NCBI GenBank assembly: GCA_963769935.1
Contig: CAVYNY010000034.1
Span: 32,001 to 96,000, forward strand
Length of the DNA: 64,000 nucleotides
Direction: 5' to 3'
Source of the DNA: an uncultured delta proteobacterium
GTDB taxonomy: Bacteria > Desulfobacterota > Desulfobacteria > Desulfobacterales > JAFDCJ01
Made by a program: the position numbers and the translations under genes
Notes under the pieces: generated by a model
What the model was told of the DNA's origin: nothing
Database searches by the model: none
What the model saw: only the letters and a program-made list of their open reading frames with translations
Part shown: positions 1 through 64,000 of the stretch, one piece after another
How positions within the stretch are numbered: position 1 is the first letter of the stretch
How the letters are laid out: the number at the start of each line of letters is the position of its first letter

Positions 1-148
1 GCCATTTTGTTTTCATCGCATCAGATGTGATTTATTGCTTGAGAAAATACGTTTACAGTATCGGTACTTTTGGGATGTCGATTTTTGTACAGATACCATA
101 GCAGGATATCACAGGGGTCACCCAGCTTTTGAATAGTTTTGATAAAAT

Positions 149-190
149 CAAATAAGAGGGCAGTGCCAAATAACACTGCCCTCTTATTTG
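149..190. terminator. Intrinsic terminator-like hairpin downstream of the sulfurtransferase
   Basis: Perfect 17-bp stem CAAATAAGAGGGCAGTG / CACTGCCCTCTTATTTG with an 8-nt loop, 10 nt past the stop at 200. Confidence 0.75.
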
Positions 191-199
191 TTGAAATAT

Positions 200-1138
200 C
201 TACTCAGTTGCTATTGGCCTTGTTTTGTCTGATATCCATTCTATCCAAGAACCGTCATAAAGGCTGACTCGGTTATATCCAAGCTGATAGAGAGCAAATA
301 AATCGAAAGCCCCACCATAGCCTGCACCGCAGTAAGTGATCACTTTGTCCTGCGGATTAGCTTTTAGTTTGCTCCAATGTTCTTTAAGCTCAACCGGAGC
401 GAGAAGAAGTCCGTTTTCTGTGTTTATATTGGACGGTCCGGGAATGTTTATCGCCGACGGAATGTGGCCAGGCGGCGCTGTACTGGGACTAAACGGCTTT
501 CTGCCAAAATGATGATCGGCGTTCAAAGCATCTACGAGATAAATGTTATCCTGCTCTATCGCTTGTTTAACATCTTCTATGTCTGCTATTAAGCTTGCCT
601 GAGTTTTTGCTTTATAGACTGTTGGTGTCGCTACGGACGCTGCAGTTTCTATTTCTCTGCCCTCCGTCTTCCATTTCCCCAAGCCGCCGTTTAAAATTTT
701 CACATTGTCATGCCCATAGTACATCAATGCCCACCACAGTTTTGCAGCCCAAGATCCACCAAATTCATCGTAAACAACAACCGTTGTATCATTGCCGATG
801 CCTAACTCTCCCATCAAATTCTCAAATTGACTCTCCGGCAAAATTAGCAAGGGAACCCGGCCCTTTGGGTCTGAGAGCTGACCGATAACATCCAGTGAAA
901 CAGCACCTGGTATATGCCCTTTATTGTATGAATCTGGATTGATGAACGATACAGTGCAATCTACAATTCGGATATCATTATCCATGAGATGCGTTTGCAG
1001 CCAATCAGTCGATGCAAGAGCTTCAGGATGGGCGTATTGCGGTTTGCCATTGTCAGCATGCATTTCACCTGTAGATAAAAAACCTATCAGAACCGCCGAA
1101 AGTATGATCCCTAATAAAACGGCTGGCAGCTTTTTCAT
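200..1138 (-). CDS. Exported tandem-rhodanese sulfurtransferase (SseA/TST family)
   Basis: Signal peptide; GHIPGA and GHIPSA motifs; active-site loop YCGAGYGG; C-terminal LYDGSWIEW; RBS GGAGG. Confidence 0.9.
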   Translation of the reverse strand: MKKLPAVLLGIILSAVLIGFLSTGEMHADNGKPQYAHPEALASTDWLQTHLMDNDIRIVDCTVSFINPDSYNKGHIPGAVSLDVIGQLSDPKGRVPLLILPESQFENLMGELGIGNDTTVVVYDEFGGSWAAKLWWALMYYGHDNVKILNGGLGKWKTEGREIETAASVATPTVYKAKTQASLIADIEDVKQAIEQDNIYLVDALNADHHFGRKPFSPSTAPPGHIPSAINIPGPSNINTENGLLLAPVELKEHWSKLKANPQDKVITYCGAGYGGAFDLFALYQLGYNRVSLYDGSWIEWISDKTRPIATE

Positions 1139-1205
1139 AATTGCCTCCTTTCTTTTAAATGAATTGCACCAGAAATGGTTTCAAAGCTTTCGATAAGGTT
1201 CAAGG

Positions 1206-1358
1206 TCAGGGCGGCCGGATGCGTTCAACCGCCCCGCAGTGATAGGATTTTAAGGTTCTTACAGTGGCTTCTTCACGATCGCCCATGAGACGACTGTAGC
1301 CTTCGACGTCTGCGCTGAGAATTGCGGTGAACTTTAGCTTAAAACCTTCATCTGCCAT
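1206..1358 (-). pseudogene. Truncated N-terminal fragment of a class III adenylate/guanylate cyclase gene
   Basis: Translates MADEGFKLKFTAILSADVEGYSRLMGDREEATVRTLKSY, then diverges and stops after 50 aa. Confidence 0.7.
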
Positions 1359-1722
1359 AACAGCATCCCCATTATTAAGGTTTCAAACTTAGGAACTCAG
1401 AATGTAGATTTTTCGAAGAAACGCAGTATCAGATGAGCAGCAGAAGTTGATGCAGCAATTGGAGAACCGCTTCAAGTCAGATGGAATAGGAGGATCTGAA
1501 ATAGTTTATATGTGCCGATACCAAAATCGAAGGGTTTAGTCAACAGAATTAAAATTCAAGTTAATAGTGATATATTAGAATATCACAAATCCACCCGAAG
1601 TGCAGATTTGTAAGATGAAAGCTCAAAAATATCGTACATTCAAATTGTAAATATTTCTTGCCACTATCCCCAGTTAACAGCTTTTATGGATACTTTTCAA
1701 ATACCTCACGTTTTTCCGGAAA

Positions 1723-2721
1723 TCACAGATCAGTCCAATTAAGGATTCCGGAATTCAAGTCGAAAATTCCGTCACCCTGTGTATCGGCTTCAATTCTGTA
1801 ATGCAATTGATCCATGGCAATTAATTGGGCTTTGGTAGCGCTATCTCCCTGGATGACCAGTTGACCCGAGGCGGGCCAGTCGTCTTCTTCAAAAACGACA
1901 AAGGGTGCCGTTGTCGTCAACGTCACGAATCCACTATCAGGGTTGTAGAAAGTGCCGAAGATTTCTATTTCAACACGATCGGCAAACTCGTAAAGATTGA
2001 TACTATAGTCTTTCAGCCAGTAAACCTGACCGGATTGTTTATCCTTGCTATAGGCGGTAAACGTTGCAACGATGGGTGTTGCGGTAAAGTCCAATGAAAT
2101 TTCGCCGTCCAAGGTGTGCGATTCATCGGAAAGATCAGTAAATGAGAAGGTAGCTGTATCGAAAACTCCGGAACTTACTTCAAAGGTTCCATCAACATCG
2201 GTTTCGCCGGATACCGTAATCTCGTCATCGCAATAATCGGTCAATACAAGGTCTCCGCTGAATGTTCCGGAAATCCTGTCAAAGGTCAATGTGTAGGAAA
2301 GCTCACCTCCGCAACCGCCTCTCAAATTATTGCTTTCGGTGATGACGTTTGAACGGCTTGAAATATTCAATTCCGTATCCAACTCAATCCTGCGAAGACT
2401 ATCCGCCAGCAGCAGGGGGAATCTCAAGGGACGAAAAACATCTATTTGATCAGGATCGGTGCGTTGGCTCAATTTTAAGCTTTTGGGTGCAGCGCTTGAC
2501 TGGCCGCCGGCAAACGCACCCGCGGCAAGAGATTCAGCATTCGACGGCGTAATTGCCGCCTGTAGGGTAGTGCCGCTAAATCCGATTGTAGTTTGATCGT
2601 CTGTTTGATTTTTATCGTTGTTGACGTCACCGCTGCTGTAGATGACGACGCATCCCCCATATATGTAGGGCAGGGCGGAGGCCAAAAGAATAATAATGAT
2701 AATAAATTTAAGATTCTTCAT
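1723..2721 (-). CDS. Hypothetical lipoprotein/exported beta-rich protein
   Basis: Basic N-terminus, hydrophobic stretch and GGC lipobox-like motif; acidic Gly/Thr-rich body. Confidence 0.7.
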   Translation of the reverse strand: MKNLKFIIIIILLASALPYIYGGCVVIYSSGDVNNDKNQTDDQTTIGFSGTTLQAAITPSNAESLAAGAFAGGQSSAAPKSLKLSQRTDPDQIDVFRPLRFPLLLADSLRRIELDTELNISSRSNVITESNNLRGGCGGELSYTLTFDRISGTFSGDLVLTDYCDDEITVSGETDVDGTFEVSSGVFDTATFSFTDLSDESHTLDGEISLDFTATPIVATFTAYSKDKQSGQVYWLKDYSINLYEFADRVEIEIFGTFYNPDSGFVTLTTTAPFVVFEEDDWPASGQLVIQGDSATKAQLIAMDQLHYRIEADTQGDGIFDLNSGILNWTDL

Positions 2722-2908
2722 GTGATATCCCCTGGGTTTCATTGCTTTTTGACTCAGGATCCAATATTTTAGCTATTTTCTCTTTTCTTTGCCGCTGTGT
2801 GAGGTAAGGCGTCATATACACTTCAAGAATTAACTTTTCGCGGTCCCGTTTTATGCCGGCGGCTTCCTCGATTTTGGAAACCAGTTTTTCTATTTCGATG
2901 ACTTTGCA
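2708..2908 (-). pseudogene. Possible C-terminal remnant of a response regulator receiver gene
   Basis: Start-less frame CKVIEIEKLVSKIEEAAGIKRDREKLILEVYMTPYLTQRQRKEKIAKIL resembles receiver helix 5 plus tail; stop overlaps the next start. Confidence 0.4.
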
Positions 2909-3072
2909 TAAAAAAAACCTCAGCTCGTCAGATTACAGCCAAGGTCTTTTCAAAATAAATCATGATTTTCATTGCTCCGGATCTAATTTTGCCGATTATT
3001 TTTCCAAACCAATGTCCGCAAAACTACCACGCCGGCAAATTCAGATCAAGATAAACCTGTATCGCGTTCTTT

Positions 3073-4654
3073 TTACTCCAGTTTTGCGATTCGCTCCTTG
3101 GCACCCGTGTATATTTGCCTCAGTTTGGGCTTTTCGATTTTACCCGTGGGACTGCGCGGAACTTCCCCGAAAATGATTTTGCGGGGCCGTTTGTATCTGG
3201 GCAGCTGTTCACAGAACGTTGCTATTTCCGCTTCGGTCAGGGTCTGGTTGGGTTTGGCCTTGATAATGGCGGCAGCGATTTCGCCCAGACGCTCGTCGGG
3301 CATGCCGATGACGCCGACATCCTGTACCTTGGGATGACCCATGATATGGCTTTCAATCTCCACCGGAAAGATGTTCTCGCCGCCGGTGATAATGACGTCC
3401 TTGGCGCGGTCAACCAGCCAGATAAAGCCGTCTTCATCCATGCGGGCGATGTCGCCGGTATGCAGCCAGCCGTCTCTGAGGGTGGCAGCGGTGGCCTCGG
3501 GATTTTTGTAATATTCCCGCATAACGCCGGGCCCTCTGACCAGCAGTTCACCGGGTTCACCTGGGGCCGCCGGCCGGGATTCAAAATCAACGATCCGGCA
3601 TTCCCAGTCAAATCCGGGAACGCCGATGGCCCCGACTTTGTGGGTGTTTTCAAGGCCCAGATGCACGCAGCCCGGGCCGGTAGATTCGGTCAGGCCATAG
3701 TTGGTATCGTAGTCATGGCGGGGGAAAGCCTTTTTCCATTTTTTTATCAGGCTTGGCGGAATCGGTTGGGCACCGATGTGCATCAGCCGCCATTGGTCCA
3801 GTTGATAGTCGTCAAGATTTACATCTCCGTTTTCAATGGCTATCAGGATATCGTGGGCCCAGGGGACCAGCAGGAAGATATTGGTGACATGTTCTTCGGA
3901 AATAGCCTCCAATATCCACTTCGGGTTTAACCCTTTCAGCAGAACACCTCTCGCCCCGACCATAAAATTGCCGAACCAGTGCATTGTGGCGCCCGTGTGA
4001 TAGAGGGGGGGAATACACAGGAAGGTATCTGCGTGGGTCTGATAATGATGACGGTTTTCCACATAACAGGAATGTTCCAGATTGCGGTGGGTCAAATGCA
4101 CCGCTTTGGGGGTGCCCGTGGTTCCCGAGGTAAAATACAGCGCGGCACTGTCAAGTAAATCGAATACGACCGGCGGGGCCTCCGATGACGCGGAAGCCAA
4201 CAAATCCGTGTATTGCTCGGCAAACGCGGGACGTTTTTCTTCGGGGCCTACAAATACGTAGATTGCCACCGTTTTATCCAGGTCAGCTTTAATCTGTTTC
4301 AACCCGACCGATAAACTCCTCGCCGAATACCAAGGCCTTGGCCTCTGCAATTTCATTGCACAACTTGATATCATCGGCGGCAAACCTGAAATTGAGCGGC
4401 ACCACCCAGGCGCCGGTGCGCAGGATGCCGAAATAAGCAGGGAGCCATTCGATGCAATTCATCATCAGGTGAATGACTTTATCGCCTTTTTGAATTCCCC
4501 TGGCAATCAGGGCGTTGGCCACCCGGTCGGCTGCGGTGTCGAATTCCTGCCAGGTGATTTCCCGCCGGCTGTTATTGGCAGGGTCCCGTTCGATCAGGGC
4601 AGCTTCCGGGCCGTAGACGCGGGCATTGCGGGCTAAAATTTCAGTTATCAGCAA
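3073..4654 (-). CDS. AMP-forming acyl/aryl-CoA ligase (one extra base near 4300 splits it)
   Basis: ORFs 4289-4654 and 3073-4383 join as ...GRVE/QIKADLDK; motifs YFTSGTTGTPK, YGLTE, TGD, PTGK. Confidence 0.9.
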
Positions 4655-4841
4655 AGCGTGCTCCTCTCTGTCCAGTGTCGAGTTGTTGTTAAACCAGATG
4701 TGGCCGTTGACCAGTTTTCCCCATCTTCATCTGGGAGTTATGCGTTATTTGTTGTGGTTAATAGTTTGAGAGAAACAACATTTTTTTTTGCGATTTGTTG
4801 GGTTTCGCCCTCTGATCCGCATTTCATAAATGGCTGATATT

Positions 4842-4900
4842 CGTAGGTTGGGTTAAAGTATAAAACGCAACATGATTCGTCCGGCTCAACCCAACCTACG
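4842..4900. repeat. GTAG-type REP-like inverted pair
   Basis: CGTAGGTTGGGTT ... AACCCAACCTACG, perfect 13-bp inverted repeat. Confidence 0.65.
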
Positions 4901-4965
4901 GACTCGATCTGGGTAGTTGTAATTGGAACCTTCACCAATAACTAATAACCGGTAACTAATAACTT

Positions 4966-6546
4966 TTAATCTAGCTTTTTAAAGGCCTCCTTGCGGCCGG
5001 TGTATTTCTCCCGCATTTTGGGCTTCATGAGTTTGCCGGTCGGATTGCGCATGACCGGATCGAAGATTATCTTGCGCGGCACCTTGTATGTGGCCATTTT
5101 GGTTTTGGCGTATTCAACCAGCTCCTCTTCCGTCATCGATTCCCCCTGCTTCAGCTGAACGATGGCCAGCACAATTTCAACCAGCCGTTCGTCGGGATAT
5201 CCGATGCAGGCCACATCGTCGATCTTGGGATGGTCCATCAGGGCATCTTCAATCTCTACGGGGAATATATTTTCCCCGCCGCTGGTGACCATGTCCTTGG
5301 CCCTGTCGACGATATAGTAATAGCCCTGCTCGTCGGCTTTTACCAGATCGCCGGTATGCAGCCAGCCGTCTTTAAGGGTTCTTTTGGTCATATCCGGATT
5401 CTGAAAATAGCCCTTCATCATGCGGTTGGTCTTAAGCAAAAGCTCGCCGACTTCTCCGGGCGTTACATCGTTGCCTTCAAAATCAACAATCCTGGCATCC
5501 ATGCCGAAAGTGGGTTTGCCGATGGAGCCGGGTCTCTCAAGCACCTCCTCCGGATAGAGATTAAACAGACCGCCGCCGCCGCCCTCGGTGATTCCGTAGA
5601 TATTGGAGCAGCCGCAGGGCAGGGTATCCACCAGCCGCTTCATGACATCGAAGGGTACCGGCTGGGCCCCGATCTCCATGTAACGCCAGCGGGTCAGGTC
5701 ATAGTCGGCCAGTTTAATCTCGCCTTTTTTGATGGCGTTCAATATGGCAATGGCGATGGGTACGACAAAAAGAACATCAGTGGCCTTTTCTTCGGCCATC
5801 GCTTCAATGATCCATTTGGGGTCGCTGAACTCTCTGAGTATTGTTCCGGTGGCGCCGGTGGCGTAAAAGGGCGCCCACAAAAACATGGTGCCGCTGTGAT
5901 ACAGCGGCAGGAAGAAAACATAGTTGTCATTTTTCTCGATAAAATAGCTCATGCCGTTGCCGATGGCCGTATTGTTCAGGGAATAATGGGTATGCAGAAC
6001 CGGCTTCGGGTCGCCCGTTGTACCGGAGGTAAACATCATGGCCAGGTCATGCTGATCATCCACATCAACCATCGCTTCAGAGATGTCTTCATAGGCGGCC
6101 ATAGTTTGATAGTCGATCATGTCATCCGGTACTTCGGCGCCCACGCAGATATAATTTTCTACCGTTTTCAAGTCCTTTTGGATCGGCTGAACCACCGGCA
6201 GAAATTCCGAGCCCAACAGAAAGGCTTTGGGTTGGCAAATATTGGCGGCGTACTGGATATCCCTGCCCACAAATCGAAAATTAAGGGGCACAACGATCGC
6301 ACCGAGCTTGATAATGGCATAATAGGTGATAAGCCATTCCAGGGAATTGTTCTGCAAATGCATTACAAAGTCGCCGTCTTTTACTCCCAGTTCCTTGGAT
6401 AAATAATTGGCCGATTTATTTATCTCATCATTAAACTGGTGCCAGGTGAGGGTGCGTCTTAAGTTTTTTGAGGGGGTTCTTTCGATGAGGCATACTTTAT
6501 CAGACAAATGGCGGGCGTGGATTGCGGCATAACTGGCGTAGTTCAT
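4966..6546 (-). CDS. AMP-forming acyl/aryl-CoA ligase
   Basis: FTSGTTGDPK, YGITE, TGD, GGENIFPVEIE, PTGK motifs; RBS GGAGG. Confidence 0.93.
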   Translation of the reverse strand: MNYASYAAIHARHLSDKVCLIERTPSKNLRRTLTWHQFNDEINKSANYLSKELGVKDGDFVMHLQNNSLEWLITYYAIIKLGAIVVPLNFRFVGRDIQYAANICQPKAFLLGSEFLPVVQPIQKDLKTVENYICVGAEVPDDMIDYQTMAAYEDISEAMVDVDDQHDLAMMFTSGTTGDPKPVLHTHYSLNNTAIGNGMSYFIEKNDNYVFFLPLYHSGTMFLWAPFYATGATGTILREFSDPKWIIEAMAEEKATDVLFVVPIAIAILNAIKKGEIKLADYDLTRWRYMEIGAQPVPFDVMKRLVDTLPCGCSNIYGITEGGGGGLFNLYPEEVLERPGSIGKPTFGMDARIVDFEGNDVTPGEVGELLLKTNRMMKGYFQNPDMTKRTLKDGWLHTGDLVKADEQGYYYIVDRAKDMVTSGGENIFPVEIEDALMDHPKIDDVACIGYPDERLVEIVLAIVQLKQGESMTEEELVEYAKTKMATYKVPRKIIFDPVMRNPTGKLMKPKMREKYTGRKEAFKKLD

Positions 6547-6564
6547 TTCGATCCTCCTGATTCT

Positions 6565-8122
6565 TTACTTACTGAATTTTTCTCTAAGTTTGCGGTGAAG
6601 TATCTTGCCGGTCGGCGTGCGCGGCATCTCGTCCGGTTCAATAAATATCACTTCCTTGGGCGTCTTGTAACCGGCTATCTGGCCCCGGCAGCATTCTCTG
6701 ATCATCTCCTCGGTGATGTCTTCCGGCCGGATGCCGTTTTTTTTAACCACAACGGCCGTCACTTTTTCACCCCACTTATCATCAGGCAGTCCGATCACCG
6801 CACAATCCAGAACGCACTCGTGACTGCCGACGATTTCCTCCACTTCGCTGGGATAGACATTTTCACCACCGGTTATGATCATATTTTTTTTGCGGTCCAC
6901 CAGGTGGTAAAAACCATCTTCGTCCCGCCGGGCCATGTCGCCGGCCGAAAAAAAGCCGTCTTTAAACGATTCCGCAGTCAGGTCAGGCAGTTTATAGTAC
7001 TCGTCAAAGAGCATGGGCCCGCGGGAGTACAATTCGCCGATCTCACCATCGGGAACTTCACGGCCGTTGTCATCCAGGATCCGAATAATATCGGAACCGA
7101 GCGCTTCAAAGCCGATGGAGCCGAGCTTTGTCATCTGGTATTCGGGCTTTAAAATGGTTACAATGCCGCCTTCAGTTGAGCCATACGCTTCGTAGAGCTC
7201 CACCCCGGAGAAAAATTCCATGACCGCCTGCTTCATACTCTTGCGTCCGGGCGCGGAGGAGCAGAGCAGCTTGCGAATACTGCTGACATCGCGTTTTTTG
7301 GCATCCTCAGGTGCGTTTAAAATCAGGGTGTAATGGGTTGGAATCAGCGATATGAAAGTAATTTTATGCCTTTCGATGATTTCCAGAATTTCTTCCGGCT
7401 TAAAACCGATGGCCGGATGAATGATAGGCGGAGCCGCCGATGTAGAGAAAGGTGAAGGTAAAATATATGGAGTTGATGTGGCACAAAGGCATCACATTCA
7501 GGCAAACGTCCTTTTCGCTGAACCCGAAATCAACGGCATTGTGCAGATAATAGGCCACGTGGGATTCATGGGAGCGGATAACCCCTTTCGGTTTGCCGGT
7601 GGTACCGGAGGTGTAGATGAGGATCCAGGTGTCCCGGATATCCAGCGCCACATCGGGTTCATCATCGACGGCGTCTTTGATGAATTCTTCATACTCGCGG
7701 TAGCCCGATTCCGGTTTGCCGACCATTACGAAATTTTTCGAAGAAATATTTTGCAGTTTGTCTTTTATGGGCCGCACCGCAGCGGCAAACAGGTCGTGGA
7801 CGACAAAGGCTTTGGCATCCGAATTGTTGACAATGTACTCGACCTCGGGGCCGGCCAGCCGAAAATTTATCGGCACCATAATGATGCCGGTTTTGGCGGT
7901 GGCTAAAAACAGTTCGACAATTTCGATACTGTTTTCGAGCAAGACGGCCAGTTTGTCTCCTTTCTGAAGCCCCAGTGACATCAGACTGTGGGCAAGCCGG
8001 TTCACCCGCTTGTTCAATGCCGGATAGGTAAATGACCGGTCCTTGTCCATTAGTGCAACCGTATCCGGAAACTTTTTAGCGTTTAATTTTTGCATTTGAC
8101 CTAAGTTCAGCCAAAAGGACAT
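6565..8122 (-). CDS. AMP-forming acyl/aryl-CoA ligase (one extra base near 7423 splits it)
   Basis: 7400-8122 has YTSGTTGKPK; shifted frame continues IHPAIGFKPEEILE...SSAPGRKSMKQ into 6565-7236 (YGSTE, PTGK). Confidence 0.9.
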
Positions 8123-8317
8123 TGGGGGTACCTCCCTGCGCGTATGAGATTATTTCGAATTAACAGGCTGCTATTGTTTGCCATCTCTGGTTATGAAAGT
8201 GAGCTAAAATTGTAAATGATCTAAAATGATCTAAAATTAAGGAATCCTATCATTAAAAAAAAGATAAGATACATGAATTTTAGGCATTTTAAATTTTAGG
8301 CAATTTAGGCATTTTTT

Positions 8318-9565
8318 TTACCTTCTCTCCTCCAGCTGTTCGATAAACGCCTCTACATTGGTCTTGGTCTGCTCGTCGGAGAGCAGGCGCAGGTCGTTCA
8401 AATCCCCCTGAATCGTCAGACTGGGGACGCCCGTTTCCTGCTCAAGTCTTTGCGGCATGCCATAGCGGCAGTTGGAGTTGTTGGGACAGGTTTTGGCGTC
8501 ATGGTAGATAATACCGTCAATTTTGTAGAAATCCAGCATGTCCCGGATATATTTTTCCTTGGCCGCATCGGATCGCACGATAAATAATTCCGTGTAGGCC
8601 TCCGCCATGCTGTTGAACGGATCTTCGGGATTCAACCTGGAGAAAATCCAGCTGTTGCAGTAGGTCGATGCGAGAACGCTGGCCTTGAGTCCGGCAAATA
8701 ACTCGGAATGGGCCCGCAGCCTGCCCCAAACCGGCATACCCTCCCAGTAGATCCTGAAACGCTCGTCGTCGATTGCGCCTTCACCGTCTTTTATTCGTTC
8801 TATCAATTCGGCGAGCAGCATCTTGTAGACGTCCACGGCCGCTTGCGTGCCCCGGCCGACCACGGCCGGCCCCATGAGAGTGGCGGCATCAAAAAAGGTT
8901 AAGGGTGTTGGTTGAGTAGCTGCCGTTTCCAGCACTTTTCGCCAGAGTTCGGAACATTCCCGCGACAGTGCGACGACCCGCTTCAATTCATCCAGCTTAA
9001 AGGATTGGCCGGCGATTTTTTCCAGCTGTCCGGCAAGCTCCTCCATTTGTCTGGCAATGGAACCGACCAGGGCATTGGTAACATCGCCCACGTTGCGGTG
9101 GGTGTAGACGCCCAACACCGGTGCGTTGAATTTTTCCCCGTACCAGGAAAACCAGTCCTGAACATCCCGGCACTGGTTCGTATTAAACACCAGGACATCC
9201 GGCTGCGGGATGCCGGTGATGCCTTCATAGGCCTTGGCCAGCGGGGTCACGCCTTTCAAAAAAGCGCCGATGTCGGCGGTCAGGTAGGAACATATATCCG
9301 GCGAGTAGCCCAGCGCATTGGCCTCCGGGATGAGATCCGATGCCATGCGGGTGGCACCCAGCATGGCGGAATGCGTTTCCGGAAAGTAAACCAGAAACCC
9401 CAGGGCTCTTAATATTTCCGCCGGACCGACACTGGTGCACCAGGCGATTTTGGGGTCACCGGCCTTGGCGGCATCGTTCAGTTCGTAATAATAATCCGCC
9501 ATGTATTTGCTGACGGCAGCGGCGGATTTTAGTTTCTTTCTGCTTATTTTTTTTTCTGAAGGCAT
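8318..9565 (-). CDS. 2-hydroxyacyl-CoA dehydratase / class I benzoyl-CoA reductase catalytic-type subunit (BcrB/HgdA-like)
   Basis: AWCTSVGPAE, YSPDICSY..DIG, PDVL..NTNQC, DGIIYHDAKTC, QTKTNVEAFIE motifs of the HGD-D family. Confidence 0.85.
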   Translation of the reverse strand: MPSEKKISRKKLKSAAAVSKYMADYYYELNDAAKAGDPKIAWCTSVGPAEILRALGFLVYFPETHSAMLGATRMASDLIPEANALGYSPDICSYLTADIGAFLKGVTPLAKAYEGITGIPQPDVLVFNTNQCRDVQDWFSWYGEKFNAPVLGVYTHRNVGDVTNALVGSIARQMEELAGQLEKIAGQSFKLDELKRVVALSRECSELWRKVLETAATQPTPLTFFDAATLMGPAVVGRGTQAAVDVYKMLLAELIERIKDGEGAIDDERFRIYWEGMPVWGRLRAHSELFAGLKASVLASTYCNSWIFSRLNPEDPFNSMAEAYTELFIVRSDAAKEKYIRDMLDFYKIDGIIYHDAKTCPNNSNCRYGMPQRLEQETGVPSLTIQGDLNDLRLLSDEQTKTNVEAFIEQLEERR

Positions 9566-9617
9566 GTGTTCGCACTGAATAAATCTATATGGCTATTTAG
9601 GTTGAAATTTATGCCCG

Positions 9618-9723
9618 GTGGGAGTGGTTTTCCCTCCGGGGCGTAAGCCCTGCGGGCTGGAGGCAACCACGCTTTTAGATGGTGTCCCGACCGAGTTCAT
9701 CGCGGTTGAAAACCGCTCCCACA
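9618..9723. repeat. GTGG-type REP-like pair with a second hairpin inserted in the left arm
   Basis: GTGGGAGTGGTTTTC...GAAAACCGCTCCCAC; CCTCCGGGGCGTAAGCCCTGCGGGCTGGAGG interrupts the left copy; related motif near 45980. Confidence 0.55.
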
Positions 9724-9858
9724 ACACCTTTAACATAGGTTTAGGTACCAAAAAAAGTTTCGTCTTAGATCAAACTGGCCGCTTCGGCGGAAACGCTGAA
9801 CCTTAAATCCTTTGCCCTAAACCTTTTTACCTTTGGCCTTTTACCTTTAACCTTTTTC

Positions 9859-10635
9859 TCAGCTTCCCATCGCATACAGAGCCGCCCCGATCGCGCCGGT
9901 CAGCTGGGGATAGTCCGGCACCAGTATTTTGCGGCCGATAATTTCTTCGGTCATTTTTACCAGGTACGGATTGTGCGCCACGACGCCTCCTGTCATAACT
10001 ACCTTTTCGGTCAACGCATCCATTTCCAGCACACGTTTAACCATGGAATAAAATACCCCTTTTACAATATCCGGCAGTTTTTTGCCCTGTCGGATATTTT
10101 CCAATACCTCGGTGGCGGAAAAAACGGTGCAAAAGCTGCCCAGTTTAACCATGTCTTCGGAACGGCGCGCCAGGGCGTCCATTTCTTCTATGGATACATC
10201 CAGCCGCATGGCCATTTCTTCTAAAAAGGCCCCGGTCCCGGCCGCACACTTGCGATTCATTTTAAAATTGATGCGCAGGCCTCTGTCGTCCAATTTAATA
10301 ATTTTGTTGTCCTGGCCACCAATGTCGATAATGGTTGTCGAAAACGGAAAATATAAAAAGCAGCCTTTGGCATGACAGCCGATTTCCGTTTTAGAGTCAC
10401 CGGCATAGGATACATTTTTGCGTCCATATCCGGTGGAAACCGCCTTGGCAATATCCGATATTTCGGCACCGGCCTTTTTTAACGAGAGTTCCAAGCAAGT
10501 TTGAGCTGTCGCGGAAAAATCCGTACCGGATCGTTGCACGGCCCATCCCAGAAGTGCCCTTTCGCTATCCAGCACGGCCACCTTGGTCCGCGAGGCCCCC
10601 ACATCGGCGCCGACATAGATGGGTCTATAACTCAT
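9859..10635 (-). CDS. ASKHA-type ATP-dependent activase (BcrA/D, BzdP/Q, HgdC family)
   Basis: GADVGASRTK, STGYGR, IDIGGQDNK, NRKCAAGTGAFLE, CTVF, TGGVVAHN, GAIGAA. Confidence 0.92.
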   Translation of the reverse strand: MSYRPIYVGADVGASRTKVAVLDSERALLGWAVQRSGTDFSATAQTCLELSLKKAGAEISDIAKAVSTGYGRKNVSYAGDSKTEIGCHAKGCFLYFPFSTTIIDIGGQDNKIIKLDDRGLRINFKMNRKCAAGTGAFLEEMAMRLDVSIEEMDALARRSEDMVKLGSFCTVFSATEVLENIRQGKKLPDIVKGVFYSMVKRVLEMDALTEKVVMTGGVVAHNPYLVKMTEEIIGRKILVPDYPQLTGAIGAALYAMGS

Positions 10636-11144
10636 TGCACAATTTTTTTAAGGTTGGATTCATAACGCTTAATTACCTCGGCTATTTGTTATTGCGAACT
10701 CTCACTAAGGGTTTCAGGTGTCAGGTGTCAGGGCCCGGATGGCAAATAGTATAAAATTGATCGCTCATCGAGGGTGACAACTTTCAAGTTCCCCTGTCCA
10801 TTGAATAAAACAAGCCTGGAATTTCGGTCGATTTGACTTATTCGATACTTGATATTCGATATTTATCCGCCTCCGGTGGATTCGCTTTTTTTAGAGTTCC
10901 CTTTTCGATCAGACTGGTCGCTCCGCCACCACCGGCGGGGCTGACACCTGACACCTCATATGAAACTTCCTTAAATTTGATGCCATTTTTACGAAGTGTC
11001 TCACCGCTGAGAGGCGAGAGCGCAGAGATTAATTTAACTTTTCTTTCTCGGCGTTCTCGGCGGGCTCTGCGGTGAACTATTCTGTTTCTTTTTCGATCAG
11101 ACCGGCTGTTGTTCTGGCCGGCGGCTGGGCTGACACCTGAAACC

Positions 11145-12089
11145 TTACTTCGATTCCAGTCCCTTTACCAGCGTCCACAGGGTGTGGTTAAACGGCGTCG
11201 GAATTCCCGCCCGTTCACCGTATTTCACAAACTTTCCATTCATAAAGTCGATTTCAGTGCGGCGCTTGGCCTCGATGTCCATGAGCATGGACGGCTTATG
11301 ATCCCCCGCACTGCCCATGTATTCCATGGCGTGCGGGTAAAAATCCCACCCCAGATTTATTTCATTGGCCCGGGCCACTTTCAAACATTCTTTTACCAGG
11401 TTATCGACCGTCTGGTAAACAATGGGATCATTCATCGCCCGGAACATGGTAAGGCCGGTTATGGCGCATACCGGATTCATGCACGAGTTCAGGACCGCTT
11501 TGCGCCAGACCATGGAGATAATCTGATCGGTGTGTTCAGTTTCCAGTCCGCAGATGCTGAAAGTCTCGGCAATCACGCCGGCTGCGTGGTGTGATATGGG
11601 GTCAAGCTCCTGAATATAATGGGGGGGATGATGAAACGGGATGTGCACATGGCCCGGCGCTACGAGTCCGCAGCCATAGTTCACCACGGCCCGCATCACG
11701 GGAATTTTGCCCAGGATTTTAGAGAGCTCCAACTCCGTGTCAATCCCGTTTTGCCAACTGACGACATACATTCCCTCGCGGTAAAATCCCTCAATGGCGG
11801 AAGCGATCAACGGCAGCACATGGGCTTTGACCGTAATGACGATGACATCGGGATCATGATGGGCGAGTTCATCGATGTTCGTGATGGTCTTTGAGACTTT
11901 TTGCTGGAGGTTTTCTGCGCCTTCGATAATGATTCCGGGGTTAAGGGCCGGTGCCAGTAAGTCTGGAACGACGTCGCAAAGGATAACTTCATTACCGCCT
12001 TTGGCCAGAAAAGCGGCGACGATGCATCCGACCGGTCCGGCGCCGACCACTGCAAACGTCCGGGGATTGAACTTGGATTTTTGGTTCAT
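11145..12089 (-). CDS. panE: Ketopantoate reductase family 2-oxoacid reductase (PanE/ApbA)
   Basis: GAGPVG Rossmann motif, TVKA, WQNGI, WRKAVLN, PSMLMD..RRTEIDFMNG. Confidence 0.85.
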   Translation of the reverse strand: MNQKSKFNPRTFAVVGAGPVGCIVAAFLAKGGNEVILCDVVPDLLAPALNPGIIIEGAENLQQKVSKTITNIDELAHHDPDVIVITVKAHVLPLIASAIEGFYREGMYVVSWQNGIDTELELSKILGKIPVMRAVVNYGCGLVAPGHVHIPFHHPPHYIQELDPISHHAAGVIAETFSICGLETEHTDQIISMVWRKAVLNSCMNPVCAITGLTMFRAMNDPIVYQTVDNLVKECLKVARANEINLGWDFYPHAMEYMGSAGDHKPSMLMDIEAKRRTEIDFMNGKFVKYGERAGIPTPFNHTLWTLVKGLESK

Positions 12090-12392
12090 ATATTGCCCCC
12101 CTAGTAGAATTGAATATTTTAAATTGAAGATTGAATATTGGTGGATTCGCTTTGCTCAGTCGAGTTTAAAATAGACAGAAGACCTGCCTTCGACATTCGA
12201 CCTGCCCGCAATGCCTTGAGAGCTGTCCAACGCGAACTTAATCATTTGATCCATAGCTCATGGATTGCTCTCAGTCATCGCTCTAAGCATGGCAGGCGGG
12301 TATTTGTTTTTTTAGAGTTTCTTTTCCAGTCAAACTGGCCGTCTTACAGTCAGCGGCCGGGCTGGACACGTAAACGATTGTGCTCAAAACAC

Positions 12393-12986
12393 CTACGAGG
12401 CGCCCGCCGCCGTATACCCCAGATCAAATGCCTTGAGATTTGATTCCAGGAACGCCTTTTTGGTCTTGGCTTGCATGGCCTCTTTGACCATTTCAACCGA
12501 AACCGGCAGAACGCCGGTCTGAGTTAAAGCGCCCAGCAAAACCATGTTGACCGACAGGGGGTTTCCGGCTTCCTTCGCCAGTGCGGCTGCGTTAAACGCG
12601 ATCAGTTTGGCTGTTTTGCGGCGAATGAGCTCCTGCAGCTGTTTTAGATCGGGATAAACCCCCTGGCCGATATTTACGGTAAAGGGCATCAGCGGGGCAA
12701 GATTGGTAATCACGACGGTGTTGGCGTTGCATTTGCCTATGGCCCTTAATGTTTCGGCGGGTTCAAAACCAACCAGAACGTCGGCTTCGCCGTCTGATAT
12801 AATGGTGCTCCTGGCCTCCCCGAATACAAGTGAAGATTCCACGACGCCACCCCTTTGGGCCATACCGTGGATTTCACTCATTTGCAGCGGTATTCCGGAA
12901 CGCATCGCCGCCTCACCCAGCACGCTGGAAGCCAGCAGGTTTCCCTGTCCCCCCACAGCTACAATGACTAGTCTTTTTGTTTCCAT
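12393..12986 (-). CDS. iorB: Indolepyruvate:ferredoxin oxidoreductase beta subunit
   Basis: AVGGQGNLL, SEIHGMAQRGGVV, NMVLLGAL. Confidence 0.93.
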   Translation of the reverse strand: METKRLVIVAVGGQGNLLASSVLGEAAMRSGIPLQMSEIHGMAQRGGVVESSLVFGEARSTIISDGEADVLVGFEPAETLRAIGKCNANTVVITNLAPLMPFTVNIGQGVYPDLKQLQELIRRKTAKLIAFNAAALAKEAGNPLSVNMVLLGALTQTGVLPVSVEMVKEAMQAKTKKAFLESNLKAFDLGYTAAGAS

Positions 12987-13012
12987 GAATAGTTTCCTGT
13001 CGTTCGGTGTGT

Positions 13013-13067
13013 TCGTCCCGATGAAATTCGCTTCGCTGATACTGCGTATATTTCATGGGATAAATTT
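13013..13067 (-). repeat. 55-bp structured element, identical to 39225-39279 in inverted orientation
   Basis: Base-by-base reverse complement of 39225-39279. Confidence 0.9.
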
Positions 13068-13276
13068 GGATCGTTAGGATCGTTTAGTTCGTTGAGTACG
13101 TTTTGATCGTTTAATATCAGCCAATTGGTTAAAATTTTTTGAAAATAAAGTGTCTAAGATGTCTAAAATTAAGGATTTATCATTCTTTTTAACTATGAGC
13201 CATGAGCTATTTTACCGCCAACCTCGAACTCGATGCATTTTGTCCACGGTCAACTCCATCAACTCAATAAACCAAA

Positions 13277-15148
13277 TCAGTGCCCCTGGGCATCGGCGGT
13301 TGATTTTACGGGGCGGATCGCGTTTTCCGGGCAAATCTGGGCACAGACTGCACAACCTGTACACAGATTGGCATCTATTTTAACCCGGTCGTTCCAGATA
13401 TAAAACGCGGGGCAGGCCAGCGATTCGATGCAGTCTTTGTGATTTTGGCATTTCTCGCTCACGTAAAACGGCTTGTGCCGCGGCATCTTCAGTGCGTTGG
13501 CATACAGGGCACAGGTTTCTTCCGATATGATTACCGAAACCCCTTTGTAACTGACGGCCTCCTTGATGGCTTCGATGCTTTTCTTTACTTTATAAGGTTT
13601 AACAACGGTTACATGTTGAACCCCGATCGCTTTTACCACCGCTTCGATGGATACTTTGCCGTATCCTTCCATGTGCAACCGGGTCATGTCTACTCCGGGG
13701 TTCGGCTGGTGGCCGGTCATGGCCGTGGTGCCGTTGTCCAGGATGACCAGGGTGAAGTTGTGATTGTTGTAAACGGCGTTGATCAGACCGGGAATCCCGG
13801 AATGGAAAAAGGTCGAATCGCCGATAAATGCAATGACCTTTTGGGTGTTGACTTTGGAAAATCCACCGGCGGTGCCCACCGAGGATCCCATGCATATCAG
13901 AAAATCAGCGGCCGACAGCGGCGGCAGCAGCCCGAGGGTGTAGCAGCCGATGTCGGATGGAAAAATGGTGTCCATCCCCTCGGTGGCTTTTTTCACCTCG
14001 TAATACGTGGCCCGGTGCGAACAGCCCGCGCACAAAGTAGGGGGGCGCTGGGGGACCGGCGGTACGTCCGAAAGGTCGAGCGGCGCGGGCGGCGTGTAGG
14101 GCAGATCGAAGTATTTGGCCATACATAGCTTCACCTGGGCCGGGTCGTATTCATACAACCGCGTAAACAGCCCCTCGGTTTTGCCGTTTATGGGCAGCGT
14201 CAACCCTTCTTCCTGGGCAAAGGCTTTGATCGCTTCCTCCATGTATGGTTCACCTTCTTCCACGATCAGTACCTTTTCACAGCCTTTCAGGAAGTCTTTT
14301 ATGAGGGCCGGCGGCAGCGGGTGCGAAAATCCGATTCGCAGCACCTTGACCTCATCTTCAATATTCAAATCCCGGATGCCGTCCCTGACATAATTATAGC
14401 CGACGCCATTGCAGATGATGCCCCACTTGCCGGTGCCGCCGGTAAAATTGTACGGGGATTTTTCGGCAAGCTCCCGGGCGCTGTCATAGTTTTTAAGCAG
14501 TTTGACATGCAGCTTGCGGGCGACTGCCGGCACCACCACCAGGTTCAGAGGATCCTTGGTAAAATCACCTGAAGTTTTCGGTTTTCTGATTTGGCCCAGG
14601 GTTATGACACCGGAGGAGTGGTTGATGCGGGTGGTGGTGCGGAATAATACCGGCTCCTGAAGCTTCTCCGAAAGATCAAACGCATAGGGCAGCATTTCTT
14701 TTGCTTCTTCGACCGATGACGGCTCGAGCATGGGCAGTCCCGCCATCTTGGCATAGTAGCGGTTGTCCTGCTCGTTCTGGCTGGAAAACATGAAGGGGTC
14801 ATCGGCGGAAAGGATCACCATCCCGGCTTTTACGCCGACGTACGCCAAGGTCATGAGCGCATCGGCCGCCACATTCACGCCGACGTGTTTCATCACGCAC
14901 ATGCTGCGGACCCCTGAATTCGCAGCCGCGGCCGCCACTTCCATGGCAATCTTTTCGTTGGTGCAGTATTCGAAATACAGATCGCTTTCGCGGGCCATCT
15001 GGAAAAAGCTGGTTGAGATTTCCGAAGAGGGTGTTCCCGGATAAGTGCTTGTAAACGCAACACCCGCTTCGATGGCGCCCCGGGCAATGGCCTCATTGCC
15101 CAGCAGCAGCATTTTTTCGCCTGGATTGTCGGTTAGTAGTTTGTGCAT
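13277..15148 (-). CDS. iorA: Indolepyruvate:ferredoxin oxidoreductase alpha subunit
   Basis: LLGNEAIARGA, YPGTPSSE, RPPTLCAGCSH, DIGCYTL, GDSTFFHSG TPP motif, C-terminal ferredoxin. Confidence 0.95.
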   Translation of the reverse strand: MHKLLTDNPGEKMLLLGNEAIARGAIEAGVAFTSTYPGTPSSEISTSFFQMARESDLYFEYCTNEKIAMEVAAAAANSGVRSMCVMKHVGVNVAADALMTLAYVGVKAGMVILSADDPFMFSSQNEQDNRYYAKMAGLPMLEPSSVEEAKEMLPYAFDLSEKLQEPVLFRTTTRINHSSGVITLGQIRKPKTSGDFTKDPLNLVVVPAVARKLHVKLLKNYDSARELAEKSPYNFTGGTGKWGIICNGVGYNYVRDGIRDLNIEDEVKVLRIGFSHPLPPALIKDFLKGCEKVLIVEEGEPYMEEAIKAFAQEEGLTLPINGKTEGLFTRLYEYDPAQVKLCMAKYFDLPYTPPAPLDLSDVPPVPQRPPTLCAGCSHRATYYEVKKATEGMDTIFPSDIGCYTLGLLPPLSAADFLICMGSSVGTAGGFSKVNTQKVIAFIGDSTFFHSGIPGLINAVYNNHNFTLVILDNGTTAMTGHQPNPGVDMTRLHMEGYGKVSIEAVVKAIGVQHVTVVKPYKVKKSIEAIKEAVSYKGVSVIISEETCALYANALKMPRHKPFYVSEKCQNHKDCIESLACPAFYIWNDRVKIDANLCTGCAVCAQICPENAIRPVKSTADAQGH

Positions 15149-15187
15149 AATTTTCTTCCTTGAAAAAATTTTATTTGGTGTATGTAT

Positions 15188-15421
15188 TTATTCTGCATTT
15201 TCCTTAGATTTCTGCCGGGTATAAATCGTCTTAAACTGTTCGGGGAACATCTGCATGCAGCCGGTGCAGGCCTTTTCATTTTCGGCATTAAACGGCTCCA
15301 AATGAACTTCGAGTCCGATTTCTGCATACATCGCCGCCATTTCCGACAGGCGGGGATCATCGTAGGTGGCCCTTTTTTCCCAGCCGTCATCGATCAGTTT
15401 TTGTTCTGGAGACTTGGGCAT
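15188..15421 (-). CDS. Small hypothetical protein with CxxC (ACTGC)
   Basis: Fits the operon directly upstream of iorA; start may instead be 15439. Confidence 0.6.
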   Translation of the reverse strand: MPKSPEQKLIDDGWEKRATYDDPRLSEMAAMYAEIGLEVHLEPFNAENEKACTGCMQMFPEQFKTIYTRQKSKENAE

Positions 15422-15506
15422 AGGATTCTCAATTTTCAATTTAGCCCTGCCGCCGGCGTCAAGGCGGCCAGTTTGATCATTAAAGATACTATTGTCATTC
15501 GCTATC

Positions 15507-15560
15507 GTAGGGCCGGCCTCTGCGCCGACCCATCCCGGCGGGCACGGAGGCCCGCCCTAC
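15507..15560. repeat. GTAG-type REP doublet
   Basis: GTAGGGCCGGCCTCTGCGCC ... GGCACGGAGGCCCGCCCTAC imperfect inverted pair. Confidence 0.6.
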
Positions 15561-15612
15561 ATCAGCTGTCGCAATAAAAGAAGCTTCATACGTGATCCAT
15601 CCGGGTTAGGCG

Positions 15613-17649
15613 CTATTTTCCTTTAAATTCAACTCTGCGCCCGACGTTTGTCAGACCTGCCAATGCATCCCCCGTTGAGAAGATATCGTGTAAACGCCCA
15701 AGTTCGATTCCAACGGCGTCTTCAATCGATTTTCCTTCCTGCCGGTTGATAATTTCATTGCTCAATTTAAGTGCAAGGGGGGCCTTAAAACCAACAGTCT
15801 TGCGAACTTTTTCCGCCAGCGCCTGGGAAACTCCTTGCGGCGGATCTCCGGCAAGCAACCTGGCAACATTTGCAGGACTGCATACCTGAGCGAAAGGCTT
15901 CAGGTTGTCCGGCACTTCCCGCCGGCGGTATTTATCGGGTCTATCCTCAGACATAAGTTTTTGGATGGCGGAATCAACCTCGGCCGGCTGCACCAGTTTT
16001 GTGAAGATCCCGAGCGCGTGAGCATCCTGGGCGGTTATTGCTGCACCGGTAAACACAAAATACTTGGCCAGCTCCGAACCGACCATGCGGGCTGTGCGAA
16101 GCATCCCCCCCAGACCCGGGAAAATGCCGATTCCGGTTTCCGGAAATCCCAGGGAGCCCGCCGGGGTTGCAATAATCGCCTGACAGGCCAAGGCCAGTTC
16201 GCTGCCCCCTCCCAGTGACAGGCCATCGACAATAGCAATGGTCAGTTTTTCAGAATTTTCGATTCTGAGAAAAAGCGCATGACCTTTACGGGTAAATTCG
16301 TAGATATCAGAAATTTTATCGGCCCTTATTTTTTGGACAAAGTAGCGAATATCCGCACCGGCCACGAAGGATTTGCCGGCTCCCTGAAACACAATCGCCT
16401 TGACCGCCGGGTCTTTCTCAGCCTCTGTAAAGCGCTGATCGAGTTGGGCGACGACCTTTTCATTCAAAGCATTCATTGCCTCCGGCCGATTGATAGTGAT
16501 GAAGGCAATTTGATCCTTGATTTGCAGGTCTACGAACCGGAAGTCAAAGGGTTTACCGAGTTCATTCTGGCGCGCCAGAATCCTGGGCATCTTAAAATCG
16601 GCATATTTTCGGCTGACGGCTTCAACGGCGGCGTAAGTCTTGTCGATGCCGATCTTGTTCATGATCTCAAATGGTCCCATGACCCAGCGCAATCCGATTT
16701 TAGCGCCCCGATCGGTGTCTTCGATGGAGGCAACCCCCTCATCCACCAGGGCGGCCGCAACGCCTAAGCAGACCCCGTAAAACCGGTCGATGACGGCCGG
16801 CAGTTTGGACTCGTCTACACCGCCCGCCAGATCCCAGTTCTCTTTTTTATCCATTTGGGCCTTGAGGATGACGGCCGTGGCATAAAACGGCCCCAGCTCA
16901 TTGCCCAGGGTGGTTGAGGCATGCACGGCAATCGGAATGCCGGTAACGTTCATCAGTTCGAACGGCCCCATGCCGATTTTAAAGGCCCGCTTGGCGGCTT
17001 CTTCAATGGTCGGGATATCGGCCATGTTTTCTTCCAGCATGCGGGCCGCCTCGTTGAGAAACGGGACAAAGAAGCGATTGACGGCAAAGCCCGGAGCATC
17101 CTTGACGACAATTGCGGTTTTGCCGTGCAGTTTGGCCGCCAGAAGCGATTTCTCAATCGTCTCGGCGCTGGTTGAATCGTGGGGAATGACTTCCAACAGC
17201 CGGTTTTTAGCCGGATGATAGAAGTAATGCAGGCCGATGAAACGATCCGGACGCGATGTTTGTTCGGCAAACTCATGTACATAAAAACTGGATGTGTTGG
17301 TGGCCAGAATCGTTTTGGCCGAACAAATCTGATCAAGCTTTTTAAACAGGTCTGCTTTTACCTGTTTGTCCTCGAAGACCGCTTCGATGACCAGGTCCGC
17401 ATCCGCCACCGCACTGAAGTCGGTCGTACCCGTGATGCGGGAGAGAGTGGCTTCGACCTGTTCGGGCTTGAAAATCCTGCGTTCCACGCCTTGTTGCAGT
17501 GTTTTTTTGATAATGCCGAGGCCCCGATCGACAAATTCTTCCCGCATGTCGACCACCACCACGTTCAGTCCTTCCTGCGCAATTTTCTGGGCGATCCCGC
17601 TGCCCATATTCCCGGCGCCGATGACGGCGATTTTATTTATTTGCTGCAT
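15613..17649 (-). CDS. 3-hydroxyacyl-CoA dehydrogenase / enoyl-CoA hydratase fusion
   Basis: GAGNMGSGIA, ATNTSS, GLHYFYHP, PGFAVNR, then crotonase AGADI / GGGSELAL / FPET; start MQQINK with RBS (upstream extension is repeat-derived). Confidence 0.92.
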   Translation of the reverse strand: MQQINKIAVIGAGNMGSGIAQKIAQEGLNVVVVDMREEFVDRGLGIIKKTLQQGVERRIFKPEQVEATLSRITGTTDFSAVADADLVIEAVFEDKQVKADLFKKLDQICSAKTILATNTSSFYVHEFAEQTSRPDRFIGLHYFYHPAKNRLLEVIPHDSTSAETIEKSLLAAKLHGKTAIVVKDAPGFAVNRFFVPFLNEAARMLEENMADIPTIEEAAKRAFKIGMGPFELMNVTGIPIAVHASTTLGNELGPFYATAVILKAQMDKKENWDLAGGVDESKLPAVIDRFYGVCLGVAAALVDEGVASIEDTDRGAKIGLRWVMGPFEIMNKIGIDKTYAAVEAVSRKYADFKMPRILARQNELGKPFDFRFVDLQIKDQIAFITINRPEAMNALNEKVVAQLDQRFTEAEKDPAVKAIVFQGAGKSFVAGADIRYFVQKIRADKISDIYEFTRKGHALFLRIENSEKLTIAIVDGLSLGGGSELALACQAIIATPAGSLGFPETGIGIFPGLGGMLRTARMVGSELAKYFVFTGAAITAQDAHALGIFTKLVQPAEVDSAIQKLMSEDRPDKYRRREVPDNLKPFAQVCSPANVARLLAGDPPQGVSQALAEKVRKTVGFKAPLALKLSNEIINRQEGKSIEDAVGIELGRLHDIFSTGDALAGLTNVGRRVEFKGK

Positions 17650-17667
17650 AGCGACTCCCGTCCTAAT

Positions 17668-18028
17668 TATTGAAGATTGAAAATTGAAGATTGAATATTT
17701 GTGGTATTCTATCGATTTTATCTTGCTTCTGACAACATGTTTTCCGAACACATCAGGTAATGACCTATGATAACTTTTTTTGATATCGAAAATTGATGAA
17801 ATCGTAAAAAGTAGAATTTACCGATTTTCTGGATTCCCGCCTGCGCGGGAATGACAATAATAGATTTAATATCGGTTACTTAAAACAGTCGTCATACCCG
17901 CGTAGGCGGGTATCCAGTCCTTGGAATGACTATTTACGATAGCTTCAAAATTGAATACTGAAGCCCAAACCGGAAATCAAAACGATAGAATACCTCAAAT
18001 ATTCAATTGACAATCTTCAATATTCATT
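17668..18028. repeat. Nested intergenic element: outer heptamer-repeat IR, inner MITE-like IR, innermost REP doublet
   Basis: Outer arms ~17668-17720 / ~17975-18028; inner arms 17793-17812 / 17929-17948; GGATTCCCGCCTGCGCGGGAATGAC at 17831 and GTCATACCCGCGTAGGCGGGTATCC at 17891. Confidence 0.8.
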
Positions 18029-18029
18029 C

Positions 18030-18800
18030 CTACCTGTTCTTCCATTCCGGCTTGCGCTTTTCTTCGTAACTGGCGATGCCCTCCAGGGTGTCTGCGGTTT
18101 TCATCAGGGTGTTGAGGAAAAGATCGCTGACACCTGCTAGGGCCGGCTTGAAATCCAGGCCCAGATGTTGTTTGACCGCTCTTTTGTTCAATCGAATAAT
18201 CAGCGGACTGTTGTACTGAATATCCTTTATAATTTTCGCGGCCGCCTCACCCAGTTGATCGTCTTCGACGACGTGACCGACCATTCCCATGATGTGTGCT
18301 TCTTCGGCACTGTAAAATTTGCCTGTTGTGCAGATTTCAACCGCCCGGGCCGGCCCCACCAGCGGCGGCAGACGCATGGCGGCATACGGCGGGAAAAAAC
18401 CGACCTTGATTTCGGGTTGGCCGAATTGAGCACTTTTACCGGCCACAATGACATCGCAGGCAATCGCCAGTTCCATGCCGCCGCCCAGACAGTATCCCTG
18501 CACGACGGCGATGATCGGCACTTCGAGCTGTTCGCTAAGCTCAAATATGCGGTTGAAAACGGCGATCATGTCCTTGACTTTGCCGGGCTTGTGATCGGCC
18601 ACTTCCACTCCGGTACAAAAGTGTTTGCCCTCAGCGAAGAAGGCCACACATTTGAGGTCCTTGTCCTTGAGCAGGTCTTCCAACCGGCCGTTGAGTTCAT
18701 TCATCATTTCGATATTCATCATATTGAACTTCGGTCGATTGAGGGTAATGCGCGCGACGCCGTCGGCCTTTTCGAATTTGAGATGCTTGAGTTCGGTCAT
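18030..18800 (-). CDS. Enoyl-CoA hydratase, probable cyclohexa-1,5-diene-1-carbonyl-CoA hydratase (Dch/BamR-like)
   Basis: Crotonase motifs FCTGVEVADH, CLGGGMELA, GQPEIKVG; context with oah. Confidence 0.8.
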   Translation of the reverse strand: MTELKHLKFEKADGVARITLNRPKFNMMNIEMMNELNGRLEDLLKDKDLKCVAFFAEGKHFCTGVEVADHKPGKVKDMIAVFNRIFELSEQLEVPIIAVVQGYCLGGGMELAIACDVIVAGKSAQFGQPEIKVGFFPPYAAMRLPPLVGPARAVEICTTGKFYSAEEAHIMGMVGHVVEDDQLGEAAAKIIKDIQYNSPLIIRLNKRAVKQHLGLDFKPALAGVSDLFLNTLMKTADTLEGIASYEEKRKPEWKNR

Positions 18801-18937
18801 GTTCTAATATCCTTTTCAATCGGTTTACCGCGGAGATCGCAGAGATCGCTGAGAGAAAACATGAAGTCGGTCAGTATGGCAAAGCAAACTCCCTCATTTA
18901 GACTCTGCGGCCTCGGCGTGCTCTGCGGTGACGGATT

Positions 18938-19371
18938 TTAAACTTTCTGGAATACATAATTCAACTGCCCATTGGGCAGGGTGTTGGCGACCGTCTTCAT
19001 CACCATACCCACTTTTATTTCGTCTTCCGGCAGATTCCGGTCGATGCGGCCGAAAACCTTGTAATCGCCATAATCCAGCAGTGCGATGGAATAGGGCACA
19101 TCCTCCTGAAAGCCGATCGGGGCATATTCCAACTTGCTGAAGGTAACCAGTTTGCCCGTGCCGCTCACCTCGAACCATTCCATGTTGCTGGACAGACACT
19201 GATAGCAATCCGATCGGGGGGGAAGAAGACCAGACCGCAAACTTTGCAGCGAGTGCCGGCGACCGTCCCTTTCTCGAGGTAATCGATGAAGTCGTTGGTC
19301 TTGGTAATGGCGGTAAAGCTGACCGTCCCGAATTTTTTGAACCTGTCATCCACTTCTTTCGTTAAGCTCAT
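18938..19371 (-). CDS. Zn-ribbon/OB-fold (DUF35) thiolase partner, frameshifted in a G7 run at 19216-19222
   Basis: GTRCKVCGLVFFPP joins RSDCYQC...SGTGKLVTFS...PYSIAL...VGMVM if one C is added. Confidence 0.85.
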
Positions 19372-19568
19372 ACCATAGCTCCTTAAGATGAATGGATTCT
19401 GTTTTAATTTTTTTAGACAGGATTTACAGGATTAATTGGATTTTTTTGTTCCTCATTTTCCGGAAGAAAATGAGGAAAACCAAACCAAAAATAAATCCTG
19501 AAAATCCTGTCAACTGCTAATAACAAGAAAGAATCCATATATTACTTTTTAAGATTTGAATACCGAAA

Positions 19569-20735
19569 TCACCTTCCCAATATTGTCACATTGCCGTAAA
19601 GCCCCACCCCGCCGATGTTGTGTACCAGGCCGAACTGGGGGGCGTCCACCTGAATATCGCCGGCTTCGTCTCTTAATTGCAGTACGATTGTTCTGATCTG
19701 GGAGCCGCCCGTAGCGCCGATGGGGTGGCCCTTGGACAGCAGACCGCCGTCCACATTCACCGGGATACTGCCCTCGCGGTAGGTTTCTTTGGCCTTAATG
19801 AGATCTTTGCCTTCACCCGGTGCGGCAAAACCGAGATCTTCATAGGCCATCATTTCCGCGATGGTGAAACAGTCATGCACTTCGGCGACATCGATATCCC
19901 TGGCTGAGATGCCCGCCATTTGATAGGCCTGCTGCGCGGCCTGCTGAGCCACGGTCAGGCCGGTGAACAGATCCCGGCCGGCCAGATTGACGCTGGTTGA
20001 CGCAGCCCCCAGACCGAAAATCCAGACCGGTTTCCTGCACAAGGCCTTGGCCCTTTCTTCAGCGGCGACAATGATACAGGAACTGCCGTCCGCATTGGCA
20101 CAGCAATCACCCACCCGCAAAGGGCTTGCCACCGGACCTGCCATGCGGTTCGCCGGATCCTGAAACATCTCGAAGGTAACCGGCTTGCGGTAGACGGCTT
20201 TTTCATTCAGCTGGCCGTAGGTTGCGGCCTTGACACGGATCAGGGCCAGATCGTCCGGTCGGGTGCCGTATTTTGCCATGTGAGCACGGGCATACATGGC
20301 ATAGTAAGCCGGCATCATGGTACCGAACGGGCTCTCCCACTGGATGTCGGCACCGCGGCCCATCCGCTCCTGGGATTCGGAAGATGAGATTTCCGACATC
20401 TTCTGAAATCCGACAACCGCCACCACATCGTGAAGTCCTGATTTTACAAGCGAATATGCCAGTCTCACCCCCATACTGCTCGATGAGCAGAGACTTTCCA
20501 CATAAAACGTGGGTTGCGGGTTGAGGCCGAGGTATTCGGCAAAAACGCCGGCCGGTGAACGTTGTTTGTCATACTCGGGAGCCGAACAAATAATGGAGGC
20601 GCCGATATCCCGGGTTGTGATTTGGGCATCCGCCAAAGCTTCCTTGAAACCCTCGAAAGCAAGCTCCCGGATGGATCCCGGATACGACCGCACAAAGGCA
20701 CTCTGTCCGACACCGATGATTGCTACTTTACTCAT
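19569..20735 (-). CDS. Thiolase, SCP2/archaeal type
   Basis: VESLCSSS, EVHDCF, KGHPIGATG, HNIGG. Confidence 0.92.
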   Translation of the reverse strand: MSKVAIIGVGQSAFVRSYPGSIRELAFEGFKEALADAQITTRDIGASIICSAPEYDKQRSPAGVFAEYLGLNPQPTFYVESLCSSSSMGVRLAYSLVKSGLHDVVAVVGFQKMSEISSSESQERMGRGADIQWESPFGTMMPAYYAMYARAHMAKYGTRPDDLALIRVKAATYGQLNEKAVYRKPVTFEMFQDPANRMAGPVASPLRVGDCCANADGSSCIIVAAEERAKALCRKPVWIFGLGAASTSVNLAGRDLFTGLTVAQQAAQQAYQMAGISARDIDVAEVHDCFTIAEMMAYEDLGFAAPGEGKDLIKAKETYREGSIPVNVDGGLLSKGHPIGATGGSQIRTIVLQLRDEAGDIQVDAPQFGLVHNIGGVGLYGNVTILGR

Positions 20736-20796
20736 AAGCTATCCTTTCAATTGAAAATTTTCGATTGAATCTTAATCTTCAATCTTCAATCTTCAA

Positions 20797-21546
20797 TTAT
20801 ATGTATTGTCCGCCGTCGATTTTTATCACTTCACCCGTAATGTGTTTGGCTTTATCCGATGCCAGAAACGCAACCAGGTAGGCCAGATCTTCGGGCTGGC
20901 CCACTCTTTTGAGGGCACTTTCTCCCATGGCCAGATCGATGATCTTGTCCCGGGCCTCGGATTCTTTCAGCATGGCGGTTTCAATCAGTCCGGGGGCGAC
21001 GGCATTGACGTTCACGCCGAAAGCACCCAGTTCCTTGGCCAGGGCTTTGGTAAAGCCGATAATTCCGGCCTTGGACGCCGAGTAGTTGGTTTGCCCGAAT
21101 TTGCCGCGCAGGCCGTTAATCGAAGTGATATTGATGATTTTGCCGTATTTGCGTTCTTTGAAAATAGGCGCCACGTGGCGGGTAAAATTGAAATACCCCT
21201 TGAGATTGACCTCCAGGACCCGGTCCCACTGCTCTTCGGTCATTTTCCAGGACACCCCGTCCCAGTTCATGCCGGCATTGTTGACCAGGATTTCAAGGCT
21301 GCCGAATTCATCAATTGCGGCCCGGACGACACGCTCGGCATCGGCAAAAGAGGCGATATCACATTGAACCGCCAGGGCTTTGCGGCCCATTTGCCGAATT
21401 TCTTCGGCGTACTTTTTGGCTTCAGCTTCATGCTTGCGGTAGGTGAGGCAAATATTGGCGCCTTCGCGCGCCAGTTCAAAGGATGCTGCGGCCCCGATCC
21501 CCTGGGAGCCGCCGGTCACCAACGCATTTTTTCCTTCTAACAGCAT
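20797..21546 (-). CDS. Short-chain dehydrogenase/reductase (FabG-like hydroxyacyl-CoA dehydrogenase)
   Basis: TGGSQGIG, NNAG, YSASK, VAPG. Confidence 0.9.
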   Translation of the reverse strand: MLLEGKNALVTGGSQGIGAAASFELAREGANICLTYRKHEAEAKKYAEEIRQMGRKALAVQCDIASFADAERVVRAAIDEFGSLEILVNNAGMNWDGVSWKMTEEQWDRVLEVNLKGYFNFTRHVAPIFKERKYGKIINITSINGLRGKFGQTNYSASKAGIIGFTKALAKELGAFGVNVNAVAPGLIETAMLKESEARDKIIDLAMGESALKRVGQPEDLAYLVAFLASDKAKHITGEVIKIDGGQYI

Positions 21547-21624
21547 ATATCCTCCATTCAGGATGTGGTTGATACGTTGATAGTTATTTAATTTGACGAC
21601 CTTATTATTTCAATTAACTAATAA

Positions 21625-22758
21625 CTAATCCTTGGGCTTGCCAAGCACGGCTGCCATAAATTCGATATCAAAGGCTGCACCCTGGGCCTGGCGCCTGCGA
21701 AACTCGATGAAATCGATCACATCCTGACCGGTCATCTTTTTGGTATTAAAGGCATTGAAGCCAAGATAGGCTTCGGCGTTCATATTTACGGCCAACCAGT
21801 GGCGGTTGATGGTCTTGGCCTGATCCCAGAAAAATTTCTTTTTCAAGCGGATGCCTTCCACGCTTTTAATGAGACACCCCGGAAAGAGGTTGGTGAACGT
21901 CCACAGAATTTTGTTGACTTCGGCATCCAGAAGCTCGAAATCCGTCCCGGCATTTTTAATATACTCCCGCGCCTTTTTGGCGCCTTCACCGCTTTTAAAT
22001 TCGCCGTAGACGATTTCGCCGTCATCGATGTATTTATCGGTGATGACGGCGGGATTGCGCACCCATTTGCCGTTGTCTTTGATTACCGGCACACATTTGG
22101 ATATCAGCCCCAGCTGTTTCATTTTGTAGGCGCTCCACATCTCGCAGGAGATGCAGTTCCACATGGCCAGTTCTATCGGCAGCATCCAGGGTAGAAAATC
22201 CGAACTGCCGCCGTCAGGCGCCGATCCGTGCCGTGGACCTGCCTGCCCGAATATGGCCAGGTCGCTGGCGATCGCGGTATCACAGGCCATCCCGATCTCC
22301 TGTCCTCCGGCTACCCGCATGCCGTTGACCCGACAGATCGTGGGCTTCTTACAAGTCATTATGCTGTCCACCATGCCGTTAAACAGGTCCATGTAAGCGC
22401 CGTATTCCTGCGGCCGGCCGGAATAGTATTCGGCATATTCTTTGGTATTGCCGCCGGTGCAAAAAGCTTTGTCTCCCGTGGCGGTAAATACGGCTGCGAC
22501 CACAGAGGGATCGGCCGAAGCGCGCTGAAAACCCGCGATCACACCCTTGACCATTTCGGTGGTGTAAGAATTGTATTGTTGGGGATTGTTTAACGTGATC
22601 CAGGCGGAATAGAGATCGTCGATTGGGTGTCCTTGAGGGTCGAGGATGGGTTTTTTTTCGAAGATTACCCCGGGTGCTTTAGCGGAGAAGTGCTCTTCTC
22701 CCCACAAATAATGGTCCTTGATGCCTGACTCTCTTGGCAACCAGTTAATATCGGCCAT
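21625..22758 (-). CDS. oah: 6-oxocyclohex-1-ene-1-carbonyl-CoA hydrolase (Oah/BamA/BzdY)
   Basis: WITLNNPQQYNSYTTEMVKGVI, FCTGGNTKEYAEYYSG, RVNGMRVAGGQEIGMACD, GQAGPRHGSAP. Confidence 0.95.
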   Translation of the reverse strand: MADINWLPRESGIKDHYLWGEEHFSAKAPGVIFEKKPILDPQGHPIDDLYSAWITLNNPQQYNSYTTEMVKGVIAGFQRASADPSVVAAVFTATGDKAFCTGGNTKEYAEYYSGRPQEYGAYMDLFNGMVDSIMTCKKPTICRVNGMRVAGGQEIGMACDTAIASDLAIFGQAGPRHGSAPDGGSSDFLPWMLPIELAMWNCISCEMWSAYKMKQLGLISKCVPVIKDNGKWVRNPAVITDKYIDDGEIVYGEFKSGEGAKKAREYIKNAGTDFELLDAEVNKILWTFTNLFPGCLIKSVEGIRLKKKFFWDQAKTINRHWLAVNMNAEAYLGFNAFNTKKMTGQDVIDFIEFRRRQAQGAAFDIEFMAAVLGKPKD

Positions 22759-22998
22759 TGGTACTCTCCTTTTCTTAACAAGTTTTTATAGATTTTTTAT
22801 AATCTTATAACTGCCTTTGTATTATTTCAGCGACAAGCGGGAAGATTTATTTTATAGCTATATATTAGCTACATCGATGTTTAGTCAAGAAAAAAAATGG
22901 CAATTAATGCGCCGGTTCATGGATCTCCCGACTTTCTTCGATTATAAAAGGACATTTCACAATCTTCAATGTACCATTTTCCAAGGCGATTAATTAGC

Positions 22999-23026
22999 TT
23001 GACAGCATCTTTCTTGTTGATATCTT
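22999..23026 (+). promoter_or_regulatory. Putative sigma70 promoter of the GNAT-meaB genes
   Basis: TTGACA-N16-TATCTT with extended TG, 45 nt upstream of the ATG. Confidence 0.45.
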
Positions 23027-23070
23027 GGACCATTCATCAATGATCAGGATCAGGCTTCGTCCGGGATCTC

Positions 23071-23715
23071 ATGAGGCAAAACTCCAGCAAAGCAACCGTG
23101 CGGGTGACTCGATTCGGCAGCATACAAATACGCTCTTTTTGTACACCCGCGGATTTAGATAGGCTTGAATTTGATGCCGGTTTCTCCACCGGCACCGGGA
23201 ATAAATCGCTTTATACCGGCAATGAGAGCATCAAGCGGCAGGCCAAACAGCCCGATACCAACCTTGTGCTTGCCGTATCCGGCGACAACCATGTCATTGG
23301 ATTTGCAATTCTGGCCTATCCCGACCCCGGTGAAAGGTGGGCCGGCCTGGGACCCGGGATCATGATGGAAGTAAAAGCCATTGAGGTGGTGCGGCGCTGT
23401 CGATCGGCCGGTATTGCCGACGGCATGCTGAAGATGCTGCTGGACCATCCCCGGATCGAGGATAGGATCATTTACATGGTCGGTTATTCATGGACCTGGG
23501 ACCTTAGCGGTGCCCGGATGACGGCCGCGCAATATCGCCAAATGCTGTTAAAACTTTTTAAACCGCACCGTTTTGAGCCGTATCAGACAAATGAGCCGAA
23601 TATATGTTTAAAGCCTGAGAATTTGTTCATGTGCCGAATCGGTCAAACGATTACTGGCGCCGTCTTCGATCGGTTCAAATGGCTGCGGTTCGGTCTTTTT
23701 CCCTGGAGGCGCTGA
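23071..23715 (+). CDS. AcuA-type GNAT lysine acetyltransferase
   Basis: YPDPGERW, EVKAIEV..CRSAGIA, EDRIIYMVGYSWTWDL, TNEPNI, NLFMCRIG. Confidence 0.75.
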   Translation: MRQNSSKATVRVTRFGSIQIRSFCTPADLDRLEFDAGFSTGTGNKSLYTGNESIKRQAKQPDTNLVLAVSGDNHVIGFAILAYPDPGERWAGLGPGIMMEVKAIEVVRRCRSAGIADGMLKMLLDHPRIEDRIIYMVGYSWTWDLSGARMTAAQYRQMLLKLFKPHRFEPYQTNEPNICLKPENLFMCRIGQTITGAVFDRFKWLRFGLFPWRR

Positions 23716-23900
23716 TAAGTTGCCGAACAGTTGCCAAAAAGAGGCAGGCTATAGGCTGCCAAAATTTCTTGAAAATCCTGGTCCTGGAGTACTGGAGGAA
23801 TGGAGTGTTGGAATGTTGAAAACAGGCAGCAATCCATTAGCCGCCACTCCAATCCTCCATTACTCCAACACTTCGAAATTATTCGGGAGGAGGTAAAATA

Positions 23901-24857
23901 TTGGTGCAAAAAGATGTGTGCCAAAGGATCATTGACGGAGATCAGCTGGCGGGGGCCCGGTTGATTCGTCTGCTGGAGGAGCAAGATCCGCAGGGAACCC
24001 AGGTCCTTAAACAGCTGTATCCTCACACCGGTCGGGCATTTGTGATAGGAGTTACCGGGCCGCCCGGATCCGGGAAATCAACCCTGGTGAACTGTCTTAT
24101 CAGTGAATTTCGCAGCAGGGATATGAAAGTCGCCGTTGTGGCAATAGATCCTTCCAGCCCGATTTCAGGCGGCGCCTTGCTGGGCGACCGCATTCGGATG
24201 CGACGTCACATTGAAGACGACGGGGTCTTTATCCGATCCATGGCCACTCGCGGCCATCTCGGCGGATTGAGCAAGACTACCCGCGAAACGGTCCTGGTGT
24301 TTGATGCCATGGGCTACGACATCGTTATTATTGAAACCGTGGGCGTCGGACAGGATGAAGTGGAAATAGCACAGTTTGCCCATACCACGGCGGTCGTCAG
24401 TCTGCCGGGCATGGGGGATGACATCCAGGCCATGAAAGCCGGTCTGCTCGAAATCGGGGACGTGTTTATCGTCAACAAAGCCGATATCCCCGGCGCCGAT
24501 GATGTTGTCGAGCAATTGCGCGGCATGCTCGATCTGGGCCGCGCTTCCGAAAATGATTGGCGGCCGCCGGTGCTCAAAACCGTGGCCGTTAAAAGTGAGG
24601 GCATCACCCAACTCGCGGACGCTTTCCGGCGTCATCGTCAATATTTGATTGCCGGCGGCACCTTCGCTGAACACAACTTCAAATGGGAATTTCAGTTTTT
24701 CCGGCAGCTGGTGATGGAAATGGCCGCAGAGAAGATTTTTGAGGGCGTCAAAGACGCACCCGCCTACCAGGTGCTGCTCGAGGGTCTCAGAAACCGCAGA
24801 ACAGATCCCATTTCGGCAGCGGAAAAGATGATGGAGAAAGTGCTATTGAAGGATTAG
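23901..24857 (+). CDS. meaB: Methylmalonyl-CoA mutase-associated GTPase MeaB/ArgK
   Basis: GVTGPPGSGKST, DPSSP.SGGALLGDRIRM, ETVGVGQDE, GDDIQAMKAG, NKAD. Confidence 0.93.
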   Translation: MVQKDVCQRIIDGDQLAGARLIRLLEEQDPQGTQVLKQLYPHTGRAFVIGVTGPPGSGKSTLVNCLISEFRSRDMKVAVVAIDPSSPISGGALLGDRIRMRRHIEDDGVFIRSMATRGHLGGLSKTTRETVLVFDAMGYDIVIIETVGVGQDEVEIAQFAHTTAVVSLPGMGDDIQAMKAGLLEIGDVFIVNKADIPGADDVVEQLRGMLDLGRASENDWRPPVLKTVAVKSEGITQLADAFRRHRQYLIAGGTFAEHNFKWEFQFFRQLVMEMAAEKIFEGVKDAPAYQVLLEGLRNRRTDPISAAEKMMEKVLLKD

Positions 24858-25091
24858 AACATTGGCGGTCAAATTAAAGGGGGCTCAGTTTGGAAAGCGT
24901 ATGAAAACTGGTCGGAGTAATGGAGTGTTTGAGTACTGGAGTATTGGATTTTTTCCATCACTCCATTACTCCAAAACTCCATCACCCCCAAAAATTTTCG
25001 GCAAAACGCCCGGCGGAAAGCCCATTTAAAACGCTCTTATAAAGACCCGGCCTTGGCGCCCGTATCTTTAAATTCAGGCTGGTTTCAACAA

Positions 25092-25625
25092 CTAATGCAG
25101 CCAGCTGCGGCGCAGGCCGATAGCCTCTTCCGGACCCAACTCATGACAGCAATAGCAGCGGATGCATTTGTCGTCATCGATATGCGCTTTTTCGTTGACA
25201 AAGCTGGCAGCTTCCATCGGGCAACCTTCTAGGCATGAACCGCAGGCGATACACCGCTCCCATATGACCCCGGGCCTGACGGAATACGCACTTTTGAAGA
25301 ACGGCCGCAAAATCTGCTAAGGGCTCACTCAAAAATAACTTCACATTTTATACGCCGATGCATCTCCTGCGGCTGCGTTGCGAAAGCTCGGAATATCCAG
25401 ATATTCCTGCGTTTTCACGCCTTGCCGCCAGAGCGCCTCAATGCCTAAAACTGTGAATTAATTTCTTCGTGAACCCTAATGCCATGGCATCGGGTCCAAA
25501 CCGAAATTGCCGGGTGCAACCTGGGGCAGCTTAAAATCCGGTATTTTCACTTCCGCCAGGTCCGCCCCGATAATTTCAATATCTTCCACACGGTTGGGTT
25601 GAGGGTTGCTTTGCTCAGCCTCCAT
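25092..25625 (-). pseudogene. 3' remnant of a DUF362/4Fe-4S-type gene, interrupted by a MITE
   Basis: EDIEIIGADLAEVKIPDFKLP and CIACGSCLEGCP / CIRCYCCHELGP become one frame once 25321-25479 is removed; in-frame TAG at the junction; no 5' part. Confidence 0.7.
25321..25476. mobile_element. 156-bp MITE with ~30-bp imperfect terminal inverted repeats and TAA target duplication
   Basis: GGGCTCACTCAAAAATAACTTCACATTTTA vs reverse complement GGGTTCACGAAGAAATTAATTCACAGTTTTA; TAA at 25318-20 and 25477-79. Confidence 0.8.
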
Positions 25626-25692
25626 GAGTATCAGAAACAATAAAAACGTCTGATCAAACCAATATAGACTTTAATTTAATGCCTCCCTTAGC

Positions 25693-27114
25693 CTATCCTG
25701 CTATCGTGGGAGGTTGCTTCCAGAATTCAGTGGCCTGTTCAAAGGCGTGAGCCAGCTGGAGCACGCTGAATTCGGCGTTGTGCCTTCCGACGATCTGCAT
25801 ACCCACCGGAAGTCCCTCCGGAGTAAACCCGCAGGGCACCGAAATGGCGGGCAGACCGGTAACGGTGATGTAATAGCAGCTTTTCATCCAGTCGATATAG
25901 CTTTCCATTTTGACACCGTCGATCTCTTCGATCCAGCGCCGGTTGATATCAAACGGTGGAACCTGGTTAACCGGACAAATCAAATATTCATAGGTTTCCA
26001 AAAATTGGCGCACCCGTTGGTAGAGTTCGGTGCGTTTGACCTCGGCTCTGCCGATCTGCGGACCGGTGAGTTTTTGGCCCTGTTCGACATTCCAGATCAC
26101 GGTGTCTTTAATCAGCTTCCGGTGATCTTTCAGCAAGGCGGAATATTGCAGTTCAAAATTCCAGGCTCGCCACACTTTGAATATTTCATCGGCATCGCTA
26201 AAATCCGGCTGGGCTTCGTCCACGATGCAGCCCAGGTTTGTGAATACCCGGCGTCCGCTTTCCAGCACCTGCGTCACCCGGGGATCCACCGGCAATTCCC
26301 CCAGGTCTTTGCTCCAGGCGATCCGCACGTTTTTAAAATTGCGTTCGAGCGGGCGTGTGAACAGGCTCCCGGGTTCGGCAATCGCAATGGGGCTGCGGGG
26401 GTCCGGACCGGCGATGGTGCTCAGCATCAAAGCCACGTCCTGCACGGTACGGGCCATTGGCCCTTCGACTGAAATTGGAAACCAGGCCACCATTTCCGGC
26501 CAGAGGGGGACCCTCCCCGGAGAAGTCCGGAATCCCACAATATTGCAGAAGTTGGCCGGATTGCGCAGGGAGCCTCCCATGTCACTGCCGTCGGCCAGCG
26601 GAAGCATGCCGCAGGCCAGGGATACGGCGGCTCCACCGCTGCTGCCGCCGCAGGTTTTGGTGGTGTCATAGGGATTCAGCGTTTCTCCGAAGACCGGATT
26701 GAACGTCTGGGAGCCGGCGCCGAATTCCGGTGTATTGGTCTTTCCGATGGTAATGGCGCCGGCTTTTTTAAGACGCTCTACAATTAAGCCGTCATGATCC
26801 GGCACAAAGTCCTTGTATATGGGCGAGCCCCAAGTAGTGCGCATATCCTTGGTCGGAACCAGATCCTTATGGGCCATGGGAAGACCATGCAGTGGTCCGA
26901 TTTCTTTACCCTGCGCCAGAGCCTCATCGGCAGCGTCGGCCCGGCCCAGCGCCTGTTCGGCCGGTATACGGGTGACGATGGCATTGACGATCGGGTTCAC
27001 GCGTTCGATTTGATTCAGGTGGGCTTCCATCACCTCGCGGCAGGACAATTCCTTTTTCCGGATTCGCCGGGCCATTTCCGTTGCCGTCATGAAACAGATT
27101 TCGGAATTTGACAT
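25693..27114 (-). CDS. Amidase signature family protein
   Basis: HKDL, GKTNTPEFG, GGSSGG, GSDMGGSLRNPA. Confidence 0.93.
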   Translation of the reverse strand: MSNSEICFMTATEMARRIRKKELSCREVMEAHLNQIERVNPIVNAIVTRIPAEQALGRADAADEALAQGKEIGPLHGLPMAHKDLVPTKDMRTTWGSPIYKDFVPDHDGLIVERLKKAGAITIGKTNTPEFGAGSQTFNPVFGETLNPYDTTKTCGGSSGGAAVSLACGMLPLADGSDMGGSLRNPANFCNIVGFRTSPGRVPLWPEMVAWFPISVEGPMARTVQDVALMLSTIAGPDPRSPIAIAEPGSLFTRPLERNFKNVRIAWSKDLGELPVDPRVTQVLESGRRVFTNLGCIVDEAQPDFSDADEIFKVWRAWNFELQYSALLKDHRKLIKDTVIWNVEQGQKLTGPQIGRAEVKRTELYQRVRQFLETYEYLICPVNQVPPFDINRRWIEEIDGVKMESYIDWMKSCYYITVTGLPAISVPCGFTPEGLPVGMQIVGRHNAEFSVLQLAHAFEQATEFWKQPPTIAG

Positions 27115-27500
27115 AGTTTCTCCTTACGCAGGCCATCCGTAGGCGGTAGGCCGATCGATAGTGACTAATCTTTAGTAAAGTAAAGGTGTCAGGTTTCAGG
27201 TGTCAGAGTCTGAATTATCACTGCTTACACTTCGTGCCAGATCACAGTGGGTCATAACATTATTCATAGAACTCCACATAGCATCAAACCACCAAATATC
27301 GAAAGGCTGTTTCGCTCCCGCAGCGCAGGCGCTTGTGCCGCGTGCTTGTTCAGTCTTATTAAAGATAGATATTATTTTGTCTCTATTACTGGCCCGGTTC
27401 ATGGGTCAAGAATTGCGCTGACACCCGACACCTGAAACCAAGATATTTGAAAAATGAATTAACTTTTTATGCCTCCCAAGTACCCTGCTGAACACGACGA

Positions 27501-28589
27501 TCACCATTCGAGATCCAGCGTCTGAACCTCTCCCCGGCAGGGATTGCCTAACGTATAGTGGATTTGCCGCCGGCTGAGATTCATGACGATCGACAGACAG
27601 GTGCCGATCTGCAGCAGGGGCTCCACCGCCGGGTTTCGGTGGAGACAGACGGAAAATGGTTTGTCCATGTGATCTTTGAGAATACCCTGGATCGCCTGGA
27701 CATCGATGTCACCTTTTAATTCGGTCATTCTCTTTTGGGCCCGTCGGCAGCGAAGATAGGTCGACAGGAAAGGATCCCGCAGGGGTTTGAGGTCACGGAA
27801 ATTTCTGCCCGGCTTAAGATAATGATTGGTATGGACGCAGATTCCATTTTCAGGCCACAACAGGTGTTCTTCCACCGGTGAGGTTTCAAGATTGACGGCC
27901 TCACCGTCGGCGTATCCTATGAGGAAGTTTATGGAATGGGCTCTGCCGGTGTTCAAAACGTATCCCAGGGCCTGGGCCAGGTAGGAGGATTCCAGTATAC
28001 GCCGGGTGAGAAAGATCCAGGGCACGCCTGTGCAGGGGTGGTCGGATATCAAATTGTTGACCACCAGACCGATCCCGGCGGCGTTCATGCCGATTTTGGC
28101 AAGCTGTCCGGCCTCGGTAAAGGTTATCAGGGCAGGTTTTCCTTCGCGCGGACCGACTTTAAGGATTACCTGGCAGTCCAACATCTCGTTATACCAGTCC
28201 CAGTTCTGCGCCAGCAGCATGTCGCCGCTTTTGGTGGCTTCGGGCAGGGCGGCAATCGTGGTGCACTCCTGGGCCAGCACCTGCGGGTTAAAAAGGATCT
28301 CCGAACGGGCATTTAGTAGGAAGATATCCTCAAACGCCCGGTCGGCACCTTCGGCAATCCCCTGAATTTCTTCCAGGAGATCCGGTGCAAAGGCTTTTGC
28401 TTTGAGAATGAAGGGCGCGCCTCGATCGACGGTTCCCTCCCAGGTTTCGCCCGTAGTGCGATGGAAAAGCTCACGGTAGGCTGCAATATTTGTTTCAATC
28501 CTCCCTCGGGCAGCTTCACCATACGCCTGTCCTCGTTTTATCGGATTCGCCTCATTCAGTTCGATTACAGGAATGGATTCGAGGTCCAT
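27501..28589 (-). CDS. C45 family Ntn-hydrolase (isopenicillin N acyltransferase-like)
   Basis: LNARSE, ECTT nucleophile, AQNWDW, GMNAAG, HTNHY. Confidence 0.85.
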   Translation of the reverse strand: MDLESIPVIELNEANPIKRGQAYGEAARGRIETNIAAYRELFHRTTGETWEGTVDRGAPFILKAKAFAPDLLEEIQGIAEGADRAFEDIFLLNARSEILFNPQVLAQECTTIAALPEATKSGDMLLAQNWDWYNEMLDCQVILKVGPREGKPALITFTEAGQLAKIGMNAAGIGLVVNNLISDHPCTGVPWIFLTRRILESSYLAQALGYVLNTGRAHSINFLIGYADGEAVNLETSPVEEHLLWPENGICVHTNHYLKPGRNFRDLKPLRDPFLSTYLRCRRAQKRMTELKGDIDVQAIQGILKDHMDKPFSVCLHRNPAVEPLLQIGTCLSIVMNLSRRQIHYTLGNPCRGEVQTLDLEW

Positions 28590-28699
28590 CTCGGAAATTC
28601 CTCCTTCACCCTATTGAGCCAAAATACGGAAATAATTTTTTGAATCATCTATAGGTGGTTTGCGATTGCATTTTGCAATCGGAAAAAAGATTTCAGGTT

Positions 28700-29254
28700 C
28701 TATTTTTCAACTCTTAGAAATGATTTTACACTACGTACGCCTTGCACATTTTCAGCATGCGAGACTGCTTTTTTTATTACCGCTTCCGAGCCAACCAGCC
28801 CTAAAAGTACTATGTTGCATTGTAGGGCTTTGACCTCGATCCGGGTTGAAGAAATATCCATATCCCCAATAAGGTCTGCATTCACTTTGCCTAACAATTC
28901 GAGGTTGGTTACCGTCCCGCATGTATCGTTATCTTTTTTTGGCAGGAAATAATCCGTTACGGATTTTACACCTTTAACCTCCTTGGCTAATTTCACGGCT
29001 TGGTTCTTTTGCACTGCAGTATCATATTCTCCGACCAGAAATACATGGCCATTATAGCAGTAGGTCGAAACGTCAAAGTATTTAACCTTTTCATCACCTA
29101 AAAATTTTTGCCTGATATCCATCGTAATCTTTTCATCATCATATTGTTCACCAACGCTGCGCTCATCGACCGCAGATTTATAGATGGTCGTGCAGCCCGT
29201 CATAAGGAATCCTAAAATTAGGATAAGGCAAAAACTCCAGTAGTATCTGCGCAT
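28700..29254 (-). CDS. BON-domain lipoprotein (OsmY/DolP-like)
   Basis: MTGC lipobox; DERSVGEQYDDEKI; two BON repeats ending GVKSV/GVRSV. Confidence 0.88.
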   Translation of the reverse strand: MRRYYWSFCLILILGFLMTGCTTIYKSAVDERSVGEQYDDEKITMDIRQKFLGDEKVKYFDVSTYCYNGHVFLVGEYDTAVQKNQAVKLAKEVKGVKSVTDYFLPKKDNDTCGTVTNLELLGKVNADLIGDMDISSTRIEVKALQCNIVLLGLVGSEAVIKKAVSHAENVQGVRSVKSFLRVEK

Positions 29255-29843
29255 GCCAATTTGCTCCTTTCACATAACTTTATATTTACACGTTAAATTA
29301 AAAGATACACTGAAAGTTCCCTTTTCGGACACCCCTCATTATATGATTATATTTCCTGGTTTCAGTCCTGGATTTAAAAATCCGAAGCCGAGATGGATTT
29401 TGTCGATATCCATAAGCCTTTAATTACATTAAATATAATAAGGATCTAGCCGATACCAAAAAAAAATCCGAGAGTCAAGGGTAGTTTGGTTGAATGTTCG
29501 GAATAATGTTCGATTAGATAGTGACGCTTATCTGTCGTTTGTCCCCTGCAATACGGTTCAATCCCTCTTTTCTTTCATCCCTTGCGGTCGTGATCCGATA
29601 CTGTCAGACTATTTGAAGGTTATGCCAATGAATTCTTTCCTTTACTACTTGCGATTTTTGATATATGAAACCGCCGTCAAAGACTTCGTTGAATGGTTGA
29701 TTAAGCGTGGTGAATTGAACGATCAGGTAATTAAAAACTCGAACGATCAATTTTAATCCAACACAACAAGTCAACCGATAAAATATGTCTGGAAATACAC
29801 CAATCGAGAAGAAATTGGGAGCTCGCACTAAAAGGATTAAAAA

Positions 29844-30865
29844 ATGACAACATGCAGTCTATCGTTTCCGCCCCAGGTCAATCTGGCAAAATTGCCGACG
29901 CCGCTGCATCCGCTGCAACGCTTGAGTGAAAAGTACGGCGTCGAATTGTACGTTAAGCGCGACGATCTGACCGGAGTCGCCCTGTCGGGCAACAAAATTC
30001 GCAAACTGGAATTTGTCCTGGCCGATGCGCTTGCCCAAAAAGCCGATACGGTTATTACCTGCGGCGGCGCCCAATCAAACCATTGTCGCGCCACAGCCAT
30101 AGCGGCCGCCATGCTGGGCCTGAACTGCCGGCTGCTGCTGCGCACGCCGGATCCCTCAAACCCGCCGCCGCCGGAAGGCAACATTCTGCTGGATCGCATG
30201 GCGGGGGCGGAAATTGTATGGATTACCCCGGATGAATACAAACAGCGGGCTGAATTTATGGGCCGTGAAGCAGCCTCTCTTCGGGCATCCGGAAGAATCG
30301 TTTACACAATACCGGAGGGTGCCTCAAATGCGCTCGGCGCGCTGGGCTATATCCGGGCTATGGAAGAGCTGGTCAATGATATCTCCAACACACCGGGCGG
30401 CGGCATCAAACCTGCACCATTATCAATGCTGCCGGCTCCGGCGGAACCAGCGCCGGATTGATCCTGGGGTCTAAGATTTTCGATGTGAACGCCCGGCTTG
30501 CCGCCGTCAATGTGTGTGACGATAAAGATTATTTTGTGCGTGCCATCGGCAATATCTGCGAACAGGCAATCGCGGACTATCATCTTGATATTGATTTTGA
30601 CCGGCAGCGGGACGTTCACGTCATCGACGGTTATGTCGGCCGCGGTTATGCCCTGTCACGACCCGAAGAGCTGGCGCTGTTGTGCGAAGTAGCGCAAACA
30701 GAGGGAATTTTTCTCGATCCGGTTTATACCGGCAAAGCATTTTTCGGAATGGTTGAAGAGTTAAAGCGTGATCCCGGGTGTTTCGGCGAGCGCATTATCT
30801 TTATCCATACCGGCGGTCTGTTCGGGTTGTTTCCCAAAGCAAAAGAAATCAGCCCCTTGCTTTAA
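29844..30865 (+). CDS. D-cysteine desulfhydrase/ACC deaminase family PLP enzyme (frameshift ~30395-30412)
   Basis: KRDDLTG..SGNKIRKLE, QSNHCR, PEGASN; shifted frame AAGSGGTSAG, LDPVYTGKA, HTGG. Confidence 0.88.
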
Positions 30866-33800
30866 ATCCGATAGCCGATCTGTTGGCCAAGATCCTTGGC
30901 TCTGGCGGCATAGGTGCGCTCCCCGGCGTGATCGCCCTTGCGCTCCAGCAGTTCGGCATAGCGCTGGAGGCTGACAACCAATTCGGGCAGATTTTTATTG
31001 GCTTCGGCCAACTGGATGCTGCTTGTCATGTGACGATCGACTTCCGCCCAGTCCGGCGGCGATTTGGCCGCGGCGATAAAGGACCGGGCGCGATGCTGCA
31101 TAATTTCGCCCCACTTCTGACCCAATCGACTCGTAACCTGAAGCCCTTTCATCCATGATTTGCGCCTGCTCCCAGTCGCCGCTGATTGCAAGGTATTCGG
31201 CCAGCTTCCCGCACAAAAATCGCATGGCCAGCACCGAGTTCGTGGCGCTCAGAATGCGGATGGCTTCCTGCACGGCGCCAAGTCCAACCGCCGGTTTTCC
31301 CGAATTAAAGAGTGCCGCGCCCTTAAAGACGGTGGCCCAGGCCATCGGCAGCGGATTGCCGATTCTTTTGGAAATATCCAGGCAGTTGTCGCAGGCAGTT
31401 ATGGCCTCATCCCAATTGCCATACCAGAAGCGAACCGCTCCCAAATATCCGGAGACCATGGCTTCAAAGGTTAAGATGTCATATTCCTTGGCAATTTCGA
31501 TGGCATTTTGAATGGATGCGATACTCTGACTGAATTTTCCGGTTAAACCGAGCAATACGCCTTTGATACCGCCCGAATAAACAACATCATCCCACTTTCC
31601 AAATGGTCTGATCAATTCAAGGCCGCGGCTCAGAAAATTGAGCCCCCGCTCGTATTCACTCGTGTACAAACAGGATCGGCCCATCAGATTGTAGGAAAGC
31701 GCCAAAAGCTTCTGATTGTTCAGATTGCGGGCGCGTTCTATGCACTGGTCCACCTGGGGCAGAGCTGCTGAAAAATCTCCCTGCATGTAGGCGAATCTTC
31801 CCACCCAGTAGTAGACTTCAGCCAGGAGCTGTTCATCACCCAATCCCCGGGCATAGGCGAGTGAGCGCTTGAGCGCTTCCCAGACCTTGTTGGACGGTGA
31901 GTACTGGGAGACTTCGGCCCATTTCAAGGCCAGGTCGATATAGGTTTGACGCTGCGCTGAGGTTATCTCGTTGGAAGAAAACAAAGCCAAGGCTTCGCGA
32001 TAATGGTCTCGAGCTTCGACGAGGGAATGGTAGCGGGAGGCTTTGTCGCCGGCCAGCTGCAGGTACTTAAGGGCCTTATCTGCCTTGTTGCTTTGCGAAT
32101 AATGATATGCCAGCTTTTCGTAATGTGCTTCCAGGCGTTCGGCATACAATTTTTCGATCGCCTGTCCGACCAGGCCATGTAAATTTTTGCGCTGTTTGAC
32201 GAGCAGTCCTTCATACACCGCCACCTGGGTGAGGACATGCTTGAACATGTATTCGGCTTCCGGCACGGCCATGGTTTGGGTGATCAAATCTTTAGTCGTC
32301 AAATCCAGCAAGGTCTGGGAGAGTTCAGAGGACACGCCCGGCATGTGCTCCAGGATGCGCTGTTGAAATTCCCGCCCGATCACCGATGCCAGTTTTAAAA
32401 CTTCGCGGGCATCCGGTTCGAGCAGATCGATTCGGGTCCGGATGACCGCCTCGATCGAATCGGGCAAAACCAGACGATCAAGGTCCTGGTTCAAGCCGGC
32501 CTTGCCCTGCTGCACACTGATTTGACCGTCGCCCTTCAGGGCTTCGCACAATTCTTCGACAAAAAAAGGATTGCCGCCGGTGTGTTCATGAATTTTATCG
32601 GCCAGCTCCGGGGCAACCTGCTCGACGCCGAGAATCGATTTGATTAAGGTTGTGGTCAGGTTCACTTCCAGAGACTTTAAGGCAATCGGCGTGTGGTGGC
32701 CGATGGCCGGCCAGCTGACTGAATTTCTCGGCCGATAGAGCACCACCAGCACCAGGGGATACGCGGCCGTCATTCCGATCAGCTTTCGCAGGGCTTTATC
32801 CGATGCTTCGTCGACCCAGTGCCAGTCTTCCAAAATCAAAACCATGGGCCGCCGTTTGGCACTGAGGGTGAAGATGGCTGCCAGTGCATTTTGGAGCGCA
32901 TTTTCCAATCTGGGGCCCTGCAGATCTTCCGGCAGGCGATACTTTTTACTCGGTATCGATAATAGATGCAGGTACATGGGCAGGTATTGCGCCAGGGCCG
33001 GATCGGTTTGCAGAACACCGGCAACGGCTTTTTGCTGGAGCCCCAGCGGAGAATCCTCTTCGAGCAATCGCAGACCGCGTCTGAGTGCATTTATAAACGG
33101 CAGATAGGGTGTTTTGCTGCCGTAAGCCTGGCAGCGTCCCTGTAGAACCGTGATTTGATTTCGGTTGATGCTGTGTCGGAATTCATATAGCAGGCGGCTC
33201 TTACCCAGCCCCGCTTCCCCTACGACGCTCACAAACTGGCCGTTGCCGGCCGCCGCCTTGTCGAGACTGGCATAAAGAGCGGCCAGTTCTTCATGCCGGC
33301 CGGCAAACTCAGTGAGGCCCTTTTTTTGGGAGGCTTCAAAGCGGCTTTGAACGGTGGATTCTTCCAGGACCCGGTAAGGGACAACCGGCTGAGCGATTCC
33401 CTTGATGTCGGCTTCGGGCAAGGCTTCCATCTTGAAGTAGGGTGCGATTAGCCGGTATGTCTCCGGGGCAACCAATATTTCATTAGAACTTGCCAGGCTG
33501 CTCAACCGGGAGGCCAGGTTGACGGTTCCGCCCAGCACGCCGTGAGATCCCGAGTTCAGATCGAGGTCTCCGGTCACCACCAAGCCGCTGCTAATGCCGG
33601 AGTGCATGGAAAGCGGCTGACCGGTGATTGCCTTCAATTCGGCGCTCATGGTTTCGACGACGCGGTGAATTTCGCGGGCCACCCTGACCGCCCGGATGGC
33701 ATCGTCTTCGTGGGATTTGGGAATGCCGAAGACGGCCATGACTGCATCGCCGATGAATTTTTCAATAAAGCCTTCATAATTGACGACCACCCGGGCAATT

Positions 33801-34102
33801 TCATCGAAGATACGGTTCATGATATCCTGGATTTCTTCAGGATCCAGACGTTCGGACAGAGAGGTGTATCCGGACATGTCGGAGAACAAAACGGTGACGC
33901 GTTTGCGTTGGCTTTCGGTGTGCAATTTCGGCTTTGAAGTTTCAACCCCGGCGACCAATGGATGCCCGCATTCACCGCAAAAATTATTGCCGGCGGGAAG
34001 CCTGGCACCGCAACCGGGGCACACCAGCACCAATTTGTTGCCGCACTGCTCGCAAAATTTTACACCGGTTCGATTTTCATTTTGACATACCGGGCAGCGC
34101 AT
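30862..34102 (-). CDS. Class III adenylate/guanylate cyclase with double Zn-ribbon, AAA/STAND ATPase and TPR-like tail (frameshift near 31145)
   Basis: CPVC/CEQC/CPGC/CGEC, LFSDMSGYT, KFIGDA, GEAGLGKS, LEDWHWVD, GGNPFF; RBS before 34102. Confidence 0.88.
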
Positions 34103-34538
34103 ATACCGGCCTCCAGGCTGGACAGTGAGTGAGAGATAAATATATCGAAGATAAAAATATATGGGAAACGTAAGGCGAAGGTTCAAGCGTGTCAACCACG
34201 GCAGTCCTGTTTGATGGATCCGTTTTAGTTTCGAGGGCTAACGTTTCAAACCCTCTAAAGCGTAGGGTGGGCATTGCCCACCAATAATTCGGCTGTTTCG
34301 CATTGCGGGGTTCTGGGCGGGGAAGAGTTAAAAATGATTGCCTCTGTTGTGTTCGCACAGGATTTGTGCTACCGGTAAAGAATCCCGGCCCGGATGTCCA
34401 GGATACTGCAAAACGAATTTATCCGGTTTTGGTATTCAGCACCTGCCCATGCTGGAACTTGAAACCCCAAGCCGAATGTGGCAACATGTTGTCAGATAAA
34501 GAAAGAGCCCTAAGGGTCTGAAAGAAGGAGAAAGTTCG

Positions 34539-35213
34539 ATGGAAAAAGCAACCGCAGGTTGTGCCCGATGTCCCATTGTAACCCGGGAGCGACTGTGCCA
34601 GAAAGAAGACGGCAAGTCACCGGAATTTTGCCCAACCAAGAATTACCAGGCAGCCGTTGACCGAGCGCTGGAAGAACTGAAGAAACCTGAGGTCCTGGAA
34701 TTTGCCAGGCAGGCCTCGCTTCAGGAAGCCGAGGGCTATACGGATAAGGATCGCGGACGCGACCATGTGAGGCCGATCAAGCCGCGTATTTTGGAGACAT
34801 TGGAGTTTGCCAAAAAAATGAATTACAGGCGTCTGGGATTTGTATTCTGTCTCGGGCTGGTGCCGGAAGCTAAAGTTGTCGAGAAGTTTTTTGTTTCCGG
34901 GGGCTTTGAAGTGGTTTCGGCCTTATGCAAGGTGGGACGCGTACCCAAGGAAAACATCGGAATTCGTGATGATCAGAAAATCAACATCGGCTGTTTTGAA
35001 TCCATGTGCAACCCGATTGCCCAAGCCTATGTGATGAATCAGGAAAATACGGAGTTCAACATCGTCATGGGATTGTGCGTGGGCCACGATTCACTGTTTT
35101 TGAAATATGCCGAGGCACCCTGCACGGTCCTGGCGGCCAAAGACCGCCTGCTGGGCCACAACCCGCTGGCCGCAGTTTACACAATTGACACCTACTACCG
35201 TTCGCTTAAGTAG
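34539..35213 (+). CDS. DUF1847 family metal-binding protein
   Basis: RLGFVFCLGL, CKVG, MCNPIAQA, GLCVGHDSLF, KDRLLGHNPLAA. Confidence 0.85.
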   Translation: MEKATAGCARCPIVTRERLCQKEDGKSPEFCPTKNYQAAVDRALEELKKPEVLEFARQASLQEAEGYTDKDRGRDHVRPIKPRILETLEFAKKMNYRRLGFVFCLGLVPEAKVVEKFFVSGGFEVVSALCKVGRVPKENIGIRDDQKINIGCFESMCNPIAQAYVMNQENTEFNIVMGLCVGHDSLFLKYAEAPCTVLAAKDRLLGHNPLAAVYTIDTYYRSLK

Positions 35214-35263
35214 AACCCGCTTCAAACCTTAGCAGGTGCCAGGCAGCTTTATAGTTCGACCTG

Positions 35264-35293
35264 TGTAGCGGCGGGGGTAGACACCGCCGCTAC
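35264..35293. repeat. GC-rich hairpin (REP-like or terminator) after the DUF1847 gene
   Basis: TGTAGCGGCGG ... CCGCCGCTACA, 11-bp perfect stem. Confidence 0.55.
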
Positions 35294-35847
35294 ATTCGTG
35301 ACCCATTTCAGGTGCGGAAGCTGATATTCAGTCTTTAGAATGAATCCTTACAATTTAATCAAACTTCATTCCACAGGTGCAGTCCTCCAATTTTTTTGAA
35401 ATGGTGGTTGACCTTTCTCAGGTCATTGGTCGCATCTTCGAACTCAGCAAGTTCAGACCCTAACCAGATGCCGCAAAACTCTTCAAAGCCACTCTGATAT
35501 TTAGCTGCAAATCATTAGGAAGGAATAACTTGAATTCTCCTTGACAATTATACTGCCTAATGCTATTTGGTATTTTATTATAATAGCTTGATTTAAAATT
35601 TATTGCTATAAATTACAGATATATATAATCCTAATACTAATTATTTATTTCCAAGTTTTCAAAAAGTAATTCACAAGACGTGGTATAAATCAGTGAAAAC
35701 TTTAACCGATCCAATTTTATTCAAACCATATTTTTCAAGTTATCAAATATCATTCGGGATGAATATTTATTTTAATAACGGTTAATTAGAAAAAATTTTG
35801 GATTAGTATATTGCACTTTTCCGAATGGATTTCGGTCAAAGAAATCA

Positions 35848-36450
35848 ATGGCCAAAAACAACTCCAAAGAACACACCCGCGAACGGATCATAAATTCCGC
35901 CAAAAAGCTGTTTGCCGAGCAGGGATACCAGAAGACCACAATTGTGGATATTTCAAAGCGAGCGGGACTCTCCGAGGCGGCGTTATACGATTATTTCCAG
36001 GGCAAAGAGGATCTGCTTCTGACAATTCCCGATCTGTGGGTTTCCGAGCTGGTGCGGGACCTGGAAGAGCAGTTATTCGGCGTAAAGGGATCCGTGAACA
36101 AGCTGCGCAAATATTTGTGGTGGTATATGCGGCGGGTGGAGCAATCCCCTCTGGACGCTAAAATCGTTTATCTGTTTCTGAAAACAAATTCCAATTTTTT
36201 AAATACCGAAGTTTATTCCAATGTTAAGAATTTTTATGCCAATCTCGTCGAAATCTTCGAAGAAGGCCGCAAGAGCGGCGAAATGAAGGCGGATCTCAAT
36301 CCGCGGGCGGCCCGGGACATATTTGTGGGGACCATGGATCATATTATCAGCCGCTGGCTGCTGAAGGATATGTCCTACTCGCTTTTTGACGAATTGGAAA
36401 ATATTTTTGAGCTAATGGTTGGTGCTTTTAAGTCAAATCACTCAAACTAG
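35848..36450 (+). CDS. TetR/AcrR family transcriptional regulator (FadR-like)
   Basis: HTH: AKKLFAEQGYQKTTIVDISKRAGLSEAALYDYFQGKEDL. Confidence 0.93.
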   Translation: MAKNNSKEHTRERIINSAKKLFAEQGYQKTTIVDISKRAGLSEAALYDYFQGKEDLLLTIPDLWVSELVRDLEEQLFGVKGSVNKLRKYLWWYMRRVEQSPLDAKIVYLFLKTNSNFLNTEVYSNVKNFYANLVEIFEEGRKSGEMKADLNPRAARDIFVGTMDHIISRWLLKDMSYSLFDELENIFELMVGAFKSNHSN

Positions 36451-36465
36451 CAGGAGGGTGCAGTT

Positions 36466-38454
36466 ATGGCAAAAACACTATTTGAATGGGATTATTCGGA
36501 CTACCCGGGAGCCAAAAAATACCCGCACCTGTTCAAGCCGATTCAGATCGGCAGTCTCCTTGTGCCCAACCGCATCAAATATGCGGCCACCGAGGAGAAC
36601 CTGAACGGGCGTGATGGATACATCACCGACTCCGGTGTTGCTTACATGCGGGAGAGAGCCAAAGGCGTGGTCGGCGGCCTGTGCTATATGCAGGGGGTCT
36701 ACATGGATAAAGCAGGCAAGGGCCAGGGGTATGTCGGCCAGGCAGCGGCGTGGGACGATAAGTTCATCCCTGGCTTAAAGCGCATTGCCGATGCAATCCA
36801 TGAACAGCGGGCGGTAGCGGGGTTCCAGCTGATGGATTGCGGACGGGTCGGCGCCGTGGAGGTCGAAAGCGGTCACGGTCCTTCGACCGTGCCGCAGCGG
36901 CTGCGAATTTTTAAACCCATGTACGAAATGACCAAGGCCGAGGTCAAAGAGATGGTTCAGCAGCACGTGGCTGCGGCGAAAAGGGGTATCGAAGCCGGCT
37001 TTGATATCATGGAGATTTCCGGCATTGTCGGTTATCTGGTTTCCAACTTTATTTCCAGCTATACCAACCGCCGTACGGATGAATACGGCGGAGATATTCG
37101 CGGCCGAATGCAGGCGGTGGTTGAGATCATTCAAGGCGTAAAAGCGGCTTGCCCGCCGGATATGCCCGTAGGTATCCGTCTGTGTTTGGAAGAACTGCTG
37201 GATGACGTGCGCGGCAATACACCCGAAGAATCGATCGAATCCTACAAAATTGCTGAAGAGGCCGGCGTAGACTATATCAGCTGCACCCTCGGCTGGCAGG
37301 AGTCCATCTATCCGGTCATCAGCCGCGACATTCCCATGGGCAACTGGGTCCACCTGGCCAAACGGGCCAAGGAGCATGTCAAGATTCCCATCCAGATGGC
37401 TTACCGCCTGTTCAAACCGCAGCTGCCCAACGATAAGATAGGCGCCGGGGAACTGGATATTTGGGAAATGTGCCGGCCGATGATTGCCGATCCGTTGATG
37501 CCCAAAAAAGTCCTGGAGGGCCGGGAGGAAGACATTCGGCACTGTGTGGCCTGCAACCTCTGTTTGGCGCGGCTTTTCAGAGACGCCCCCATGACCTGTT
37601 ATATCAATCCGGTCTGCGCCCATGAAGCCAATCCGGAATTTGCCGATCCTGCTCCGGCCGAAGAAGAAAAAGAAATCATGATTGTCGGTGCCGGCCCGGC
37701 TGGCCTGGAATGTGCCTACATGGCCGCCCGCAGGGGCCACGAGGTGCATGTCTATGACAAACGTGGGAACATCGGCGGAACCCTGAATGAGGCTCGCAAT
37801 GCCCCCTATGGGGATGATGAGCTGTGGACCTGTGTGGAGTACCAGAAGGTTATGTGTGATAAAGCCGGCGTCGAGTTCCATCTGGGGACCGAGGTCACCG
37901 AAGAGTTGATTGAGGAAGAAATGCCGGATGCCGTCGTGCTGGCGACCGGTGCGGTTTATTCCGGCCTTGAGGTCGTCGATGGTGATTCCGCCAAAACTGT
38001 TGCGCTGGCCGATGTCATGAGCGGCAAAACCGAAGTCGGTGAAAAAGTGGTCGTGTGGGGCAACCGCAAGCCCGGCATTGGTTGTGCGCTGCACCTGGCC
38101 AAACAGGGCAAGAAAGTCACGCTGGTAGGAAAAGACAAGACGGCCGGCTTTGATGTCAACCCGTCGTTTAAGTGGCGCTATATGATTTATATGCGGCAGA
38201 ACGGCATTACGGCTTACAATGACTGTGAAATTGTGGAAGTGACCGCCGCCGGCATCGTGTTAAAATCTTACGATGGGTACCAGTGGCCGTTAAATTGCGA
38301 CACAATTGTTTTAAGCCAAAGAGAGCCCAACGAGAGTCTGAAAAAAGCGGTTCAATCCGAGGGAATCGAGCTGTTTGTCATCGGTGATGCGCTGATTCCC
38401 CGCAACCTTTCCAGTGCGGTCCATGACGGCTACCGAATCGGGATGCGTATATAA
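36466..38454 (+). CDS. Three-domain old yellow enzyme (FMN, [4Fe-4S], FAD), FadH / aryl-CoA reductase-like
   Basis: LFKPIQIG..VPNRI, EISGIVGYL, NRRTDEYGG, CVACNLC...CYINP, GAGPAG, IGDA. Confidence 0.9.
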   Translation: MAKTLFEWDYSDYPGAKKYPHLFKPIQIGSLLVPNRIKYAATEENLNGRDGYITDSGVAYMRERAKGVVGGLCYMQGVYMDKAGKGQGYVGQAAAWDDKFIPGLKRIADAIHEQRAVAGFQLMDCGRVGAVEVESGHGPSTVPQRLRIFKPMYEMTKAEVKEMVQQHVAAAKRGIEAGFDIMEISGIVGYLVSNFISSYTNRRTDEYGGDIRGRMQAVVEIIQGVKAACPPDMPVGIRLCLEELLDDVRGNTPEESIESYKIAEEAGVDYISCTLGWQESIYPVISRDIPMGNWVHLAKRAKEHVKIPIQMAYRLFKPQLPNDKIGAGELDIWEMCRPMIADPLMPKKVLEGREEDIRHCVACNLCLARLFRDAPMTCYINPVCAHEANPEFADPAPAEEEKEIMIVGAGPAGLECAYMAARRGHEVHVYDKRGNIGGTLNEARNAPYGDDELWTCVEYQKVMCDKAGVEFHLGTEVTEELIEEEMPDAVVLATGAVYSGLEVVDGDSAKTVALADVMSGKTEVGEKVVVWGNRKPGIGCALHLAKQGKKVTLVGKDKTAGFDVNPSFKWRYMIYMRQNGITAYNDCEIVEVTAAGIVLKSYDGYQWPLNCDTIVLSQREPNESLKKAVQSEGIELFVIGDALIPRNLSSAVHDGYRIGMRI

Positions 38455-38468
38455 CAAGGAGGTAAACC

Positions 38469-38996
38469 ATGCCAGTTGATGCCGAAAAAGAAATATCAAA
38501 ACTTTGGCGGGCGATGCACAGCGCCCAGGATGAAATCGGAAAAACATATTATCGGTGGCGTCAGGTTGCCGTTGAATTTGCCGGAGCAGGTGCCAAACCG
38601 CTGGATGTGGCCCTGAGAGCTGCCGAGGTCTTTGGCAAGGATATCGGCAAAAGCATTCTTCCCAGAATGAACTGGTTGAAGGGGGAAGAGGGATTTATGA
38701 TGATTCTGGGCAAAACGCTGGCCGGTCTCTGGAACACCGACGGCGGTCTCGCTACCGTGGAAAAAGGTGCCAACCCGGGTGAAATAATGATCAAATGCAC
38801 CCGGGATCCCTGGCCGTCGTGGGCCAAGGAATTTGGTGTTCCCATGGAAGAGGTCGCGTTGAGCCGCGAGCGGATGTATCAGGCTATTTTAGAGGATGTC
38901 AGCGTCTTTATGAACATTCCGTTGAAGATAGAGTTGCAAAAAGCCATTGCCAGAGGACAGGGCGAGACCGTCATGCGGCTGTACAAGGCGGAGTGA
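38469..38996 (+). CDS. Hypothetical protein, V4R/ATC-hydrolase-like fold suspected
   Basis: Strong RBS AGGAGG 14 nt after the OYE stop; KCTRDPW...AIARGQGET pattern. Confidence 0.7.
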   Translation: MPVDAEKEISKLWRAMHSAQDEIGKTYYRWRQVAVEFAGAGAKPLDVALRAAEVFGKDIGKSILPRMNWLKGEEGFMMILGKTLAGLWNTDGGLATVEKGANPGEIMIKCTRDPWPSWAKEFGVPMEEVALSRERMYQAILEDVSVFMNIPLKIELQKAIARGQGETVMRLYKAE

Positions 38997-39224
38997 AGGC
39001 GCCTGCGGCGCCGGTTGATAGTTGATAGCTGATAGCAAAAGAGTTGATTGAGTTGACTGGTTGAATTGCTGAGTTGATTAGATGATAAAGTTGAGTGGCT
39101 GATTGAGAAATAAGGAGCAGGTCTGATTTTATAACTTCGTTCAATGTCAACCCAATCAACTAGATAAACTCAATGAACTCAACAAACTCAATGAGCTCAA
39201 CGATCCTAATTAACTTAACGAACT

Positions 39225-39279
39225 AAATTTATCCCATGAAATATACGCAGTATCAGCGAAGCGAATTTCATCGGGACGA
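39225..39279 (+). repeat. 55-bp structured element, identical to 13013-13067 in inverted orientation
   Basis: Exact match; stem TCCCATGAAAT / ATTTCATCGGGA. Confidence 0.9.
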
Positions 39280-39341
39280 TCTAAACCATCTAAACGATCA
39301 AAACCAACTTAACGAACATAACGAATACCAGGAGTATAACT

Positions 39342-39548
39342 ATGGCTGCTCAAATTGATTTGGATAAATGCGGCATGTGTGGCGGCTTTACTCAGCCATT
39401 GTGCGTCGAGATCTGCCCGGATTCCGCCATCAGGGTGCAGGACGGCCGGCCGGTTGTGACCGAATTTCTTTGTGAGGACTGCAACGAGTGCGGTTGTGTG
39501 TGCCCGGATCACGCCATCGAGGTGCCGCTGGTGAAAGTTACCTTCTAG
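39342..39548 (+). CDS. 2x[4Fe-4S] ferredoxin
   Basis: CGMCGG....CVEICP and CEDCNECGCVCP; RBS AGGAG. Confidence 0.9.
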   Translation: MAAQIDLDKCGMCGGFTQPLCVEICPDSAIRVQDGRPVVTEFLCEDCNECGCVCPDHAIEVPLVKVTF

Positions 39549-39946
39549 TAATTTCCAGTTGTGCTGGATGCTGGATACTGGATGGACAAAACTAGGGTAT
39601 AAGGTATAAGGTTTAAGGTTCAAGGACCAAGGATAAAGGCGATAGCGCTTTCGCGCCAACTGACAGCTTCTGTCAGTGAAGGACAAAGGCAAAAAGTGCA
39701 CGGTGATTAGGGAAAGGCGAACGGTGTATGGCACAATTCGAACGGTAGATGAAGTCTGCCATCTGTCGTCTATTTCCTCATATGCAAATTCATTTTTACC
39801 GGCCAGCGCCAAACCAAAGTTTCTTCTATGATCAGACCGGCATTTGTTTTGGCCGGCGGAGGGGCTGAAACCAATATCAAATAATCGGCAACTAATGGCA
39901 AAAAACTTTGAGATTATCTGTCTTCTGCGTTTAAAGGGGGTAAGCG

Positions 39947-40369
39947 ATGAGAGTCAACAAACTCGATCATATCTGTATTGCAGTAAAAAATCTGGATGAA
40001 GCGCGTAAAGTCTGGGAACCGGTATTGGGGAAAGAAAAACCGGATGACGCGTACATTGACGAGCCCGAAAAAATTAAGGTTGCCCGATACTGGGTGGGGG
40101 AAGTCGGATTCGAGCTGATGGAATCCACGACGCCCGATGGCGACGTTGCCAGATTTATCGAAAAAAGAGGCGAGGGGGTGATGCTGATCAGTTTTAATGT
40201 CAACAATACCCGTGAAGCCATGGAGGAGCTAAAACAGAAAGACTATCCGTTTATCGGCGGTGCCCGACCGTTCAGGGACTGTGAATTTACGTTCCTTCAC
40301 CCCAACAAAATGAACGGCGTTCTGCTGGAACTTATTGACTACAAGTGGCGGGAGTTTGAAGATCGCTAA
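39947..40369 (+). CDS. VOC family protein, methylmalonyl-CoA epimerase-like
   Basis: DHICIAV, FELMES, FIEKRGEG, FLHP..MNGVLLEL. Confidence 0.85.
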   Translation: MRVNKLDHICIAVKNLDEARKVWEPVLGKEKPDDAYIDEPEKIKVARYWVGEVGFELMESTTPDGDVARFIEKRGEGVMLISFNVNNTREAMEELKQKDYPFIGGARPFRDCEFTFLHPNKMNGVLLELIDYKWREFEDR

Positions 40370-40641
40370 ATGTATGTAAGATGTAAGTTGTAAGTTGTGA
40401 GTTGTATGTTGGTGGTTGTCCGTTGTGGGCTCCAAATAATCCGAGGCGGCATCATATAGACCATCAACACCTGAAACCTAATATGCCCCATGTGCACGCT
40501 TTTCGGCAAACTTGTGTTCAACCCGAATCGTGGGACCCATGACAAATAACAAACAATTCGCAACCCCCAATATACAACTTGCACCGCGCAACATACAACG
40601 CGCAACAAACAACCAACAACCCGCAACACGAGGAACGATTT

Positions 40642-41823
40642 ATGACAATTTCAAAAAAGATTGAAAACATCATCGCCGGGTCTTCATTCATTCGCAGGAT
40701 GTTTGAGGAGGGGGCACGCCTTAAGGCCGAATACGGGGCTGAAAACGTTTATGACTTCAGTCTGGGGAATCCGAATGTGCCGCCGCCGGAAAAATTCAAT
40801 GAAATTCTGCGGGAAACCGTCGGTACCTGCGGGCTTAATGATCACTGCTATATGCCCAACACCGGGTATCCGCTGGTTTGCGGATCGGTGGCCGAATACC
40901 TTGCCAAAGAGCAGCAGGCACCGGTTACCGAAAAAGATGTCATCATGACCTGCGGCGCCTCCGGTGCGTTGAATGTTGCCTTAAAAACCGTTCTTGATCC
41001 AGGCGATGAAGTCGTCACACCGGTTCCCTGTTTTGTCGAATACAAATTTTATGCCGACAATCACGGCGGCGTACTGAAAACAGTTGCGACGAAACCCGAT
41101 TTCGAGCTGGATCCCGATGCCGTTGCGACCGCTATTACGGAAAAGACCAAGGTGTTTTTAATCAACTCACCCAACAATCCCACCGGTCGGGTTTATTCCG
41201 AAGAGAGCCTCAAGACGCTGGGAGAAATTCTGGCGCAAAAGGGCAAAGCCTATAATCGAACAATCTACCTGCTGTCGGATGAACCCTACCGGAAAATCGT
41301 ATACGACGGAATTGAGGTCCCAAGCATATTTAAGGCCTATAAAAACAGTATCATCGGGACTTCCTATTCCAAGGATATTTCCATCCCCGGCGAACGCATC
41401 GGATTCCTGGCCGTGAATCCGGCGGCAACCTACCGCAAAGAATTATTAGCGGCCATGGCGGTGGCCAACCGGATTCTCGGATATGTCAATGCGCCGGCCC
41501 TGATGCAGCGAGTGGTTGCGTGCATGCAGGGGATGAGCGTCGACATTGCCGAATATGCCCGCAAACGGGATGTGCTTTGTGAAGGGCTGGCAGAATTTGG
41601 ATATGAATTTATTAAACCGGCCGGAACCTTCTACCTGTTTCCCCGCTCGCCTATTGCCGATGATGTCGAATTTGTAGATATGTTGAAGGAAGAGCGTATT
41701 CTGGTGGTGCCGGGCAGCGGCTTTAACGGACCCGGCTATTTTCGCATTGCGTTTTGTGTGGATGACAATACCATAAAAAATTCGATGCCGGGATTTGAGC
41801 GGGCGATCAGGAAGTTCAGGTAA
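40642..41823 (+). CDS. Class I PLP aminotransferase (aspartate/aromatic type)
   Basis: INSPNNPTG, SDEPY, SYSKDISIPGERIG; start MTISKK with RBS. Confidence 0.92.
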   Translation: MTISKKIENIIAGSSFIRRMFEEGARLKAEYGAENVYDFSLGNPNVPPPEKFNEILRETVGTCGLNDHCYMPNTGYPLVCGSVAEYLAKEQQAPVTEKDVIMTCGASGALNVALKTVLDPGDEVVTPVPCFVEYKFYADNHGGVLKTVATKPDFELDPDAVATAITEKTKVFLINSPNNPTGRVYSEESLKTLGEILAQKGKAYNRTIYLLSDEPYRKIVYDGIEVPSIFKAYKNSIIGTSYSKDISIPGERIGFLAVNPAATYRKELLAAMAVANRILGYVNAPALMQRVVACMQGMSVDIAEYARKRDVLCEGLAEFGYEFIKPAGTFYLFPRSPIADDVEFVDMLKEERILVVPGSGFNGPGYFRIAFCVDDNTIKNSMPGFERAIRKFR

Positions 41824-41987
41824 AGAATTCCTGAATTGAAGATTGAAGATTGAAAATTGAATATTTGTGGCTGTCGCTCCGCTCCGTCTTTTTTAAAAAC
41901 GAAAAAACACCATCTATAAATTTTGAACCCCTGGCCTAGACTTGATCTGGAGGGATATGCAGAGCGAGAGCGGATAAAGGAAGTCTT

Positions 41988-42197
41988 ATGGGAAAAGTAC
42001 TAAGAGACTACGAGGTTTATCTGGTCTACGTAGACCCGGACCGCTGTGATTCCTGCAAAGAATGCGTGCTGATGTGTCCGACCGATGTATTCGAGATGCC
42101 GCATAAAGCCGTACCGGTGCGGCCGCAGAATTGTCTGGGATGTCTGACGTGTACGGCGGTTTGCAAGTCCAAGGCTGTAATCATAACCGAGATATAA
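41988..42197 (+). CDS. 2x[4Fe-4S] ferredoxin
   Basis: CDSCKECVLMCP and CLGCLTCTAVC. Confidence 0.85.
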   Translation: MGKVLRDYEVYLVYVDPDRCDSCKECVLMCPTDVFEMPHKAVPVRPQNCLGCLTCTAVCKSKAVIITEI

Positions 42198-42343
42198 ATA
42201 ATGGATTGGAGTCCTGGAGTGTTGGGCTAATGGAGTACTGGATAGCGCGGATTTGAATCGATTCAAAATTGCTGCATCGAATTTTATACCCAATACTTCC
42301 ATCACTCCAATGACGCGCTTGGCGCGTGTTTTAAGGTGAACCT

Positions 42344-43693
42344 ATGAGTGATTCAATACTGGTTATCGGCGGCGGGATTGCCGGAATCAACTGTGCCATG
42401 AATGCTGCCAAGTACGGGACCAAAGTCTACCTGATCGACGATACGCCCAGTATCGGCGGAATGATGGCCCGTCTTGACAAGACCTTTCCCACCAACGACT
42501 GCTCCATCTGCATCGAAGCGCCCCAGATGTATGAAGTCGACAATCATGAAAATATAGAAATAATGACCAACACCGAGGTCCGCAAAGTCAAAAAGGTCAA
42601 CGGTACGTTTGAGGTCAAGCTGGTCAAAAAGGCCAGGTATGTCGATGAGGAGAAATGCACCGGCTGCGGCGCCTGCGTGGAAGCCTGCCCGGTAAGTGTA
42701 CCCGATGAAATGGACGGCAAAATCGGCGGAATGCGCAAACTGGTATCGATGGCCTTTCCCCAGGCCGTTCCCAACGTGGTGCGGGTCGATCCCAGTTGCC
42801 GATACGGTGAGATGCGCAAAGAAGGGGCCTGTATCGGCGGATGCGCCGTTGACTGCAGCCAATGCCGTGAATGCCCGATTGCCCTGTGTGTCAAGGCCTG
42901 CGAAAAGGAAGGTAAAAAAGCGATAACCTTATGGCAGTCAAACAAAAACGTAAGCCTCGATGTTAAAAGCATCGTGGTCGCGACCGGCATTAAGAATGCG
43001 CCCCCGGCGGGTGATTTGCTCGGTTATAATGTCTACGAGAATGTTATCACCAACACCGAATTTGAAAGACTCATGAATGCCGGCGGACCGACCTCGGGCC
43101 AAATCATCCGGCCTTCCGACAAGAAACATGCCAAGCAAATTGCCTGGATACAATGCGCCGGGCGCGGTCTGGGCGAGGGCAAGGGGACCCCATATTGTTC
43201 GAAGATCTGCTGCATGATTTCGACCAAGCAAACGATCATCACCAAGGAACACGATGAAACGGTGGAGACAACCATCTTCTACAATGACCTGAAGGCTTAC
43301 GGCAAAGGTTTCTGGGATTTTTACCGCAAGGCCAATGAAAACGGCGTCCGGTATGTCAGGGCCAGGCCTTATGAAGTGAGCGAAGATTCGGCAACCAAAA
43401 ATTTAATCCTGAAATATGAAGATCTGGCAACCGGTGAGCTGCGCCAACACGAAGTCGAGATGCTGGTGCTGGCCACCGGCGTCATTCCCAATGACCGCAA
43501 CAAAAAACTGGCCAAGGTCCTGAAACTGAAGTTGGATGAACTGGGCTATTTTAAAGAAAAGGATCCGCTGCTCTCACCGCTGGAGACCGGGATCGAGGGT
43601 ATTTATCTTTGCGGCGGTGCCACCGGGCCGATTGATATTGCGGAATCGGTGGTTCAGGCGACGGCGGCGAGTATGAAAGCCGTGTTGCATTGA
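42344..43693 (+). CDS. hdrA: Heterodisulfide reductase subunit A-like flavoprotein with ferredoxin insert
   Basis: GGGIAG, DKTFPTNDCSIC, CTGCGACVEACP, QCAGR...YCSKICC, GPIDIAESV. Confidence 0.9.
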   Translation: MSDSILVIGGGIAGINCAMNAAKYGTKVYLIDDTPSIGGMMARLDKTFPTNDCSICIEAPQMYEVDNHENIEIMTNTEVRKVKKVNGTFEVKLVKKARYVDEEKCTGCGACVEACPVSVPDEMDGKIGGMRKLVSMAFPQAVPNVVRVDPSCRYGEMRKEGACIGGCAVDCSQCRECPIALCVKACEKEGKKAITLWQSNKNVSLDVKSIVVATGIKNAPPAGDLLGYNVYENVITNTEFERLMNAGGPTSGQIIRPSDKKHAKQIAWIQCAGRGLGEGKGTPYCSKICCMISTKQTIITKEHDETVETTIFYNDLKAYGKGFWDFYRKANENGVRYVRARPYEVSEDSATKNLILKYEDLATGELRQHEVEMLVLATGVIPNDRNKKLAKVLKLKLDELGYFKEKDPLLSPLETGIEGIYLCGGATGPIDIAESVVQATAASMKAVLH

Positions 43694-43837
43694 ATATTGC
43701 AGATTGAAGAATGAAGATTGTTGGAAGTCGCGGTGCTCCGTCATTCTGATTTTTCTAAAACTGATTCGCCGGAGGCGGACCTTAAATATTCAGTATTCAG
43801 TATTCAATCTTCAATCTCTTTAGGTTAGGAAAATATC

Positions 43838-45907
43838 ATGGGTGATGAAGAAATCCGAATAGGAGTTTTTGTCTGTGACTGTGGTACGAACATCGCAGGG
43901 GTCGTGAATGTACCGGAAGTGGTGGCGTTTGCCAAAACGCTGAAAAACGTCGTCTTTGCCGATGAGGGCCGCTGGTCCTGTTCGGTGGACTATCTGGCCC
44001 GCATGAAAGAATTGATTCGGGAAAATCGGCTCAGCCGGATTGTCATCTCCGCCTGCACGCCCAGAACACATGAGCCCCTTTTTAAGCGCACCGCCAAAGA
44101 GGCCGGCGTCAATCCTTACCTGCTTGAATTTGTGAGCATCCGTGAACAGGTATCCTGGGTCCACATGAAGCAGCCGGAAATTGCCACGGAAAAAGCCAAG
44201 GATCTCATAAAAATGGGGGTGGCCAAGGCCGCCCTGTTGGAAGAGGGCCAGGAGATCAGGCTGCCGGTTAAAACCGATTGCCTGATCATCGGCGGCGGCA
44301 TGGCCGGCATGAATGCCGCATTGAGTGTGGCCAAGCAGGGATTTAATGCCGTTATCGTGGAAAAAGAACCTCAGCTGGGCGGCATTTTAAACCGGATTTG
44401 CTTCATTTCTCATGACAACCACAAAACCCCGGCGGTCAAAGTCGTCCAGGCCAAGGTGGCTGAGGTTCGGTCGAATCGCAACATCAAAATCTACACCGAT
44501 ACCACGATTGAATCGGTTAAGGGATATATCGGTAACTACAAAATAAAGCTGAAAGCCAACGGCAACGGCGCCATGGAAGCCCTTGACATCTCCACCGTCA
44601 TCGTAGCCACGGGGATGCAGGAACTCGAGCCGGAGGGCCAGTTTGAATACGGCAGCGATCCGCGGGTGATCACCCAGCTTCAACTGGACGGCCGACTGAA
44701 GGATAAGCAGATAGGCGATGTTAAAGATGTGGTGATGATAAACTGCGTCAATTCCAAGAATGAGATTCGCGGCTGCTGCAGCATCGGCTGCCACACCTCG
44801 GTTAAAAATGCTGTGGCCCTGAAGCGTCTACGCCCGGAGGCCGATGTTCACGTCTTATATCGTGATATGAGTCTGATCAAGGAAGAGGGGACCGCCCAGC
44901 AGGCCGCCAAGCGTCTGGGAATCAAATTCCTGCGGTTCCCGGACGATCGGTACCCCCGGGTGGTTAAAGATGACGACCAGCTTGCCGTTAAAGTTTTTGA
45001 TTTCCTGCTGGGCCGGGAATTTACAATTCCGGCCGACCTGCTGGTGTTGACAACGGCCTTCAAAGGCGACGATACCGTAGAACAGATCAAGGGGCACCTG
45101 AAAGTTTCCACCAATCCGGACGGCTTTTTCCAGGAATCGCATGTCAAACTGGGTCCACTGGAATTTGCCGCTGACGGTATCTCGCTCGGCGGCTGTGCCA
45201 AGGCGCCCATGACGTTTAAAGAAAGCTGCGAGGAAGGCATCGGGGCGGCCATGAAGGTCTCCATCCCCATGAAAAAAGGCTACATCGAAACCGAAGGCAT
45301 TGTGGCCGACATCGATCTGACGGATTGCAATCAGTGCGGACTGTGCTCAAAGCGCTGCCCTTACAGTGCCATCAAGGTGGACGCGGAAGAAAATCCCGAA
45401 GTCATCAAGGCCCTTTGCAAGGGCTGCGGCTTGTGTGCGGCGGATTGTCCCAAAGAGTGCATCAGCATCGTTCACTACTCCGACGAACAGGTTCTGGCCC
45501 AGGTGGAAGCCGCCCTGGAAGAAGCGCCTGAAAATAAAATAATTGCATTTGTCTGCCACTGGTGCGCGTTGGGCGGCGTGGACATGGCCGGCGTCAGTCG
45601 ACTGCAATATCCATCCAATGCGCGGTTGATCCGCGTGATGTGTTCCGCCCGGGTTTCAATGAAAATGATGCAGCGGCCGTTTGAACTGGGAGCTGCCGGG
45701 GTTCTGGTCGCCGGCTGTGAATTTCCGACCTGCCACTACATTACGGGCAATTACGCGGCCGAAAAGCGCGTGAACCGCACGAAGCGCAAAATTGCCAAAG
45801 CCGGCTTCGATCCGGATAAACTCTGGAATATCTGGTGTTCGGCCGCCGACGGCCCCAAGTTTGCGAATACCATGCGGGATATGACCAGAGAACTTGGATT
45901 GAAGTGA
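43838..45907 (+). CDS. HdrA-like protein fused to an MvhD/FlpD [2Fe-2S] domain
   Basis: GVFVCDCGTNI, ACTPRTHE, GGGMAG, two CxxCxxCxxxCP motifs, then FVCHWC, RVMCSARV, GC...CHY. Confidence 0.9.
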   Translation: MGDEEIRIGVFVCDCGTNIAGVVNVPEVVAFAKTLKNVVFADEGRWSCSVDYLARMKELIRENRLSRIVISACTPRTHEPLFKRTAKEAGVNPYLLEFVSIREQVSWVHMKQPEIATEKAKDLIKMGVAKAALLEEGQEIRLPVKTDCLIIGGGMAGMNAALSVAKQGFNAVIVEKEPQLGGILNRICFISHDNHKTPAVKVVQAKVAEVRSNRNIKIYTDTTIESVKGYIGNYKIKLKANGNGAMEALDISTVIVATGMQELEPEGQFEYGSDPRVITQLQLDGRLKDKQIGDVKDVVMINCVNSKNEIRGCCSIGCHTSVKNAVALKRLRPEADVHVLYRDMSLIKEEGTAQQAAKRLGIKFLRFPDDRYPRVVKDDDQLAVKVFDFLLGREFTIPADLLVLTTAFKGDDTVEQIKGHLKVSTNPDGFFQESHVKLGPLEFAADGISLGGCAKAPMTFKESCEEGIGAAMKVSIPMKKGYIETEGIVADIDLTDCNQCGLCSKRCPYSAIKVDAEENPEVIKALCKGCGLCAADCPKECISIVHYSDEQVLAQVEAALEEAPENKIIAFVCHWCALGGVDMAGVSRLQYPSNARLIRVMCSARVSMKMMQRPFELGAAGVLVAGCEFPTCHYITGNYAAEKRVNRTKRKIAKAGFDPDKLWNIWCSAADGPKFANTMRDMTRELGLK

Positions 45908-46222
45908 AGTTAATAGTTATTGGTTATTAGTTATTTGCAGGCCTCGTTCTTCGGGGATTCCCGGCAGTTGTAATTGGATTGTGGGAGCGGTTTGCAACCG
46001 CGAATAAAGCGATAGCATTCCTCAATTTTATGAAAGATTTTTTTATCACGAAAACACGAAATCTAGAAATCACGAAAATTATCTTTTATGCTTTTCGTGT
46101 TTTCGCCTTCGTAGAATTCTCTTTTTTGGTTCTCCGCTTATTCGGGATTTATGCTTTACTCCAACCGGCTTGTCCGGGTTAAGCGTTCCCTATCGGCAAG
46201 TGCGCTGAAAGGCTAAGTTTCT

Positions 46223-48023
46223 ATGACAAACACGGAAAGATTCGCAGAGAGGTTTAACCAAATAGAGATGTTCCGATACTGCGAGCAGTGCGGGCGCTGC
46301 AGTTCGGCCTGTCCGATTACCGGTATCAACGGGTTTAATATTCGACGATTGGTCCGGCACGTCGAACTGGATTTGATCGACGAAATTGCCGCCTCCCCGA
46401 TGCCCTGGTTTTGCGCCACGTGCGGACGGTGCGAGGACGCCTGCCCCAATGGGATAAAAATTCTGGATATAACCCGAACGCTTCGCAGCGTCGGGCCTGG
46501 GGAACTGGTTCCCGAAAGACCTTTGTGTGTCAATGCCTGCCCGGCCGGTATCGATATTCCCGGCTATTTAAGATGCATCGCGCAGGGTAATATGGATGAG
46601 GCCTGCCGATTAATCATCGAAAAAGCCCCTTTTCCGGGAATCCTGGGCCGGGTCTGCACCCATCCCTGCGAGACCGCCTGCAAGCGCGGTGAAGTCAACC
46701 AGCCCATCGCCATCTGTGCGGCCAAAAGGTATGCAGCTGATAAAGCCGGCGATTTGACCGGCTGGATGTCCCAGACAGCACCCGACAGCGGGCATAAGGT
46801 GGCGGTGATCGGCGCCGGTCCGGCCGGCTTGACCGCTGCCTTTTTTCTGAAAAAAAAGGGTCACCAGGTTACCATCTTAGAAGCCCGGCCCAAAGCGGGC
46901 GGTATGCTGCGCTATGGGATTCCTTATTACCGGCTGCCCGCCGAGATCTTAGATAAAGAAATCGATCAGATTTTAAGCACCGGTATCGAACTGAAGCCGA
47001 ACCTGAAGCTGGGCGTCGATTATGAAATCGAGCAGTTAAAAAATGACGGCTTTGAAGCCGTTTTCATCGCTGTGGGCGCCCAGCTGAGCCGCAGGATCGA
47101 ACTGGAAGGATCCGACCTGCCGGAGGTTCATTGGGGGGTTGAGTTTTTAGCAGCTGTGTCGGAAGGCGAAAATGTTCCGGTCAAAGGCCGGATCGTCGTT
47201 ATCGGCGGCGGCAACGTGGCGGTGGATGTAGCGCTCACGGCCATCCGGCTTGGGGCGAAAAATGTAACGCTTGCCTGTCTGGAAAGCGAGGAGCAAATGC
47301 CGGCCAATCCCTGGGAAATCGAACAGGCCCGCGAAGAAGGGCGTGGAGATGCTGTACTCCTGGGGGCCTGCGCGGATCATGGCAAACGGCGGCAAGGTCA
47401 GCGGACTCGAACTGGTGCGCTGCACATCGGTTTTTGACGAGCAGGGCAAATTTTGTCCTTATTTCGATGACGCCAAGACCACCGTAGCGGCGGATCAGGT
47501 TATTTTAGCCATCGGCCAGGCCAGCGAGACGGCCTTTTGCAAAGATTTTTGTTTTCTCGATGATCAGCAATCCCTGCCGGTTGAAAAAGGGTTGATAGCC
47601 GTTGACAAAAAAACCCAGGAGACCGCAATAAAAGGCGTCTTTGCCGGCGGTGATGCGGCCAACGGCCCGGCGACGGTGATCGAAGCCATTGCCGCCGGCC
47701 GTCGGGCGGCGGTTTCGATCGATAAGTACTTGGGCGGAAACGGCGTATTGGAAGTGGGAAGTTGGAAAGCGGAAGGCGGAAGTGAAGGAAGTGCGAATGC
47801 GGAAGCCGGAAGTTCTGGGTGTGGAAATGGTTATGACGGCAGGAGAGAAGCAAGATTTGCAGATTTGAAAAGGGTTGATGCGCCGACCCTGCCGGTTGCA
47901 GAAAGAAACGGCGGTTTTGGTGAGGTGGAGCTTTGTTTCCGCGACGAACAGGCGCTGGAAGAAACCCGTCGTTGCCTGCAGTGCGACCTGGAAATATGCC
48001 TGGCAAAAGCCAAACGATCTTAA
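46223..48023 (+). CDS. HdrC-like Fe-S domain fused to a GltD/NfnB-like NAD(P)H:FAD oxidoreductase (extra G at 47339-47341)
   Basis: CEQCGRCSSACP, CATCGRCEDACP; CVNACP, GRVCTHPCE..C, GAGPAG, GGGNVAVD; shifted frame EEGVEM...FAGGD...RCLQCD. Confidence 0.88.
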
Positions 48024-48482
48024 ACCCTGTCGATGGCATTGAACCGGGATGTTCGAGAATTGGGCTGCTGGAGTGTTGGCTGAGATTTAAACCGATACGA
48101 TCGGCACAAGAGATCCCCTGCCGGATAGCCTGGAGGGCATGCGGCTGGTATGATCGACGGTACGTTAATAGGCAAGCCGGGCAATAACAGACTGGAAAAA
48201 ATTTATTTTCTGCAGTTCAAGCCCTGCCCAGACGATACCGGCAATCCAACCGGCGAATATGGTGACTCGCAATAGTTTTCGCATAACGCCAATATGCCTG
48301 AGCAAAAAACATGCAAGCAAACGGCTTGCGCACGATATTTTTTTGTGATGGAATTACAGAAACTTATCGAGCTTACGAAAAACCCCTCCTGATTCATTGT
48401 GAAAAATAGTAGCGAATTATTCTGAAATTGATTTCACAGTGTGAAAAATTGGTAAGGGTTTACAGGTTTTATTTTTCCTTTA

Positions 48483-49682
48483 TTACGGTCTTGTCAGCAA
48501 ATCGCCGGCATGCCGCAACGCCTCTTCCAATTTATCCACTGCCGGACCGCCGCCCTGGGCCTGCTGGGGCCGGCCGCCGCCGTGCCCGTTGATGACTGCA
48601 CAGGCGGCCTGCATCAGCTTTCCCATGTCCATGTCAAGCGCTTCTGAACGCAGAAATACCAGGGAGGCCTTGCCGCGGGTTTTGCCGCCGAACAAAATGA
48701 CGGCGTTGGGAAGATTTTCCAGCACTGACTGCGCCAATATTTTTAATTCCTGCGGATCACGGTTTTCAAAAATTTTCTCGACGACATTGATATTGTCAAG
48801 TTTCCGGCATTCGGCGATCAATGCTTTCGATTCATAATCCAAAAATTGCTTTTTCAAGCGGTTGTGCTCCCAGCGCAATTGTTTCAGCTCGTCCTGGATT
48901 TTTTGGATATTCCTGGCAAGGTCGCCTTCACCGGAACTTAAGGAATCTCCGAGCTGCCTTAAGATTGCCGTTTTGTTTTGGTAATCCTTGCAGGCCCTGA
49001 ATCCGCACAGAAAATGAATCCGGCTGCCGCCTTTATAGTTTTCATGGCGTCTGATTTTGATGATGCCGATCTCTCCGGTTCGTGAACAGTGGGTTCCGCC
49101 GCAGGGGGAATAATCAAAGTCTTTAATTTCAATAATTCGGATATTTTCTTCAACCGACGGCGGCTTTCTGATCGGAAACCGGTGCAGTTCGTCCTTGGCG
49201 ACGATGTGAAATTCGACCTGCCGGTCCTCGCAAATAATGCGATTGGCCAGGTCCTCAACGGCTGTTATAGTTTCGCTGCCGAGTCCGGCTTGATCGACAT
49301 CCAGGGTGGCGCTTTCATCTCCCAGATGAAAGGAGAGCGTTGCGGCCCGGCAGATCTTGATAAACGCCTGGGACAGCAAGTGCTGCCCTGTATGCTGCTG
49401 CATGTGGTCAAATCGCCTCCGCCAGTCAACCCGTCCCTCAACATCAGGTCCGGCAACCGGACTTTGCAGCAGATGGACCACCCGCCGCCGGTCGTCTTCA
49501 AAAACATCGACAACCTGTATATCATTCAAGGTTCCGGTGTCATGCGGCTGCCCGCCGGAGGTCGGGTAAAACAGGGTTTGTTCGAGAACGACCGCCGGTC
49601 TTCCGTCGATCTCGGTCTGTTCGGTCACTTTGGCAGTAAAATTCTGCCGATACTGATCTTCAAGGTAAAGTTTTACTGTCAT
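48483..49682 (-). CDS. Alanyl-tRNA editing protein, AlaX-L type with DHHA1 domain
   Basis: FYPTSGGQPHD, HMQQHTGQH, CGGTH, GHGGGRPQQAQGGG. Confidence 0.9.
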   Translation of the reverse strand: MTVKLYLEDQYRQNFTAKVTEQTEIDGRPAVVLEQTLFYPTSGGQPHDTGTLNDIQVVDVFEDDRRRVVHLLQSPVAGPDVEGRVDWRRRFDHMQQHTGQHLLSQAFIKICRAATLSFHLGDESATLDVDQAGLGSETITAVEDLANRIICEDRQVEFHIVAKDELHRFPIRKPPSVEENIRIIEIKDFDYSPCGGTHCSRTGEIGIIKIRRHENYKGGSRIHFLCGFRACKDYQNKTAILRQLGDSLSSGEGDLARNIQKIQDELKQLRWEHNRLKKQFLDYESKALIAECRKLDNINVVEKIFENRDPQELKILAQSVLENLPNAVILFGGKTRGKASLVFLRSEALDMDMGKLMQAACAVINGHGGGRPQQAQGGGPAVDKLEEALRHAGDLLTRP

Positions 49683-49789
49683 CGCATCATTTTCCGTTTG
49701 ATTTAAAACCTGTTTTCACCAGGCGCCAAAAGCGTCGAGAAGCTTTCGGTGAACCGCAAGCTGGGTCTGAACAGCGACGATCGCTCATA

Positions 49790-50692
49790 TCATTTTTCAA
49801 GGTACAGTTCCCGCAGGATTTTCTGGCCGGCAGCCTCGATACCCAAAGCGTTTGAAAAATAGCTCTCAATTGTCCCGTATCGGCTCTTCATTTCGTCGAA
49901 TGCTGCATCGAGATACTTTGTCTTCACGCCGAAGAGGGCTTGGGGAATCGACGGGTCGCCGCCCGCCGCGACAAACGCTTGAATCTCCTGCCGGTAGGCG
50001 GGAATAATATGGTCGTTGCTGCTCAGGTAATCCGCCATGACCGTTTCTTGCGGTACGCCGAGCAACGTGAGCAGCGCCGCTGCTCCCCATCCGGTCCGAT
50101 CCTTTCCTGCCGTGCAATGGAAGAGTGCCGGAAGCTGGTCCGGATTGCCGAGTGACAGCAACATCTCGCGATAGGCACTCTTCGCGCTCGGGAGAGATAC
50201 AAAATCCCGATAAACCTGCGTCAACATTGCCTCCATCTTACCGCCACCCAATACGTCGTTGGCCTTCTTCGGCGCCTGCATTAGGGCCGACACCTGCGTC
50301 GGATCGAACGCCGTATCGGCCAGCACGTTCAGCAAGTGGTATTTGGTCCCGGGAGGAATTTCGTCGGGTTTGGCCTTCACTTCTCCGTCGGTGCGCAGGT
50401 CGAAATCGTTCTTCAGCCTAAGCAGGGCGATCTTCTCCAAGTCGTCCGGACTGATAGAATTCAGCTGGCTGGAGCGGTACACCAGCCGGCGCCGCACCAC
50501 CGCGCCGCTGGAAGTCAGGTAACCGCCGAGGTCCCGCAGGTTCGGCACGGAAGCGATACCGAGGTTCTGGCCGGGTGCCGGCGCCGTTTCACGGTCAGAT
50601 AGCGACTGCTTGGCCGTCTGTTGGGTACAATCGGTAAACAAAGCCGAGGAAAGAACAACGGCAGCGAGGCGGCTTAGCGATGTGGAATTCAT
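49790..50692 (-). CDS. Exported tyrosine-protein phosphatase family protein
   Basis: NLRDLGGY, FDLRT, HCTAGKDRTG P-loop; N-terminal signal. Confidence 0.88.
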   Translation of the reverse strand: MNSTSLSRLAAVVLSSALFTDCTQQTAKQSLSDRETAPAPGQNLGIASVPNLRDLGGYLTSSGAVVRRRLVYRSSQLNSISPDDLEKIALLRLKNDFDLRTDGEVKAKPDEIPPGTKYHLLNVLADTAFDPTQVSALMQAPKKANDVLGGGKMEAMLTQVYRDFVSLPSAKSAYREMLLSLGNPDQLPALFHCTAGKDRTGWGAAALLTLLGVPQETVMADYLSSNDHIIPAYRQEIQAFVAAGGDPSIPQALFGVKTKYLDAAFDEMKSRYGTIESYFSNALGIEAAGQKILRELYLEK

Positions 50693-51665
50693 AAATGGGT
50701 TTCCTCTTTCGTTCGTGTTCGTTTCGATCGGTGAACGGGCAGCTATCATTGGTATTGAATAGACGTCTCGTTTTTATCTTTTGTGTTAATGTTAAAGAGA
50801 CATCTTGTTAACAACCCTTATAAGGATAAAAAAATAGCGATTTGCGACCTCCCGTCTAATTTGTATAACATAATCTTAAAAGGATCTGCAATTTTTTAAT
50901 ATTGTCACCGACGGCTGTAGACCCCAAAACCAAACGCGTTAGATTTTCCTATCTATAATCTTTATTCAATTTTATGCGAAACTGCCAGGATGATGGTGTT
51001 AAAGGACGGAAATATGGTCGGCCTACATTACATTTGGATAAAATCAGGGAAGCTGGGGCGCTAAGATGGATTTAGGGTCTTTACCGGTTGCAGGTTGATC
51101 TTTTTGCTGTGATCACTCTGTTTTGTTGGGGATACAATTTGGACCTATTCCCGGGTAAATAAAAACTACTTTAAAATCCCTTTTTTCGCTATCGTAGCGA
51201 TGGAAATTAATGCTATTCCTATTAATATCATTAATGGAGGTTCAGGCATTTGAAATCATCCCTTCGATTTACGATGTTAAGTTTTTTGGAATGAAGATAG
51301 CTGTAACAAATTAGGTGGTTATTAAAGATGTGCTAGAAATGAATGAATTCGAAGAGATTTTAGATGCGGTATTTTGGAGTAACTCTTGTATCGGCAACAA
51401 GTTGTCAAATCGAAATCAATAAATCAGGGCAAATCCAGGCTTCCGGATTCGCCCTCTATCATTTGGATATTATTTTGATATCAAACTGAATTTTAGCTGC
51501 CTGATATCTTGGTCATCATAGCAGAAAGCACCGCCGGAGACCAGGGAGCCTGGAACGATGATATCACAAATTTTTTAAGGGTACTGATATTTCCAACTTT
51601 GTTGGAGGTATCTGGACAGACAAAACAAACTTGGTTTGTGCAACTAAAATAGCAAAAAATTTTGC

Positions 51666-52340
51666 TTATGAGCTTTCAGCACGATCACAATGACATGATT
51701 CACCGCGAGATTTTTCAAACGCTTCTCGTCCTTCCCGGAATGAGAAAATGGCTATAAGGACAGCCCCTATTGAATCAATGCCTCCTATACCGGTTATTTC
51801 ATACCCCACACTGGCTAAGAGTAGGATAAGAGAGAGATAGAGACAGGTTTTAGTACAGTTGGCATCTTCCAAAATAGCATCGGAATTGAGTTGTCTTCCC
51901 ACCTTAACCTTAAAGTGGATCAACGCCCACATCGTGAAAATGGATATCAATGCAATAACAATTCCCCAAAAAGTGGTTTCCGGCCGATGCCCCTGGTAAA
52001 TATTGATGGCGGCAGTGACGGTCAAGCCAGCGGCTAATAGATAAAATGAAATGCCTGTGATTTGAAGCGCTGTTTTTTCAAATGCGCCCGTGTGGGCATC
52101 CATGTCGTTACGTATTCGCCGAACCATATACCAAACACCGATACCGGACACCACCTCAACAAAGGAATCGATTCCAAAACCTAATAAAGAAATCGTCTTA
52201 TCCTCCGCACCGAAAAATACCGATACCACGCCCTCTACAAGATTATAAAATACGGTGATCTGAGCGAGTAACGACGCTCTCTTGTATAAATTTTGCTTCA
52301 CTTGAGTGACTTCGTCGGCTGATGTAGCAGGAATTTTCAT
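51666..52340 (-). CDS. Cation efflux (CDF-like) transmembrane protein
   Basis: YNLVEG, GFGIDSFVE, DANCT, REGRE; ~6 TM segments. Confidence 0.8.
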   Translation of the reverse strand: MKIPATSADEVTQVKQNLYKRASLLAQITVFYNLVEGVVSVFFGAEDKTISLLGFGIDSFVEVVSGIGVWYMVRRIRNDMDAHTGAFEKTALQITGISFYLLAAGLTVTAAINIYQGHRPETTFWGIVIALISIFTMWALIHFKVKVGRQLNSDAILEDANCTKTCLYLSLILLLASVGYEITGIGGIDSIGAVLIAIFSFREGREAFEKSRGESCHCDRAESS

Positions 52341-52691
52341 TTAGTGTAGTCTTTTTATATTTTATTAAGTACAGATATATTGAGACTATCCCGTTTCGAC
52401 AACCCTTGTGATATTCGATGATTCAGCCGCTAATTTGCCCGAGGTCCGGAAACAGATTTCTTGCCACTATATCCAGCCAGCAATTATTATGGATACAATT
52501 CGTATATCACCTGGTTTAAAAAAATGTCAAAAATTGCTGCGTAATTTAATTGGTTCAATCTATTAACGTAGAAGATCGGTTTTAATTAATCGATTCTGTA
52601 CGCCACTGCAAAAGAACGCGCTCTTCAATTTCAATATTTGCAAAGTCCCTTTTTTTTCGATCTCTTTAATAAATCGGCGAACCCCCATACG

Positions 52692-52994
52692 TTATTGCAG
52701 CGGTTTGAGATCGTCGAGCATGGTCGGTATAAGCTCCGACACGGTGGGATGGATGTGCATGGTCCGCTGGATCGTTGTATAGGGCTGTTTGGCATGCGTG
52801 ATGTCCAGAATGGAATGGATGGCCTCGTCGTCGCCGACGCCTAAGATAGCCGCCCCCAGAATCGCCTCCCAGGCGAAGAAGCGGTAAAACCCGTGGGAGC
52901 GATAATTGTGCAGCGAAAAGCGCGATATCCACACAATTGGAGCCGAGGCGATGATAAATATGATGATCTTGTAATCAGGGGGCACGTAAATCAT
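52692..52994 (-). pseudogene. Chimeric remnant: membrane methyltransferase-like N-terminus joined to a pyridine nucleotide-disulfide oxidoreductase C-terminus
   Basis: SLHNYRSHGFYRFFAWE followed by ILGAAILGVGDDEAIH...HIHPTVSELIPT. Confidence 0.65.
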
Positions 52995-53005
52995 ACTGGC
53001 AGGTC

Positions 53006-54034
53006 CTATCTAATTTTGCAGATTACAATCGTGGTGTCATCGGCCAGCGGTTTGTTGCCGGTGAATTCCTCTAAGCCGCATCTGATTCTCTGAACCACAT
53101 CCCCAACCGGTGTATAATTTACCTGCCGACTCAGCTTAATCAGGCGCTCCCGCCCAAATTCCTGATTTTGAAGGTCCACTGCCTCCGTGACGCCGTCTGT
53201 ATACAACACCAGCAGATCGTCCTCCTGAAGTTCAATCGTTTTCTCCGCGAACTCAGCATCTTCAACCAAACCGATGGCAGCCGCCGTCGGCCACAGCAAC
53301 TCTACGGGCTCTTTTTTACCGTTGGTTTTGAATAAAAGCAGCGGCGGCTGGTGGCCCGCATTGCAAAATGTAAGGGTCCTGGTGGCCGAGTCAAAGGCGC
53401 CTAAGAAAAATGTTACAAATGTTTCGAAACGAATATTGTGGATGAAAAGTTTGTGCAGTTGGCGCATCACCTCGGCGGGCGATTCGTTTTGCGGCACCAA
53501 GGTTCGCAGCAAAGCCTGGATACCGGCCATATGAAGGCTTGCCGATACCCCATGGCCCGCCACGTCGGCTATGGCCAGTCCATGTGATCCGTTGCTGAAA
53601 TCAATGAAATCAAAATAGTCTCCTCCCACAATTTGAGCCGGGCGACTAAACGCAGCTATTTCCAGCCCGGGTATATCAGGTATTTCCTGCGGCAGCAGCA
53701 TTTTTTGCACGTCCTGGGCCAACTCCAGTTCAGTCTCCAGACGACGACGTTCTTCCCTGGATAGATGCTCAATGCACACACAAGCGGTATAATCGACTTC
53801 CAGGAGTTCCTTTTCAACGTCTTCATGGCAACGTTCACACTTGCCCAAGGTTTTCGAGTCGACTTTTGCGATAGTGTCGTCAATCACATCCAAATGGGTA
53901 TGCACCGACTGTTCTTTTGAGGTACCCAACAAGACTTCTTTTTTAACCGGCGACGTTGCGTGAAACCATTCGGAGAGACTGTCTCGCTTTCGAAGCAGAC
54001 CTTGGCGTATACGCTCTAAGACAATAGTGTCCAT
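53006..54034 (-). CDS. SpoIIE/RsbU-type PP2C phosphatase with N-terminal DksA/TraR-like Zn finger
   Basis: GKCERC...CVCIEH; VGGDYFD, ADVAGHG, NAGH, YTDGVTE, DDTT; RBS before 54034. Confidence 0.88.
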   Translation of the reverse strand: MDTIVLERIRQGLLRKRDSLSEWFHATSPVKKEVLLGTSKEQSVHTHLDVIDDTIAKVDSKTLGKCERCHEDVEKELLEVDYTACVCIEHLSREERRRLETELELAQDVQKMLLPQEIPDIPGLEIAAFSRPAQIVGGDYFDFIDFSNGSHGLAIADVAGHGVSASLHMAGIQALLRTLVPQNESPAEVMRQLHKLFIHNIRFETFVTFFLGAFDSATRTLTFCNAGHQPPLLLFKTNGKKEPVELLWPTAAAIGLVEDAEFAEKTIELQEDDLLVLYTDGVTEAVDLQNQEFGRERLIKLSRQVNYTPVGDVVQRIRCGLEEFTGNKPLADDTTIVICKIR

Positions 54035-54287
54035 AAGTACCCTCCTTACCTTACCCCAAAATTTTTTGACACGGTGATGCAATCCCAAATATAAGGCTGA
54101 TATATTGAGTTGCCAGCGGCCAATAGAAACTTATAATATATATAACCGGTCCGGTGCATATTTGGATAAAATTTAAGATTCAAGCTGTAATAATCCATGA
54201 TTCACCCCATTGCATTTCCGGGTAATTGAGTTCGTATCAAATCGAGAATCTCTCCGTCATATCCAGCCAAGGAAAAGGGGGAACACA

Positions 54288-54935
54288 ATGACCTTACACG
54301 AAAAAATGACCGCATTTAAAAAGGATTTTGAGGCTAAGGCCCCCAAGGAAGTTCTTGAAATCATGCACCGTGCGCAGCAAACCCTGATAGATTCCGGAGT
54401 CCTGGAGCATGCGCCGAAGCCCGGAGACAAAGCGCCGGATTTTACCCTTGAGAACACCGAAGGCTTACCGGTGGCGCTCGGCGGGCTGCTTGAAAAAGGA
54501 CCTGTCGTGCTGGGTTTCTATCGCGGGCGATGGTGACCTTACTGCAACATGGAGCTGGAGGCTCTGGCCGAAGCGGCTTCGGAAATCGAAGCAGCGGGCG
54601 CGACGCTGGTTCTGATCTCACCCCAAAAAATCGAGCTCAACCGCAAGATGATGGAAGACAAGGGCCTGGCGGCCGTGATGCTGAGCGATCCCGGCAACGA
54701 AACCGCGGCCCGCTATGGGCTTCGATATTACCTGCCCGAAGAGCTAAAGGCGATTTACCGCAAATTCGGCGTCAATTTGGATGTATACAACGAAGACGAC
54801 TCCTGGACGCTTCCGCTGCCGGCAAGACTCATTATCGACCGGCAAGGGCTCATCCGGCATGCGGATATCAGTGCCGACTATACCATCCGTCCTGATCCGC
54901 AGGAAACCATTAAAGAGTTGAAAAAAATCAGGTGA
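54288..54935 (+). CDS. AhpC/TSA peroxiredoxin-like selenoprotein (UxxC; UGA at 54534-54536)
   Basis: Two same-frame ORFs joined by one TGA give FYRGRW-U-PYCNMEL; GDKAPDFTL upstream, LPLPARLIID downstream. Confidence 0.85.
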
Positions 54936-54970
54936 CAACCGGTTATTCCGGGACATTCGGGGGAGGCATA

Positions 54971-55327
54971 TTGGATAAACAAGTCATTGAAATAATAAAA
55001 TCCAAGGGAGCGTTCATCTGTGATATGGACGGCGTTATCTATCATGGCAACAGGCTGCTGCCGGGCGTGAAAGAGTTCGTAAAATGGCTGCAGACGGAAA
55101 ACAAGAAATTTTTATTCCTTACCAATTCAAGCGAACGTTCCCCGAAAGAATTACAGGAAAAATTGCAAAGGCTGGGGATTGAAATGGATACGGATATCAT
55201 TGCCGGCATCGAATCAGAGATCACCACCTGCCTGGTGCTCAGCGGCATAACCAGCAGAGAAGAGATTGCCGATTTTCCTTACCGACCTGATTTCGTGCTC
55301 AACGGCGCAATCGACATTGTATCATGA
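54971..55327 (+). pseudogene. NagD/HAD-IIA hydrolase with a large in-frame internal deletion
   Basis: DMDGVIY and LTNSS run directly into MDTDIIAG...LVLSG; cap domain, GKP and IGDR missing; 118 aa. Confidence 0.7.
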
Positions 55328-55420
55328 TTATTGGTTAATGTTTTATGAAGAATATTTATTGCCGCTGTATAAAATTCGAAAATTATCGAATAAGCACCGA
55401 CCGTCTGATTTTTGTTATCT

Positions 55421-57514
55421 TCAAATCGGTATGGAAATATCAATAGCCGTTCCTTTTCCCGGTTCGGAATGAATTTGAAAATTGCCTTTGCAAATTTCGA
55501 CGCGTTCGCGCATGCTGTGAATCCCAAAGCTCATGAGTGACTGCGCACCCGACATCACTTTCTCCGGTTCAAATCCGCAACCGTCATCTGCAACATGCAG
55601 CCAAATTCCGCCTTTATGATTTGTCAGATTCACATGCACTGCCTTGGCGGCGCTGTGTTTGCCGACATTGTTCAAGGCCTCCTGAACGACACGGTAAAGC
55701 ACCGTCTGAATGGCGTCGGGAATGTCTTCGTCCGCAATGTCAATTTGAGAAACGACCTCGATCTCCGGGTAAAATTGTTCGAAGTGCTGAATGTGTTCGG
55801 CAAGCGCCGCTTTAAGTCCAAAATCGTCCAGGGTCAGCGTGCGCAGTTGCCGTGAAATATTTCTGGTCTCCTTGATGGCCTGTCCCAAGTATGTAACGAT
55901 TTTGTCTAGGGGCATTAAATCCGCGGGCAAGCTCCCGGCCGCAGAGCACGACCTGGCTTCCAGCTGCATTTTGATGGCGGCCAGCGTGCCCGCAATGCTG
56001 TCATGGAGTTCCTTTGAGAGAGACTTGCGGTCGGTTTCCATGGCCTCTATTGTTTTCCGGGAGAGCTGCCTGATAATCGCATTCAGTTCTTCGAGCTTTT
56101 GGTACTGGCTTTCAATTTCAACTGTGCGGTCCTTTACCCGCTGTTCAAGCTCGCGGTTGATTTTTCGCACTTCATCTTCAGCAGCTTTGCGTGCCTCAAA
56201 CAGCTGGGCATTTGCCAATGCTGCGCCCGCGATGCTCGCCATCTGGCCGGCGAAATTTACCTCGGTTACTGTGAACCCATGCAGTGCGCTGTGGTAGTTG
56301 AAAAATATGACACCAAGCGCTTCATCACGAGCAATTAATGGGGTTACCAGCACAGATCGGATTTTATGGCGGTGCAGGTGCTCCCTGTTGAAGCGATCTT
56401 CATTGAACGCGCCGGCCACCGCCACCGGCTGCCGTGATTCCAAAGCCAGAACGGCATGTTTTTTCTGGTCGTCCCCCATCCTTGTCCCGACAAGAACAGA
56501 GGGCATGGCATGCACATGGCTGACAATCCAGTTGCCGCCCTGGCGCAGGTAGACAGATGCGGAATCGCAGCTCAGCAAAGCCGAGCCCTCCTCCACAATC
56601 CGCTGCATGATCTTGCTGAATTCGAGCGTTGAGTGCAACACCTCATGAATGCGGTTGAGCGCCTCGCTGGTTTCCATGCTCTTTTTCAGATTTCTAAACA
56701 GCAGGTCATACGGCCGGGTAAAACCGGTTTCTATTATTGCCATATAAATAAGATAAAAAGAAATAATCTTTAAAAAATGGCCGATTAAATTGGGCAACCC
56801 AAATACGCTGTCATAAAGTGTAAACGACAATTCTGAACCAACTTTTATAATGATGGATGCAATAAGAAGTGTGAAAACATTGGAAGCAAACTCTTTTCTT
56901 TTGTTATACAAAAGAACGATCGAAGTTAATAGAGTAAATGAGATGATATACTCGCTAGTCTTTTTAAATGAGGTTAATCCCCGGCCCTCGACGAAGCAGT
57001 CAGGAAAGATTCTCCATGCAAAAATCGTCAAAAATAAAAAGAAAGTTGCTGCAGAGAAGGCGGCAAATACGGGGGCTGTTTTGATTTCTCGATTAAGTAA
57101 AAACGGAGCAATTATAAGTGAAATGCCTTCCATGTACCTCGCAACGACCCATAGCTGAGTGGGCAGATTGGATCGGGATATACTAAATATTCCCATTCCA
57201 TGGTATGCGAGGGTATGAGCTAAATCTATGCCGGCGATGAAAAGATAAGCTATTCCCAGAAAGAGCAGGTAGTTGTTATCCAGGTATCTGCGCGCATTCC
57301 ACGCAACCATGAAGATCCCACAGGCAACAACAATGCTGAAGATTTCTGCAAGGCTGTGAAATAAAAGGTAGCTATATAGTTTGGAAAGATATAATCCGCA
57401 AAAAATTAATGCTGTGGATATCAGGATTATCCATTTATCAATGGGCGAAGATCCTGTTCTTTTTGAGCCCCAATGTTCCATTTTTCCATCATTCCATGAA
57501 TTATCTTCCGGCAA
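55421..57514 (-). CDS. Sensor histidine kinase, MASE3 + GAF + HisKA_3 + HATPase (true start probably further in)
   Basis: YLLFHSLAEIFSI, HTLAY.GM, ELHDS, QEALNNVGKHS, DDGCGF, PGKGT. Confidence 0.88.
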   Translation of the reverse strand: MPEDNSWNDGKMEHWGSKRTGSSPIDKWIILISTALIFCGLYLSKLYSYLLFHSLAEIFSIVVACGIFMVAWNARRYLDNNYLLFLGIAYLFIAGIDLAHTLAYHGMGIFSISRSNLPTQLWVVARYMEGISLIIAPFLLNREIKTAPVFAAFSAATFFLFLTIFAWRIFPDCFVEGRGLTSFKKTSEYIISFTLLTSIVLLYNKRKEFASNVFTLLIASIIIKVGSELSFTLYDSVFGLPNLIGHFLKIISFYLIYMAIIETGFTRPYDLLFRNLKKSMETSEALNRIHEVLHSTLEFSKIMQRIVEEGSALLSCDSASVYLRQGGNWIVSHVHAMPSVLVGTRMGDDQKKHAVLALESRQPVAVAGAFNEDRFNREHLHRHKIRSVLVTPLIARDEALGVIFFNYHSALHGFTVTEVNFAGQMASIAGAALANAQLFEARKAAEDEVRKINRELEQRVKDRTVEIESQYQKLEELNAIIRQLSRKTIEAMETDRKSLSKELHDSIAGTLAAIKMQLEARSCSAAGSLPADLMPLDKIVTYLGQAIKETRNISRQLRTLTLDDFGLKAALAEHIQHFEQFYPEIEVVSQIDIADEDIPDAIQTVLYRVVQEALNNVGKHSAAKAVHVNLTNHKGGIWLHVADDGCGFEPEKVMSGAQSLMSFGIHSMRERVEICKGNFQIHSEPGKGTAIDISIPI

Positions 57515-57568
57515 AGGCGCCCCTCTGGGGTGAATCCGCAGTCTGGCCCTCTGGGCCGGGATTTTCTG

Positions 57569-58312
57569 CTAAACCGGTATTTCGCAGACATCCGCCCCCC
57601 CTAAATAAGCCGCCTGCATCATTTCATTGCACAGCAGGTTTTGGGCGGTGTCGGCCAGAACGATCGACCCGGTTTGCAGCACATAGCCGCGATCGGCAAT
57701 GGAAAGGGCCATGTTGGCATTTTGTTCCACCATAAAGATGGTGGTGCCCTGCTGATTGATATTCCGGATAAGCTCAAATTGCTGATCGACCAGCAAGGGG
57801 GAAAGACCCATGGAGGGTTCATCCATCAACAGAATGTCGGGGTTTGACAGCAGGGCCCGGCCCATGGCCAGCATCTGCTGCTCGCCGCCGCTCAGGGTCA
57901 TGCCGGCCTGGTTGATTCTCTCCCTGAGCCGGGGGAAAAGCTCAAAAATTCTTTCGATATCCTTTTTCACCTGATCATTGTCCGTGCGCAGGTAAGCCCC
58001 GAGTTCCAGGTTTTCAAGCACGGTCATGCGGGGAAAAATCCGGCGGTTTTCGGGCACAATCGCAACTCCTCCGGCAATAATCCGTTTGGTGGGTTTATTG
58101 TCGATCCGCTCGCCGTTTAATTTTACCTCCCCCTGTTTAACCTTGCACACACCTATGATCGTTTTCAGGGTGGTGGATTTGCCCGAAGCATTTCCACCCA
58201 GCAGGCACACCAGCTCTCCGGCATAAACCTTCAGATTGATTCCATACAAGACCTGAATGTTGCCGTAATAGGTATCTACATTTTTAAATTCTAGAATTGG
58301 GCTTTGATTCAT
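57569..58312 (-). CDS. livF: Branched-chain amino acid ABC transporter ATPase
   Basis: GGNASGKST, LSGGEQQMLA, DEPSMGL, VEQNA. Confidence 0.92.
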   Translation of the reverse strand: MNQSPILEFKNVDTYYGNIQVLYGINLKVYAGELVCLLGGNASGKSTTLKTIIGVCKVKQGEVKLNGERIDNKPTKRIIAGGVAIVPENRRIFPRMTVLENLELGAYLRTDNDQVKKDIERIFELFPRLRERINQAGMTLSGGEQQMLAMGRALLSNPDILLMDEPSMGLSPLLVDQQFELIRNINQQGTTIFMVEQNANMALSIADRGYVLQTGSIVLADTAQNLLCNEMMQAAYLGGADVCEIPV

Positions 58313-58568
58313 TTATTACTCACCCGGTTGTCGCAGGCTAATTGTTGTTAATAGATGGTGATGAAATTAAAAATTGTAAGTTGTCTGTTGTCAGTGGTCC
58401 GTTTTTGAAAAGGACTTAATTGCTTTTTTACAACATGCAACACGCAACATACAACTCACAACGCAATACAACACGCCACATACAACTTACAACACACAAC
58501 CTGCAAGCGGTATCGAACGGCTGCTCAATTCTGAGTCTCCACCTCGATGAATAGAAACCTCGATTTCG

Positions 58569-60473
<1,905 letters not shown>

Positions 60474-60771
60474 GCTTCTTGATCAAAGCTATTTTTAAAG
60501 TGGGACACGGATTTACACAGCGCGGCAGAGCCGCAACCAAATTTTTGTGGGCGATTATGACCGTTTTTGCCCATGCTGAAACTTTATTACAACCTGTTTG
60601 AATTATTAGAATTTCAGCCCTTTCGGCTTATTTTGCTTAATAAAATTTAAAGAATTTTCATATTAGTAGTACAGATCTTCACAGATATATTAAAAAAAAC
60701 GCAAATTCATTTTTATGCAACAGACAACTCACCACTGACAACGATAACTGAGCTTTCAAGCTGAATTATCG

Positions 60772-61704
60772 CTACACTTTCTCCGTCATCTTCTCACCCA
60801 CCAGTCCCCACGGCCTGAAGATCAGAACTGCAATCAGAATTGCAAATGAAACCACGTCCTTGTAAGCTGAAGGGAAAAAAGTGACGGCCAACGATTCGGT
60901 CAGCCCCAGCAAAATACCGCCCAGCATCGCACCGTAAATGCTGCCGATGCCTCCCAGAACCGCAGCGGTAAAACCTTTCAATCCGGCCTGGAAGCCCACA
61001 TAGTAGTCAACCTGAGTGAACAGCAAACCGACCAGGGTGCCGGCTGCTCCCCCCAGTGCGGAGCCGATCAAGAAGACAACCACCACCATGCGGTCCACAT
61101 CGATGCCCATAAATGACGCCGCTTCGATGTCCTGAGCAGTGGCGCGCATGGCTTTGCCGACCTTGGTTTTTTTAATCATGATGGTCAACAGCCCCATGAG
61201 TAGAAACGTAATCCCGATAACCAGAATTCGCATGAAGGAGAAAACAGTCGGGCCGATTTGAATCACCCGCAGGCTTTGCGGTATCAATGAGGCAATGTGA
61301 AATGAACGGACTTTGGCTCCCTGATAGGTCAGCACAAGATTTTGCAAAAAGATGGAAACGCCCAGGGCACTGAGCAGCAAATTCATGCGCGGCGCATTGC
61401 GCAGCGGCCGATACGCGAAACGCTCCGCTAATACACCCACCAGACCCGAGACGGCCATGGCCGCGATGATCATGAGCGCGATAACCGCAACCGCGTTTGC
61501 CAGCAAGTCGTTGCCGCGGGTTAAAAGATGCAATACCCACCAACCGGTAAAGCCGCCGATCATATAAACTTCACCGTGGGCGAAATTGAGCATGCCCAGA
61601 ATGCCGTATACCATGGTATAGCCGATGGCAATCAAGGCATAGACACCGCCCAGCGTCAGGCCGTTGACGAGTTGTTGGGGTAACTGTTGGAGGTATAGAT
61701 CCAA
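60772..61704 (-). CDS. livH: Branched-chain amino acid ABC transporter permease
   Basis: NGLTLGGVYALIAIGYTMVYG, NFAHG, AAVLGGIG. Confidence 0.92.
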   Translation of the reverse strand: MDLYLQQLPQQLVNGLTLGGVYALIAIGYTMVYGILGMLNFAHGEVYMIGGFTGWWVLHLLTRGNDLLANAVAVIALMIIAAMAVSGLVGVLAERFAYRPLRNAPRMNLLLSALGVSIFLQNLVLTYQGAKVRSFHIASLIPQSLRVIQIGPTVFSFMRILVIGITFLLMGLLTIMIKKTKVGKAMRATAQDIEAASFMGIDVDRMVVVVFLIGSALGGAAGTLVGLLFTQVDYYVGFQAGLKGFTAAVLGGIGSIYGAMLGGILLGLTESLAVTFFPSAYKDVVSFAILIAVLIFRPWGLVGEKMTEKV

Positions 61705-61746
61705 TTGTTTGCCTTAATTGATTGATAATTAGGCCACACAAGGATT

Positions 61747-61783
61747 AAAAAAAGGTCCTCACCAACCTATGGGAAAGGACCTT
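61747..61783 (-). terminator. Hairpin with U-tract after the binding-protein gene
   Basis: AAGGTCCT / AGGACCTT stem followed by a T-run on the minus strand. Confidence 0.55.
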
Positions 61784-61797
61784 GTTTGCAGATTGTC

Positions 61798-62955
61798 TTA
61801 TTTTCCAGTCATGACCGCAACCTGTTTGAAGTCGTCGCCGCTGACCTGAAAGAAATAGGTCGCGCCGCCTTCCAGATCGCCCTTGCTGTCAAAAGTAACC
61901 GGAAAGCCTAATATGCCGTTATAGTTTTTGGTTTCGTGCAAATACTTCACGACCTCCTGGCGGGTGATATCTCCGTCCGCGGCAGCCTTGTCGACGGCGG
62001 TCAGCAAGATGTTCATCGCCTCGTAGGCGGGGGGGCCAAAGCCGCTGATGCTGCCGTATTTGGCCTCGAATGTTTTGACATAGTTCGCGGCTGCGGGAAT
62101 GGCATACACATCCGGTGCAAAGTGATAGACGTAGGAACCTTCCGCCGCGCCTTCCGCGGCCTGAATGTAGTCTTTTTTGTCCCGTGCACCTTCCGAGCCG
62201 AAAAAGACGGCGTCGATTCCCAATTCTTTGGCCTGGCGAACGCCGATGGCATTATCCGGAGCGGTCGTGGCGATAAAGAAAATAACGTCCGGTTTAAAGG
62301 CTTTAACCTTGGTCAACACCGCCGAATAGTCCTTGGCACCGCCCACAATGGTCTCTTGGGCGATATCTGTGATTCCCAGTTTTTTCAGACCCTTGATGGT
62401 TTCTTTCGCCAAATTTTCGCAGTAGGCGACTTTTTCATTTAAAATGGCGACCCGTTTGGCTTTGAGATATTTTTTAATAAACAGGGCACAGTTCCAGCCG
62501 TGGGCATCATTGCGGGCGTTAACCCTGAAAAAGTTCTTGTAGCCCTGTTCCGTCAGGTCGGGTTTGGAAGCCGAAGTGGTAATCTGGGGCATGTCGGCAG
62601 AAGCGTAAACTTTCAATGTGGCCTGGGCAATGTGGCTCATGGGAGGTCCGATAACGCCGTACATCAGTTCATCGGCCACGAATTTATGGGCCACGTTGAT
62701 TCCCTGGGCCGGATCCATGGCATCATCCCCCATAATATGTTCGATCTTAACCCCCTGGATGCCGCCTTTGGCATTCCATTCGTTAACGGCTATCTGAGCG
62801 GAGTTGAAAATTTCCATGCAGGGCGCCGCCGCATCCCCTGTAAAAGCACCGGCATCGCCGATATGAATACCCTCTTTAACATCTGCGCTGTATCCCACTC
62901 CGGCAAAGACGAACGCCATAAATACTGCTGATATGACTGAAAATGATTTTTTCAT
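61798..62955 (-). CDS. Branched-chain amino acid ABC transporter substrate-binding protein (LivK/LivJ family)
   Basis: Signal peptide MKKSFS; NAKGGIQG, DDAMDP, LTEQGYKNFFRV; RBS GGAGG. Confidence 0.9.
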   Translation of the reverse strand: MKKSFSVISAVFMAFVFAGVGYSADVKEGIHIGDAGAFTGDAAAPCMEIFNSAQIAVNEWNAKGGIQGVKIEHIMGDDAMDPAQGINVAHKFVADELMYGVIGPPMSHIAQATLKVYASADMPQITTSASKPDLTEQGYKNFFRVNARNDAHGWNCALFIKKYLKAKRVAILNEKVAYCENLAKETIKGLKKLGITDIAQETIVGGAKDYSAVLTKVKAFKPDVIFFIATTAPDNAIGVRQAKELGIDAVFFGSEGARDKKDYIQAAEGAAEGSYVYHFAPDVYAIPAAANYVKTFEAKYGSISGFGPPAYEAMNILLTAVDKAAADGDITRQEVVKYLHETKNYNGILGFPVTFDSKGDLEGGATYFFQVSGDDFKQVAVMTGK

Positions 62956-62980
62956 ACTACCCTCCTTTTGGGGTCCAATG

Positions 62981-63898
62981 TTAAGCGCTTGAAATAATTT
63001 TCTGAAACTCTGCCAGAGAAATGTTGCCGCCGCTGATGATTGCAGCAGATGGGCTTGACGGATTTTCGCCAAGCATTGCCGCCAGCGGCGCCGCACCTCC
63101 CGGTTCTGTAATTACGCGGAATTCATCATAAAGAATCTTCATGGCTCGGACGATATCTGTTTCCGAGACGGTTGCCACTTTTGCCAGGTTCTGATACAAG
63201 TAGGCAAAGACTTCCGGATCCGGTTCCATGAGCGTGAGGGCATCGGCGATAGTTTCCATTGATTCCAGCCGCACCGGCCGGCCTTTTTCAAAACTCCGGC
63301 AAAAGGCTGCCGCCTTTTCAGCTTCTACGCCGATGGGGTCAACTGAGAGGCCGTGCTCCCGGATGTAGCGGCAGATGCCCGAGGCCAAGCCACCCCCGCC
63401 GATTGGGATGAAAATTTGTTTGACTTTCGGGTTCTCCTCCAGGACTTCCCGGGCGATGGTCGCGTTGCCTTCGAGAAATGACCGGGTTTTATGGGGATGA
63501 ACAAATAAAATGCCCCGATCCTTTGCCAGCTTAAATGCGTGCTCCAGGGCGTCGTCTCCCACTTTCCCCTTTAAAATAACCTCAGCCCCGATTCGCTTGG
63601 TGGCCTCAAGTTTTGTGGTCGAAACCGTCTCCGGCATGACGACCGCCACGGGATATTTGAAAAGCCTGCCGGCATATGCCAGGCCGGTGGCCGTGTTACC
63701 CATGGAAGCGGTGATCACCCCCTGTTTGTTGCCCTCAGCTTCCAAGGCCAAAAGCGTTGCAAGCGAACCTCGAATTTTAAAGGAACCACCCACCTGGCAG
63801 CATTCGAGCTTGCAGAAAAGGTTCTCGCTTTCTGCCAGGGTAAGTAAAGGGGTTCGGCGCACGTGCCGCTTAAAAACGGGATTGTCCGAAAGCCTCAT
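62981..63898 (-). CDS. Threonine/serine dehydratase family PLP enzyme
   Basis: KLECCQVGGSFKIRG, ASMGN, PIGGGGL, EPGGA, ISGGN. Confidence 0.88.
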   Translation of the reverse strand: MRLSDNPVFKRHVRRTPLLTLAESENLFCKLECCQVGGSFKIRGSLATLLALEAEGNKQGVITASMGNTATGLAYAGRLFKYPVAVVMPETVSTTKLEATKRIGAEVILKGKVGDDALEHAFKLAKDRGILFVHPHKTRSFLEGNATIAREVLEENPKVKQIFIPIGGGGLASGICRYIREHGLSVDPIGVEAEKAAAFCRSFEKGRPVRLESMETIADALTLMEPDPEVFAYLYQNLAKVATVSETDIVRAMKILYDEFRVITEPGGAAPLAAMLGENPSSPSAAIISGGNISLAEFQKIISSA

Positions 63899-63912
63899 GC
63901 TGCTCCTCCGCG

Positions 63913-64000
63913 CTATTGCCATACGCCGTCTTCACGATGGATCTCATCCAGGAGGGTCTTTAGCCGGATCTGTTTCTTGAGCCTTGCGCGGTCGTCCTGG
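63913..64000 (-). CDS. 3' end of an upstream gene, truncated by the window edge
   Basis: Open frame QDDRARLKKQIRLKTLLDEIHREDGVWQ* ending just before the dehydratase RBS. Confidence 0.5.
   Translation of the reverse strand, partial: QDDRARLKKQIRLKTLLDEIHREDGVWQ

Follow-up and report, generated by a model that had tools for sequence, protein, structure and literature searches.

The natural low-potential electron supply of type III aryl-CoA reductases is described as unknown (PMC13101529, PMC6502838), and these enzymes have been reported for PAH degradation only. Here, a 64,000-nucleotide stretch of DNA (the window) carries a three-domain old yellow enzyme (OYE) beside an HdrA module, raising the question of which substrate this enzyme reduces and how its electrons arrive. 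The original prediction described a co-directional, TetR-led OYE/Hdr cluster, and every gene that it named was found on the plus strand (Table 1), along with two that it had missed, a VOC/methylmalonyl-CoA-epimerase-like gene and a PLP aminotransferase gene. Spacers between the cluster genes measure 144-398 bp and a promoter/terminator scan gave no more hits than expected by chance (13 vs 14.9; 16 vs 19.2), so a single transcript is not established. In the window, hdrC-gltD is broken into two frames (46223-47437 and 47271-48023) by one surplus base near 47337-47342. This base is absent from near-identical contigs from two runs in two studies, which identifies the frameshift as an assembly error; HdrC-GltD is unbroken in relatives, at 577-644 aa.

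Table 1. Genes of the OYE/Hdr cluster and the separate oah gene, by position in the window.
Gene product and predicted role	Positions	Strand	Family match
TetR-family regulator	35848..36450	+	Pfam TetR_N + TetR_C_4
Three-domain FMN/[4Fe-4S]/FAD OYE, NCR-related; predicted catalytic subunit	36466..38454	+	
175-aa V4R/H-NOX/Bet3-fold protein, ATC-hydrolase-like; likely partner subunit	38469..38996	+	
Ferredoxin 1, two Fe-S motifs; predicted carrier to OYE	39342..39548	+	Fer4
VOC/glyoxalase-fold protein; candidate enamine tautomerase/deaminase	39947..40369	+	TIGR03081, below cut-off
PLP aminotransferase, PRK06836 family; accessory	40642..41823	+	NCBIfam, above cut-off
Ferredoxin 2; candidate input carrier to HdrA/MvhD	41988..42197	+	Fer4
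HdrA half A: FAD domain and inserted ferredoxin domain; predicted bifurcating flavin	42344..43693	+	
HdrA half B: N-terminal domain, second FAD domain, C-terminal ferredoxin, fused MvhD	43838..45907	+	
HdrC-like di-cluster fused to GltD-like NAD(P) flavoprotein, frameshifted; predicted high-potential output	46223..48023	+	
Oah, 6-oxocyclohex-1-ene-1-carbonyl-CoA hydrolase; possible product consumer, outside module	21625..22758	-	TIGR03200, 563 vs 464 bits

Inspection of the OYE places it close to 2-naphthoyl-CoA reductase (NCR), which is its best PDB match (6QKG, E 2e-130) and to which it scores 439 bits, vs 261 to FadH. Its predicted model reaches a TM score of 0.86 to NCR, with 36-37% identity in the structural alignment. 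NCR residue roles were taken from PMC6502838 and mapped by hand onto the OYE/NCR alignment, where I194/V195/Y197, Y82, R245, T280, G282, Y320, E341, F379, D649 and four Cys of NCR are kept; the FMN, [4Fe-4S] and FAD sites of a three-domain type III enzyme are all present. Across 83 orthologs, E43, Y89, SGIVGY, R238, Y313, E334 and the four Cys are invariant in 81-83, with C360/C363/C366/C378 in all 83. As originally predicted, the His pair of classical OYEs is absent from the EISGIVGYL segment (residues 183-191), where S185/V188 stand instead; these two, the proton-donor Tyr (Y190), R238 and E334 (E341 of NCR, the Glu next to the flavin Arg) occur in 83/83. The accompanying claim that the site is that of the FadH branch must be revised, given that the motif is I194-V195-G196-Y197 of NCR, unlike S-E-G-Y of E. 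coli FadH. An identity as FadH 2,4-dienoyl-CoA reductase was rejected, since both the S-E-G-Y site and the NADPH glycine motif differ; by sequence, the second-Rossmann NAD(P)H glycine motif seems broken, with WGNRKPG in its place, but the blocking W459 of NCR is absent. The PDB match, site residues and model support the earlier view that the OYE probably acts on CoA esters.

The module OYE and NCR are both three-domain FMN/[4Fe-4S]/FAD enzymes that have the IVGY site, Y82, Y197, Y320 and E341 and seem to lack the NAD(P)H glycine motif, yet they differ in pocket, FAD surroundings and partners. In a tree where P0122 stands for NCR (726 bits to NCR), module OYEs form their own clade (support 1.0), with P0122 outside it and inside an enclosing 0.999 clade. 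NCR orthology was rejected on this separation and on the unmatched hydrophobic pocket V38/F375/F379 and H284 (E43, L367 and Q278 in the OYE). The pocket is polar instead (E43, Q278, R369). From the acidic low-potential FAD surroundings of NCR (E446, E541, D649, Q545) only D649 is kept, next to T439, K535 and G539; with K535 in 78/83 orthologs, these surroundings are basic instead of acidic. The module OYE further stands apart by having a small V4R-fold protein as constant neighbour, along with a ferredoxin and the Hdr module.

The OYE, the small protein, a ferredoxin and a split BamE-like HdrA/MvhD move together across bacteria and archaea, many of them uncultured sediment lineages. The 175-aa protein is encoded immediately 3' of the OYE in 70/70 loci with room, and ferredoxin 1 is found in 70/70 loci, its 8 Cys invariant in 72/72. 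No Pfam match was obtained for the 175-aa protein; Atlas clusters matching it bear the name ATC hydrolase, and its model (pLDDT 89) suggests a fold like that of Bet3/H-NOX/PoxR (TM about 0.5). The VOC gene is present in 57/80 loci and was not found in Thermoplasmata/Methanomethylicia-type loci L089-L099 and L103. Its product scores 78.5 bits against the methylmalonyl-CoA epimerase model (cut-off 114.95), and a separate true epimerase adjoins the gene in G123. TetR genes occur in 39/80 loci, every one with an OYE at least 75% identical, ferredoxin 2 in 38/80 and the aminotransferase in only 19/80. An HdrA ortholog is present in 13 of 14 genomes with an OYE ortholog vs none of 47 others, and the Hdr pair accompanies the OYE in 36 of the 39 loci having at least 8 kb downstream. 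The linkage recurs in 41/46 further genomes, survives inversions, holds in archaea and is far beyond chance. The OYE-hdrA synteny on which the original prediction depended is therefore conserved, and the HdrA/MvhD module is dedicated.

Comparison with class II benzoyl-CoA reductase (BCR II) equates half A with the N-half of BamE and half B with the C-half of BamE plus the MvhD adaptor. Half A keeps C53/C56, E241 and K295 in 43/43 orthologs, the latter two equivalent to E356 and K409 of 5odc, which presumably have a functional role at the FAD of an HdrA-type bifurcating flavoprotein; half B keeps its Cys set and K323 in 35-36/36. Features expected of HdrA-type bifurcation thus appear in the predicted proteins: Lys and Glu at the FAD, adjacent [4Fe-4S] ligands, CxxC, both ferredoxin domains and MvhD. 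The roles of Lys and CxxC come from the BCR II structure, in which the HdrC-GltD-equivalent slot is the high-potential output and the ring-reducing module docks via ferredoxin at the low-potential output (bioRxiv 10.64898/2026.04.10.717634). By this analogy, HdrC-GltD, replaced by HdrC+HdrB in G366 and by HdrC-CCG (HdrD-like) proteins in archaea, would be an output, which reverses the original assignment of NAD(P)H as input. Because the cluster encodes no dehydrogenase on the donor side, the electron input is an assumption.

The module shares with BamBCDEFGHI an HdrA dimer logic (split over two genes here, fused in Bam), the MvhD adaptor, an HdrBC-type slot and a ferredoxin between HdrA and the catalytic unit, a role in which ferredoxin 1 would be analogous to BamC. 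In contrast to Bam, it has neither tungsten enzyme nor BamGHI, GltD is fused to HdrC in place of BamD, and the window's HdrA and MvhD frames contain no Sec. QmoAB has the same HdrA plus HdrA-MvhD two-gene arrangement, but half A of the module retains its inserted ferredoxin domain, and neither QmoC nor apr is among the recurring neighbour gene clusters of 80 loci. A QmoAB identity, which the original prediction had named as contrary evidence, was rejected: the pair is only 32%/24% identical to the genome's QmoAB-like pair vs 34%/42% to fused two-FAD HdrAs.

Genomic context links the module to indoleacetate (iaa) breakdown. The hydantoinase-B marker of the genome's iaa-like island occurs in 14/14 module genomes vs 16/47 others, in 29 of 35 further bacterial carriers at 61% or more, and, in a phylum sample, in 3/3 carriers vs 33/297 others. 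Within the genus this contrast is weak (13/13 vs 7/10, p 0.07, kin not independent), and 33/36 iaa-marker genomes in the phylum sample are without the module, which is therefore not obligatory for the pathway. The OYE often lies inside iaa/TrpB2/IOR islands; the module sits within a full iaa-like island in G123 and between hydantoinase genes and IOR/TrpB2/XDH/ligase genes in G366, with hydantoinase A/B immediately 5' of the OYE in L090/L095. Acyl-CoA dehydrogenases adjoining the OYE in L160, L167, L090, L095 and L176 have a GGG motif, present in 10 of 13 locus dehydrogenases examined and diagnostic of IaaF (PMC8360864). Mutase, CoA transferase and ligase genes were found along with this dehydrogenase, and the four module-side proteins (ligase, CoA transferase, B12 mutase, GGG dehydrogenase) match IaaB, IaaL, IaaGH and IaaF of Aromatoleum aromaticum. 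The iaa pathway runs through 2-aminocinnamoyl-CoA into beta-oxidation; in the excerpted account for A. aromaticum ring reduction is ascribed to benzoyl-CoA reductase, and an OYE-Hdr module is not described. The host genome has its iaa island on another contig (C36) and yielded no IaaF ortholog (best 39-40%). In the single-chromosome genomes G068, G075, G091 and G100, hundreds of kb separate the module from the hydantoinase genes, neither mutase nor dehydrogenase adjoins the hydantoinases in G100, and 8/11 archaeal carriers have hydantoinase matches of 31-35% only.

An OYE-like domain is part of aerobic 2-aminobenzoyl-CoA monooxygenase/reductase. That enzyme has the substrate that we propose for the module OYE but needs O2, according to the excerpted review PMC4539516, which also reports an anaerobic 2-aminobenzoyl-CoA reductase activity on this substrate in Azoarcus evansii and, in that excerpt, names no gene for it. 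The repeated placement of the OYE among indole and tryptophan breakdown genes suggests the long-missing oxygen-free anthranilate (2-aminobenzoyl-CoA) reductase. We propose, with confidence evenly balanced, that the cluster specifies an ATP-independent reductase of 2-aminobenzoyl-CoA (anthraniloyl-CoA) whose electrons come from HdrA bifurcation driven by ferredoxin, and that its likely role is the final aromatic step when indole, tryptophan and indoleacetate are degraded anaerobically. The generic substrate originally suggested for the oah/dch operon thus gives way to one on the indoleacetate/tryptophan route, whose product may still feed Oah. Oah is above cut-off in 31/50 module genomes and has no match in 11/50 at E 1e-60.

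On the model of the BCR II structure, half B would accept reduced ferredoxin by way of its C-terminal ferredoxin and MvhD, and the half A FAD would bifurcate its electrons. High-potential electrons would pass through HdrC to NAD(P)+ on GltD, or to HdrB or HdrD-like proteins in relatives, and low-potential electrons would reach ferredoxin 1 via the inserted ferredoxin domain and continue to the FAD, [4Fe-4S] and FMN of the OYE. FMNH- may then give hydride to ring C4 while Y190 protonates the adjacent carbon. The amino-dienoyl-CoA enamine would shed ammonia, perhaps with VOC help, yielding 6-oxocyclohex-1-ene-1-carbonyl-CoA for Oah and bypassing benzoyl-CoA reductase; we lean modestly to this direct route over reductive deamination to benzoyl-CoA. 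Against the proposal, C4 hydride would set invariant E43 (V38 in NCR, near flavin N5) nearer a para than an ortho substituent, the low-potential FAD features of NCR are mostly lost (T, K and G replace E446, E541 and Q545, and W459 is missing), and H284 is Q. The fullest version is less likely than not: a flavoenzyme needing neither metal cofactor nor ATP, and served by a dedicated HdrA bifurcation module, would both dearomatise and deaminate 2-aminobenzoyl-CoA to the Oah substrate, a hybrid fourth ring-reduction route in tryptophan/indole-eating sediment bacteria and archaea. If true, it would reveal for the first time how a type III aryl-CoA reductase is naturally supplied with electrons. An anthraniloyl-CoA reductase of this kind would carry type III chemistry beyond PAHs to a monocyclic aromatic released by protein decay. 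One expressible gene set makes testable both how type III enzymes obtain low-potential electrons in the cell and which enzyme handles 2-aminobenzoyl-CoA in strict anaerobes.

Para attack, favoured by NCR/DCR geometry, would also suit an OYE that reduces or de-functionalises another aryl-CoA (4-amino- or 4-hydroxybenzoyl-CoA, indole-carboxyl-CoA or another heteroaromatic), the iaa link reflecting shared aromatic-amine islands. NCR defluorinates 6-F-naphthoyl-CoA through hydride addition, E43 could protonate a para leaving group, and a 4-aminobenzoyl-CoA deaminating reductase is merely putative (PMC7500099). We consider this unlikely, as the recurrent neighbours are iaa, TrpB2 and IOR genes, with phenol/aniline carboxylases not among them, and the D. 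anilini candidate is a Mo enzyme (PMC7500099).

Slightly less probable is a reverse flow, in which the OYE aromatises a dihydro-CoA ester and feeds MvhD in hydrogenase-like fashion, or electrons of NAD(P)H and ferredoxin are confurcated to a less demanding acceptor, for example an enoyl-CoA. The cluster offers MvhD no other donor enzyme, the FAD surroundings are basic, and NCR runs backwards too (PMC6502838). However, E341 and the lost His pair would indicate a low-potential FMN, and the docking position in BCR II likewise points to ring reduction at the low-potential output.

It is improbable that the Hdr genes instead serve redox balance in indole breakdown, where IOR would supply ferredoxin and XDH or ETF electrons, while the OYE takes ferredoxin 1 electrons without bifurcation. 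Sister OYEs (43-50%) keep a ferredoxin without the Hdr pair in 12 loci fetched, the pair lies elsewhere in 3/39 long loci, half A is missing from G091, and NCR functions without energetic coupling; against this, HdrA type and OYE are co-present nearly one-to-one, even with the iaa island far off.

The original prediction had the OYE replace BamBC. The tungsten enzyme BamB and BamC are indeed absent from the cluster, but the host genome encodes a full BamBCDEF on contig C22 (BamB 1256 bits to PDB 4z3w), BamB matches occur in 29/50 module genomes, and Bzd-type class I subunits exceed the cut-off in the archaeal carriers G099, G100 and G104. A flavin-only, NAD(P)H-driven benzoyl-CoA reductase is thus the least probable reading, for although the OYE AprE reduces a benzenoid ring independently of ATP (PMC13365417), G068 has oah but lacks a BamB match exceeding 36% identity and of its five HGD-type subunits in the comparison none reaches a Bcr/Bzd cut-off, and the module lies near bamB genes in G064 and G065, most carriers already own BamB or BzdNOQ, an NAD(P)H donor would leave the cluster without a high-potential acceptor, and benzoyl-CoA requires -622 mV vs about -440 mV for NCR FMN. 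The OYE family is usually annotated as 2,4-dienoyl-CoA reductase and is widespread in sediment metagenomes.

The genes named in the original prediction are all present on the plus strand, though its list left out the VOC and aminotransferase genes. Cluster organization and further features are collected in the table. A single surplus base splits hdrC-gltD, at 47341-47342 by comparison with four of five relatives and at 47337 by comparison with the fifth. Because near-identical contigs from two sequencing runs of separate studies (X1 and X2) lack one base at 47337, we regard hdrC-gltD as intact in the population, and the several other split genes suggest that indel errors are frequent in this assembly. 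Close homologs carry the taxon label Desulfobacterales. A promoter and terminator scan of the cluster gave a chance-level result, and contigs from RNA libraries of relatives span most of the cluster, where such contigs cannot show transcription or a single message.

Features of the cluster, of its own genome (G000; contigs C20, C34 and C36) and of loci extracted from other genomes (L).
Location	Feature	Observation
Window 35848-48023 (+)	Cluster	TetR; 662-aa three-domain OYE; 175-aa protein; ferredoxin 1; VOC protein; aminotransferase; ferredoxin 2; 449-aa HdrA (half A); 689-aa HdrA-MvhD (half B); HdrC-GltD protein
Window 39020-39340, 40370-40640, 41833-41895	Intergenic spacers of low-complexity repeats	The last is a dispersed repeat, since the element matches many unrelated contigs
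Window 6565-8122; C34:120726-124359; C20:162809-163855	Further split genes	Acyl-CoA ligase, HAD-ECH, TrpB2 and an HGD subunit
Window 8318-10635	Lone HadB/BcrB-like subunit and one activase	Behind an oah-thiolase-dch-IOR operon; under all Bcr/Bzd cut-offs
C36:35663-43593 (L144)	BzdQ above cut-off, activase genes	No BzdN/O subunit listed in the stretch; 840-aa Fe-S/HdrC/GltD protein, the closest paralog (53%) of the window's HdrC-GltD; 183-aa protein without NCBIfam match
C36:56260-81695 (L145, L146)	Iaa-like island	Carboxyltransferase, crotonase-family protein and ordinary YEG acyl-CoA dehydrogenase adjoin; no IaaF ortholog
C34:120726-129362 (L147)	TrpB2 and IOR beside iaa genes	Likewise in L049, L163, L164, L165 and L166; some loci add SerA/SerC or an aminotransferase
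L163:16058-17764	Candidate serA	Rejected
L177:16323-20000 (genome G373)	VOC ortholog (71%)	Immediately precedes bamBCD; no module

The module of OYE, 175-aa protein, ferredoxin 1 and split HdrA pair is real and conserved. A GTDB scan confirmed 120 loci, the best 80 of which (58-92% identity) supply the figures given here and include Desulfobacteraceae, Desulfatiglandales, Dehalococcoidia, Thermoplasmata, Methanomassiliicoccales, Methanomethylicia and Nezhaarchaeales records. Among these 80, the OYE is followed by the small protein, which has a V4R/H-NOX/Bet3 fold, and ferredoxin 1 in 70/70 loci long enough to show them. An HdrA pair is present in 49 of the 80 and in 36/39 where downstream sequence reaches at least 8 kb, with an HdrA ortholog elsewhere in the genome in all three exceptions. 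OYE-Hdr linkage persists through inversion and transposition. Across 61 related genomes, an HdrA ortholog occurs in 13/14 OYE carriers versus 0/47 others; of 46 further carriers, 41 have it. These co-occurrence counts are not independent, because the genome sets partly overlap and the genomes are kin. The predicted conservation of OYE-hdrA-mvhD linkage is thereby borne out by both the long loci and the genome counts. No cultured carrier is named among the homologs listed (120+120) or the best 80 of 120 loci. The module is apparently undescribed so far; literature available mostly outside subscription journals yielded no description of an OYE-HdrA module and no gene for an anaerobic 2-aminobenzoyl-CoA reductase.

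The closest solved relative of the OYE is 2-naphthoyl-CoA reductase (NCR; 439 bits), compared with 261 bits for E. coli FadH, and NCR is likewise the best structural match (TM 0.86) to its AlphaFold model (pLDDT 81.7). A 180-sequence FastTree phylogeny, which combined 34 sequences from the window and loci with 146 of 150 representatives, included P0122 (726 bits to NCR) as the NCR stand-in, with DHNCR, DCO and AprB-E outside its sampling. Inspection of this tree reveals 18 module OYEs in one clade (support 1.0), whose sister is a group of 12 OYEs at 43-49% identity (support 0.975); P0122 branches outside both, within an enclosing clade of support 0.999. Given the position of P0122, the NCR and FadH scores and the motifs, the OYE is by sequence NCR-like, yet neither NCR nor FadH. 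The active-site motif, which the original prediction likened to that of the CoA-ester-reducing FadH branch, matches NCR and not E. coli FadH.

Residues described for NCR, where Y320 contacts the thioester carbonyl and E341 lowers the FMN potential (PMC6502838), were placed by hand on the OYE-NCR alignment. Both are retained, together with I194-V195-G196-Y197, Y82, R245, T280, G282, F379, D649 and four cluster Cys. In contrast, V38 is replaced by E43, N247 by C240, H284 by Q278, F375 by L367, E446 by T439, E541 by K535 and Q545 by G539; no Trp occupies the position of W459, and WGNRKPG takes the place of the second Rossmann glycine motif. The FMN side of the OYE thus looks low-potential, while its FAD side does not reproduce that of NCR. 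Among 83 orthologs, 81-83 keep E43, Y89, SGIVGY, C240, Q278, Y313, E334, R369 and W570 unchanged. D124 was ruled out as a specific acid, being His in 31/83.

Half A of the HdrA pair contains an FAD domain, a C53/C56 pair and an inserted ferredoxin domain, and half B an N-terminal domain, a second FAD domain, a C-terminal ferredoxin and MvhD. Both halves are closer to the fused two-FAD HdrAs of G000 than to its QmoAB-like pair, which agrees with an Hdr module outside QmoAB. E241 and K295 of half A, retained in 43/43 orthologs, correspond by hand count to E356 and K409 of 5odc, the Glu and Lys at the FAD. In class II benzoyl-CoA reductase, as set out in a cryo-EM preprint (10.64898/2026.04.10.717634), BamE is a fused HdrA dimer, electrons enter through the C-terminal ferredoxin domain and MvhD-like BamF, the high-potential exit is HdrBC-like BamD, and the low-potential path runs from the inserted ferredoxin domain through BamC to BamB. 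The slot beside the HdrA pair is held by HdrC-GltD in most bacteria, by HdrC and HdrB in carrier G366 and by HdrC-CCG (BamD/HdrD-like) in archaea. Because an NAD(P) domain here interchanges with disulfide-type domains, we infer that the slot serves as a high-potential output; NAD(P)+ would therefore more likely be the acceptor and reduced ferredoxin the donor, with ferredoxin 1 a probable BamC analogue. This reading reverses the earlier assignment of NAD(P)H as electron input. The module would join class III catalysis to class II-type electron wiring. Type III reductases are reported only for PAHs, with an in vivo donor either unknown or probably ferredoxin (PMC13365417, PMC13101529 and PMC12016498).

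The original prediction also placed the OYE in the role of BamBC, which is contradicted by bamBCDEF on contig C22 of G000 and by a BamB match at E 1e-100 in 29/50 module genomes. Oah is above cut-off in 31/50 module genomes and found in 39/50 at E 1e-60, and Bzd-type subunits are above cut-off in archaeal carriers G099, G100 and G104. G068 is an exception: it has Oah, and none of its tested proteins could be recognised as a class I or II reductase. A search for 4-hydroxybenzoyl-CoA reductase returned 0/5 genomes at cut-off. Lone subunits like that of the window occur in G068, G075 and G099. A pair of BamB paralogs, at about 60% between the two types, lies close to bamDEF in L133 (G065), L134 (G064) and L143 (G071); in G064 and G065 each paralog has a BamC-like gene, and both lie near the OYE module.

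Recurring module neighbours are hydantoinase A/B, B12 mutase, CoA transferase, XDH-family trios, HAD-ECH fusion, TrpB2, IOR and SerA/SerC, which constitute the anaerobic indoleacetate (iaa) gene set and an indole-through-tryptophan route. The recurrence of TrpB2 with IOR suggests that indole is first joined with serine to make tryptophan, which is then broken down through indolepyruvate and indoleacetyl-CoA. Within the set, roles are assumed for hydantoinase, XDH, hydratase and thiolase. Assignments of IaaB, IaaL, IaaGH and IaaF follow PMC8360864, where a GGG motif is diagnostic for IaaF; the motif is present in 10/13 locus dehydrogenases examined, including those adjoining the OYE in L160, L167, L090, L095 and L176. 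In G123 the module lies within a full iaa-like island, and in G366 it sits between hydantoinase and a set of IOR, TrpB2, HAD-ECH, XDH, ligase and TRAP genes. The iaa-like island of G000 is on C36; on the contig of the module itself, HAD-ECH, TrpB2, SerA and IOR lie some 41-49 kb beyond it. Orthologs of the island's hydantoinase B occur in 14/14 carriers versus 16/47 non-carriers (13/13 versus 7/10 within the genus), at 61% or more in 29/35 further bacterial carriers, and in 3/3 carriers versus 33/297 others of a phylum sample with only four candidates per genome scored. This marker and the module share a contig, at most 70 kb apart, in 11/46 genomes. Against the link, a long distance separates the two on four single-chromosome genomes, the module is absent from most iaa genomes, a search of G000 found no IaaF ortholog, 8/11 archaeal carriers have only 31-35% hydantoinase matches, and no mutase adjoins the G100 hydantoinases.

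The iaa route delivers 2-aminocinnamoyl-CoA for beta-oxidation (PMC8360864), from which 2-aminobenzoyl-CoA would follow as product. According to a review (PMC4539516), this compound is converted by a 2-aminobenzoyl-CoA reductase in anaerobic Azoarcus evansii, and a Mo enzyme has been proposed for 4-aminobenzoyl-CoA (PMC7500099). We put the chance that the OYE is an anthraniloyl-CoA (2-aminobenzoyl-CoA) reductase at about even, with ring reduction somewhat favoured over deamination. This provides the module with a candidate substrate that is specific and can be tested. As the OYE lacks the classical carbonyl-binding His pair and has the distal carbonyl site of NCR, hydride would more likely be delivered at ring C4 than at C2, giving an amino-dienoyl-CoA enamine whose hydrolysis would yield the Oah substrate. 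By rough estimate from formation energies, the overall ring-reduction and hydrolysis step would lie near -410 to -490 mV, which is within the range of NCR and low enough to account for an electron supply of its own; for simple deamination to benzoyl-CoA the value would be about -100 mV. Carrier G091, which combines the module with iaa genes, yields no Oah match at E 1e-20 and has no bamBCDE, a pattern that we discount as evidence for deamination to benzoate because HdrA half A is also absent there. The position of a VOC ortholog immediately ahead of bamBCD in G373 fits an action later than ring reduction; no VOC ortholog was found in archaeal loci L089-L099 and L103. As a pathway methylmalonyl-CoA epimerase the VOC gene was rejected, being below cut-off and, in G123, beside a true epimerase.

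A second sister OYE group (L168-L176; 43-47%) has F89, H278, F313 and Y371 with the ferredoxin partner usual, and in L176 an IaaF-motif dehydrogenase and ETF/FixC adjoin the OYE. The iaa marker is present in 11/16 genomes with 43-50% OYEs. L179 (G317) is a second OYE-HdrA pairing, where an OYE (38%, near P0122 in the tree) is followed directly by an AOR-family gene, an Fe-S protein, a 1032-aa BamE-like HdrA and MvhD.
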